NCBI GenBank assembly: GCA_052327205.1
Contig: CM126203.1
Coordinates: 231,446,001-231,510,000, forward strand
Reading direction: 5' to 3'
Source of the DNA: Somniosus microcephalus
Lineage: Eukaryota
Length of the DNA: 64,000 nt
Part shown: positions 1 through 64,000 of the stretch, one piece after another
Numbering within the stretch: position 1 is the first letter of the stretch
Layout of the letters: every line of letters starts with the position of its first letter
Program-made: the position numbers and the translations under genes
The notes under the pieces: model-generated
Told to the model about the DNA's origin: nothing
What the model saw: the letters and a program-made list of their open reading frames with translations, nothing else
The model's database searches: none

Positions 1-1106
1 TGGTAATTCCACCCAAGTTAAGGGAGAGAGTGCTCAATGAGCTTCACGAAGGTCATCTGGGAGGGGTGAAAATGAAAAGCCTTGCTAGGGCTTATGTGTG
101 GTGGCCGGGGATCGATCAGCAAATCGAGGACCTGACAAAGAGCTGCTCAGGATGCCAGAAGGTCCAAAATGCACCACCACATGCCCCTCTACACCCATGG
201 GAGTGGCCCTCCTCTCCATGGCAATGGGTGCATATTGATTTTGCTGGTCCATTCATGGACTCAATGTTTTTAATAGCTGTGGATGCACACTCGAAATGGC
301 CTGAGGTGATCAAAATGTCCTCCACCACCACGGAGAAAACTATTGCAGTCCTACGGACCATTTTTGCCAGGAACGGCTTGCCAGAGCAGATTTGCCCTGA
401 TAACGGACCACAGTTTGTGTCCGAAGAGTTTCAAAGATTTATGAAAAGGAATGGGGTAAGGCATTACACATCCGCCCCGTATCATCCAGCCACAAATGGA
501 TTGGCTGAGAGGTTCGTACAAACCTTTAAAAAAGCAGTAAAGGCCATGTGCGATGACGACATTCCACTGCAGCATAAGGTGGACAATTTCCTGTTAGCCT
601 ACAGAAATGCGACACATGCAGTCACCAACCAGGCCCCGGCCATGATGTTCTTTAACCGAAGGTTGAGATCTCGTCTGGATTTGCTCAGACCAAATGTACG
701 AAGAGATGTTGAGAATAAGCAATTCCAGCACATCAATGAGAAGCCAACAAGGAGCTTCAATGTAGGGCAACCAGTCTTGGCCCGCGACTACCGAACAGAG
801 AAATGGCAACCAGGAATGATATGCACACGGCAGGGGCCACTAATGTACACAGTGGATGTTGGGGAGAACATTGTGAGACGCCATGCTGACCAGATCCTAG
901 AGTCACAGGAACGAGTCAACCCCATGTCTCGGCCATACGTACCTGGTGAGGAACCCGACGTACAGGTCGCATCTACCTCAGAAACAATAGCATTGGAAGC
1001 TGATGAATCAACTGACGACAGGGTGCTAGAATCGCCTCCGCACCAAGAGCGAGACATTTGGGAAAGGCGTTATCCAGAAAGAATCAGGAAGCCTCCCCAA
1101 GACTGA
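1..1106 (+). CDS. Gypsy (Mag-type) LTR retrotransposon pol, integrase C-terminal part (5' end outside window)
   Basis: HHCC zinc finger (LHEGH..CSGC), DDE core (HIDFAGP, DNGPQF, NGLAERFV). Very similar to pol at 29812-32787. The C-terminus appears frameshifted just before the RLN(L/F) end. Confidence 0.93.
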   Translation, partial: VIPPKLRERVLNELHEGHLGGVKMKSLARAYVWWPGIDQQIEDLTKSCSGCQKVQNAPPHAPLHPWEWPSSPWQWVHIDFAGPFMDSMFLIAVDAHSKWPEVIKMSSTTTEKTIAVLRTIFARNGLPEQICPDNGPQFVSEEFQRFMKRNGVRHYTSAPYHPATNGLAERFVQTFKKAVKAMCDDDIPLQHKVDNFLLAYRNATHAVTNQAPAMMFFNRRLRSRLDLLRPNVRRDVENKQFQHINEKPTRSFNVGQPVLARDYRTEKWQPGMICTRQGPLMYTVDVGENIVRRHADQILESQERVNPMSRPYVPGEEPDVQVASTSETIALEADESTDDRVLESPPHQERDIWERRYPERIRKPPQD

Positions 1107-1222
1107 ATTTTAAATAGACTATTTTCAGCTAATGTTGCATGTTAAAAGTGTTAATTGTAATTAGTTTGATATTTAATTGTTAAATGAGTGTTATGGTACT
1201 GTTAATCTAAAAGGGGAGGAAT

Positions 1223-1435
1223 TGTAATGTATGTACCTTTAAGGGAGAGGACTACTTTTTACAGCTCCTGTATACTGTAGTACCGGCAGTGACCACACCT
1301 GTATATAAACCCTGAGTAGTGATCTGTACAGTTAGTTCTAGAGTAACCCTCATTCAGTAAACACCTGTTGATCATTCCCTGCAGTCTCTTGTCTGATTAT
1401 TGAAGGACACAACAACAAGATACACGGATCTAACA
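1223..1435 (+). mobile_element. 3' LTR of the Mag-type Gypsy element
   Basis: Preceded by polypurine tract AAAAGGGGAGGA; TG...CA ends; TATA (TATATAA) and AGTAAA; resembles the LTRs at 27904 and 32875. Confidence 0.85.
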
Positions 1436-1497
1436 GAAATATTCTCTCTGTATCCACTCTATCAAAACCTTTCATAATTTTAATGACCTCTTTTCCA

Positions 1498-3002
1498 GGG
1501 GGAGAAATTCCCTATCTTATCATCACCCGTTAGTGTGGCGTAATGTCGAGAAAGCGGCGGCCGCTGCTCTCCCACCAGCTCGTGGCGGGTCCCGCAGCGT
1601 CCGCCATTTTCATGGGCCCAGTAGTGCTGCCGTTCAGAGTTATCACCCTGCAAAGAAAAATGGTGGAGTGGTGACATCAGTCGGCATGCAACACCGACTT
1701 AATGTCACCACGACGAACTTTGTCCCTAGCACTGGGTTCAGCGCTGGGTCCTAAGCACGACAGGTAAACGCAGCATGCAAGCAGACTCGGCACCACTTTA
1801 AGGGACACACATCTTTCAGGTAAGTTTGCATCTGAGCTTTTGGACTTTTTTTTATTTTACTGAGGTAGTGGCTTGATGTTAAAAAATTTTTAAGTGTGTA
1901 GGGAGTGCTTCTGGATGCTTGCAAGTTCTCGGATGGTACAGAAAGGTCTCTGAGAAGACAGAAAATGCTGCAAACACTCAGCAGGTCAGGCAACATCCAT
2001 GGAGAGAGAAACAGAGTTCACGTCTCAGGTTAAGATGCTGCCTGACCTGTTGAGTATTTCCAGCATTTTATGCTGTCATTTCAGATTTATAGTATCCGCT
2101 CGCAGAGGGAAGAGGAAGAAACAGAACAGGAGGAAGCAGAAGAGGAGGCAGCAGAAGAGGAGGAAGCGGAAGAGGAGGATGCAGAAGGAAGGATACAACC
2201 CAGACAGCCCCTTTCTGGCTGGGAAATCCGGGATGGAATCATCCACCTGCGGTTCCAGTGGCCACAAGCCCAATTCCCCTTTCAACATTAGCCCCTCAAG
2301 GTCAACCAGCAAGGCTTTTGAAGATGCATTCACTGACCTTGACCAGTGGTCTGAGGTCTTGAAGCTTCTTTGGGCACTGGGGCCAGGTGGTGGTGGCAGT
2401 GACGCCCACAGTGATGTGGTCCTACATCCTTTTTTCTGGAGGGCCTCCTGGCCCCTGTGGGTAGCGGGCCTCTCTTGCAGTGTTGACCCCCTGCACAAAG
2501 CTGGAGTGCTGTGTGCGAGACCCTGGGTGCCCCTCCCCTGGCCTGCTGAGCCATTTGTCTTCGTGCTAAAGCGCTTTTCCCATTTTTTGAGGTTTGGAAG
2601 GGAATTCAGCTTTAAGTGCTGAAGACTCCCATTTGGGACTTGTTTTAATATTAACTTTTTTCAAAAAGGCAGTAAGGGCTGAAAACTGCACTTTTTCACT
2701 TTTTAATTTTTATTAGTTCTGAACGTATTGCCCCTTTAATTCATAGCCCTTTTAATTTCCCACAATTCCTTTTAATCTACACAGCCTCACTCCCAGAGGC
2801 TGTTAGAAGCTGGAACGCCGCTTCAGGATGGGAACTTTGACTTCCAGGCCTGCACTAATGCCACCAGGAGGGCGTGTCATAGTAAGTTAGCGCTGGGCTA
2901 AAAATCCTTAGCCCCCAGCGTGAATTGATCTCGGGTATCGCTGGGTCAGTTTTCAGTGGCCGTTAACCCGAGTTGCTGGTGGCAGCCACGAATTTCTAGG
3001 CC
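1498..3002 (-). mobile_element. Degenerate, internally deleted PIF/Harbinger DNA transposon
   Basis: Imperfect TIRs GGGGGAGAAATTC / GAATTTCTAGGCC with 3-bp TSD CCA. Decayed Myb/SANT exon on the minus strand (MAQQARGGAPRVSHTALQ... QCPKKLQDLRPLVKV, ~2330-2554). Glu-rich tract (2105-2185) resembles the transposase C-terminus at 46400-46480. Confidence 0.7.
1959..2087. repeat. Fold-back copy of dispersed Penelope-type terminal repeat
   Basis: Arms 1962-1997 and 2034-2069 are imperfect reverse complements; same family as 9395-9495 and 14177-14300. Confidence 0.7.
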
Positions 3003-3556
3003 CCAGTTTGTTCAGCCTTTCCTGATAGGTATAACCTCGCATTTCTGATATCATCCTTGAAAATCTTTTTTGCACCCTCTCCAATGCCTCTATATCTTTT
3101 TTGTAATATGGCAAAGTCTGGTGCAGACAAACCTCCCTGACATCCCTTTGTTCATCATCTTCTTCTACCTCCAAAGACTCAGGGAAATGGGAACACTGAA
3201 TGCCAAGTCCATTTTCTCATAATTTTGACTGCAGAAATGACTGCCATTTTATATGGATGAGCTAAACACACAGCATGATCCATGTGTAAAATTTGGGAAA
3301 CTGAATAACAGGCCATTAAGTTCACCATGCCATCTTTAAACTGATGTTTGGCAAATAGTGTGTTATTTGAGTGCAGTGGCGAGCTGAGAAATTGGAATCA
3401 AGCCATTTCATGACCCTTGCAGGGCCAACCAATTGGAAAATGAGCCTGATAATGAGCTTTATGAAGTAATTAGCAATGTTTTAAGAGCAGAGTTTTTTGA
3501 TATATATTTATTAATTGTGAGATGTTCAAAATGCTATCTACACTCCCAAAACACTT

Positions 3557-3832
3557 CAAAGAAAGAACTTACATTTATTTAGCGCCTTTCATGATCTCAG
3601 GACGTCCCAACGTGCTTCACAACCAATTAAGCACTTTTAAAGTGTAGTCACTATCATAATGTAGGGAAACGCGGCAGCCAATTTGCACACAGCAAGGTCG
3701 TATCTACAGCAATGAGAGAAATTACCAGATAATCTGCTTAGTGATGTTGGTTGAGGGATAGATGTTGGGCAGGACATCTTCGAAAAGAGCCATGGAATCT
3801 TTTATGTCTACTTGAGAGAGCAGATGGAGCCT
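3557..3832 (-). mobile_element. DeuSINE (SacSINE1-like) fragment
   Basis: Reverse complement matches the 3' two-thirds of the SINE at 60020-60455. Confidence 0.75.
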
Positions 3833-5466
3833 ATATTATTTTGTGTGTGTGTGTATATATATATATGAATGAACTGTCCCATTCAAAGAGAAATAGTTGA
3901 AAAGGAAAACTTTATAATTATTATCACCATCTAAAGACCACTCACTGTGGGGTGAACTAAAACAAAATTCTATTCATTCAGCATCCTTTCTTAACAGCCT
4001 TTATATCATGTCTGTCTCCACATAACTCTTTCTGTGTCTGGCATTCCTCCCTTGAGGAGAAGGAACGGAAGTGCAAAGTCTGGAAATTTTGGCAAAGAAA
4101 CAAATGCATTTGGGGAATTTCCAAGACTATCTGCACGTTGTTAGCCAAAAGCTATCTTTTCACCAGCGTTGAATTGAGGTTAATTAAGGATATGAACATG
4201 AAATGGATATATTTGTAAGTGAACTCCACTATGGATATTTAATGTGAAAATCATGTGCCCCTACTGGGTTCTTGTATTCTTGTAATGCATACAGTGCCCA
4301 AGAACTTCACAAATGAGCTGTATTTTTCCAGCTGGATTTATATAGACGTTCTATTTATTTAACTTCTACCTGCCTTAATAGTTTGCAGTGTTTCTTTTTA
4401 AGGAAAATGCATTTTCAACATCCTTAAATAACAGAAAATATTATGGAGCCAAGTTTGTTCTGCACTAGTTGGTACAAGGTCTAGCATCACGTTGGTTGCT
4501 TTTGTGCCATACCTGTGCCTGTAGACAAACTCAATATTTTTATCACGCTATTAATGCAAGTTGAGCCTTTGCAACTTTGTGTCTGGTGAAGGATGCCAGG
4601 AAAATGACATGCTTGGTGGTTCTATAAAAGTGTGCCACTGATTTATGGATCACAGAAGAGGTTGAACTCAAAGCTAACAGAGGAAGGAGGGAAAAGAGGA
4701 GGAGTGCAAAGACCATTTCATGGGTTCAGACTAGGACTTCTTTATTAGGAAGGCCCAAAAAGTACAAAGAAAATATTTGAGATTAAGAACTACACTTCTA
4801 ATCCTAAAAGGGAATTGCTTTGAATAAGTGCATCCTGTCATGTCACAAGACCAGGAAAGACTGCCAAGATCACTTCTGCCTCGAGGCTGCCAAGGAAAAA
4901 CAAGCCAAAATCAAAAGCTACGGCTGGAAGACAAGAACTAAAACAATGCTAGCTAAAGGGAATGTAACAGCAACAACTTGGAGTTATGAAGCACCTTTTA
5001 TGCAGAAAAAATGTTCCAACCGGCTTCACAGATGTATGAGGAAAATGAACAGTGATCTATGAAGGAGAGATTAGGATGGGTAAACAAAAGCTTAGTCAAA
5101 GAGGTAGATTTTAGGGATGGCCTTAAAGGAGGAGCAGGGAGGCTGGAAAGGTGATGGGATGTAGGAAAGGAATTCTAGACAATGGATCCTATGCAGCTGA
5201 AAGCACAGCCAACAAAAGTGGGATGAAGGCGAGGATGCCGGAGTCAGGAGAACAGAGAGTTTGGTGGGGGGGTCTTTATGCCTTGCACATAGCCATTGCT
5301 GCTGACAGGGCCTAATTCTTCCATGAGGCTCAGGTACACACTGCCCAGCCATGAAGGTTCGAGGCGCTGCCACTACCAGCCAGGCACATGCAGTGCAAAC
5401 TCCTACAAAGCTTTACTATCAATGGGTGCATTAGCTGCATGAAACTGTTAGCCATAAAACAGCTTT

Positions 5467-5633
5467 GCCTGGAATTTCCATGGAGGTTCTCCGGTGGGAG
5501 ATCGGCAGAACCCCTGGAGCAACGGTGAAAAATGGCTAAAGACAGCCATTTGGATTGTTTCTCTGGGGGGTTTCACCAGTCTTCTGCCAAAATTACAGCA
5601 GGTGATTGAGACAACCCACAGAAATTCAGGGCC
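5467..5633. mobile_element. Possible small degenerate Harbinger-type MITE
   Basis: Ends GCCTGGAATTTC / GAAATTCAGGGC are imperfect inverted repeats; related internal sequence near 8920-9000 and 12270-12330. Confidence 0.45.
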
Positions 5634-6125
5634 CAGTTGTCATAAGCACAGGTAAATGATTCAGTTCAGTTTATTTACGCATTCTTGGAAAGCAAAATAG
5701 CAAACTCTGCAGTAAGGTTATGTGAGCTGCAGGTATGTGAACTTTTTTTCTTGACAGTTGGGATTTGGTTTGATGAAAGCCATGTGTTGAATGTAGTATT
5801 ATACACTATGCATGCAACTACTGTGCAGCTACAGTAGTATCCTTCATGTAATCTAGCTGGGTTCATTTCAGCCCACCCCAGTGGTCCAAGACAGGAAACA
5901 GGCCCAAACCAGCAAGAGCTCAAAATGCTGTTCTGAAAGGGTAAGCTTTGAGGCGGGAAGAGAACAAGAGGACTGCAAAAGGCCAGGATTCCAGGAGAGG
6001 GTCTGTCAACATGAGACAAAACATTTAACTGCCCCTCCCCCCACCCCGCCCCCAGCCAACTCAACTGCACACAGCCCCAAATTACAAAATGATCAGGAAC
6101 TCTTAGCAAAACATTATGCAAAATA

Positions 6126-8620
6126 ACTTTAATCTACATATAGATTGGGCTAACCAAATTAGTAACAATACTGTGGAGGAGGAATTCCTGGAGTGTATAC
6201 GGGATGGTTTCCTGGACCAATATGTCGAGGAACCAACTAGGGATCAGGCCATTTTAGACTGGGTATTATGCAATGAGAAAGGATTAATTAGCAATCTTGT
6301 TGTGCGAGGCCCCTTGGGTAGGAGCGATCATAATATGATAGAATTCTTCATTAAGATGGAGAGTGAAGTAGTTGACACAGAGACTAAGGTCCTGAATTTA
6401 AATAAAGGAAACTACGATGGTATGAGGCACGAGTTGGGTAGGATTGATTGGGGAATGTCACTCAAAGGGTTGACGGTGGATAGGCAATGGCAAACATTCA
6501 AAGATCGCATGGATGAACTGCAGAATTTGTTCATCCCAGTTTGGCATAAAAATAAATCAAAAAAGGCGACTCAACCGTGGCTAACAAGGGAAATTAGGGA
6601 TAACATAAGATCCAAAGAGAGGACATATAAATTGGCCAAAAAAAGCAGCAAAACTGAGGATTGGGAGCAGTTTAGGATTCAGCAAAGGAGGACAAAGGGA
6701 TTAATTAAGAGGGGGAAAATAGATTATGAAAGTAAGCTTGCAGGGAACATAAAAACTGACTGTAAAAGCTTTTATAGATATGTGAAGAGAAAACGATTGG
6801 TGAAGTCAAGCGTAGGTCCCTTACAGTCAGAATCAGGGGAATTTATAATGGGGAACAAAGAAATGGCAGCCCAATTAAATACATATTTTGGTTCTGTCTT
6901 CACAAAGGAGGACACAATTAACCTCCCAGAGATGTTGGGGAACATAGGGACTAATGAGAGGGAGGAACTGAAAGAAATCAGTATTTGTAGGGAGATGGTG
7001 CTGGGGAAGTTGACAGGATTGAAGGCCGATAAATCCCCAGCGCCTGATAATCTACATCCTAGGGTACTTAAGGAAGTGGCCCTGGAGATAGTAGATGCAT
7101 TGCTGGTCATCTTCCAGAACTCGATAGACTCTGGAACAGTACCCATGGATTGGAGGATAGCTAATGTTACCCCACTGTTCAAGAAAGGTGGTAGAGAAAA
7201 AGCGGGGAATTACAGACCGGTAAGCCTGACATCGGTAGTGGGGAAAATGCTAGAATCCATTATAAAAGATGTAATAGCAGAGCACTTGGAAAGCAGTGAC
7301 TGGATCGGACAAAGTCAACATGGATTTACAAAAGGTAAATCATGCTTGACTAATGTACTGGAATTTTTTGAGGATGTAACTGGTAAAATAGATAAGGGAG
7401 AACCAGTGGATGTGGTGTATTTGGACTTTCAGAAGGCTTTCGATAAGGTCTCGCATAAGAGATTAGCGTGCAAAATTAAGGCACATGGGATTGAGGGCAA
7501 GGTATTGACTTGGATAGAGAACTGGTTGGCAGATAGAAAGCAAAGAGTTGGAATAAACGGGTCATTTTCCGAGTGGCAGGCAGTGACTAGTGGGGTACCG
7601 CAAGGATCGGTCCTAGGACCCTAGCTGTTCACAATATATATTAATGATCTGGACGAGGGAATTGGATGTAATATCTCCAAATTTGCAGATGACACAAAGC
7701 TGGGTGGGCGTGTATGCTGTGAGGAGGATGTCGTGAAACTCCAGTACGATTTGGACAGGTTGGGTGATTGGGCAGAAACATGGCAAATGCATTATAATGT
7801 GGATAAATGTGAGGTTATCCACTTCGGTGGCAAAAACAGGAAGGCAGATTATTATTTGAATGGCAATAGATTGGGAGAAGGGGAAGTGCAAAGAGACCTG
7901 GATGTTCTTGTGCACCAGTCGCTGAAGGTAAGCATGCAGGTGCAGCAGGTGGTTAAGAAGGCAAAATGTATGTTGGCCTTCATAGCGAGAGGGTTCGAGT
8001 ACAGGAACAAGGATGTCTTGCTGCAGTTGTACAGGGCCTTGGTGAGACCACACCTTGACTATTGTGTGCAGTTTTGGTCGCCTTATCTGAGGAAGGATGT
8101 TCTTGCCATGGAAGGAGTGCAACGAAGATTCACCAGGCTGATACCTGGGATGGCAGGAATGACGTATGAGGAGAGATTGTGTCGATTGGGCTTATACTCA
8201 CTGGAGTTTAGAAAATTGAGAGGGGATCTCGTCGAAACCTATAAAATTCTGTCAGGCCTGGACAGACTAGATGCAGGAAGGATGTTCCCGATGGCGGGGG
8301 AGTCCAGAACCAGGGGTCATAGTCTAAGGATAAGGGGTAAGCCATTTAGGACTGAGATGAGGAGGCATTTCTTCACCCAGAGAGTGGTGAACCTGTGGAA
8401 TTCTCTTCCACAGAGGGCAGTGGAGGCCAGTTCATTAAATATATTCAAGAAGGAGTTGGATATATTTCTTAAGGCTAAAGGGATCAAGGGATATGGGGAG
8501 AAGGCAGGGACAGGGTACTGAATTTGGATGATCAGCCATGGTCTCATTGAATGGCGGAGCAGGCTCGAGGGGCCGAATGGCCTACTCCTGCTCCTATCTT
8601 CTATGTTTATGTTTCTATGT
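6126..8620 (+). mobile_element. 5'-truncated CR1 LINE (ORF2: end of APE endonuclease plus reverse transcriptase)
   Basis: GRSDHN endonuclease end, YLDFQKAFD, GVPQGSVLGP, KFADDTKL; single in-frame TAG at 7622-7624; 3' UTR and (TCTATGTT)n tail. Confidence 0.93.
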
Positions 8621-9394
8621 AACATAAGAAAGGAAGCCAATTCTCTTGGAATTTAGCCTCAGATAAGCAAAGAGAGAATACGATCCTCTCTGATTGAGCT
8701 ACCTGTCAGAGCTGGGTAGAGAGTGAGCATTAGAAGAGATAGTTTTATGTATTTTACAGCACAGGCACCTGCTCATTATCTCCAGCTCCTGACTCAAATT
8801 GTCAGAACCAAAGGAAAATATTCTGCAGAATACTAAGGAAGCCATATGTGTTGAAGCCTGAGATCTGAATATTATGGAGAGGATTGGAAAAAGGGTTGCT
8901 GAATAGTTTCAGGTTTTTCATGCAGCGGGAGACTGGCGAAACCCCTGGAGAAACAGTGTAAACAGCTAAAAACAGCCATTTATGCCATTTCTGCGAAGGC
9001 TGCACTGTAGTTATGACAGGATATCAAGGATTGGGAGAATGCAACAGAAATAATGGCTGAGAAATTTGTTGACGCTGCGCCCATTTTACAGGCATAAGGC
9101 GGGTGCCTAAGCATCCAGTATGCAAGCGGTGTGCACATTCTGTGCCAGAAGTGCGCTTTGCGCCACATTGGCAAAGGCCAAAGTATAGGCGTCCATGGCT
9201 CATGTCTGAAACATATGCCCGCTGCATATGCAATTGGGGGCCTAACACCTGTTTCAGGAACCCTTCCCAAAATTGGGCTGCTCTGAACGCAGCTGGTACC
9301 TGGCTTGGATCCACTGGATTTTTCATGTGGTGTACTGGGTGGAATTCTCCCAAACGTGCTCCCACCCCAGTCTTGCCTAGATAAAAGGGGATAA

Positions 9395-9500
9395 AGCAGA
9401 AAATTGCTGGAAATACTCAGCAGGCCAGGCAGCATCTGTGGAGATAGAAATAGAGTTAACATTTCAGATCGATAACCTTTCGTCAGAACTGAAACAAGTT
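9395..9500 (-). repeat. Dispersed Penelope-type terminal repeat carrying a hammerhead motif
   Basis: Homologous to 1959-2087 and 14177-14300; family assignment is inferred from the hammerhead motif. Confidence 0.6.
9454..9490 (-). ncRNA. Minimal type I hammerhead ribozyme motif
   Basis: Minus strand reads AGUU-CUGACGA-A-AGGU-UAUCG-AUCU-GAAAU-GUU-AACU: stem I AGUU/AACU, core CUGANGA, stem II, GAAA, NUH triplet GUU. Confidence 0.65.
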
Positions 9501-9763
9501 AGATATTTAACATTTTAGAAGAGCTGAGCCAGGGAAAGAAGGGGGAGGAGAAGGGCAGGATAGAACAAAGGGAAGTTGTCATGGGACCCCAATCTATATT
9601 TAAAGAAGGACCCCACTGGCTTTGGATGGGTGTTCTTGCTGCTTGCTCAGAAGAGCAGGTCAAAATTGAAGACAGCGGATCCATGTGGGACATTGGCGGG
9701 TAAGTCACCTGGCCAATTTTAACTGCCTGCTCACCTGGTTTTTGCCAGGCATGTTGAGCTAAT

Positions 9764-10506
9764 GCCCCAGAAATTCGGGTTGGAGGCTTCCCGCGGGTGC
9801 AAGCCCCCGACCTGCACTTACCTTGCGCGCCGGCCATTGAGCTGTGGGCCCCCGTGGAATTCCGATCCTGGGCCTGCTCCAGCTGCCGGCGAGCAGTGCT
9901 TGCATATCCCAGGGGCGCAGTTAGTTCGATGCGGCCTCTGGGATCACGTGGGCCACGGGGAGCCAATCGGAGCAGGGAATGCTCCATTCATAAGATTGAC
10001 AGGAAGAGCTGTCAAAACTTATAAATACTACGGGCCCCAAAACATCACTAAATCTTCAAATAATTTTTTTTTTAATCACTTTTTTAAATAAACTATAAAT
10101 TACATTAAATAACTATTTTAAACAATAATTTAAATTTTTGAAAAAAATAATTTTATTTTCTAACGGGGCTAAAAATAAACTTACCTTGCTTTAAAGTATT
10201 TAAAAATAATAAACCTGTGGAAAAAATGTTTTAATTTTAATTAATTCACCACTTACCTTGTAAAAAGCAGGCCTTACACCTGCTTTTTATATGTGTAAAT
10301 TCTGCAGACTTACCCTCCCGGGAAAACCTGTAAAAAAAAAACTAAGTTCGATGCGCACGCGCTGCCTCTCCCGCGCACGCGTTCGAACTCTGAACCCCTT
10401 CGCTCAGGGGAACGGAAGTGCCGGTTTCCCGCGCATGCGCAGTGCATGCAGGAAACCAGCACTTCCATTGGGCCTACTCACCCGTGGAGACCCGAATTTC
10501 TGGGCC
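9764..10506. mobile_element. Non-autonomous Harbinger-type MITE, copy 1
   Basis: TIRs GCCCCAGAAATTCGGG / CCCGAATTTCTGGGCC, 3-bp TSD AAT, AT-rich core; TIR resembles that of 43538-48018. Confidence 0.85.
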
Positions 10507-11384
10507 AATACTGCCCCATAACAACAACAACAACAACGTGCATTTATATTGTGCCTTTGACATGGTATAAACATCCTAAGGCTCTTAAGGCCTATAGTAA
10601 CATAGTACTGTTTAGCGAAGACCAAGGGCTGAATTCCATGAGGATAAATATTGTTTTTGCTCCACATATGACAACTTGAACAGAGTCCTGCTCTGTGGAG
10701 GGGATCATGCTTCAGGACGGTTGGGTCAGGAAGAAAATTGGATAGGAAAAAAGAGACAATTCAGTCTCTTTGGTAATATAGTCCACATTTGTATCACCCG
10801 CTTACTAAAAATATGTTGCCTAAATTTCTTTTTTTTTTACTTTAAACTGTGTGCCCCCCAATCCTTGAATCCTCTGCCTGACAAAAACACTTTCCTTGAT
10901 CTAAATTCTCCATACCCATGAAAATCTAAAGGACTTCTGTCAAGTATCCCCTCATCCTCATCTATTCCTCCAATTAAAGAAAAACAGAATCATTTTTGTA
11001 TATCCTTTGCACACTCTGCAGCATCATTGAAGCCGGAATGTACTGGCACTTTCACACTGACATATTTATTGTGGGAAAATTATTGCACATGACAAAAACC
11101 TAACCCAGTAATACCAGTAATGTTATTGCAAAAACACGCATCACATTTAGGAATAGCAGACTGGATTTTCCAAAACTTTGAAGCACTCACTGAATGCGCA
11201 GCAATTATAACAAGTGTCATTCTTTTTGTAACAGAAGCAACAATTGGTTCTTCACACTAGTTATACCCAGTAACCTTTCGAATATTAAATATAATTTGCA
11301 GCTTTAAAAACATGTGAAATCTATAATGGCTCAACTGGCAAATTTGCTTCTGAGTATGGAAATGATGCATACAGTCCATAAAAG

Positions 11385-11700
11385 TCACAGGTTTGACCCC
11401 CAACCTGTCCTGAGCTGGTTAATGTCAGCTGGGGGATAATTGGAGTGGTAAATTTGGTCTCAGTCATGGTAGGGCAATAATCAGTGGGGTTTCTGCTCCT
11501 GATTGCTGCCCAGTGAGCCCTGCTGGAATGTGTGGATGCATGGAGATCAGGTGAAGAAAGGATTGATGCCAGTGTCAAATGGCCTGCCGACAACTCTCAC
11601 TGCCTAGGGTCACATGTGAAGAGTAGCCAACTGGGAGCGGTATCACGGATGGCTGCCCAAGGCACCATATCGCAGTCTGAGTTGGCACCCCAAGGATAGG
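11385..11700 (+). repeat. Old SINE-like dispersed repeat
   Basis: Patchy similarity to 58120-58390 (+) and 48780-49090 (-); family not identified. Confidence 0.45.
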
Positions 11701-12954
11701 AGGAAAGAAAGGTGATGGGCCAAAAAATGTATGCATGCTCACTGTCATAACGTCCACAAGAATGATTTTCAGTGCAATAGAATATTAGTAAAATTAGAGA
11801 AATATCTCTTAATTCACAACATTCCGTGAATAAATTGCAATTTGGTCATAAATCCTTATAGAGGCTCCAACAGACAGCATGCTTCACTCACCACTTGCTC
11901 CATCTTTCACTCTACTAATCCTGATGTGGAGTTCCAATACTAGCATGGGGATAACTAATAGCTACAGTGAAGTTTTTGTGATAAAAACATTTTCAATATT
12001 GTTCAAAGGTTTTAGTCATCATTTTCTTTCATGGGGCGGGGGGGACAGAGTAATGTCCTTGTCATGTTGTTAGCTTGATACAAAAATCATCATCCATTAT
12101 TTGCTCAGTATTTCCTGACATTCTAAACTGGTAAATTGTACTTTTAAATGACCAACCTGGCATGCTACAGATTATTGATAAAATGTATATTTTTAAGACT
12201 TGCTGGTGTTTTAGGATACAGTACATGTCAGTCCTGACATTCCAAGCGGGATCCCTCAGTCTTCCATTGTAACTTTGGCAGGGGATCAGTTAAACGCCTG
12301 GAGAAATGGCGTAAAAGTGCAAACCGTCTGACTTGGACTCTCCATATTTGTGCGTTCCGGTCATTAGGTTAGGCTCAGCGTACCTCAGGTATAGGCCTGC
12401 CCTCTGGCATGGTCTTGCATCTTGAAACAGGAGCAGAAATCCATCATTAATGCAGACCTGAGATACCTGCGGCAGCAGTAACGGCCACCGGCTGTGGGGC
12501 CTTCTGGCTGCCGTATAAAAACAACAATCAGAAGGCCTGCAGCCCCAAGTGTCTTCCTGCTGGCTCTGGAGAACAGATGGCACTTACATTTGTCGATATC
12601 CATGGCCTTGTTGCCTGCCCTTCTCAGAACTTTATCTGAGTGGGGCTGGGCACAGGGCCTAACACCTACTCCTTCTGGCCGCCATTTCCTAAAGCACTCC
12701 CATCCTTTGTTGGGGGAGTAAAGAGAAGTGGATGTTATTGTAATGTCACCCCCGCCTGATTTACATGGAATTTGAATGCTTGTGTCTTCACAAGCAACCA
12801 TCCCCCTTTAGGGAAAACTCAGGGCAAAGTATAAAGGGCCAGAGACCCAGCATCACAGGTGTCTATCCTTTTTTCCTCTACTTTGCACCAGAAACTGAGT
12901 TCTCTTATGCAAAATGGAGGAATATTGGCCCTATGTTCTCAAATTCATTACATT

Positions 12955-13707
12955 GGCCCAGAAATTCGGGTCTCCACGGGTGAGTACGCATGGGGTACTC
13001 ACCCGTAGGCCCGATGGAAGTGCCGGTTTCCTGCATGCGCAGGAAACCGGCACTTTGGTTCTTCTGATCGAAGAGGTTCAGAGGTCGAACGCGTGCGTGG
13101 GGGAGGCTGTGCGTGTGCATCGAACTTCGTTTTTTTTTCAGGTTTCCCCGGGAACGTAAGCCTGCAGAATTTAGAAATATAAAAAGCAGGCGTAAGGCCT
13201 GCTTTTTACAAGGTAAGTGGTGAATTAATTAAAATTAAAACATTTTTTCCACAGATTTATTATTTTTAAATACTTTAAAGCAAGGTAAGTTTAATTTTAG
13301 CCCCGTTAGAAAATAAAATTATTTTTTTCAAAAATTTAAATTATTGTTTAAAATAGATATTTCATATAATTTATAGTTTATTTAAAAATGTGATTTTTTT
13401 TTTTAGATTTATTTGAAGATTTAGTGATATTTTGGGGCCGTAGTATTTATAAGTCTTGACAGCTCTTCCTGTCAGACTTATGAATGGAGCATTCCCTGCT
13501 CCGATTGGCTGCCCATGGCCCACGTGATCCCAGGGGACACATCGAACTAACTGCAGCCCTGGGATACGTAAGCACTGCGCGCCGGCAGCTGGACCAGGCC
13601 CCGGATCGGAATTCCACGGGAGCCCAGAGCTCAACGGCTGGCGCGCAAGGTAAGTGCAGATCGGGGGCTTGTACCTGCGGGAAGCCCCCGACCTGAATTT
13701 CTGGGCC
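12955..13707. mobile_element. Non-autonomous Harbinger-type MITE, copy 2 (inverted relative to copy 1)
   Basis: TIRs GGCCCAGAAATTCGGG / CCTGAATTTCTGGGCC, TSD ATT; reverse complement of 9764-10506 along its length. Confidence 0.87.
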
Positions 13708-14176
13708 ATTTTTCCATAATGTAGATAACAGAAACTCCTGTACAGTTATTAGTGGAAAAGCCTGACAGGTTGTGCTGGTGTCTGGTTGTATTTAGAGGAT
13801 GTTCTGCTGTATTTCCTATGAGTGGACTCTGTGTCCTCGTTTGTTTCCTTGACTGTTTAAAAAAAACTCTTCCTACATGTATTTTCTCCTATCATGGAGG
13901 GGCAAGTAGGATAATGGGACACATTGCCCTCCCTGATATCAGTTAGCTGTGTTGCTTTTCTGTTGATTTGATCTTGAAGAACATCCCCTGGTTAGCCTCA
14001 AGGTGTGTTTTTTTTCTCCAGATTTCATTGTACTCACGTTGATCAGACCAGGGGACTGGCTGCAGCCACTTCAGTAGACTCTATAGAGGATGGTGCCAAG
14101 GCTGATAAATATTGGTGTGTGATCCATGCTGCAGGTCTTGACTGAGGTTACATAGGACTGAGGTATATAAATGTTT

Positions 14177-14300
14177 AAAACAAAAGCAAAATATTGTGGA
14201 TGCTGGAAATCTGAAATAAAACCAGAAAATGCTGGAAACACACAGCGCGTCAGGCAGCATCTGTGGAGAGAGAGGCAGCATCTGTGGAGAGAGTTAACGT
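14177..14300 (-). repeat. Truncated copy of Penelope-type terminal repeat
   Basis: GATGCTGGAAATCTGAAATAAAACCAGAAAATGCTGGAAA..GGCAGCATCTGTGGAGAGAG; ends at GAGTTAACGT within the hammerhead stem. Confidence 0.65.
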
Positions 14301-15149
14301 GGGTAATTTTAACCTAAATCATCAGACAGGAAACCTACGGTGCAATGCTGGTTTTACAGCCAACCCAATATTACTCTCTATTGACTTCAATGGAGACTTA
14401 AATCAGGCAGGGTATAAAACTAGTGGGTTAGGTTAAAATTGCCCCCAACGTTTCAGGGCATTCTGCAATGGAGCCTAGTTAATGTTTCAAGGATTGTGTT
14501 AGTCTGCAGCATGCTGTACGACTTTAAAGAGCCATCAACAGGGAGGTCCATAGGAGGTAGGCTCCTGCGCAACAAGTGGATTGCTAAGAGTAGCAGGAGG
14601 AGCCTGAAAATGCAGCAGAACAGAACATGTTGCCAAGTGTAAGCTCTCATACCAGTAGACCTGCTCCTAATTTTGCCACTAACAGTCCTGTCTGCATCTT
14701 CCTATTCCCTTCCCAAATATGCTTTTGCCTACAGTCTTAAATCTTCCACTCAGCTCACAAATATCCATGCCTGCAGGAACACTCTCTGCACACGGCTGCA
14801 GTCCTACCAGATTCTTAACATCAAAACATGCAGTGTTTGTAAATGCCGAGTGTTTGCTTCCATGGTCCCCCCCCCCCCACCCCCCGGCACCCCCCTCAGT
14901 GACAGTGTGTGTGATCTATGTGCTCTCAAACCTAGTCTTGTGCTTCTTTCAACAGACAGCTCCAGACAGCTGTGTGTGCATAAGAACCTCTTGAGATTGA
15001 GGTGGCCCATGCCTTCTGGCAGCTGGGTCCTTAGATCAAGCAGCTGCCCCATCATTTTTGTGATGGGTGGGCAGTTTGACTCTACATTTTCTGCCACATG
15101 TGCAGACATGAGAGGGAGCTTTTAAAAAATATTTGTTCTTGGGATGTGG

Positions 15150-16898
15150 GCAAGACTGGCAAAGCAGTATAGTAAAATATAGGCACATCGAAAAGGAATG
15201 TTGGGATGGGAATAGGGCCATCAAAGGACAGACAGGATAATACCACAGGTAACGATAGGGAGATGGCAGAAATATTAATTATTTCGCTTCAGTATTTACC
15301 AGATAGAACAGGTGGACATGACATTGGATGATGAGATTAGTAATGAGATAAGCGCATTTAAAATAAAAAAGGGGATATATTAAATAAACTAACCAAACTC
15401 AAAGAGGATAAAACCCCTGGTCCAGATGGATTGCATCCACGCATTTTAAAATAATCTAGGGAAGAGATAGCAGAGGCATTACTGCACATATTTAATAATT
15501 CATTTGAAAAAGGTGTAGTGCCAGAGGATTGGCGGATAGCTAATGTAATACCGATATTTAAGAAGGGGAAAGAACATTTCCAGGGAATTATAGACCAGTC
15601 AGCTTAACATTGGTGTTAGGAAAAATAATGGAATCCCTACTAAAGGAGAAAATAGAAGAACATATAGAAAACAAAAATATAATAATGAATAGTTAGCATG
15701 TATTTCAAAAGGGAAACTCTTGCTTGACCAACCTTATTGAATTTTTTGAAGAGGTAACAGAGAGAGTAGACAATGGTAATGCAGTAGATGTAATTTATCA
15801 AGATTTTCAAAAGGCCTTTGATAAGGTACCCCATAATAGACTGATGAACAAGGTCAGAGAATGCGGAGTCAGGGGACAAGTAGCAGAATGGATTGCTGGC
15901 TGACTTCAGAAAGCAGAGAGTAGGGGTAAAAGGTAACTATTCATAGTGGCAGAAGGTGGGTAGTGGTGTTCCACAAGGATCAGTGCTGGGACCACTGCAC
16001 TTCACAATTGACATTAATGATTTAGACTTTGGAATCAAAAACACAATTTCTAAATTTGCGGATGACACCAAATTAGGGGGGATAGTCAATACTGAGGAGG
16101 ACTGCAACAAATTACAGGAGGACATTAATAAACTTGCAAAATGGGCATATAATTGGCAAATGAAGTTCAACACAGAAAAGTGTGAGGTTTTACATTTTGG
16201 TAGGAAGAATAGGGAGGTCACTTATCACTTAGAGGGTGCGAGTCTAGTTGGGGTAGAGGAACAAAGGGATCTCGGAGTACAAATACATAAATCACTAAAA
16301 ATTGTGACACAGGTTAGCAAGGCCATAAAAAAGGCAAACCAAGCACTAGGGTTTATTTCTAGAGGGATAGAATTGAAAAGTAGGGAAGTTATGCTAAACC
16401 TATATCGAACCGTGGTTAGACCACACTTGGAATACTGCATACAGTTCTGGTCGCCATATTATAAAAAGGATATAGAGGCACTGGAGAGGGTGCAGAGAAG
16501 ATTTATAAGGAGGATACCAGAAATGCGAGGGTATAAATATCAGGAAAGGATGAACAGGCTGGGTCTCTTTTCACTTGGGAAAAAAAGAAGGCTGAGGGGT
16601 GAATTAATAGAGGTCTTTAAAATTATGAAAGGTTTTGATAGAGTGGATGCAGAGAGAATGTTTCCACTTGTGGGGAAAAGCATAACTAGATGCCATCAAT
16701 ATAAGATAGTCACCAAGAAATCCAATAGGGAATTCAGAAGAAACTTCTTTACCCAAAGAGTAACCCTATAGAGGGTTCTGCTGATAGATTTAGATGAGGA
16801 AGGACGGGAGGAGGCTCGAGTGGAGCATAAATGCCGACATGGACTGGTTGGGCTGAATGGCCTGTTTCTGTGCCATACATCCTATATAATCCTATGTA
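15150..16898 (+). mobile_element. 5'-truncated, degenerate CR1 LINE (second subfamily)
   Basis: RT motifs GVPQGSVLGP, KFADDTKLGG, RPHLEYCIQFWSPY in ORF 15956-16771; frameshifted upstream part; CR1-type 3' UTR. Confidence 0.88.
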
Positions 16899-18216
16899 CT
16901 ATTTATTGCCCATCTCTAGTTGCCCTGAGGGCATTAAGAGTCAACCATGTATTGTAGGACTGGTGTCACATGTAATCTCTCTCTTCTTAGGCAGTCCCTC
17001 GGAACCGAGGATGATTTGCTTCCACATTAAAAATGAGTTCCCAGGTGACTAATGAGTCCAATGCGGGACCTACAGTCTCTGTCACAGGTGAGGCAGACGG
17101 TGGTTGAAGGGGCGGGTGGGTGGGGTGCTTGGGTTGATGTGCACTCCTTGCGCTGCCTGCACTTGGCTTCCGCTTGCTCCCGGCAAAAACACTCGAGGTG
17201 TTCAGCGCCTTCTCAGATGCTTCTCCTCCACTTTGTGTGGTCTTGGGCCAGGGATTCCCAGGTGTCAGTGGGGATGTTGCACTTTTTCAAGGAGGCTTTG
17301 AGGGTGTCCTTGAAGCATTTCCTCTGCCCACCTGGGGCTCTCTTGCTGTGTCAGAGCTCCGAGTAGAGCGCTTGTTTTGGGAGTCTTGTATCGGGCATGC
17401 GGACGATGTGACCTATCCATCAGAGCTGATCGAGCGTGGTCAAAGCTTTGATGCTGGGGATGTTGGCCTGAGCGAGAACACTGACATTGGTGCGCCTATC
17501 TTGCCGATGGATTTGCAGGATCTTGCAGAGGCAGCATTGGTGGTACCTCTCCAGTGCATTGAGGTGCCTGCTGTACATGGTCCATGTCTCTGAGGCATAC
17601 AGCAGGACTGGTATCACTGCTGCTCTTTAGAACATGAGCTTAGTGCCAGGTTTGCGGTCCTGGTCTTCAAACACACTTCCTCAGGCGACCGAAGACTGCA
17701 CTGGCACATGAAAGCGGTGTTGAACTTCATCATCAACGTCTGTCCTTGTTGACAGTAGGCTCCCGAGGTATGGTTGTGGTCCACATTGTCCAAGGCCTTG
17801 TCGTGGATTTTGATAATCGGGGAGCAGTACTGTGTGGCGGGGGCAGCTTGGTAGAGGACCTTTGTCTGCCGGATGTTTAGTGTAATGCCCATGCTCTCGT
17901 ATGCTTCGGTGAAGGTGTTGACAATGGTTTTGAGATCGACCTCCAAGTGAGCGCAGACGCAAGCGTCGTCTGTGATATGCCATCAATGACTCAAAGACAA
18001 GGATTTAACTGAAGGCTTTTAATCACTAAGAACATAGCAGCATAGCAGGTCTTCCCACATCGGGTTCATCTGGTAGTGAGTGACTCATACAGCTCCTGAG
18101 ACCTTTATATGGCAAAAGACAGGGGCGTAGCCAATACACACAATAGGAACAAAAGGGTGCGGTTCACACAATACAAGCAGGTCTGGTGAAGGCATATTTC
18201 ATCACATTCACCTCTT

Positions 18217-19567
18217 CTACAGATTTAGTCTGTCCGGGGGTGTGATAGTCCTTCCTGAACGTCGCAACAGTACCTCGGGTTCCGACCGGGAGTCCGTGGT
18301 GCCCTCCTGGGCATACCCATGTGCCGGGGGTGTTGCAGGTACTTCTGGGGGTGGTGAGGATACCTCTGGGGATGGTGGAGGTTCTTCTGGGGGTGGTGGT
18401 GATGGGTCATCATCGTCGCTTCCTGCCGAGGCGAGGTCCTTTATGGACACGGTGTCTTCACGCCCGTCGGCGTGCTTGACATACGCGTACTGTGGGTTTG
18501 CGTGGAGTAGGTGTACTGCCTCCATGAGGGGATCCGTTTTGTGGCCCCTCACATGCTTCCGTAACAGGACTGTCCCTGGGGTGGAGAGCCACGAGGGTAG
18601 GGATACTCCTGAGGTTGATTTGCGGGGAAAAACAAACATCTTCTCGTGAGGAGTGGCGTTAGTAGCAGTACACAGTAGCGACCTTATCGAGTGGAGTACG
18701 TCTGGGAGGACCTCCTGCCAGCGGGAGGTGGGGAGGCCTTTAGACCTTAGTGCTAAGGTGACCGCCTTCCACGCTGTCGCGTTCTCCCTCTCCACTTGCC
18801 CATTACCCCGGGGGTTATAACTAGTGGTCCGACTCGTGGCTATCCCCTTCGACAGCGGGTATTGGCGCAATTCATCGCTCATGAACGACGCCCCCCCTGT
18901 CAGTGTGGATGTAGTTAGGCATGCCGAACGTGCAAAACAGGTTGCCGAGGCACTTGATGACCGTGGCACTGGTCATATCTGGGCAGGGGTAGGCGAATGG
19001 GAAGCGGGAGTACTCGTCCACAATGTTGAGAAAGTACACATTGCGGTCGGTGGAGGGGAGTGGTCCCTTGAAATCTAAGCTCAGGCGCTCGAATGGCCGT
19101 GTAGCTTTGATCAGGTGGGCTCGGTCGGGTCTGAAAAAACGGGGCTTGCGTTCCGCACAGGTGCGGCAGTCCCTGGTCATAGACCGGACCTCCTCGATGG
19201 AATAGGGCAGGTTATGGGATTTTATAAAATGGAATAGCCGGGTGACCCCCGGGTGGCAGAGGCCATTGTGGAGGCCCTGTAGCCTGTCCCCCTGGATGCT
19301 GGCACACATCCCTCGTGATAGGGCGTCGGGGGATTCGTTGAGGGCCCCCGGCCTATATACTATGTCGTACTCAAACGTGGAGAGTTCGATCCGCCACCTG
19401 AGAATTTTGTCGTTCTTGATCTTCCCCCTCTGTTTGTTGTTAAACATGAAGGCTACCGACCGCTGGTCGGTAAACAGGGTGAAGCGTTTGCCGGCTAGGT
19501 AGTGCCTCCAGTGCCGCACTGTCTCCACTATGGCCTGGGCCTCCTTCTCTACCGAGGAGTGCCTGAT
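18217..19567 (-). pseudogene. Element A pol 3' part (RNase H end plus integrase), frameshifted
   Basis: ORFs 18872-19528 and 18217-18969 join across a C-run near 18891; HHCC, SLDFKGP, HTDRG, GQVEREN. Confidence 0.88.
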
Positions 19568-22500
19568 TGATGTGCCTCAATAATCCCGAGACTCGATGTT
19601 AGCGGAACAAAACAAGGCTTTTATTAACTTAGAAGATAACACGCAGTGGAGAGAGGTATCTTCCATCTGGAGCTCTGCAGTACTGGATATGAGGCCAGAC
19701 TGAGCTGGCTTACATAGAGGCCAGGTATGGGCGGAGCCCTACACACAACACATTCCATACATTCCAATATACAATACAATGGTGAGGAGAAACCTGAAAC
19801 CAACCACAGTCACAGGCAATACAATGGTGAGGGGAAACCTGAAACCAACCACAGTCACAGGCAGTGATGAATGGAATATTTCATCACATTCACCCCTTCT
19901 ATAGATTTAGTCTGTTCGGGGGTTTGGTAGTCCTCTGCGACCGACGTGGCTGTTGTGGTGTCACGGGTGTCGGCTGGGTGTCCCCGGTGGCCTCCTGGGT
20001 CTCTGCCAGGGGTGCCGCCAGGGTTGATGAAGGGGTAGTTGGTGGGGGTGCCGTTGGTCGATGTTCTTCCGGGGGTGATGAAAGAGTAGTGGGTGGGTAA
20101 GAGTTGCTGTGGTCGTTGTTGCTGCTATTGCCGTGGCTGTTGTCGTTACCGGCTGGGGCGACGTCTTTTATTGACACGGTGTCCTCCCTTCCGTCGGCGT
20201 GCCGGACATACGCGTATTGGGGGTTGGCGTGGAGTAGGTGCACTGGCTCCACGAGAGGGTCCGTCTTATGGCCCCTCACATGCCTTCGCACGAATACCGG
20301 ACCTGGGGTGGAGAGCCATGACGGCATGGATACGCCTGAGGTGGATTTCCGGGGAAAGCTAAACATTCGTTCATGAGGCGTGGCATTAGTGGCAGTACAC
20401 AATAGCGACCGTATCGAATGGAGCACATCTGAGAGGACTTCCTGCCAGCGGGAGATAGGGAGGCCCTTGGTCCTTAGAGCTAGAGTGACTGCTTTCCATA
20501 CTGTCCCGTTCTCTCGCTCCACTTGACCATTACCCCGGGGGTTGTAGCTGGTGGTACGGCTCGTGGCGATACCCCTGGACAGCATGTACTGGCGTAGCTC
20601 TTCACTCATGAAGGATGCCCCCCTATCCGTGTGGATGTAGCTCGGCATACCGAACAGGCAGAACAGGCTGTTGAGACATTTAATGACCGTGGCGCTGGTC
20701 ATGTCTGGGCAGGGGAAGGCGAATGGGAACCGGGAGTATTCGTCCACAATGTTCAGGAAGTAAACATTGCGGTCGACGGACGGGAGGGGGCCCTTGAAAT
20801 CTAAGCTGAGCCGCTCAAAGGGCCGTGTAGCTTTGATTAAGTGGGCTCTATCAGGGTGGTAGAACCGAGGCTTGCACTCAGCGCAAGTGCGGCAGTTCCT
20901 GGTCAGAGGCCGAACTTCCTCAATCGAGTAGGGTAAGTTGCGGGACTTTATGAAGTGGAACAGCCGCGTGACCCCTGGGTGGCAGAGGTCGTTGTGGAGG
21001 GTCTGTAGCCGATCCCCGGTGGCGCTGGCACACATCCCTCGTGAGAGGGCATCTGGGGATTCGTTAAGGGCCCCTGGCCGGTAAATGATGTCATACTCGA
21101 AGGTGGAGAGCTCGATCCGCCACCTAAGAATCTTATCATTTTTGATCTTCCCCCTCTGTTTATTATGGAACATAAACGCTACCGACCGCTGGTCGGTAAG
21201 TAGGGTGAAGCGTTTGCCGGCTAGGTAGTGGCGCCAGTGGCGCACTGCCTCCACGATGGCTTGGGCCTCCTTTTCCACAGAGGAGTGTCTGATCTCGGGC
21301 CCTTGGAGGGTCCTCGAGAAGAAAGCTACGGGCCGCCCCGCCTGGTTGAGGGTGGCCGCCAAGGCAAAGTCAGACGCATCGCTTTCCACTTGAAATGGAG
21401 TGTTCTCGTCCACTGCCTGTAGCGTGGCCCGCTCAATATCCTGCTTAATGCTTTTGAAGGCGGCGTGGGCCTCAGCAGAGAGCGGAAAAGAGGATGCTTT
21501 CAAGAGGGGGTGGGCTTTGTCGGAGTAGTTGGGGACCCATTGGGAATAATAAGAAAATAAGCCCAGGCACCTTTTCAGGGCTTTGGGAGTGTTGGGCAGG
21601 GGCAGCTCCCGTAGGGGGCGCAATCGGTCGGGGTCTGGTCCGATTTCCCCATTCTCCACCACGCTGCCTAGTATGCAGAGGCGCGTGGTGTTGAAAACGC
21701 ACTTGTCCTCGTTGTAGGTGAGGTTGAGTTTTTGTGCGGTTTTCAGGAACCTCTCGAGGTTCGAGTCGTGATCCTGCTGGTTGTGACCGCAGATGGTGAC
21801 GTTGTCGAGGTAGGGGAAGGTTGCCTGCAAGTGGTGGTCATCGACCATGCGATCCATCTCCCTCTGGAAGACCGAGACCCCATTCGTCACCCCAAAGGGG
21901 ATTCTGAGGAATTGGTAGAGGCGTCCGTTCGCCTCGAAGGCGGTGTACGGGCGGTCCTCTGGTCTGATAGGGAGCTGGTGGTACGCTGACTTGAGGTCGA
22001 TGGTGGAGAACACCCGGTATTGGGCGATTTGGTTCACCATTTCTGATATGCGGGGTAGCGGGTAGGCGTCTAGTTGGGTGTACCTGTTGATCGTTTGGCT
22101 ATAGTCGATCACCATCCGTTTCTTCTCGCTACCCCTTACCACCACCACTTGGGCGCGCCACGGGCTATTGCTGCATTCAATAATGCGCTCTTTCAGGAGC
22201 CTGTCTACCTCGGTCGCGATAGACCGCCTGTCCTCCCAGCTGTACCTCCTGCTTTTGGTCGCTATTGGCCGGCAGTTAGGGGTAAGGTTCGCGAATAGCG
22301 AAGGCGGCTTTACCTTCAGGGTAGCCAGGCCGCACACTGTGAGGGGCGGCTGGGACCCACCGTACTTGAGCGTGATGCTTTGGTGGTTGCACTGGAAATC
22401 CAGGCCCAAGATCACGCTCGCGCATAGATTCTTCATGATTAATACTTTAAAATTATCGTATACAGTCCCGTTAACGGACAATTGTACCGTGCAGTAACCC

Positions 22501-24006
22501 AGAATGGTCGATGTCTGGGTTTTATCAGCCATAGAGATGGTACCCCGAGTAGGGACCACCTTTAGGGAGAGTTGTTGTGCCAGTTCAGGGTGGATAAAAC
22601 TCTCCGTGCTTCCGCTGTCAATTAAACATTTAACCCGGCACCCGTTTACCTCGATGTCCACCATTGATTTGGATAGCGGGTGGGGCCTGGTCTGGTCCAC
22701 TGTAACCGATGCCACTGTAGGGCCCTGATCGAGACAAGATGGCGTCCACGCTGTCTGCTCACAAGATGGCGGACCCCACGAGGTCGGGCAAGATGGCGTC
22801 CAAGATGGCCGCTCCCACGGCGCACACGCAGCGGTGGCGGGTTTTGGTTTTCCGGCGGGGTTCCCTCTGCACACCTTCCCGAAGTGCCCCTTCTTACCGC
22901 ACTTAAAGCAGGTGGTGCCTTTCGCCGGGCACAGGTTTCTGGTGTGCTTTGGCTGCCCGCAGAAGTAGTAGTTGGGTCCCCGACGCGTCGCGGCTGTCGT
23001 AGGGCTTCTGGGGGGAGAGCGGGGCCCCGACGGTGTCGGGCTGCCGGGCGGGGAAGATGCCTTCCAAGATGGCGGCGCCTTTGGTGCACACGTGGCGGCG
23101 TGGACGGCGCGGGCTGAAGAGTAGGCGTCCGAGTTTCTCTGGGCCACATCCAGGGATCGCGCGGTGTCCGCAGCCTGTTTCAGGTCCAATCCCGTTTTTT
23201 CCAGCAGTCTTTGCCGGATGTAAGTGGAGCTGAGACCTGTGATAAAGGCATCGCGAACAAGCTCGTCGGTGTACACTGCGGCTTTTACATCTCGGCACTT
23301 GCAGTCTTTGCCAAGCATTTTCAGGGTGCCTAGGAACTCCTCCACTGATTCCCCAGGTCGCTGTGCGCGAGTGGCGAGCAGATGCCTAGCATACACCTCA
23401 TTCGTAGGCTGCTGGTAATGCGCCTTTAAGATGTCGCAGGCGGCCAGGTACGTGTCGGCGTCTTGGATGAGGGGGTAAACCCGGTGGCTTACCCAATTCC
23501 GCAGAATTCCGAGTTTCATACTCGCAGCGTCCGTAGCGTCTTTGACGGCTGCGGAATTGTCCAGGAAGAATTCCATACACATAAACCAGTGTCCGAAGCG
23601 TGCTGATGTGTCCGGAGCATGCTGATCCAAATCCAAACGTTCGGGTTTCAGGAGTTGATCCATTGTGTTGAAAAATAAGTTAATAAAATTGATGTGCCTC
23701 AATAATCCCGAGACTCGATGTTAGCGGAACAAAACAAGGCTTTTATTAACTTAGAAGATAACACGCAGTGGAGAGAGGTATCTTCCATCTGGAGCTCTGC
23801 AGTACTGGATATGAGGCCAGACTGAGCTGGCTTACATAGAGGCCAGGTATGGGCGGAGCCCTACACACAACACATTCCATACATCCCAATATACAATACA
23901 ATGGTGAGGAGAAACCTGAAACCAACCACAGTCACAGGCAATACAATGGTGAGGGGAAACCTGAAACCAACCACAGTCACAGGCAGTGATGAATGGAATA
24001 TTTCAT
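19568..24006 (-). mobile_element. Gypsy LTR retrotransposon B nested in element A
   Basis: Near-identical LTRs 19568-19888 and 23690-~24006, PPT AGAAGGGGTGAA; the right junction lacks the last ~4 LTR bases and a clean TSD. Confidence 0.93.
19899..23663 (-). CDS. Element B uninterrupted gag-pol polyprotein (~1254 aa)
   Basis: Starts MDQLLKPERL; CCHC knuckle CFKCGKKGHFGKVC, protease LIDSGS, RT YLDN, RNase H ESDAS, integrase HHCC/DDE. First knuckle has a C>Y change relative to element A. Confidence 0.92.
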   Translation of the reverse strand: MDQLLKPERLDLDQHAPDTSARFGHWFMCMEFFLDNSAAVKDATDAASMKLGILRNWVSHRVYPLIQDADTYLAACDILKAHYQQPTNEVYARHLLATRAQRPGESVEEFLGTLKMLGKDCKCRDVKAAVYTDELVRDAFITGLSSTYIRQRLLEKTGLDLKQAADTARSLDVAQRNSDAYSSARAVHAATCAPKAPPSWKASSPPGSPTPSGPRSPPRSPTTAATRRGPNYYFCGQPKHTRNLCPAKGTTCFKCGKKGHFGKVCRGNPAGKPKPATAACAPWERPSWTPSCPTSWGPPSCEQTAWTPSCLDQGPTVASVTVDQTRPHPLSKSMVDIEVNGCRVKCLIDSGSTESFIHPELAQQLSLKVVPTRGTISMADKTQTSTILGYCTVQLSVNGTVYDNFKVLIMKNLCASVILGLDFQCNHQSITLKYGGSQPPLTVCGLATLKVKPPSLFANLTPNCRPIATKSRRYSWEDRRSIATEVDRLLKERIIECSNSPWRAQVVVVRGSEKKRMVIDYSQTINRYTQLDAYPLPRISEMVNQIAQYRVFSTIDLKSAYHQLPIRPEDRPYTAFEANGRLYQFLRIPFGVTNGVSVFQREMDRMVDDHHLQATFPYLDNVTICGHNQQDHDSNLERFLKTAQKLNLTYNEDKCVFNTTRLCILGSVVENGEIGPDPDRLRPLRELPLPNTPKALKRCLGLFSYYSQWVPNYSDKAHPLLKASSFPLSAEAHAAFKSIKQDIERATLQAVDENTPFQVESDASDFALAATLNQAGRPVAFFSRTLQGPEIRHSSVEKEAQAIVEAVRHWRHYLAGKRFTLLTDQRSVAFMFHNKQRGKIKNDKILRWRIELSTFEYDIIYRPGALNESPDALSRGMCASATGDRLQTLHNDLCHPGVTRLFHFIKSRNLPYSIEEVRPLTRNCRTCAECKPRFYHPDRAHLIKATRPFERLSLDFKGPLPSVDRNVYFLNIVDEYSRFPFAFPCPDMTSATVIKCLNSLFCLFGMPSYIHTDRGASFMSEELRQYMLSRGIATSRTTSYNPRGNGQVERENGTVWKAVTLALRTKGLPISRWQEVLSDVLHSIRSLLCTATNATPHERMFSFPRKSTSGVSMPSWLSTPGPVFVRRHVRGHKTDPLVEPVHLLHANPQYAYVRHADGREDTVSIKDVAPAGNDNSHGNSSNNDHSNSYPPTTLSSPPEEHRPTAPPPTTPSSTLAAPLAETQEATGDTQPTPVTPQQPRRSQRTTKPPNRLNL

Positions 24007-26371
24007 TGACGGGCCCTTGGAGGGTTCTTGAGAAAAAGGCTACGGGCCGCCCATCCTGGTTGAGGGTGGCTGCTAAAGCGAAGTCAGACGCATCGCTTTC
24101 GACCTGGAAAGGGATGTTTTCGTCCACTGCCCGCAGGGCGGCCTTCTCAATGTCGTGTTTAATGCTGTTGAAGGCGGCATGGGCCTCGGCTGTGAGCGGG
24201 AAGGACGTTGATTTCAGGAGGGGACGGGCCTTGTCGGAATAATTGGGGACCCATTGGGCGTAATAGGAGAAGAACCCCAGGAACCTTTTCAGGGCCTTGG
24301 GAGTGTTTGGTAGGGGTAGCTCCCGTAGGGGGCGCAATCGATCGGGGTCCGGACCGATTTCCCCATTTTCCACCACGCAGCCCAGGATACAGAGGCGCGT
24401 GGTGCTGAAGACACACTTATCCTCGTTGTAGGTGAGATTGAGTCTGAGGGCGGTTTTCAGAAATCTCGCGAGGTTCGAGTCGTGGTCTTGCTGGTCATGG
24501 CCGCAGATGGTGACGTTGTCTAGGTATGGGTAGGTGGCTGTTAACTGGTTCTCATCGACCATGCGGTCCATCTCCCGCTGGAAGACCGAGACCCCGTTCG
24601 TTACCCCAAAGGGGACTCTGAGGAAGTGGTAGAGACGTCCGTTCGCCTCGAAGGCGGTGTATGGACGGTCCTCCGGCCTAATGGGGAGCTGGTGGTATGC
24701 TGATTTTAGGTCGATGGTGGAAAACACCCGGTATTGCGCGATTTGGTTAACCATATCCGCTATGTGGGGCAGAGGGTAGGTGTCTAGCTGGGTGTATAGA
24801 TTAACCGTCTGGCTATAATCTATCACCATCCGCTTCTTTTCGCTACCCTTAACTACTACTACCTGGGCGTGCCACGGGCTGGTACTGCATTCGATGATAC
24901 CCTCCCGCTTGAGTCTTTCTACTTCCGACGCAATGAACCGTCTATCCTCCCAGCTGTACCGCCTACTCTTGGTCGCTATGGGTCGACAGTTGGGTGCGAG
25001 GTTGGCGAACAGAGAGGGCGGCTTGACCTTCAGGGTAGCCAGACCGCACACTGTGAGGGGCGGCTGGGACCCACCGTAGGTAAGTGTGATACTTTGGTGG
25101 TGGCACTGGAAGTCCAGACCCAAGATCACGCTCACACAGAGATCTGGCATTATCAATAGTTTAAAATCTCTGTAATCATTGCCTTTTACCGACAACATAA
25201 CCACGCAGAAACCTGTAATTTTTGAGGTATGAGTCTTATCGGCCATGGCGATTTTGCCCTGTGTGGGGACTATCGTTGGTGAAAGTCGTTTTACCAGGCT
25301 AGGATGAATAAAGCTTTCGGTGCTCCCACAGTCAATCAAGCATTTAACCTTGTTCCCGTTTACCTCTATGTCCATCATCGATTTAGACAACGGATGTGGC
25401 CTGGATTGATCCACTGTGATCGAGGCCACCAGTGGGTCCTGGAGGTCCGTGTAGTCGGGGCAAGATGGTGGACTCCATGAGGGTGGACAAGATGGCTTCC
25501 AAGATGGCCGCTCCCACGGCGCGCACGCGGCAGTGGTGGAGTTGGAGGCGGGGTTCCCTCTGCAGACTTTGCTGAAATGTCCTTTCTTCCCGCATTTAAA
25601 ACAGGTGGTGCCCTTCGCTGGGCACAGATGCCTGGAGTGTTTGTCCTGACCGCAGAAGTAGCATTTCAGGCCCCGATGCATCGCGGCAGTAGTGGGGCTC
25701 CTGGGTGGAGGCTGGGGCTCCGATGGTGCTGGGCTGGCCTGAGACCTGGGAGGTGAAGATGGCTTCCAAGATGGCGGCCCCCACGGCGCGCATGAGGCGG
25801 AGTGGGCCGCGTGGCCTGGGGAACAGGATTCAGAGTTCCTCTGGGCCATATCCAGCGATCGCGCTATATCTATAGCCTGTTTTAAGTCCAGTCCCTCCTT
25901 TTCAAACAGTTTCTGCCGAATATAATTTGAACTGAGGCCCGCAATAAGGGAGTCTCGAATCAGCTCCTCCGTGTACACGATGGCAGACACGGCCTTACAG
26001 TTACAGTCTCTGCCCAGTACTTTTAGGTTTAGTATAAAGTCCTCTAGTGACTCACCATGCCGCTGCGTGCGAGTAGTCAGAAGATGCCTGGCGTACACCA
26101 CGTTTATTGGCCGCGCGTAGTGGGCCTTCAGGATGGTGCAGGCCTCCTCATAGCTGGTGGCATCTTGGATGAGAGGGGAGACCCGATGGCTCACCCAGTT
26201 TCGCAGGATTCCCAGTTTCATGTCTCCGGTAGCGGTTTCGTCTGCGGCTATGGCAGTGGATGAGTTTGCAATGAAAAATTCAAAGCATTGGAACCAGTGT
26301 CCGAACTGTGTGGCTGCGTCTGAGGCATGGGGGTCCAGATCCAAGTGCTCTGGTTTCAGGAGTCGATCCAT
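24007..26371 (-). pseudogene. Element A gag-pro-RT-RNase H 5' part, truncated by element B
   Basis: MDRLLKPEHL start, two CCHC knuckles, LIDCGS, YLDN, ESDAS; reading frame runs into the B LTR after SRTLQGP. Confidence 0.9.
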
Positions 26372-28149
26372 CTTGGTGTTTTAGTGATTAAAATTGATGT
26401 GCCTTCAATAACTCAAAGACAAGGAATTTAAAGGATTCAACTAAGGCTTTTAATCACTAAGAACATAGCAGCATAGCAGGTCTTCCCACATCGGGTTCAT
26501 CTGGTAGTGAGTGACTCATACAGCTCCTGAGACCTTTATATGGCAAAAGACAGGGGCGTAGCCAATACACACAATAGGAACAAAAGGGTGTGGTTCACAC
26601 AATACAAGCAGGTAAAATACAAGCAGGTCTGATGAAGGCATATTTCATCACAGTCTGCATACTGTAATTCAACGACAGAGGATCGGAAGGCCTTGGATCT
26701 GGACTGGAGGTGACGGAGGTTGAACAGTTTCCCGATTGTTCTGTAAATTAGCTCCACTCCAACGGGGAGCTTACTGAGGGTGAGATGGAGCCTTGCAGCA
26801 AGGAAGATCGAGAAGAGCGTTGGTGCGATGACACAGCCTTGCTTGACCCCGGTCTGTACGTGAGTTGGGTCTGTGGTGGAACCATTGGTCAGGATCACGG
26901 CTTGCATGTCGTCGCAAAGCAAGCGGAGAATGGTGACAAACTTTTGAGGGCAGCTGAATTTAAGGAGGACACTCCAGAATCCCTCACGGTTGACAGTGTC
27001 GAAGGCATTTGTGAGATCAAAGAAGGCCATGTACAGTGGTTGGTGCTGTTCTCTGCATTTCTCTTGTAATTGACGTGCAGTGAAGATCATTTCCATTGTG
27101 CCCCTTAGTGGGCGGAATCCGCATTGCGACTCTGGGAGGAGCTCTTCGGCCACTGGGAGAAGCCGATTGAGGAGGATTCTTGCGATGACTTTCCCTGTGG
27201 CAGACAGCAGGGAAAGTCCTGTGTAATTACCGCAATCTTGTCACCTTTCTTGAAGATGGCCACAATTACGGCGTCTCTAAGATCCCCTGGCATGCTCTCC
27301 TTCTTCCAGATAAGAGAAATGAGTTTATGAATTCATGCCATGCTTTAGTGCCTCGGCAGGGGTTCCATCTGCTCCTGAGGCCTTGTTCTTCAGTTGTCGG
27401 ATGGCCTTTTCAACCTCATGCTGGCCTGGGGTTGTGCTGAGGTGGTGGTGGGGAGCATGCTGCGGGATGGAGTTGAGGACACTCTCATCGAAGACAGAGT
27501 CTTGGTTAAGGAGATCCTCGAAGTGCTCCTTCCAGCGGGCACTGACTGCCTCTCCGTTCTTGGCCCGCAGTGGGGTAAGACCTTGGGTGCTTGGGCCGTA
27601 GATGGTCTTGACTGCGCTAAAGAATCCACACACATCATGGTTGTCGGCTAGCTGCTGGATCTCCTCCACTTTCTCCACCCACCATCTGTTCTTTAGGTCG
27701 CGAGTTTTTTGTTGGACCTCGGCCTTCAGGCGTCTGTAGAGCTGCTTTCTTGGTCTCCAGTTCTGTTGCTGTTTCCAGATCAGGAATGCCTTGCGCTTGC
27801 GGCTTATTAGCTCCTGGATCTCCTGGTCGTTCTCGTCGAACCAGTCTTGGTGTTTCCTGGTCGAGTGACCGAGTGTCTCTTCACAGGTGCTGATTATGGA
27901 GGCTGTGGTGTATGTAACCTGTTCCACCTTAAGAGAACTACCTTAAGAGATGTACTACTTTCTCTTGGCTGCTGTATACTGTAATACTGTAATACCGGTG
28001 GTGACCACACCGGTATATAAGTGTCGTGTAGGGATTTGCTGGGCAGTTCAGCCCTGACCTTCGAATAGTAAAGACCTGTTAAAAGTTATTCTTGTTGTCT
28101 GTGTACAGTGATTGATCCTAAACATAACTGGGACACACAGACTCAACAG

Positions 28150-28159
28150 TGGCGACGAG
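28150..28159 (+). promoter_or_regulatory. Primer-binding site of element C (probably tRNA-Ser GCU)
   Basis: TGGCGACGAG one base after the LTR; complementary to the CUCGUCGCCA 3' end I recall for vertebrate tRNA-Ser(GCU). Confidence 0.75.
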
Positions 28160-28834
28160 TCCGATCTTACCCTGCGGCAGTTTTACATCCAAGGCAGCTT
28201 CGTCCTCAGAACGGGCGTCGAGAAGAGGCATCCGCCCTCATCATCCTGCTGAGCACCATCGCACGGGAGGCATCGAGAACCCGGGTTTAAAAAGAAAAAT
28301 TCTGACCACGAAGCCCTCCATCAGCGACAGGCAGTGATCATCCCTTCTACCACGGTGGTGGGTAAGCCGATCAGCGACACGAGCAGAAAGTCGGCCGCGT
28401 TGGCTGTGGAGTAGGGGAGGGAAAACGGAGGAATAAGGGCGGAGAACTCGACCACGGCCGGTAAAAAAGGGCCGCGCTGCAATCGAGGCCGAGAGGCGCA
28501 GCGACTGGGGCAGCTTAAGGCACGAGAGCCGCGGAGCAATTAAACGCAGCCGGTGTAAAGGACCGGGCTGCAAGCGGGGCTGCGAGGCAAAGCAGCGTCG
28601 GGGAATCGAGAACCACTGGGGAGGCGAGAACGGCAGCAGCACGGCAATTGCCATTGCAGCCAGCGGGGGAAGAAGGCAAACGCGGGAATCCACCATTGTA
28701 GTCGGCGGGGGAAGAAGACGAGCGCGGGAAAGACCGCCAAGCGCAGGAAGCCGCCATTTTAGTAGGCGGGGGAAGAAGACAAGCGCGGGAAGCCGCCATT
28801 TTGAAAAAAAAAAAAAAAATTTAAACTTGCAAGG

Positions 28835-29815
28835 ATGCCTAAACATGGGAGCATTAATACCTTTGATAGTGATATTGAAGATTGGACCACGTATGTAGAA
28901 CGCATGGAAGTTTATTGTAAAGCAAATAAGGTACCAGATGATGAGAAAGCACTAACCTTATTAAGCTCAATGGGTGCGAAGACATACAGGCTATTGAAGC
29001 ACCTTCTATCACCAAATAAACCGGCGGATCAGACTTTCGCGAATATTGTTACTGTCCTGAAAAATCATTTAAACCCCACGCCGCTGATGATAGCGGAACG
29101 ATTTAAATTTTACAGAAGAACGCAGCTGAAAGACGAAAGCAACGCTGAATTTTTAATTGAACTGCGTAAGCTATCGAAGTACTGTCAGTTTGGAGCAGGA
29201 CTAGCAGATGCGCTGAGAGATAAATTTGTGTGTGGATTGTTAAAAGAAGGAACACAAAAGCGACTGCTTGAGGAGAATGATCTTACGCTTGATAAAGCTG
29301 TCACTATTGCAGCATCGCAAGAAGCCGCAGCAAGAGGCACGGCGGAAATGCAGCTACGGTCACCGGAACTCAGCACCAATCAAATGGTCTTGGGTACAGT
29401 AAAATGTTATCGTTGTGGAAAGACAACGCACGATCAGAACCAGTGCTGGTTCAAAAATCAGGAATGCAGAAAATGTGGCAGGCTTGGTCACATAGCTAAA
29501 GTATGCCGGTCAGGAAAGAAGACCAGCAACAAAAAGTCACCGCAGGAAAAGTACAGAAAGGTACACAAGGTGACAGAGAACAGTTCGAACGAACAGAAGT
29601 CAGATTCAGACTCCAGCAGTAATGAACTGGGTAGTCTAAGAGTACACAATGTTGGTAAGGAAGCAGACCTCCAAACAATTTGGGTCACACTTCAGATAGC
29701 AGGAGCCCAAGTGAAGATGGAATTGGACACTGGATCGGCATTGACGGTCATAAATAAGCAAGATTACAAAAGATTATTCCCACATATTCCCCTACGGGAT
29801 ACGGAGATTTATTGA
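28835..29815 (+). CDS. Element C gag plus N-terminal protease
   Basis: Two zinc knuckles (CYRCGKTTHDQNQC, CRKCGRLGHIAKVC), protease LDTGSA. Confidence 0.9.
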   Translation: MPKHGSINTFDSDIEDWTTYVERMEVYCKANKVPDDEKALTLLSSMGAKTYRLLKHLLSPNKPADQTFANIVTVLKNHLNPTPLMIAERFKFYRRTQLKDESNAEFLIELRKLSKYCQFGAGLADALRDKFVCGLLKEGTQKRLLEENDLTLDKAVTIAASQEAAARGTAEMQLRSPELSTNQMVLGTVKCYRCGKTTHDQNQCWFKNQECRKCGRLGHIAKVCRSGKKTSNKKSPQEKYRKVHKVTENSSNEQKSDSDSSSNELGSLRVHNVGKEADLQTIWVTLQIAGAQVKMELDTGSALTVINKQDYKRLFPHIPLRDTEIY

Positions 29816-32787
29816 AAACATACACGGGGCAAAGAGTATACCCCATCGGGAAGATAGAGGTAAAGGTGGTCCACAGGGGCAAAGAAAGCCGAGGAATGGA
29901 CTTATATGTGCTACCTGAGGGAGGTCCACCACTACTGGGACGGGAGTGGATTAGGAAAATAAATATGGACTGGCATTCCTTAAAAGCACTAACGGTAGAT
30001 TCCGGTAAAAATGATGTCAAACCTAAACGATTGTCCAGAATATTGGACGATGCTAAAGAGATGTTTCAACAGGGACTGGGAACACTGAGAGGAATTACGG
30101 CAAACATCAAGGTTGAAGAACATGCAAACCCGAAATTTTTCAAAGCCAGACCGGTACCTTATGCGATACGACCTGCTGTGGAAGCTGAGCTGGAAGGGCT
30201 AGAACGTTCGGGAGTACTGTCTAAGGTAGACTGGAGTGAGTGGGCCACGCCCATTGTTCCCGTCATGAAGCGTTCATCGAGCAACAAGCCGGGGGAACCG
30301 GGGAAGGTTCGCATCTGTGGAGATTTCAAGATCACTGTTAATCCGGTGCTTCACACGGTGCAGTATCCGCTTCCGCGGATTGAGGATATCTTCGCTTCGT
30401 TGTCTGGCGGGAAACACTTCACCAAGATAGACCTGGCGCAGGCGTACTTACAGATGGAAGTTGAGGAAGAGTCACGCCAGTATCTCACGATCAACACGCA
30501 TAGAGGCTTGTACCGGTATAATAGACTGGTTTTTGGAGTGGCATCGGCTCCAGCAATTTGGCAGAGGGCCATGGAGCAGGTATTACAGGGAATTCCAGGC
30601 ACACAATGTTACCTGGACGATATTCTGATTACAGGAGATGATGACGAGGAACACCTTGCAAATTTGGAACTGGTGCTCACCAGATTGAAAGAATATGGAC
30701 TTCGAGTTAATCGGCAGAAATGTGAGTTCTTTCAGAAGAGGATCTCGTACTGTGGTCATGTCATTGACCAGGAGGGGCTTCATAAGTCTCCTGACAAGAT
30801 CGAAGCTGTTGTGAAGGCTCCCGCTCCGGATAATGTATCCCAGTTGAGGTCGTTCCTAGGGTTGATTAACTATTACCATAAGTTTCTGCCAAATTTATCC
30901 ACGGTGCTGCACCCGCTGAACGCTCTTTTGCAGAAGGGAGTACCATGGAAGTGGAGCGAGGACTGTAAGAGGGCCTTTCGCAAAAGCAAGGCATTGATCA
31001 CCTCAGAGGAAGTGTTGGCTCACTTCAACCCAACGCTGCCTATTCGTTTGGCTTGTGATGCTTCTCCATATGGTATTGGGGCAGTACTCTCACACAAGTT
31101 GCCAAATGGCCAGGAGAGGCCAGTTGCGTTCGCATCCAGATCATTGACCTCCGCTGAGCGAAACTATGCTCAGATAGATAGGGAGGCTCTCAGCCTTGTG
31201 TGGGGAGTAAAGAAGTTTAATCATTACCTGCAGGGCCAAAAGTTCACGCTTCTGACAGACCACCAGCCGTTGGTATCCATTTTTAACCCTAAGAAGGGTG
31301 TTTCGGTGATGACAGCACAGAGACTCCAGAGATGGTCCCTTTTCCTAGGGGCACATCAATATCAGATTGAATTCAAAGGTACAAAGCAGCATGGTAATGC
31401 TGATGGGCTGTCGCGCCTGCCACTACCTACAGAGGAGGAGGCACCGACGGTTGACCCTGTTGAGTTATTTCACTCGACCATCATCGAGTGTTTACCAGTC
31501 ACCAATGCAAGTATTGAAAGAGAAACCAGGAACGACCCGACACTGTCCCGGGTCTGCGAAGTGACAGTGAAGGGATGGCCAGCACATGGTGATCCACTGT
31601 TACCGGCATTCTCAGCAAGACGAGAACAGCTGTCCGTCTGTCAAGGAACATTGATGTATGGAACAAGGGTGATTATTCCTCCTAAGTTAAGAGAGAGAGT
31701 TCTAAAGGAACTGCATGAAGGTCATCTGGGGGTAGTCAAGATGAAAAGCCTTGCTAGGGCTTATGTGTGGTGGCCGGGTATCGACCAACAGATAGAGGAT
31801 CTGACGAAAAGCTGCTCAGGGTGCCAAAAAGTGCAAAATGCACCTCCGATTGCACCGCTGCATCCATGGGAATGGCCTTCAACCCCATGGCAACGTGTAC
31901 ATATTGACTTTGCTGGTCCATTCATGGACTCCATGTTTTTAATTGCGGTGGACGCACATTCTAAATGGCCAGAAGTGATTAAGATGACTACCACTACCTC
32001 GGAAAAGACGATCGCGGTGCTAAGAACGATATTTGCAAGAAATGGATTGCCAGAACAAATATGTTCAGACAACGGACCGCAGTTCGTGTCAGAAGAATTC
32101 CAGAAATTCATGAAGAAGAATGGGGTGAAACATTATACCTCTGCCCCATATCATCCGGCTACAAACGGGTTGGCCGAGAGATTTGTACAAACGTTTAAAA
32201 AAGCAATAAAGGCCATGAGCGAAGATCAGATTCCACTACAACACAAGGTGGACAAATTCCTACTGGCATATCGAAACGCCACTCATGCAGTGACAAACCA
32301 AAGTCCTGCCATGATGTTCTATAACAGGAGGTTGCGGTCCAGGTTGGACTTGTTAAAACCAAATGTGCGGAGGGAAGTTGAAAACAAACAGTTCCAGCAT
32401 ATAAATAACAAGACCACTCGGAGCTTCGAAATAGGACAACCAGTGTTAGCCCGGGACTATAAAAACGAGAAATGGCAATCTGGAACAATTCGGGCAATAC
32501 AAGGACCCCTGATGTACACGGTAGATATTGGTGAAAATGTAATACGGCGTCATGCTGACCAACTGGTAGAATCGAGAGCAAGGGTCGAACCCATGGTTAC
32601 GGCAGAGACAACCGCGAAAGAAGTTAGTGAACCTGAAGCATCTACCTCAGAAGTGAATGTACCTGATGATGATGTCCAATCCATAAGAGACCAACTAGAT
32701 GAGTCACCCCAGCAACGAGAATCAGAGACCCCTGAAAGGCGTTATCCAACTCGAATCAGGAGGCCTCCTCAGAGACTGAATCTTTGA
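29812..32787 (+). CDS. Element C pol (protease end, RT, RNase H, integrase)
   Basis: RICGDFK, YLDD, ACDAS, HHCC, HIDFAGP/DNGPQF/LAERFV; out of frame with gag inside the protease. Confidence 0.92.
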   Translation: MKTYTGQRVYPIGKIEVKVVHRGKESRGMDLYVLPEGGPPLLGREWIRKINMDWHSLKALTVDSGKNDVKPKRLSRILDDAKEMFQQGLGTLRGITANIKVEEHANPKFFKARPVPYAIRPAVEAELEGLERSGVLSKVDWSEWATPIVPVMKRSSSNKPGEPGKVRICGDFKITVNPVLHTVQYPLPRIEDIFASLSGGKHFTKIDLAQAYLQMEVEEESRQYLTINTHRGLYRYNRLVFGVASAPAIWQRAMEQVLQGIPGTQCYLDDILITGDDDEEHLANLELVLTRLKEYGLRVNRQKCEFFQKRISYCGHVIDQEGLHKSPDKIEAVVKAPAPDNVSQLRSFLGLINYYHKFLPNLSTVLHPLNALLQKGVPWKWSEDCKRAFRKSKALITSEEVLAHFNPTLPIRLACDASPYGIGAVLSHKLPNGQERPVAFASRSLTSAERNYAQIDREALSLVWGVKKFNHYLQGQKFTLLTDHQPLVSIFNPKKGVSVMTAQRLQRWSLFLGAHQYQIEFKGTKQHGNADGLSRLPLPTEEEAPTVDPVELFHSTIIECLPVTNASIERETRNDPTLSRVCEVTVKGWPAHGDPLLPAFSARREQLSVCQGTLMYGTRVIIPPKLRERVLKELHEGHLGVVKMKSLARAYVWWPGIDQQIEDLTKSCSGCQKVQNAPPIAPLHPWEWPSTPWQRVHIDFAGPFMDSMFLIAVDAHSKWPEVIKMTTTTSEKTIAVLRTIFARNGLPEQICSDNGPQFVSEEFQKFMKKNGVKHYTSAPYHPATNGLAERFVQTFKKAIKAMSEDQIPLQHKVDKFLLAYRNATHAVTNQSPAMMFYNRRLRSRLDLLKPNVRREVENKQFQHINNKTTRSFEIGQPVLARDYKNEKWQSGTIRAIQGPLMYTVDIGENVIRRHADQLVESRARVEPMVTAETTAKEVSEPEASTSEVNVPDDDVQSIRDQLDESPQQRESETPERRYPTRIRRPPQRLNL

Positions 32788-35599
32788 ACTGTTTGGCATG
32801 AAGTTGTATATATATATATATGTTATTATGCTATGTTAAATGGGGATATAACTGTTAAGCTAAAAAGGGAGGATTGTGGTGTATGTAACCTGTTCCACCT
32901 TAAGAGAACTACCTTAAGAGATGTACTACTTTCTCTTGGCTGCTGTATACTGTAATACTGTAATACCGGTGGTGACCACACCGGTATATAAGTGTCGTGT
33001 AGGGATTTGCTGGGCAGTTCAGCCCTGACCTTCGAATAGTAAAGACCTGTTAAAAGTTATTCTTGTTGTCTGTGTACAGTGATTGATCCTAAACATAACT
33101 GGGACACACAGACTCAACAGAGGCTTTGAGTGCAGACCAGGCGCTGTGGACGCTCTGCGCCTCTGAATCACTGGGAGTCGTCAGGTTGGCTGTGAGGCAC
33201 AGGCGGAATAGGGCTTTCTTAGCGGGGTCTTTGAGTGCTCCAGCGTTGATTTTCCTGTGGCATTGTTTCTGTTGCCGCCGCTGTTTTGTGGCTACATTGA
33301 TGGCGATGACAGAGCGGATTAGGCGGTGGTCTGTCCAGTAGTCATCAGCTCCTGTCATGGCGCGGGTGATGCAGACATCCTTGCGGTCCCTCGCTTGGAC
33401 GATGACGTAGTCTAGCAGATGCCAGTGCTTGGAGTGAGGGTGCTGCCATGAAGCCTTGTGCTTGTCTCTCTGACGGAACAAGGTGTTGGTTATGACAAGG
33501 CCATGTTCTAAGCATTTCAACAGGAGGAGGGTACCATTGGAGTTGGCTTTCCCTACCCCCTCTCTGTCGATCACACCTCCGCAGAGGTCTGTCTCCTTTC
33601 CAACTCTGACGTTAAAGTCGCCAAGGAGAATCAGCTTGTCACCTGTTGGGACTCGGGACAGGGATTGTTCGAGGCTGGAGTAGAATTCCTCTTTGGTCTC
33701 GTCTGTGGCTTCCAGTGTTGGGGCGTACGCACTGATGACCGTAACGCACTGGTTCTGGGCTAGGGTGAGCCGAAGAGTCATGAGGCGCTCGTTTATACCA
33801 CTAGGAGAGACTCTGAGACGCCCAACCAGTTCATTTTTTATGGCGACGCCTACCCCATGGAGGCGGCGTTCTTCAGGTTTGCCTTTCCAGAAGAAGGTGT
33901 AGCCACCGCTTTGCTCCTTGAGCTAGCCTTTCCCTGCCCGCCGGGTCTCACATAGGGCGGCGATGTCAATGTCGAAACGTCTGAGTTCCCGGGCAACGCT
34001 AGCAATACAGCGTTCCGGTCTGTCACTGTTGAGGTTGCTCATGAGGGTCCTGACATTCCAAGTCCCGAACTTCATTTTAAAGGGTGGAAGATGCCTGTGC
34101 GTGAATTCTTTTAACGTGGGGTGGCCGTTGCACACCAGCTACCACATGGGCTTGACAGAGCAAGGTCTTGGTCCAATGGCAAGGGGATCCAAGATGACTG
34201 GAGACCAGGCTCTGCTACAACGGCCTAGAGCACACACACAAACATACTGCTACTGTCCTCCTCCTTCCTTCCCGCAGGTCCTCTCTGCCTGGGTTTCGTA
34301 GGATGCATTGTGGTCCTTTCGACCTCACTGTTGGCCCGTGCCACACCTTCCCTGGGCCCCGACCCCGCTGCTGGACTCGTCCTCGCTCCTGGGTCCCGGC
34401 CTCGGACATGAATGATGTTGTCTCTCACAGGATCAAACTAGCACTGATATTCTTGCGATCCCTGGCCCCGAGCTCCACTCGTGATCCACTAGTCACTAGA
34501 TCAATAGTCCAGTGGAGGAGCATAGTCTTGACGACAGAGAGGTCTGGGAATTTGGGAGCTAAGTTTAAGTGAAGATCCAGTGCTCACTGATGAGAACAAA
34601 TAGGCCAGACCTGAAGGACATTCACGAACCAGTTGGGTTTTTATGACAATCCAGCAGCTTTCATGGTTATTTTCTTGGTGCCAACCCACAAGTTATCATC
34701 TGCAGCGCACTACTTGTTACAATCCCCAATGGCTGCACCAATGCACAATGCTAAGAAAACATCATTCTTTTGAAAGCATGTTCCGTGAGATCCCCTGACT
34801 CATCAGCTGAAGAGTGACGTGAGCTAACCTTCTGAACAGCATGTTCCTTTTTCTTTTCTATCATTACCAGCTGCTCCTGTTCACTTGTGGGATCAGTGTA
34901 CTATAGGTTGACTAAGTGCTCTTTACACCCACCCACCCCCCACTTCCAGTTGCGCTAACATCCAATAGGAATATCTAGACTAGAGACTCTTCCACTATGA
35001 TGGAAAGTAACACTCTTCCGTACTTTCCACAGGGTGTCGTAGGCATTCCGAGGTTCACATTCCTGAACAAGCAAGGCGTAATAATGCCAGCTTTTCTCCC
35101 CTGCCCTCCTTTAGGTCCGCCTATGACACTATGCCTCAGCGGTGAAGGTAGTGTATCACCTGTCTGCTAAAGCTGCTACTACGAAGTGTGTAAGAGTGGC
35201 CCAGGGTGACTCATAGAAACATAGAAACACAGAAGATAGGAGCAGGAGTAGGCCATTCGGCCCCTCGAGCCTGCTCCGCCATTGAATGAGATCATGGCTG
35301 ATCATCCAAATTCAGTACCCTGTCCCTGCTTTCTCCCCATATCCCTTGATGCCTTTAGCCTTAAGAAATATATCCAACTCCTTCTTGAATATATTTAATG
35401 AATTGGCCTCTACTGCCTTCTGTGGTAGAGAATTCCACAGGTTCACCACTCTGGGTGAAGAAATTCCTCTTCATCTCTGTCCTAAATGGCTTACCCCTTA
35501 TCCTTAGACTGTGACCCCTGGTTCTGGACTCCCCCGCCATCGGGAACATCCTTCCTGCATCTAGTCTGTCTAGTCCTGTCAGAATTTTATAAGTTTCAA

Positions 35600-36140
35600 T
35601 GAGGAAGGATGTTCTTGCCATGGAAGGAGTTCAGCGAAGATTCACAAGGCTGATCCCTGGGATGGCAGGAATGACGTATGAGGAGAGATTGGGTCGATTG
35701 GGCTTATACTCGCTGGAGTTTAGAAGAATAAGAGGGGATCTCATCGAAACTTATAAAATTCTGACAGCTCTGAACAAACTAGATGCAGGTAGAATGTTCG
35801 CGATGGTCGGAGAGTCCAGAACCAGGGGTCATAGTCTAAGGATAAGGGGTAAGCCATTTAGGACAGAGATGAGGAAGAATTTCTTCACCCAGAGAGTGGT
35901 GAACCTGTGGAATTCTTTACCACAGAAGGCGGTTGAGGCCAAATCTTTAAATATATTCAAGAAGGAGTTAGGTATATTTCTTAGAGCTAAAGGTATCAAG
36001 GGATATGGGGAGAAGGCAGGTACGGGGTACTGAGTTTGGATGATCAGCCATGATCTCATCGAATGGCGTAGCAGGCTCGAGGGGCCGAATGGCCTACTCC
36101 TGCACCTATCTTCTTTGTTTCCATGTTTCTATGTTTCTAT
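35600..36140 (+). mobile_element. 5'-truncated CR1 3' end inserted antisense into the CR1 above
   Basis: RKDVLAMEG...KAGTGY stop, 3' UTR and (TTTCTATG)n tail; host sequence GAGAGTGGAT|CTCATTGAAAC rejoins across it. Confidence 0.88.
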
Positions 36141-38807
36141 CCACTCTCATTCTTCTAAACTCCAACGAGTATAAGCCCAATCGACCCAATCTCTCCTCAT
36201 ACGTCATTCCTGCCATCCTGGTGAATCTTCGCTGCGCTCCCTCCATGGCAAGAACATCCTTCCTCAGATAAGGCGACCAAAACCACACACGATACTCAAG
36301 ATGTGGTCTCACCAAGGCCCTGTACAACTGCAGCAAGACATCCTTGTTCCTGTACTTAAACCCTCTCGCTACAAAGGCCAACATACCATTTGCCTTCTTA
36401 ACCGCCTGCTGCACCTGCATGCTTACCTTCAACGACTGTGCACAAGGACACCCAGGTCTCGTTGCACTTCCCCTTCTCCCAATCTATTGCCATTCAGATA
36501 ATAATCTGCCTTCCTGTTTTTGACACCAAAGTGGATAACCTCACATTTATCCACGTTATATTGCATCTGCCATGCTTCTGCCCAATCACCCAAACTGTCC
36601 AAATCATACTGGAGTTTCTCGGCATCCTCCTCACAGCACACACGCCCACCCAGCTTTGTGTCGTCTGCAAACATGGAGATATTACATCTAGTTCCCTCGT
36701 CTAGATCATTAATATATATTGTGAATAGCTGGGGTCCAAGGACCGATCCCTGCGCACCCCACTAGTCACTGCCTGCCACTCGGAAAAAGAGCCGTTTATT
36801 CCAACTCTTTGCTTTCTGTCTGCCAACAGTTCTCTATCCAAGTCAATACCCTGCCCCCAATCCCATGTGCCTTAACTTTACACGTTAATCTCTTATGCGG
36901 GACCTTATCGAAAGCCTTCTGAAAGTCCAAATACACCACATCCACTGGTTCTCCCTTATCTATTTTACCAGTTACATCCTCAAAAACTTCCAGTAGATTA
37001 GTCAAGCACGATTTACCTTTTGTAAATCCATGTTGACTTTGTCCGATCCTGTTACTGTTTTCCAAGTGCTCTGCTATTACATCTTTTATAATGGACTCTA
37101 GCATTTTCCCCACTACTGATGTCAGGCTTACTGGTCTGTAATTCCCCGTTTTCTCTCTACCACCTTTTTTGAATAGTGGGGTAACATTAGCTACCCTCCA
37201 ATCCATGGGTAGTGTACCAGATTCTATCAAATGTTGGAAGATGACCAGCAATGCATCTACTATTTCTAGGGCCACTTCCTTAAGTACCCCAGGATGTAGA
37301 TTATCAGGCCCTGAGGATTTATCGGCCTTCAATCCCCTCAATGTCCCTAACACCATTTACCGACAAATTTCATTCAATTCCTCCCTCTCATTAGACCCTA
37401 TTTTGCCTAACATCTCTGGGAGGTTATTTGTGTCCTCCTTTGTGAAGACAGAACCAAAATATGTATTTAATTGGGCTGCCATTTCTTTGTTCCCCATTAT
37501 AAATTCCCCTGATTCTGACTGCAAGGGACCTACGCTTGACTTCACCAATCTTTTCCTCTTCACATATCTATAAAAGCTTTTACAGTCAGTTTTTATGTTC
37601 CCTGAAAGCTTACTCTCATACTCTATTTTCCCCCTCTGAATTAATCCCTTTGTCCTCCTTTGCTGAATCCTAAACTGCTCCCAATCCTCAGGTTTACTGC
37701 TTTTTCTGGCCAATTTATATGTCCCCTCCTTGGATCTTATGCTATCCCTAATTTCCCTTGTTAGCCACGGTTGAGTCACCTTTTTTGTTTCATTTTTATG
37801 CCAAACTGGGATGAACAAATTCTGTAGTTCATCCATGCAATCTTTGAATGTTTGCCATTGCCTATCCACCGTCAACCCTTTGAGTGACATTCCCCAATCA
37901 ATCCTACCCAACTCGCGCCTCATACCATCGTAGTTTCCTTTATTTAAATGCAGGAACCTAGTCTCTGTGTCAACTACTTCACTCTCCATCTTAATGAAGA
38001 ATTCTATCATATTATGATCGCTCTGCCCCAAGGGGCCTCGCACAAGAAGATTGCTAATTAATCCTTTCTCATTACATAATACCCAGTCTAAGATGGCTTG
38101 ATCTCCAGTTGGTTCCTTGACATATTGGTCCAGGAAACCATCCCGTATACACTCCAGGAATTCCTCCTTCACAGTATTGTTACTAATTTGGTTAGCCCAA
38201 TCTATATGTAGATTAAAGTCACCCATGATAACTGCTGTGGCCTTATTGCATGTGTCTCTAATTTCCAGTTTAATGCCATCCCCAACCTCCGCATTACTGT
38301 TTGGGGGTCTGTATACCACTCCCACTAACGTTTTCTGCCCCTTGGTATTTCTCAGTTCTACCCATACAGATTCCACATCATCAGAGCTAATATCCTTCCT
38401 TACAATTGTGTTAATCCCCTCTTTAACCAGCAATGCTACCCCACCTCCTTTTCCTTTTTGCCTGTCTTTCCTGAATATTGAATACCCCTGGATGTTGAGT
38501 TCCCAGCCTTGGTCACCCTGGAGCCATGTTTCCGTAATCCCAATAACATCCTATCCATTTACCTCTATTTGCGCAGCTAATTCATCCACCTTATTATGAA
38601 TGCTCCTCGCATTAAGACACAAAGCCTTCAGGCTTGTTTTGTTAACACTCTTCGACCTTTTAGAATTATTATTTACTGTGGCCATGTTTGATTTAAACTC
38701 TTCATTTCTCTGACTGCCACCTTTGCTTTTCTCCTTCCTGTCTTTTGCTTCTATCCATGTTTCCCTTTCCTCTGTCTCCCTGCTCAGGTTCCCAACCCCC
38801 TGCCATT

Positions 38808-39758
38808 TTAGTTTAAACCCTCCCCCACAGCACTAGCAAACACTCCCCCTAGGACATCGGTCCCGGTCCTGCCTAGGTGCAAACCGTCCAGTTTGTACTG
38901 GTCCCACCTCCCCCAGAACCGGTTCCAATGTCCCAGGAATTTGAATCCCTCCCCCTTGCACCATTCCTCTAGCCACATATTCATCTGAAATATCCTTCTA
39001 TTTCTACTCTGACTAGCATGTGGCACTGGTAGCAATCCTGAGTTTACTACGTTTGAGGTCCTATTTTTTAATTTACCTCCTAACTCCCTATATTCAGCTT
39101 TTAGGACCTCATCCCATTTTTTACCTATATCGTTGGTACCTATATGCACCACGACAACTGGCTGTTCACCCTCCCCTTCCAAAAAGCTCTGCAGCCGCTC
39201 CGAGACATCCTTGACCCTTGCACCAGGGAGGCAACTTACCATCCTGGAGTCTCGTTTGCGGCCGCAGAAACGCCTATCTATTCCCCTTACAATAGAATCC
39301 CCTATTACTATAGCTCTACCCCTCTTTTTCTTCCCGTCCTGTGCAGCAGAACCACCCATGGTGCCAGAAAGTTGGCTGCTGCTGCCTTCCCCCGATAAGC
39401 CATCCTCCCCAACAATATCCAAAGCGGTATACCTGTTTGAGAGGGGGATGGTCACAGAGGACCCCTGCACTACCTGCCTGTGCCTACTACTCTGCCTGGC
39501 GGTCACCCATTCCCTTCCTGCCTGTGCAGCCTTTACCTGCAGTGTGACCAACTCATTAAACATGCTTTCCACGATGTCCTCAGCATCGCGAATGCTCCAG
39601 TATGTATCCATTCGCAGCTCCAGCGCCACAATGCGGTCTGCCAGTAGCTGCAGATGGATACACTTCCCGCACACATGGTCGTCAGGGACACAGGAAGTGT
39701 CCCTGATTTCCCACATAGTGCAGGAGGAGCATACCATGGCGCCGAGCTGTACTGCCAT
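38808..39758 (-). CDS. CR1 ORF1 protein (zinc finger, coiled coil, SGNH esterase), 316 aa
   Basis: CxxC..CxxC N-terminus, IGDSIVR, HIGTND, DGLH motifs. Confidence 0.9.
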   Translation of the reverse strand: MAVQLGAMVCSSCTMWEIRDTSCVPDDHVCGKCIHLQLLADRIVALELRMDTYWSIRDAEDIVESMFNELVTLQVKAAQAGREWVTARQSSRHRQVVQGSSVTIPLSNRYTALDIVGEDGLSGEGSSSQLSGTMGGSAAQDGKKKRGRAIVIGDSIVRGIDRRFCGRKRDSRMVSCLPGARVKDVSERLQSFLEGEGEQPVVVVHIGTNDIGKKWDEVLKAEYRELGGKLKNRTSNVVNSGLLPVPHASQSRNRRIFQMNMWLEEWCKGEGFKFLGHWNRFWGRWDQYKLDGLHLGRTGTDVLGGVFASAVGEGLN

Positions 39759-40081
39759 GACTTACCCTTTAATTAATTCAAATAAAATTAATCCAAATCA
39801 ATCCCACCAATTACATTATAATTAAATGATATACTCAAGGGCCCTTGTTTACCAGCAGTTCCACTACACAACAGAGACCTTAGAAACTATAAACCACAAA
39901 ATTTAACTTTGGAAAAAAGCGAGAAAGAGAGAAATACTCACCAACCAATCAGTTACCTGCTTTCTGGTGATGTCACACTTCAATTACTTTTTACTTCTCT
40001 CTCTCCTCTTGCAGGTCCGCTTCGCCCGCTCTCGGAGCTCGGTTTAAATCAGCCTCTCCCGCCTCTCCTCTCGCAGGTCCT

Positions 40082-40210
40082 AACATGGCTGCCTTGTTTC
40101 CTACATTACAACAGTGACTACATTTCAAAAGTATTTCTTTGGCTGTAAAGCGCTTTGGGACATCCTTAGGTCATGAAAGGTGCAATATAAATTCAAGTCT
40201 TTCTTTTTTT
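40082..40210 (+). mobile_element. DeuSINE 3' fragment
   Basis: Matches 60335-60455. Confidence 0.7.
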
Positions 40211-42583
40211 TCTTTCAATCACTGTCTCCAAGGACCGTACTCCTGCCAGTGGTTCTGCATAACCAGCCAGCGGGAGATACAAGGACCCCAAATTTCTGCT
40301 GGACCAGCGGCACACTCTCCTGCTCTGGCAGGCGGCCAAGATGTGTCCATTGTGTCGTGAGTACTTGCCGCTGCCATGTTAATGAGGTGACCTCTCTCTA
40401 CATACACAACTTGTGAATTTTTGCAATACACAAGAAGAGAACATGAAAGTATAATAATTTATGGCAATAGGAAAATACCATTAGGCCCAAGAGGCTGGCA
40501 ACTTTTTGATTTATCTCAATCCCATTTCCCTTCCTCTGAAGCGATGCCTTGACTCCGCTCATCACCTCCACATGATGTCCTGACTGAGCTCTTGGACTAA
40601 TCATATGGGAAACCCTGGATGTGAGGATATGCACCAAGTGCAGGACATTGCTTCAGGGCTAAGCTCTTTACTTTACTATTAATACATTTAGTTTATAGAT
40701 ACTGTAACTATGATCTGCTGGAAAAACACAATACAATCACATTTATAGTCTATTCATAAAAAGCAATTAATACCTCTGCCAGAAACTAGTAACAAGGAAT
40801 AGATACTCATTTCCTTCTAAAAATAAATCCAAAATCTGTTTTATGTGACAGCTTTATCTCTTGCTATACAGCCTTTGTGCCTTTGCTCACTCATCTTAGT
40901 CTTTTAAGGGGTTCTTTCAGTTGGTTTTTGGATTGATCTCAAATATTCTTTGCAGACTTGCCAAAAACAAAGTGGACAGCAGCAACTGATGTTGCTGTGT
41001 TTGGAAATGTCTTCAGATTCAGGTCACTCTGAAAGTAACGTCAAAATGTGACTCAGATGTGTTTTTTTTCTGTGCCAGATCTCAATTTAACTTGCTTTTC
41101 TACCAATCTGTTTGGATTAATGTTACATTACGACATTCTCTCCATGCAAAAAAATAAATATTTTACTGTTTGGTATTTTTTGAGTAAATAATTCTGTGTC
41201 CCAGATGATCTAAGACATAGCACATTTGTAGCAAACTATTGATTCATGTTTCCTGTTTACATCCATAATTGGGAGGTAAATTTTCCAATTTCTTCCTATT
41301 TATGCTGTCTGATCCTACATTCACTTTCTACCGCATAAGTCTTTGGTTTAAATCAGCTAGTGATCGGTATTTAGTAAAACAATGATTCAGCATTTTTGTT
41401 TACATCCACAAGCAGAATGTAAATCTCTGTTTATTTTTCCTCCTCATTGTGCTGGCTAGTTACATGCCATTTTACAATTTTACACTATGTGTACGAATAG
41501 TAAAAAAGAATGGAAGTGTCAGCCCTTCTTACAACAATAAACACAGCACTTTCACTACCTCTACCCATCTGCCTGCCTGCATAATATGCCCACTGCAACA
41601 GAGTGATAGCTTTATTCCTCTCACCTGCAGCAAGTAGTGATACGTTTGATTATTGTTTAGTTACCATGTTGTATTATGTTGTACACTGAAGCCCTGGGGC
41701 AGCACTGGGCTTTGCTGCTGATGTACATTGACCATAAAATTAGAAGCTAACATTGAGTGGCTGTGATCCTGGCATGTTTGGGCCTCGTTTACATGGTGTC
41801 ATTATCTAAATTAGGTTCCAGGCCAAATTTCATGACTTTGGACGATGCTCTGAACAGTGTTTGCCTCTCCCATATAAACTGGGCATAAAGAGTACTGAAC
41901 TGAGGAGGTCAGTTTTGGAGCAAAGTAGCTGCTGTTTCTGTTGCTGTGAAGTGTCCTTTTTTTGGCTGGGATTTTTTTTAACTTTTGCACTGAGCATCTC
42001 AAAGACCTTTTCCTCCTAGTTCTGCCTTTTTCTACCAATTTCTACCCCTTGGTCTTTGTGCTCCCCAAGCAGAAAAAAGCAACTGATGGCAGGGAGAGGT
42101 AGGGTGCTCTGTGCCTCTTAGGTTGGCTGTGGCCTGGAAACCCTGAATCCAGAGTTATGAGATGTCCCAGCTGAAGCCATGTGCAACAACACAAAGCTTT
42201 CATTTTGCTATGCTACATTTTCCTTAAGTCTTTGCAGTTCCCGCTGCAGAGAAAGCTGCACCTAACAACAGTTGGGAGGATTGGGACTTGCTGTGCCTGT
42301 TCCCATATTATTGCATGAAGAGGACCAATTCATGGGTGGGCAACATCTTCAAGTCTAAAGACACCTCAGATGGCATGTTTGCTCTACGATAGGCCTGGAA
42401 GATTGAAATTATTTCTTGGCCCTCTCTCCAGACAACTGGGACTGACATCCTAACAGAAGGTTGGTCTTCTATTCCAAAAAGAGGTATCTCCTTTTCTTGC
42501 ACTTCTTACAGCAGGACTTCCAAGGTGTGGTCATCAAATGTGGCAGTTTTGCCCACATTCCCTCATTCCACCATATTTGCAGC

Positions 42584-42716
42584 CAATGTTCCTTCTAATT
42601 TTTTGTTGGTGTGCGGTTGCGCACGCGCGCTATCTTTTCCAGCGGCAGCAGCTGGTGAGCGGCCTGCACAGGATCTCCCGACTGGTGCACGGCCTCACAC
42701 CTTAGGGGGAACATTG
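42584..42716. mobile_element. hAT-type MITE (133 bp)
   Basis: TIRs CAATGTTCCTTCTAA / TTAGGGGGAACATTG; perfect 8-bp TSD TTTGCAGC. Confidence 0.85.
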
Positions 42717-42914
42717 TTTGCAGCTAGTTAATATTTTCTTTCTTCCCTCCAAAATCCACCTCCTCTTTAAAAGGCTAGCAGCAGCCCTTTCAGAGCTGCT
42801 GGCTCACCTTTATTTTTGATTGGCAGCCATCCAGCTTTCTTGTTTATATTTTTCATATGGAGGAAGCCTTGTCAAATGAAGTGGAGGGACTTACCTCACA
42901 AAATTCAGGATATG

Positions 42915-43292
42915 ATAGTGTAGTGATTATGTTACTGGACTAATAATCCAGAGAAAGTGAATTCAAATCCCACCATGGCAGTTTAAGAAATTGAATTCAG
43001 TTTTTTAAAAATCTGGTAATAAAAAGCTGGCATCAGTTAAAGTGACCATGAAGCTGTCGGACTGTCATAAAAGCCCAACTGGTTCACTACTGTCCTTAAA
43101 GCTAGGAAACCTGGTGCCCTTATCTGGCTTTTATGTGACTCCAGTCTCATACCAACAGCCCTCTAATGTGGCCTAGCAAGCCGTATAAAACCACTATCAG
43201 TGGCTCAAGAAGGTGGCCCACCTCCACCTTCTCGGGACAACTTGGGATGGGCAATAAATGCCAAATTTGCGAGCATCACCTACATCCCGAGA
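42915..43292 (+). mobile_element. tRNA-derived SINE-like repeat (degenerate)
   Basis: B-box-like TTCAAATCC; the reverse-strand relative at 16915-16975 and 34600-34690 flanks the RTE block. Confidence 0.55.
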
Positions 43293-44268
43293 ATTTTTTT
43301 TTTTTTAATTTGCCAAGACCAGCTCTCTCCACTGCATGCATGGGTTCACAGACCAGCACATCCCTGATTTTGCCAGCCTTTCAAAATTGAGAATATATTG
43401 AAAGTCATTCATATGGCAATGCTTTAGCCATACAGACAGGCAGGAATGTGTTACAAGGTAGCAGTACAGAGAGGAATTGTGATAACATCATAGATTGAAG
43501 CTCAGGTGATATGGTAGCTTCATCTCATAGAATCATAGGCCTAGAAATTGGGTATAGCCCCGCTTGGGGCGTTAGACTTGGCAGAGCGCAAATTTTATAG
43601 CCAGACGCAACTTATCAACACCTCGTGCGATATTGGGTTGCAGCGCCCCAAAGGTGATTGAGGCACGAGTTCAGGCGTTACACGGGGCACCTAAGGCGCT
43701 AACATGCCAGCGCAACCCAATATCGGGGCGTCCAGCCGCAGCGCAGGTGCTCTCAATTACCCATGACCACGAGACTTCCAGGCGCCGGCCAGCTCTTAAA
43801 GGGGTGGGTCAGGCAGCTCCAGCATCCACAGTCTGCGCCTTGTAGGCCTGCAAATCGGCGCAGGCCCTTCTCTGGCGCAAAAAACTTGGATCATATGGAG
43901 AGGGTGAGGCAGAGAGCAGAGCGCTTCACGAATGAGTCTCTGGAGGAATTGGTGGCCGCAGTGGAGCACCGGCGAGATGTCCTCTACCCCGACAATGGCA
44001 GGAGGCCTAATCATAAGGACTACCGATGAGCTTGGAGGGATGTTTCTCAGAGGGTCAACTCCAGCAGTATGGCGACCAGGAGCCCTGTGCAGTGCAGGAA
44101 GAAATTCAACAACCTCACTCGGGTCGTGAGGGTGAGTGGAGTTAATGTAAATTTATGCATCCCTCCATTAGCACCTGACTTTATGGCTACAGGGTGCGCT
44201 ATCCCCCTCTGGCCATCTGTCAGCAAGCACCCATGGCCCTTTCTGGTCACACACATGCACATTTGACT

Positions 44269-44533
44269 CAGGGCATCATGTAAGGGCTGGTCCACCATGG
44301 GGGGCATGAGATGATAATCCAGGGCATCATGTAAGGGCTGGTCCACCATGGGGGGCATGAGATGATAATCCAGGGCATCATGTAAGGGCTGGTCCACCAT
44401 GGGGGGCATGAGATGATAATCCAGGGCATCATGTAAGGGCTGTTCCACCATGGGGGGCATGAGATGATAATTCAGGGCATCATGTAAGGGCTGTTCCACC
44501 ATGGGGGGCATGAGGTCATAACTCAGGGCATCA
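44269..44533. repeat. 51-bp minisatellite (~5 copies) in Myb-gene intron 1
   Basis: Unit CAGGGCATCATGTAAGGGCTGGTCCACCATGGGGGGCATGAGATGATAATC. Confidence 0.92.
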
Positions 44534-45282
44534 TTTAACATCACTTCCCGTCCTTTCCCCTGCAGGCCAAGCTGGCGAGAAACTGCAAGGAGCAGCTTCG
44601 CACCGGAGGAGGCCGTCCTCAACTGGAGCCTCTGATGGATCTCGAGGAGAGAGTCCACCAGATTGTGGGAGGATGCCTGAGTGGTTCTGTCACCACTGCA
44701 GCTGCCGACCCCATTATCCACAGCGATGGTAAGGTTCTCTACTATTACAGCTGTCACCTTCCAGTTGTTTCCCCCGCCAGCATACTTTCTCAATGTGGAG
44801 CCATGTCATAGCATTGCCGCACTGTTGCATCCCTTGCTGCCAAACTGTCCTTTTGCTAAAGCCACTCTTCAACCTCCCTGCTTTCAGATGCTGCATCACC
44901 AGCTCGGGAGCCGGCCCCTCAAGTTGCCAGTGCCAGTGCCTCCGGAGGCGACGACCAGGAGGAAGCCGGACCATCCGTGCCAGCCTCAGGGGAGCCACCG
45001 CATCTGGAGACTGGGGATAGTAGTTCCCTTGAGGGGAGGGGGGGCGCTCTGATGAGGAACCAGCGGCCTGCAGCAACGCGCGGGGGGTAGGGACGCTCGG
45101 GGGCCGTTTCCCCGGAGGGCGAGGCAGGCCACCATGACTGCTGCACAGAGTGCAGAGGAGGTGCGTAGCCTTGCCGAGATGAGCGCCCAGGCCCGGCTCA
45201 GGCACACTGAGCTGATGGCTGCAGTGGGGAGGATGCCTGAGTCGATCGACGCACTGGCAAAGAGTGTGCTGGACTTTGGGGC

Positions 45283-45505
45283 AGCAATGGAAAGGACAGT
45301 CCAGGGCTTCGGCCCAGCAATGGAAAGGTCTGTCCAGGGCTTCGGCCCAGCAATGGAAAGGTCTGTCCAGGGCTTGTCCGAGGCAGTGGAAAGGTCTGTC
45401 CAGGGCTTGTCCGAGGCAGTGGAAAGGTCTGTCCAGGCCTTGTCCGAGGCAGTGGAAAGGACTGTCCAGGGCTTGTCCGAGGCAGTGGAAAGGACTGTCC
45501 ATGGC
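45283..45505 (+). repeat. 33-bp coding tandem repeat (~6.5 copies)
   Basis: Encodes A(M/V)ER(S/T)VQG(FGP/LSE) 11-aa repeats. Confidence 0.9.
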
Positions 45506-46346
45506 TTTTCCCAAGCACTGGCACCTGCCACGCAGGTCCTCACTGCTGCCACGCAGTCACTTGCTGGCCTCGTCCACACGCAAATTGAGGCCACACGAAC
45601 ACTCTCTGCTGCCACCCTAGCTGCATCAAGCAGGATCACCCCAGGCCCTTGCAGCACCACAGCAGGCCATGAATCTGTGGAGCAGTCGATTGTGGCGTAT
45701 GATCCTGTGCGGCCCCATCAGAGTGCTAGTGTTTCGGCCGACCACAGTGCAGGTGTCCTCTCTCTGCATGTGAGCAGTCCTGATGCCACCGCTGGCATGT
45801 CAGCAAAGCAGCTGCCACCACCTGCGCGGCAGACTGCTAGCAGACATGCCCAGTTGGAGCAGCCTGCTTGCGGGACCTCCAAGCCCAGAGGTCATCCAGG
45901 CCGTCCCTCAGGGGCTTCAGCGCTTCCAGACACTCAGCAGGTGTCCCCAGCCTTGACGCAGCCACTGGGGTCCAATTACAGAGGAGCTGCAGGGAGGGAA
46001 GGGGCCGACCTCGTAAGAGAAGTCGGTCTCCATCAAGGGGTCACCAGTAGAGGGAGGTGCTACGACGTCTCTTTTTCCGGATTTAAGGCCGTCCACACCT
46101 GCTGTGTTTGTTTGTTATGGTTTGGTTCATTTCGCCGGGTTGCCAGACAGTTATCTGTTAGTTTGTTAGTTATGATTTCTGTTACCATTACGCTGTCATG
46201 CTGGAAGGAAGCACTTGTTTGAAAATAAAGAAAACTTTTTATTTACAATCGAGCTGTACACTATTTACAATCATCGAGGCCTTCATAGGCTTACAGCGAA
46301 CCGGAGGGCGCTGTTTGAATCACAGCCACCATTCCGTCCGAGGGGC

Positions 46347-47516
46347 CTAGAACCGAGTCCTTATGAGCCTCTGACGAACGGCCCTTCCAGTTTCTGAAGC
46401 CCTCCCATCTTCCTCCTCCTCCTCCTCCTGATCCTCCTCGCCCGCATGCTCCTCCTCCTCCTCCTCCTCCTCGTCCGCCTGCTCTGCTGGGCCTTGAGGG
46501 TCGGCTGGCATTGGCTGGGTGCGTCGAATGGCCAGGTTGTGGAGCATGCAGCAGGCAACAACGATGCACGCCACATGCTCCGGCGAGTACTGTAGGGCGC
46601 CCCCCGAATGGTCTAGACAACGGAAACGCTACTTCAGCACACCAATTGTGTGCTCCACAATGTTCCTGGTGGCCTGATGGCTGTTGTTGTAATGCTCTTC
46701 TGCCGGGGTGCTGGGCAAACGGAGCGGGGTCATGAGCCATGGGCAGAGAGGATAGCCCTTGTCGCCCAGAAGCCAGCCTCGTGGGTGAGCCGGGGCCTCA
46801 AAAAGGTCAGCCACTGAGGTCTGCCGCAGGATGAACGCGTCATGGCTGCTGCCAGGGAATTGTGCGTTCACCGCCATGATCATCTGCCGGTGATCACAGA
46901 CCAGCTGCACATTAAGGGTGTGGAACCCCTTTCGGTTACAGAACTCCTCCGGATTCTGTAATGGCGCCCGCAAAGCCACGTATGTGCAATCAATGGCCCC
47001 CTGCACCATGGGAAAGTCCGCAATAGCCGCGAAGCCCTGTGCGCGCTCCCCCTGCTTCTCCAGGGTCACAGGGAAGGCGATTCATTCGCGCCTCCTTTTG
47101 TAGAGGGCAGCTGTCACTTGCCGGATGCAGCAATGCACCGCAAATTGAGAGATATTTGATATGTCCCCAGCTGCTGCCTGAAACGATCCGCTGGCGTAAA
47201 AGTTGAGCGCAACAGTGACTTTCACGGCCACCGACAGAGAGGTCCTGCACTGTATCCGCGGCTGCAGATCCCCAGCAAGCAGGTGGCACAGCTCAGTCAC
47301 AACATCCTTACCAAATCTGAGCCTTCGCAGACACTGCTCCTCCGACATGGTAAGGTAGGAGACCTGCTGCCTGAAAACCCTGGCAGCGTATGGTCGGATT
47401 TGGCGATGTCCATTGGCCCTCCTCCTTCTGTCCAATCCCAGCCCTCTCTCCCTCCATCTCTGTGCCCTTGCCAGTTGTTCAGCCAGGATGACGTTCCCCT
47501 CCAAAGCAGCTCCCAT
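46347..47516 (-). pseudogene. Harbinger (HARBI1-like) DDE transposase
   Basis: ALNFYASGSFQ, GAIDCTYV, NRKGFHTLNVQLVCD, PGSSHDA, LLGDKGYP, RNIVEHTIG, ACCMLHN; frameshift near 47082 and TAG at 46629-46631. Confidence 0.9.
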
Positions 47517-48021
47517 TATTCTGGCCGACGAGTAAGACGCAGTCAGCTTTCTGGATCCAACTGTTCTGGACAGGGCTGAAGGTCCCAAGGCTCCTCTCGC
47601 TCAATAAGAACAAGTCTGTGTAACTGAAGGTCTGCAACTCTCTCCAGCAGCGAGCAGTATGGCCAGGCCAAATGGCTGTCGGTTTTATACTAGTGCTGTC
47701 CCCTTTAAAGAGCGCCCCCGAGTCCGAGAAGGACCTGGTAACGTTCCATCCAACTGTCACTAATAGCGCCAGGCGGAACGGAGGGGGGTGCCACTGAATT
47801 TCCGGTACGGGGCGCCAAAAAGGCATTGCACAATGAAATGACGTCATTATCTGGCTGCGCCCGCGAGCGGGCGCAAAGACTTAGCACCAGCGCTAACAGG
47901 CTACTCAATATGGTAGGATGCACTAGGATCACTGCGCACGTCCGAAAATTGGGTAACGCCCCAAATCTCGGGCTCTTTAGGCGCTAACCACTGGCGCAAC
48001 CAACCGAATTTCTAGGCCATA

Positions 48022-48560
48022 GAATTTTACAGTACAGAATGAGACCATTCTGCTTATTGCATCTGTGTTGAAACTCTGAAAAATTTAGCCAATTAGGCCC
48101 ACTTAGGCTTATTTTTCAAATAATGATCCACTTTACCTTTAAAATCTCTTATGGCTTCTGCTTCCACCACTGATTCTGGTAGGGCAATCCATATCTGAAA
48201 AACCCTCCGTGTAAAAAAAATTCTCCCAACTTCTCCCTTCTTTCTTTTGAGGACGATTTTAAATTTATGCCCCCTAGTTACCGACTCAATGACAAGTGGA
48301 AATAGTTTATCCCTGTTTTCCTTGTATTTTAAACATCTTTATCAGATCTCCTTCTAACCTTCTCTGTTCTAGTGAAGTGAGTCCAGTTTCTCTAGTCTCC
48401 CCTCACAACTAATGCTTGTCGTCTCTGGCATGATCTTTGTGAATCTCCAGCATCCTTTTCATGTCTTTTAGATCCTTCCAAAAGTCGCCCAAACTGGACA
48501 GAATATTCTAATCAAACCTGACCACTGATTGTATAAGTTTAGCATTACTTCTTGGTTCTT
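48022..48560 (-). mobile_element. Highly degenerate CR1-like 3' fragment
   Basis: Residual similarity to CR1 RT C-terminus; the Harbinger element sits in its (ATAGAATC)-type tail. Confidence 0.5.
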
Positions 48561-49658
48561 ATTATAAAACCCAGAATCCCATAGTTTTCTGGTGCAGCTT
48601 TATCAATTTGTCCTCTCAAAGATGTACTTCTACTTTGAAAAATACGTTCAAATATTTATTACTCTTCATAATACATTGAAAACAAAGTTATTTGTTTATC
48701 TTGACAATTTTCTCCTCTTTCCTGAAGGTATTGACTTGTTGCGGGGGTATGGTTTCATGTGTGGTGGTTGTTCGTAGCCATTACATATGTGTGAGTCTTG
48801 TTGCTGGACTATTCAACTACATGGGACATCATGGTTATGTCTGATCCTATCCTTGCCTAATGTCCATTATTGTGTACTTCCAGTAAGGGTAATTGGATAG
48901 TGATGAGGTTTAGAAATCTTGGGCAATTTTCCCTGCCCTGATACAGGGGCACACAGACAAATTGTAGAACTCCAACCACTGCACTAACTGTGATCAGCTA
49001 ACTCTGTACAGATCAATGATCGAACCTGGGACCATCCTGGTTGATTTGGCTCAGCTGCTCATTGGATAAACTTGCTGAGCCACCAGGGGAACAAAACAAA
49101 AATATCTGATGAAGAAACCCTGAGGCAATGATCTGAGCAGTAAGTCCCTGGAGTTGTGACAAAGCACACACGAGTGTACCAGATGCTTCAAGTTAAAGTG
49201 TTATCAGTTTTTGACTATTTGATACAGGAAAATTAGACATCTTGTGCATGTTGTAATCAAATTCCTGGTATAATGTAATCATTTTTTTTTAATCAAGCCT
49301 CAATTGGTTCCTGATGGAGTGTAGCCATTACTGGAGGCAGCGAGCAGCGAGGCCCAGAGCCCCGAGAGAGCGGAGAGGCAGCGGACCTGCGAGGGAGCAC
49401 CAGAGGCGGCTTACCAATCCAGGTTCCGGGAGAGGGAAACAAAAAGTAATCAAAGTGTGACGTCACCAAGAAGCAGGTAAGTGATTGGTTGGTGAGTATT
49501 TTCTTTCTAAATTTTTCTAAACTTAAATTTTGTGGTTTCTAGGGTCTCTGTTGTGTAGCGGGGACTACTATTAAGCAAGGGCCCTTGAGTATATCATTTA
49601 ATTGAAGTGAAATTGGTGGGATTCATTTAATTTTAATTAATTAATTAAAGGGTAAGTC

Positions 49659-50609
49659 ATGGCAGGACAGCCCAGCCCCGTAGTATGCTCCTCCTGCTCT
49701 ATGTGGGAAATCAGGGACGCTTCCTGCGTCCCTGACGACCATGTGTGCGGGAAGTGTGTCCAGCTACAGCTACTGACAGACCGCATTGCGGCACTGGAGC
49801 TGCGGATGGATTCATTTTGGAGCATTCGCGATGCTGAGGACGTCGTGAATATCACATTTAGCGAGTTGGTCACACCGCAGGTAAAGGGTGTACAGGCAGG
49901 AAGGGAATGGGTGACCAGCAGGCAGAGTAAGAGGTGCAGGCAGGTAGTGCAGGAATCCCCTGTGGCCATCCCCCTCTCAAACAGATATACTACTTTGAAT
50001 ACTGTTGGGGGGGATGACTCATCAGGGGAAGGCAGCAGCAGCCAACTTCCTGGCACCATGGGTGGCTCTGCTGCACAGGACGGGAGGAAAAAGAGTGGAA
50101 GAGCTATAGTGATAGGGGACTCAAGTGTAAGGGGAATAGATAGGCGTTTTTGCGGCCGCAATCGAGACTCCAGGACGGTGTGTTGCCTCCCTGGTGCAAG
50201 GGTCAAGGACGTCTCGGAGCGGCTGCAGAACATTTTGGAGGGGGAGGGCGAACAGCCAGTTGTCGTGGTGCACATAGGCACCAACGATATAGGTAAAAAA
50301 AGGGATGAGGTCCTAAAAGCAGAATATAGGGAGTTAGGAGGTAAATTAAAAAGTAGGACCTCAAAGGTAGTAATCTCGGGATTGCTACCAGTGCCACGTG
50401 CTAGTCAGAGTAGAAATAGGAGGATATTTCAAATGAATACGTGGCTAGAGGAATGGTGCAAGGAGGAGGGATTCAAATTCCTTGGACATTGGAACCGGTT
50501 CTGGGAGAGGTGGGACCAGTACAAACGGGACGGTTTGCACGTGGGCAGGGCCAGGACCGATGTCCTAGGGGGAGTGTTTGCTAGTGCTGTTGGGGAGGGT
50601 TTAAACTAA
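49659..50609 (+). CDS. CR1 ORF1 protein (zinc finger plus SGNH esterase), 316 aa
   Basis: CSSC..CGKC, IGDSSVR, HIGTND, DGLH. Confidence 0.9.
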   Translation: MAGQPSPVVCSSCSMWEIRDASCVPDDHVCGKCVQLQLLTDRIAALELRMDSFWSIRDAEDVVNITFSELVTPQVKGVQAGREWVTSRQSKRCRQVVQESPVAIPLSNRYTTLNTVGGDDSSGEGSSSQLPGTMGGSAAQDGRKKSGRAIVIGDSSVRGIDRRFCGRNRDSRTVCCLPGARVKDVSERLQNILEGEGEQPVVVVHIGTNDIGKKRDEVLKAEYRELGGKLKSRTSKVVISGLLPVPRASQSRNRRIFQMNTWLEEWCKEEGFKFLGHWNRFWERWDQYKRDGLHVGRARTDVLGGVFASAVGEGLN

Positions 50610-50731
50610 AGTGGCAGGGGGTTGGGAACCTGAGCAGGGAGACAGAGGAAAGGGAAACAAGGAAAAAAGCAAAAGACAGGAAGGAGAAAAACAAAATTAG
50701 AAGGCAAAGAACTCAACGGTTTAAATCAAGC

Positions 50732-53590
50732 ATGGTCACAGTAAATAATAATTCATATAGGTCTGAGAGCATTAAAAAAACAAGCCTGAAGGCTTTGTGT
50801 CTTAATGCGAGGAGCATTCGGAACAAGGTGGATGAATTAGCTGCGCAGATAGAGGTAAACAAATATGATTTGATTGGGATTACAGAAACATGGCTCCAGG
50901 GTGGCCAAGGCTGGGAACTCAACATCCAGGGGTATTCAATATTTAGGAAGGATAGACAAAAAAGAAAGGGAGGTGGGGTAGCATTGCTGGTTAAAGAGGG
51001 GATTAACACAATTGAAAGGAAGGATATTAACTCTGATGATGCGGAATTGTATGGGTAGAACTGAGAAATATCAAGGGGCAGAAAATGTTAGTGGGAGTGG
51101 TATATAGACCTCCAAACAGTAATACGGAGGTTGGGGATGGCATTAAAAGGGAAATTAGAGAAGCATGCAGTAAGGGCACAGCAGTCATCATGGGTGAATT
51201 TAATTTACATATAGATTGGGCTAACCAAATTAGTAAAAATACTGTGAAGGAGGAATTCCTAGAATGTTTACGGGATGGTTTTCTGGAACAATATGTCGAG
51301 GAACCAACCAGAGATCAGGCCATCTTAGACTTGGTATTATGTAATGAGAGAGGATTAATTAGCAATCTTGTTGTACGAGGCCCCTTGGGTCAGAACGATC
51401 ATAATATGATAGAATGCTTCATTAGGATGGAGAGTGAAGTAGTTGACTCGGAGACTAGGGTCCTGAATTTAAATAAAGGAAACTATGATGGTATGAGGCG
51501 CGAATTGGGTAGGATTGATTGGGGAATGTCACTGAAAGGGTTGACGGTGGATAGGCAATGGCAAACATTCAAAGACCGCATGGATGAACTACAGAAGTTG
51601 TTCATCCCAGTTTGGGATAAGAATAAAACAAAAAGGGTGACTCAACCGTGGCTAACAAGGGAAATTAGGGATAGCATAAGATCCAAGGAGAGGGCATATA
51701 AATTGGCCAGAAAAAGCGGTAACCCTGAGGATTGGGAACAGTTTAGGATTCAACAAAGGAGGACAAAGGGATTAATTAAGAAGGGGAAAATAGAATATGA
51801 AAGTAAGCTTGCAGGGAACATAAAAACTGACTGTAAGAGCTTTTATAGATATGTGAAGAGAAAAAGATTAGTGAAATCAAGTGTAGGTCACTTGCAGTCT
51901 GAAGCAGGGGAAGTTATAATGGGGAACAAAGAAATGGCAGACCAATTAAATGCATATTTTGGTTCTGTCTTCACAAAGGAGGACACAAATAACCTCCCAG
52001 AGATGTTGGAGAACATAGGGTCTGATGAGAGGGAGGAACTGAAAGAAATCAGTATTTGTAGGGAAATGGTGTTAGGGAAATTGACGGGATTGAAGGCCGA
52101 TAAATCCCCAGGGCCTGATAATCTACATCCTAGGGTACTTAAGGAGGTGGCCCTAGAAATAGTAGATGCATTACTGATCATCTTCCAAAATTCGCTGGAA
52201 TCTGGAACTGTACCCATGGATTGGAGGGTAGCTAATGTTATCCCACTATTCAAAAAGGGTGGTAGAGAGAAAGCGGGGAATTACAGACCGGTAAGCCTGA
52301 CATCGGTAGTGGGGAAAATGCTAGAGTCCATTATAAAGGATGTAATAGCTGAGCACTTGGAAAACTGTGACAGGATCGGACAAAGTCAACATGGATTTAC
52401 AAAAGGTAAATCGTGCTTGACTAATCTACTGGAATTTTTTGAGGATGTAACTGGGAAAATAGATAAGGGAGAACCAGCAGATGTGGTGTATTTGGACTTT
52501 CAAAAGGCTTTCGATAAGGTCCCGCATAAGAGATTAGTGTGTAAAGTTAAGGCATATGGGATTGGGGGCAAGGTATTGACTTGGATAGAGAACTGGTTGG
52601 CGGACAGAAAGCAGAGAGTAGGAATTAACGGGTCTTGTTCCGAGTGGCAGGCAGTGACTAGTGGGGTACCGCAGGGATCGGTCCTTGGACCCCAGCTATG
52701 CACAATATACATTAATGATCTAGATAAGGGAACTAGATGTAATATCTCCAAGTTTGCAGATGACACAAAGCTGGGTGTGTGTGTGTGCTGTGAGGAGGAT
52801 ACCGAGAAACTGCAGGATGATTTGGACAGGTTGGGTGATTGGGCAGAAGCGTGGCAGATGCAATATAACGTGGATAAATGCGAGGTTATCCACTTTGGTG
52901 TCAAAAACAGAAAGGCAGACTATTATCTGAATGGCAATAGATTGGGAGAAGGGGAAGTGCAACGAGTCCTGGGTGTCCTTGTGCACCAGTTGCTGACGGT
53001 AAGCATGCAGGTGCAGCAGGCGGTTAAGAAGGCAAATGGTATATTGGCCTTCATAGCGAGAGGATTCGAGTACAGGAGCAAGGATGTCTTGCTGCAGTTG
53101 TACAGGGCCTTGGTGAGACCACATCTTGAGTATTGTGTGCAGTTTTGGTCGCCTTATCTGAGGAAGGATGTACTTGCCATGGAAGGAGTGCAGCGAAGAT
53201 TCACCAGACTGATACCTGGGATGGCAGGAATGACATATGAGGAGAGATTGGGTCGATTGGGCTTGTACTCGCTAGAGTTTAGAAGAATGAGAGGGGATCT
53301 CATTGAAACTTATAAAATTCCAACAGGATTAGAGAGACTAGATGCAGGAAGGATGTTCCCGATGGCGGGGAGTCCAGAACCAGGGGTCACAGTCTAATGA
53401 TAAGGGGTAAGCCATTTAGGACAGAGATAAAGAGGAATTTCTTCACCCAGAGAGTGGTGAACCTGTGGAATTCTCTACTACACAAGGCGTTGAGGCCAAT
53501 TCATTAAATATATTCAAGAAGGAGTTAGATATATTTCTTAAGGCTAAAGGGATCAAGGGATATGGGGAGAAAGCAGGGACAGGGTACTGA
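50732..53590 (+). pseudogene. CR1 ORF2 (APE endonuclease plus reverse transcriptase), frameshifted
   Basis: LNARSIRNK, ITETW, VYRPP, FADD; split into 50732-51058, 51085-53397 and a broken tail. Confidence 0.9.
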
Positions 53591-53675
53591 ATTTGGATGA
53601 TCAGCCATGATCTCATTGAATGGCGGAACAGGCTCGAGGGGTCGAATGGCGTACTCCTATCTTCTATGTTTCTAT

Positions 53676-54095
53676 ATAGCGCCCTTCGACCTCAGGACAT
53701 CCCAAAGCACTTTATAATCAGTGAAGTGTAGTCACTGTTGTAATGTAGGAAACATGGCAGCTAATTTGCACACAACAACCTCCCACAAACAACAATGTGA
53801 TAATGACCGGATAATCTGTTTTTTTTAACTGATGTTATTGAGGGATAAATATTGGCCAGGAAACGGGTAGCACTCCCCTGCTCTTCTTCAAAGTAGTACC
53901 ATGGGATCTTTTATGTCCACCTGAGGGAGCAGATGGGGCCTCGGTTTAAAGTCTCATCCAAAAGGTCTTATGAAAGTCAGCACCTCTGACAGTGCAGCAC
54001 TCCTACATTTTTGTGCTCAAGTCTCGAGTGGGACTATGAACCCATGACCTGCTCACTGAGAGGCAGCAGTGCTACCAACTGAACCACAGCTGACA
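53676..54095 (-). mobile_element. DeuSINE (SacSINE1-like)
   Basis: Reverse complement of 60020-60455 including the tRNA-like head. Confidence 0.78.
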
Positions 54096-55335
54096 CTAGG
54101 AAGCAAACCTAGGTAACGAAATATCATGGGATGAGTGATTGTCAAGACATTGACAACCATAAATTGAGAGAGATAGTACTGACTGGAGGCCAGAAACCTG
54201 TGGAAAAGAAGTAGGAAGAGAGGCCTAGTATGATACTGGTAGTAAAATACAGCAGGATGAGAACCTCAGAACTCATATAAGCTGCAAAACTAAATGCTCA
54301 AAACCAGTGCAATTAATCTGAACTACATGTATAGGTTAAAAAGCTGGAATCAGGCAGGCCACAGGATGGCTGGTAAGTGAATTAGAAACATTCACATGGA
54401 TGCATAGGGAATGCTCTTTTGGCATTGGACATTAGGCATATTACTGGAGTAACATACCATTGATGGATTTTACATCTGGAACACGTGAGACCTGATCTGC
54501 AAGTGCTTGATGCTGATATTGGTGAAAGAGGAGCCTCAGTCCCAGGATCGGCAGTTTCCACTTTGATGTAAATCTACGTTTAAAATTACAGATAGTTTGT
54601 GAATTTTTACACTGATCTTGACTGCTTCAGGCACGTGGTAAGAGTAAATTTGGAAAATTACTTTAAATTACATGGAGCGAATAGCACAAGAAGCTACAGG
54701 TACAAATTAATAAAAGACAGCAGGATGTTCTTTATACAAAGAGTGGAATAGACTCCCCTATAGAATTGTGGTGGCAGAAACTTTTGCCACGTTGGCAATT
54801 TTTAAGTTTCTCTTAATTAAATACCATAAGGATGTTTGGATCAATGTTAAAATAATGTAATTGTATCATAATTGCATTCTCCACCCATTACTGATCTGGC
54901 ACATTCTCTTAGAAGATTGATTACCAGACGACGATGCCATCCCATTTCTGAGAGACTTAGTGATTTAAAAAATGATTAACATATTGTTTCTGCGGGACAT
55001 TTATCATTTTTAAATTATGTGCAAACGGTTATCAATAAACAAACAAACAGCGTGAATTTTGTTAAATTAGTATTTTTTTTGCACAGGCTGGATAATTTTG
55101 ATACTAAACACAGAGGGGGGAGGGAAAGTACAGAAACATATATTTGCAATGGTGTTGGATAAATGGCGGAAATATGCACGATACACCCGTACATTCGCAC
55201 GTTCAGGTTTCATTGTCAAAGTAACGTTGAAAATGTAATCTAAGTGAATACAAAACTATGGCTGGTCCCACAAGAGCTTATGCACTTAATTAAACCAAAT
55301 GTAATAATGAGTGTGTGTAGCTTGTTGTCAAGCAT

Positions 55336-56390
55336 CGTAACATTGCCCGAGGGTGGGTGCGCTGTGCCCGGTAACACTGGCCGGGGGGTGGGTGCACTTT
55401 GCCCACAAACACTGCCCGAAGGTGGGTGCACTCTGCCCAGTAACACTGTCCGGGGGTGGGTGCACTCTGCCCGGTGACACTGCCCAGGGGTGGGTGCACT
55501 CTGCCCGGTAACACTGTCCGGGGGTGGGTGCACTCTGCCCAGTAACACTGCCCGAGGGTGGGTGCACTCTGCCCGGTAACACTGCCCGAGAGTGGGTGAA
55601 CTTTGCCCGGTAACACTGTCCGGGGGTAGGTGCACTCTGCCCAGTAACACTGCCCGAGAGTGGGTGCACTCTGCCCAGTAACACTGCCCGAGGGTGGGTG
55701 CACTCTGCCCGGTAACACTGCCCGGGGGTGGGTGCACTGTGCCCGGTAACATTGCCCGGGGGTGGGTGCACTGTGCCCGGTAACACTGCCCGGGGATGGG
55801 TGCACTGTGCCCGGTAACACTGCCCGGGGGATGGGTGCACTGTGCCCGGTAACACTGTCCGGGGTTGGGTGCACTGTGCCCGGTAACACTGCCCGGGGGT
55901 GGGTGCACTGTGCCCGGTAACACTGCCCGGGGGTGGGTGCACTGTGCCCGGTAACATTGCCCGGGGGTGGGTGCACTGTGCCCGGTAACATTGCCCGGGG
56001 GTGGGTGCACTGTGCCCGGTAACATTGCCCGGGGGTGGGTGCACTGTGCCCGGTAACACTGCCCGGGGGTGGGTGCATTGTGCCCGGTAACACTGCCCGG
56101 GGGTGGGTGCACTGTGCCCGGTAACACTGCCCGGGGATGGTGCACTGTGCCCGGTAACACTGCCCGGGGGTGGGTGCACTGTGCCCGGTAACACTGCCTG
56201 GGGATGGTGCACTGTGCCCGGTAACACTGCCCGGGGGTGGGTGCACTGTGCCCGGTAACACTGCCTGGGGATGGTGCACTGTGCCCGGTAACACTGCCCG
56301 GGGGTGGGTGCACTGTGCCCGGTAACACTGCCCGGGGATGGTGCACTGTGCCCGGTAACACTGCCCGGGAGTGGGTGCACTGTGCCCGGG
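55336..56390. repeat. 34-bp GC-rich minisatellite (~31 copies) abutting the RASL11B promoter
   Basis: Unit GGTAACACTGCCCGGGGGTGGGTGCACTGTGCCC with variants. Confidence 0.97.
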
Positions 56391-56399
56391 AGCAGCCTG

Positions 56400-56686
56400 T
56401 GGGCGGTGCGCGAGACATCCCGGATTGCGAACAGAATTAACAGGTAAAGTGACGTGCTGCGAGAAGTAGCCAATCGGCCGAGCCGTCAGTGACCAATCAG
56501 AAACCGCGGGCAGGTTCCCTACAAAAGCGGCCGAGCCGGCGGGGCGGCTCCAGTGAGAAAGAGCGGGGCGGGCAATCAGTCGTTTAGTGAGTGAGAGCGG
56601 GGCGGGCAGTGAGTGAGTGACTGATCGATCGCCGGCCGGGGAGTGAGTGCCAGGCCAGGCTCCCCTCCAACCCGCCGGGGTTTGCT
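56400..56686 (+). promoter_or_regulatory. RASL11B CpG-rich proximal promoter / 5' UTR
   Basis: GTGACGT CRE-like site, two CCAAT boxes (~56470, ~56493), TACAAAA TATA-like (~56520), GGGGCGG GC boxes. Confidence 0.7.
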
Positions 56687-56801
56687 ATGCGCCTGATTCA
56701 GAACATGTCGACGATCCAGGAGTACGGACCTGCGGAATATGCCCCCAACAACCGGGTCATCAAGATCGCGGTCATCGGCGGCAGCGCCGTGGGCAAAACT
56801 G
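56687..56801 (+). CDS. RASL11B: RAS-like family 11 member B, exon 1
   Basis: MRLIQNMSTIQEY..IKIAVIGGSAVGKT (P-loop), donor GTAAG. Confidence 0.93.
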
Positions 56802-57212
56802 GTAAGAAAACGGGCAGTGTTCCCGTTCAGCTCATTGTAACGGGGTTCCTGCTGCTTCACCTCCAGAGGCGCTTCATGTACAAATGCCAGTGAATTTGGT
56901 GGATCTGACCCCAGTCACCTGCGAGGCAGATTTGCCAGGCAGCAGGTTAGTTCACCAATCTTTGAAGTTTGTTTGGAGAGAGGCTTTAATGTCTGCCGGA
57001 AAGTTTCTGTCCCCCACGCGGCGGAAGGGGTTTCTGACAAATGGAAAAAGCCGGAGTTATTTTGCTCTGGGGGATAGCGGTCTAAAGAAAGGCTTTATTG
57101 ACAGTTGTGAGTGGGGCGCCTGCAGCTTTGTGTTTCCCCCTCCTATGAAATGTTGGGTTGGGGGCTTTGTCTTGGGCTGACACACAGCTTCACATTCCCC
57201 TTTCTTTCTCAG

Positions 57213-57269
57213 CTCTGGTAGTGCGATTTCTAACCAGAAGGTTCATCGGAGACTATGAAAGAAACGCAG
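57213..57269 (+). CDS. RASL11B: RASL11B exon 2
   Basis: (A)[18 protein letters not shown]; polypyrimidine-AG acceptor, GTAAG donor. Confidence 0.93.
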
Positions 57270-57434
57270 GTAAGGGTTATGATGTTTCCCATCGTATTGA
57301 AAACATTTAAAGCCTGATTTTATAGGCGTTGAATAGCTTCGTTCTTTTGTCTACATGAAACTTATTTACCGATCTATCCAAATTTTAAAAAAAATTGGAG
57401 TTTTTTTCTAAACAGCTAATGTTAATGTCTTCAG

Positions 57435-57511
57435 GTACTTTATATTCCAGACAAGTCCAAGTAGATAGAGAACAACTTGCACTACAAGTTCAAGACACAC
57501 CAGGTGTTCAG
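57435..57511 (+). CDS. RASL11B: RASL11B exon 3
   Basis: (G)TLYSRQVQVDREQLALQVQDTPGVQ; AG acceptor and GTGAG donor; phases consistent. Confidence 0.93.
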
Positions 57512-57692
57512 GTGAGATTTTCTACATGACTTTTTCTCCCATCTCTTCTGTTCCCCCTTCCAATTATGCTTTGCATAGTAGAAGCCTCATAAGAAGAATC
57601 CTGACACAAATGAAGGTTCTCCTTGTCCAGCTATTCCACGAATGTAAACACTGGAATATTTCAGACAGTTCACCTGAATCCAAAAGCTTTGA

Positions 57693-57848
57693 CAGGAGTT
57701 AGATATATTTCTTAAGGCTAAAGGGATGTGGGAGAAGGCAGGGACGGGGTACTGAGTTTGGATGATCAGCCATGATCTCATTGAATGGCGGAGCAGGCTC
57801 GAGGGGCTGAATGGCCGACTCCTGCTCCTATCTTCTATGTTTCTATGA
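57693..57848 (+). mobile_element. Short CR1 3'-end insertion in RASL11B intron 3
   Basis: Matches CR1 3' UTR and tail at 8450-8620. Confidence 0.85.
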
Positions 57849-60019
57849 TTGATGTGCCAAACAACAGACTGTAATTCATGTTGGAACATTGGATTGTTAA
57901 TGCTGAAATTGAACATGCAGCTATTTTCTCCCTCATTAGAGGGTACATTTTTATTGGGATTAATTTCATACATTATTTAGAAATAATTCCCAGTTCATTG
58001 TATTAACAAGGGTTCAAGGACATTACAAACTCAGATTTTTATGGCTGTTGGATTAGGTGCCTCCCATACTTGTCTGCTAAATGCATGTAGCAAACTCCCC
58101 TGATAATCCATGAATTTATCCAGTTGATAGCTGTGCCAAGCAGAGCAGGAAGATTTAATATGATCCCCAGTCTGTGCTGAGTTAGCTGATTTCAGCCAAG
58201 GCAGCAGTAGGGGTACTGAGTGTATCAGTATCCTAGGTTAGAGGAATAACAGTCAGGATTCCAGTGACTCCCTGTTGAATATGCAGTTTGGCTCGGCAGT
58301 TATGATCCCAGTGTCCTGACACTTGATGCTGAGGCTTACTTATTTACGACCACTTGGGTAAGGTGCCAATGGCTGTAGCACAGCAAGGAATCTGGGGAAG
58401 AGGGGAGAAGATTGTAGAGGGAGGGAGGGGGCGGGAGGGAAACTTGTATGGAGGTGGTTGTGTGCGTTCATTGTGCTATTGTTCTACCAGGTTGGCTAGA
58501 TAATCGTGTCGTAACATGATCTGAAATGGGAGTCCAAATACAAACAGCCCACAAGAAAGGTTGTAACACATCACTATGGGGCGAGCAGCCCATGGGGTTT
58601 GCAGGTTTCCATTTGAGCACTGTTTTCTCGTTACCCAAACATTAAACTAATGACCAATTTTTGTTGCTGTGGCATAATGTGGGTTATATGTGGACCTCAA
58701 AGTCTAGCCCTGAAAAAGGTGCACAGGATTCACTGCAGCATTCATTTTAATGGCCATTCCCACACTAAGGGGGGCACTTACCAGCTGTCGTACAGAATGG
58801 CTTCTGTAATATTGCTATTGATTTTCTTTACTTAGTAAACCGTGCTGTTGTGAGCAGACAGTTTAGAAGGCAGAAAGTCTGGCTAGTTGCTAAACCAGTT
58901 GGTGTGCTTTAGCAGATGCAGCCACATTCCTGAAGCACTGTAACACTGCCATTGTCCAAACTCTGAAGTTCTACAGTTTCACGGTCCATTAATCTGCATT
59001 CTGTGGTAAGCTGTTGGACACATGTCAAGTCAATGTGTTTCATCTTACTACAGTAAAATCCAGAACCGGAATACCGGCACTGACATTTTGAACTTCTTGA
59101 CAGTAAGGTGATGTAGAATTATATGCTCCTCAGAAAAGCCTGGAATTTCTTTGGTACAAATATTGTAGCATTTAGCCAATGATTTATGAACAACTTGGGG
59201 TGGCATAGAGGAAACTTTTCTGATGTAGCATAATTAGCATTTCACAAATGGTCCCTTCCAGCAACCCCCATTCCAAAGTTTTGAAATCTTTTTGTTAACA
59301 GTAAAACAGCAACTAAAGTGCATTCTCTTAATGCTCTGACACTTGTATGTTGATGTAACTTTAATTCTGGTATGAAGGTTCAGCAGAATAAAGTTAGAAC
59401 ACACAACTCCGATGCAGAAACTCTTCACTCAAACTGAAAGTCTCTGCACTCAGAAGTAAGACCTTGTCACAAATGCCCCAAAATGGATAGGGGAAGAAGT
59501 CAAACAATCCTCCTCAGCTAAATACAAAAGAACCTGTTCTGGAGTTCCACATAAAGGCTAGTGTTTACATGCATGTTTGGATGGGATACGTTTACCAAAT
59601 GTGTTCATTTGTTCAAAGAAACTAGTAAATTAGTGTTCGGCATACTTAAGGCATGCTAACTTTCATCTGTCTATATTGATAAAATTGTATGATTGCAATA
59701 TTTCCATAAGTCTCCAATTTGCTGATTAATCCATTATAATATTCATCCAGTTTTTGCCAGTCATGATAGTTTGCTGTCTTTCTTCACAACACTCTCCTGG
59801 TTAATCCTCCACTGTAGGCTGTTTATTTACTCTGTCCAACCTTTTCCTCATGGGGGTTTCTTCTCCTATTCACATCCCCCATTTCTGCCGCCCCCCCCCC
59901 CCCCCACCGAAATTTTTTTTTTAAAAAATTAAAAAAATTGCTGCAGCCACACACTTTTACCTTCCAGGACCACTAAGTCCTATAGAACTGCTCCAGCCTG
60001 GCTCTTTCCAACCTCCCAG

Positions 60020-60455
60020 ATGTAGCTCAGTTGGGAGCACTCTTGCCTCTGAGTCAGAAGGTTGTGCATTCAAGTCCCACTCCAGAGACATGAGCACAAA
60101 AATCTAGGCTGACACTCCAGTGCAGTACTGGGGGAGTCTTTCGGATGAGACATTAAACCGAGGCCCCGTCTGCTCCCTCAGATGGACGTAAAAGATCCCA
60201 TAGCACTATTTTGAAGATGACCAGGGGGGTTATCCCCAGTGTCCTGACCAATATTTATCCCTCAATCAATATCACTAAAACAGATTACCTGATCATTATC
60301 ACATTGGTGTTTGTGGGAGCTTGTTGTGTACAAATGGGCTACCATGTTTCCTACATTATAACAGTGACTACACTTCAAAAGTACTTCATTGGCTGTAAAG
60401 TGCTTTGGGATGCCTTGGTCATGAAAGGCACTAAATAAATGCAAGTCTTTCTTTC
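60020..60455 (+). mobile_element. Full-length DeuSINE (SacSINE1/AmnSINE1-like) in RASL11B intron 3
   Basis: tRNA-like head with A box TAGCTCAGTTGG and B box TTCAAGTCC; central TCTTTCGGATGAGAC..AAACCGAGGCCCCGTCTG; (TCTT)n tail. Confidence 0.8.
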
Positions 60456-61339
60456 TCCCAGATCCTCCTTGGACACACCAGATGCTGTTCTACGTTCTCC
60501 CACTGAGGCCTGTTCCGGGTTCTCCAGCCCCTGCTCCTCAAGCCTGGAAAACTCCCTTGCTTGCATGGTGATAGTGTACCATACTGTGGGAGGTCCTTCA
60601 TATTTGAAATGCCATTTAGATGACATACACAGATGGAATTTTAACTAATGGGGGGAATCAATTAATAATCTGGCATTTATATCAGTCTGCTGTGACATTA
60701 TAGGATTTTAGCTGTTTGGCATTCAAGTTTATTTTAAACCACATGTCTGCCCATTTAGCTTGCTTAAGGCAAAAACACTGTTTACACAATTAGCCTGGAC
60801 TTGGGATCACTCAAACGATCAAACTGAATATTGGATTCAAACTAAGTGGGCTGAATTCATAACTTCCTCCACTAATCTATATTTGGATTATAAGCAATGA
60901 AAATGACTGTCTAGCCAACCGGTTTCCCACAAATGCAACCACATGTTCCAGTATCAAGCACTTCTTTAATCAGACTGCCTGTTGGATACTTTGCTGAAGT
61001 ATGACACATTTTGTGCTTTTCTCAGCTATACAGCTGAATCAACATAGTCCTGCAATAGTAAAGCCATTATGTAGTTCAGACAAAACCAACTTATCTAGAA
61101 ATACAACACAGCACATACTAGGATAAGTGACTGTTTTGTATTTGAGCTTTGAATCCGTGTCTGCAAAATAAACTTTTCACAACAGTATTTAAACTAGATA
61201 GAAATCAGTGACATTTTCATTTCAGATTTCTGCTTACAATATTATCAATCCTATGTCCCCTCTTTTCACTATTTGTGCATTTAGATACAAACTTTATCTA
61301 ATTATGGTAAATGTCCTTAATAGTTATTTCTGTTTCTAG

Positions 61340-61807
61340 ATAAATGGACAAAGTCTGAGCTGCAGCGACCTACTTAACAGATCCATACAGTGGGCTGATG
61401 CGATTGTGCTGGTCTATTCAATCACAGACTACAAAAGCTATGAACTGATCAGTCACCTCCACCAACACGTTTGTCGTGTGCATCCAGAGAGTAGAGTTCC
61501 TGTCATAATTGTAGGAAACAAGGCCGACCTCCTTCATGCCAAACAAGTGGAACCTCACCATGGCCTTCAATTAGCAAACATACTAGGATGCTCGTTCTAT
61601 GAGGTGTCTGCCAGTGAAAACTATAATGATGTGTACAATGCTTTTCATGTGCTATGCAAAGAGATTAGTAAACAACAAATGAGCAGCAATGCTGAAAAGA
61701 GAAAAATATCCATTATACCTAGGCCGAAATCACCAAACATGTTAGATTTGAGGAGGCGGTTCAAGCAAGCTCTTTCTGCCAAAGTGCGGACTGCAACATC
61801 TGTCTGA
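61340..61807 (+). CDS. RASL11B: RASL11B exon 4 (last coding exon)
   Basis: [59 protein letters not shown] stop; spliced product 238 aa closely matches RASL11B as I recall it. Confidence 0.95.
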
Positions 61808-64000
61808 GATTGCAGCTGAATATATTGATATTTTAAATAAAACAATGAGGTGTTTCATCACCATTGACTTTTAAAAGACTGGGACAAGTCAAACTGAGCA
61901 TGAGAAGATCTGGAAAGCCAAGGCTACACTCAGAAGATGTATGACATGTCTAGTATAGACAACCCATGTATTCAGTCAGCTGGGCCTTTGATCATTGCCT
62001 AGTGATTTTAAGAATTGGTATTTCAATGACCCTTGCTATTCCAGGCTATGGTGGGAGCAGACCTCTGAACTATCAGAAGTTCCCTTCTGAGCTCCCTGTT
62101 GGCCACATAGGGTTTGTTCAGTTATTGTACAGTGATTTTGAAAAATGTGCAGTGGTGATAGCCAATTGGGACAAAGCTCAATTCTTTAAAACAGCAGCCT
62201 GTTGTTTTTTTCGTGTGTGTGTGGAAACTCTGGTAGTTCAATCCAGAAACAGATTGTATTTATCATTCTAACTGTTCAGTACTTGACTTACACCAATTGC
62301 TTTACATATTTTCTAGTAAAATGGCATTCACCCTTTCACTTGCTGGAATGCAAGGGTGATCCCACTCTTCCTGTGGGGATTGGCACTCGTAGGGAGGAAA
62401 TCACAGGTGCACACCTCTCTGACCTTGTACTCCTTGAGAGCTAACCCCCACTGGAAGCAGTGAGGAGTGTGGAATCGGCTTCATGGTTGCCTCTACCACA
62501 TTATAGATCGGACTGGTGTGCAAGTATTTCAATGTGCTGGATACAGTCTATGTGCAACTTTTCAATGAGCTAGCTTTCTGTTTAAATAAACATAACTATT
62601 ACATAGGCCATACTGCTCCATTTGAATTCCATTCTAGCCAGTGGGAGTAGTAGACCTCCATGCCCTCCTTAAACCATTTAAGGTCTTCTGACCTTCACCC
62701 CCTGCCCCAAGCAATCTTGAATACTATAAATAAATGAGACATACTGGCCTGCAGTTGAATTCTCCCCCCCCCCCCCCCTCAAATCAGCTTCCACTCCACG
62801 ATTTAAGACAACAGGAATTCAAATTGAAGCTTGTTAAATAAAACCAGGCATATACTATCCGAATACTCTAAACTGAGCTTTGATATCTGACCTCTACCTT
62901 AAGTGGGAAATCTCCTCCTGTGTAGAGGATGGAAGCCACCTTCTAATTGCACTTTATGAAAGCCACTTGTGCTTTTGCCTTAGTTTACAGCAATGATTCC
63001 TCTCCAGAGGACAATGCATTTTCCAATATTTTGACAAATAAACATTTGAACCAAGTATGCTGTTTTATGAAAGACTTTATTATTTACTTTCACAGAAGTA
63101 CATCTGTTTGTTTATCTTGTCCTTATCAAACCCAGGCATGTGCTTATTGTCACTGGAAGTCCATTCACTGAATTGCTGTTTGTTTTGTTGCTTTACATTA
63201 CTCTAGTCCTTGCAATGTCTACTGGGTTCCAAGCATACTTCTGTGACAAAGCACTTTCACCATATCTGATCTAACAATTGCAGTTTTCTATTAACTCCAT
63301 GTTTGTAATGTCCTCTTTGCATAAAGAGCCACTTATTTTGTCCTGTTAGGGTTTAGGTCAGTCCAGTGTTCTCAACATTGGTCTATGCCAAAGCATGCTG
63401 GCATGTTCCTTGCATTAAACTAGTCAAACAGCTCCTTTTAAACATCAAATGTAGTTAAACTACACAATGTTGAGAGCTTCTGTTTAAGGAAAATACATTC
63501 CACTAAATTGAGTTATTTTGTCAAAGTGATGAGTTCTCCTAGTGATATTGAAGTCTTTCAAATCTAACCTTTTAATGTTTGCCACTATTAGCCATTCTGT
63601 GCAGTAAAATCTGTTGCAGTCAAATGGAAGTTGATCACATTAAATGGATAATAAATATATAATGTAATCTGTGGTAGAATAACTCACCATCACTGAATGC
63701 AACACAAATCTTAAAGACTCCTCTACATGGTATAAATTATCCCTGCTATTGGTAATTTAAAACCAGCTGTACACTGCTGTACATAGGATTATTGAACTTT
63801 TCCTATCTGATGTAGAACTATTTACACAAACAGCTTTGAATGTTTCCAGATTTCATTTAATGTAATTTAGGAATGAGGTATATGTTTAATTTAGAATCTG
63901 TGTGGAAGGTGTTTATGGCTTAGAATTTTTTAAACCCACTCCTGTGCAGACCACAGGGTCCCAATCCAACACATTTTCTTAAACACTTTCACCATCCAGT

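Follow-up and report, generated by a model that had tools for sequence, protein, structure and literature searches.

Element A, a Ty3/Gypsy retrotransposon on the minus strand (26652-17973) of the window, by which we mean the whole 64,000-nt stretch of Somniosus microcephalus DNA analysed, carries in its LTR a 13-mer whose exact complement lies just past the 5' LTR. By analogy with Tf1, we consider it probable that this pair is a self-primer and its binding site for reverse transcription, replacing the host tRNA. The position of the two arms, their complementarity, their covariation and the absence of TGG speak for this reading, which would entail folding, cleavage, priming and re-copying of the primer site.

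Elements A, B and C

Element A displays the Ty3/Gypsy domain order between direct LTRs, a polypurine tract and a target duplication, and element B is nested in its RNase H region. Each encodes one gag-protease-RT-RNase H-integrase frame, and the closest solved structure to the A/B protein is the Ty3 RT (E 3e-52). None of 37 aligned homologue proteins revealed a chromodomain at E 0.01, and no env match was found in the 37 either. The nearest named homologues come from rays and catsharks (78-80% identity) and from an anemone, a nematode, a damselfly and an ascidian (60-66%). At the RT active site, 94 of 122 proteins have the motif YxDN and 27 have YxDD (not found in 1), and the family was recently amplified. 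The features of the three elements are as follows.

26395..26652, minus strand: element A 5' LTR, 258 nt, TG...CA, with the CA end at 26396-26395
26535..26559, minus strand: predicted promoter by motif match, GC-box-like ACGCCC and TATAAA, 99 nt and 80 nt upstream of the 13-mer
26448..26460, minus strand: predicted self-primer, 13 nt, containing ATTAAA (26454-26449), a likely poly(A) signal
26443..26447, minus strand: GCCTT, 5' arm of a predicted second helix, which begins directly behind the primer; the cut is predicted at 26448/26447
26401..26405, minus strand: AAGGC, 3' arm of the predicted second helix, within U5
26381..26393, minus strand: element A primer-binding position, exact 13-mer complement, 1 nt past the LTR, no TGG
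24010..26371, minus strand: element A gag-protease-RT-RNase H, ATG 10 nt past the primer site; B interrupts the frame
18217..19567, minus strand: remaining RNase H and integrase of element A, two frames, broken
18211..18218, minus strand: element A polypurine tract, with TGAA and then the 3' LTR after it
17973..18206, minus strand: element A 3' LTR, 234 nt, with the same 13-mer as the 5' LTR
17968-17972 and 26653-26657: 5-bp target duplication CAGAC of element A
23690..24006, minus strand: element B 5' LTR with damaged left end; its 13-mer, at 23753-23741, contains AATAAA
23676..23688, minus strand: element B primer-binding position, exact complement of B's own 13-mer
19899..23663, minus strand: element B gag-pol in a single frame, with two CCHC knuckles, protease, RT (YLDN), RNase H and integrase; no chromodomain, no env
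19568..19888, minus strand: element B 3' LTR
27904-33124: element C, a separate young Gypsy with LTRs 99.6% identical, a TGG-type site and YLDD, which served as control

The internal regions of A and B are about 77-82% identical. By this measure the two are sister families, so that a single comparison between them is not independent evidence.

The 13-nt pairing in elements A and B

On the minus strand, positions 26393-26381 of element A read TTTTAATCACTAA, and the exact complement TTAGTGATTAAAA stands at 26460-26448; a single A (26394) separates the 5' LTR end from the downstream arm. The layout of element B is the same, with TTTTATTAACTTA (23688-23676) pairing with TAAGTTAATAAAA (23753-23741). 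An earlier reading made from the sequence only had described the 13-nt complement in A's own LTR, containing ATTAAA, and had found A and B to differ at three of 13 positions, all three mirrored on the partner arm; re-reading the sequence agrees with the former and confirms the latter. Its further statement, that the two LTRs are largely dissimilar outside the 13-mer, holds upstream, with 140 of 272 columns compared to a mean of 45% and a maximum of 48% in shuffles, but not downstream, where 36 of 53 columns are shared.

Given the LTR composition, 8e-6 perfect complements are expected by chance, and none of 20,000 shuffles yielded 12 or 13 bp. Control element C, with the TGG-type site TGGCGACGAG, displays LTR complementarity of at most 4 bp. 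A chance origin of A's pairing is excluded. The 95-nt leader was predicted to fold with the stem (z = -3.26), and a 176-nt stretch retains the stem at an overall stability that is not unusual (z = -0.12).

Copies within the genome

The same 13-mer pair is present in each of the 30 closest copies of A. A junction pattern anchored outside the stem gave 12,968 matches in the genome, some of them double-counted. A perfect 13-bp run was present in 78 of 89 distinct parsed junctions; 20 of the stretches fetched for this set had been chosen in part because their primer sites were unusual, and among the 11 imperfect members are one parsing error and one copy without an LTR of its own. The 14th position is unpaired in all 89.

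At pair 4 of the B type, the LTR arm differs in 52 copies, 19 of them compensated and 33 uncompensated. Eighteen of the 19 compensated copies represent one amplified subfamily. Seventeen of the 33 uncompensated copies were fetched, and in all 10 of those with a visible 3' LTR this LTR is unchanged, which places the changes after insertion. The sequence-only reading had named uncompensated mismatches on a par with compensated ones in further family members as speaking against it, and it withstands this check: the uncompensated changes are scattered and, where checked, confined to the 5' LTR.

Pair 2, at which A-U and G-C subfamilies are both abundant, is discordant in only 14 of 6081 copies: eight with a change in the 5' LTR only, two without a 3' LTR in view, three with primer-site changes and one with both LTRs changed and the primer site unchanged. 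No recombinants between subfamilies, which would have proved templating, were found among these discordant copies. Three of the discordant copies, together with one copy from the pair-4 set, belong to a sub-subfamily, being four insertions (L320, L321, L326, L329) sharing an uncorrected G-U pair in the stem, which indicates that correction between the arms is not absolute. Mismatches can pass through a cycle but rarely amplify. Locus L287 (567-4730) is one insertion flanked by an intact 5-bp target duplication; its primer site and the 13-mer of its 5' LTR bear a matched change that the 3' LTR lacks. An 18-copy subfamily acquired this change independently.

At pair 7 of the B type, the primer-site arm is changed in 37 copies and the LTR arm in 13, with T>G commonest on both. 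We had considered a primer-site-specific RT error or RNA modification as the source of the many T>G at this position and rejected it, as the LTR arm is dominated by the same change (9 of 13); a hotspot of DNA context accounts for the change, though not for the asymmetry of 37 against 13. A search of this genome for families with a different gag start gave seven matches, all with leaders already seen. Head-to-tail copies also occur: in L061 a primer site directly follows a 3' LTR, and L176-L178 (G000:C2:27200201-27208449) stand 4099 bp apart, resembling the single-LTR tandems reported for Tf1/Tf2.

Distant relatives and covariation

Scans of metagenomes and MAGs gave 93 loci, of which 31 were examined at the 5' end. 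Thirteen were aligned, three were siblings with perfect pairing, two were siblings with one mismatch and six had no junction. L089 is paired at 14 of 14 positions, L092 displays 12 visible pairs, and L118 and L119, read by eye, have about 10 Watson-Crick pairs and one G-U each. L136 and L137 match only via the 3' LTR (11/13 and 12/13), and no pairing partner was found at the examined 5' end of L151. In the recurring layout, a segment of 12-17 nt with AAA at its end is followed by RCC; U5 takes up the next 24-66 nt, and CA, a single A and the complement come last. Loci L161-L168 are animal-type retrotransposons of this kind in bacterial MAGs and probably represent host contamination. Viral contigs revealed no relative of these elements.

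The covariation alignment comprised 24 distinct variants, 11 from this genome and 13 from distant metagenome elements. In these rows, which were selected for having the pairing and are related to one another, so that the counts are not probabilities, 310 of 312 cells are paired, 68 cells spread over 10 of the 13 pairs carry a double change, none a one-sided change, and G-U is found in 0 of 312. None of 500 shuffles reached the observed level of covariation; control pairings slid along the alignment were 24-52% paired, and the next three pairs outward 45.8%. The last three A-U pairs of the stem are invariant in the 24 variants. The pairing extends far beyond A and B.

The junction is CA, A, TTT in 24 of 24 aligned variants. 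Where a tRNA site would start with TGG, all 24 have TTT, and the sequence tracks the LTR. Self-priming is recognised by complementarity of at least 10 bp between the primer position and the 5' LTR; A and B have 13 bp and their relatives 12-17 bp. In an RT-RNase H tree, which carries a long-branch warning and holds no named references, the 35 rows of the lineage group on a single branch (100/100), separate from element C and three further Gypsy rows.

Predicted promoter, poly(A) signal and second helix

Among 13 folded copies from this genome, a GC-box-like motif lies 70-123 nt upstream of the 13-mer in 10 and a TATA-like motif 70-85 nt upstream in eight; among the distant elements, a TATA-like motif is found in 3/12 and a GC box in 0/12. 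The two motifs predict a start upstream of the 13-mer. Transcription may thus begin about 40-55 nt upstream, and the primer would then be internal, unlike that of Tf1. The primer may be such an internal piece, may form the start of an alternative transcript, or may come from the 3' copy; Tf2 is described as using alternative transcription starts (PMC5341516, in excerpt). Two raw RNA runs with the same species label cover both strands, with no start, end or pile-up at the 13-mer among the rows listed.

AATAAA or ATTAAA lies inside the 13-mer in 11 of 11 variants from this genome, while several distant members without a canonical hexamer (GTTAAA, TTTAAA, GGTAAA) have nevertheless kept the stem. 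Folded as predicted, the RNA would hide the poly(A) hexamer in the duplex of the 5' LTR and leave it free in the 3' LTR. Rfam gave no match to a hammerhead or another known RNA family at E 1. Two further candidates were dropped: a conserved hairpin just upstream of the primer was not supported by the folded copies, and no conserved AG marks a splice acceptor at the primer start.

In 17 of 24 variants, compared to 7.4 expected, the predicted cut site marks the start of a helix of at least 4 bp, whose partner position varies. This second helix contains 20 G-U among 86 pairs, though the scoring admitted G-U and is thereby biased towards it. The GCCTT arm is absent from the minimum-energy fold of A itself. 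Lin and Levin 1998 reportedly found that Tf1, too, requires a U5 stem adjacent to the cut site.

Proposed self-priming and its alternatives

Minus-strand priming must begin within a few bases of the LTR end, where a tRNA site shows TGG (PMC5006619, in excerpt). The downstream arm lies exactly where the minus-strand primer must bind, which argues for a pair of primer and primer site. In analogy with Tf1, the LTR 13-mer of the RNA would pair with the site after the LTR, and a cut after ...UAAA(A) at the foot of the second helix, probably by the element's own RNase H, would free a 3'-OH. RT would then extend over about 52 nt of U5/R, jump via a short repeat bounded by the poly(A) hexamer and the poly(A) site, and continue. 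Plus-strand synthesis would copy the primer, and the primer site would be rewritten from the LTR in each cycle; one mutation and one tolerated cycle would suffice for an apparent compensatory pair. A side benefit would be that the duplex conceals the 5' poly(A) hexamer. Excerpts of the literature on the Tf elements describe comparable steps: in Tf2, the primer site anneals to a self-primer located in R, which RT cuts before copying U5 and R and making its jump (PMC5341516), and the 3' end of Tf1 cDNA bears the primer site in DNA form (PMC11042837).

Rewriting of the primer site in each cycle would produce strict Watson-Crick mirroring, and the three mirrored changes between A and B need not have been selected one by one. 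Templated copying of one arm fits the contrast in G-U between the primer helix (0/312) and the adjacent helix (20/86) better than ordinary compensation does. It is therefore likely that selection keeps the duplex and copying supplies the mirrored changes, although L287, in which the 3' LTR did not change, needs a second event under a simple re-copying model. The sequence-only reading had concluded that base pairing rather than primary sequence is under selection, giving a functional RNA structure. Its core stands, since the duplex is kept and the pairing is lineage-wide, but it was incomplete, as the downstream arm occupies the primer-binding spot and the lack of G-U agrees better with copying; templating weakens the inference from the three mirrored changes and leaves the conclusion of a functional duplex in place.

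Self-priming could also proceed from the other end of the RNA, which would circularise so that the primer site is bound by the 13-mer of the 3' LTR, which is then cut or trimmed after AAA, the upstream 40-55 nt serving as strand-transfer repeat. The promoter-like motifs, with their predicted start upstream of the 13-mer, and the three A-U pairs that never vary in the 24 variants agree with this, and the 13-mers of the two LTRs are the same and indistinguishable by sequence alone. Polyadenylation is expected 10-30 nt downstream of a hexamer, which in all 11 local variants lies within the 13-mer, so that extra 3' trimming would be required; moreover, the local 5' fold is short-range and stable (z = -3.26). 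We know of no precedent for priming by the 3' copy of an LTR segment and regard this route as unlikely. In HIV-1 a hairpin hides the 5' poly(A) signal, and the stem might be a selected hairpin of that type, with another RNA as primer and mirrored changes due to ordinary compensatory selection. An upstream start would make 5' suppression useful, and the hexamer is inside the stem in every variant from this genome (11/11); but the members with GTTAAA, TTTAAA or GGTAAA keep the stem as well, selected RNA helices normally accept the G-U pairs missing from all 312 cells, and there is no alternative primer site, since the stem arm occupies the spot and the ATG follows 10 nt on. All in all, such a hairpin without a priming role seems quite improbable.

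Correction of an inverted repeat at the DNA level, by template switching or gene conversion, would match the arms without any part in priming. It could account for L287, where the matched change is confined to the 5' LTR and primer site beside an intact 5-bp target duplication, and the different subtypes of element A's two LTRs point in the same direction. Post-insertion mutations of one arm, however, mostly stay (33 of 52 at one pair; 10 of 10 checked were 5'-only), and both the fixed position and the missing tRNA site would be left unexplained, making it a very improbable account of the pairing.

Within the preferred reading of the pair as self-primer and primer site, a more specific scheme can be offered tentatively, and we doubt it more than we trust it: an animal-wide, non-chromodomain Gypsy lineage would be primed by an internal 13-nt RNA with its own poly(A) signal. 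Transcription would start 40-55 nt upstream and the primer ends would be set by processing (or the primer would come from the 3' repeat), a route distinct from that of Tf1, and one duplex would couple priming with suppression of premature polyadenylation.

Comparison with known systems

Self-priming has been demonstrated for Tf1; for Tj1, sushi-type chromoviruses, Tcn1 and the copia lineage TAR it has been proposed (PMC6317226, PMC4600332, both in excerpt). Tf1/Tf2 of Schizosaccharomyces pombe, Tj1 of S. japonicus and the Tf1/sushi chromoviruses resemble the present elements in having a primer site just past the 5' LTR that is complementary to their own LTR, and their self-primer is cleaved by RT (parts of PMC5341516 and PMC4600332). 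Compared to Tf1/sushi, membership of which requires a chromodomain, none was found here in 37 proteins, the RT motif is YxDN in 94 of 122 proteins, and the hosts of the named homologues are rays, catsharks, a sea anemone, nematodes, a damselfly and an ascidian. The Tf1 primer is 11 nt long and consists of the first bases of the RNA, while here the primer is 12-17 nt, overlaps the poly(A) hexamer and may be internal. The lineage-wide feature thus appears to work like Tf1 self-priming yet would lie outside Tf1/sushi by the lack of a chromodomain.

For the plant lineages Tcn1 (Gypsy) and TAR (Copia), the excerpted text of PMC6317226 applies the same measure, LTR complementarity of at least 10 bp at 0-5 bp past the LTR, compared to 13 bp at 1 bp here; lineages and hosts differ, and self-priming is a prediction there too. 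Skipper of Dictyostelium is likewise a Gypsy element without TGG and has a pyrimidine-rich stretch after the LTR, but it carries a chromodomain and, in the part of PMC5006619 consulted, no complementary LTR region, whereas here the complement is exact. Saci2/lennie of flatworms share the single gag-pol frame and short LTRs, but are described in excerpts of PMC12471100 with a tRNA primer site and 4-bp target duplications, while A has the 5-bp CAGAC and no TGG and does not group with them on this basis.

Literature searches for Smaug, Skipper/Troyka, YLDN and Cigr-1 did not identify the clade, and YLDN and YVDN had no match among the listed text of the supplements of PMC6238403 (Cigr-1 and MolGy clades). 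We found no account of the pairing in this clade among the open-access papers searched; it may already be noted in Repbase reports or in papers behind subscription, which lay beyond the search. The genome-wide evidence from copies, the G-U contrast pointing to templated copying and a promoter geometry possibly distinct from Tf1 may be new here.

Gypsy self-priming has been placed in the Tf1/sushi chromoviruses and the related Tcn1 (excerpts of PMC6317226 and PMC4600332). Self-priming in an abundant, chromodomain-less animal lineage would, if true, mean a further origin or a retained ancient state, and would bear on the question, raised in the part of PMC3601003 consulted, whether hairpin priming preceded tRNA priming. 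Such elements would also escape silencing by tRNA fragments and be missed by annotation tools that seek a tRNA site. For covariation screens, the case is a caution that perfect compensation without G-U can stem from templated copying.

Further observations in the window

The two LTRs of A (26395-26652 and 17973-18206) are distinguished by a 15-nt duplication upstream and, past the 13-mer, by several changes that resemble the family's two common subtypes; gene conversion or strand transfer between two RNAs would explain this mismatch despite the intact target duplication. A is inserted at the YADD codons of a LINE-like reverse transcriptase gene (26653-26665, 17960-17972). No target duplication flanks element B within A; the left end of B is damaged and about two target bases are missing (24006-24012, 19560-19568), and its insertion was possibly integrase-independent. 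The window also contains minisatellite arrays at 55269-56431 (34 bp), 45214-45543 (33 bp) and 44218-44589 (51 bp).
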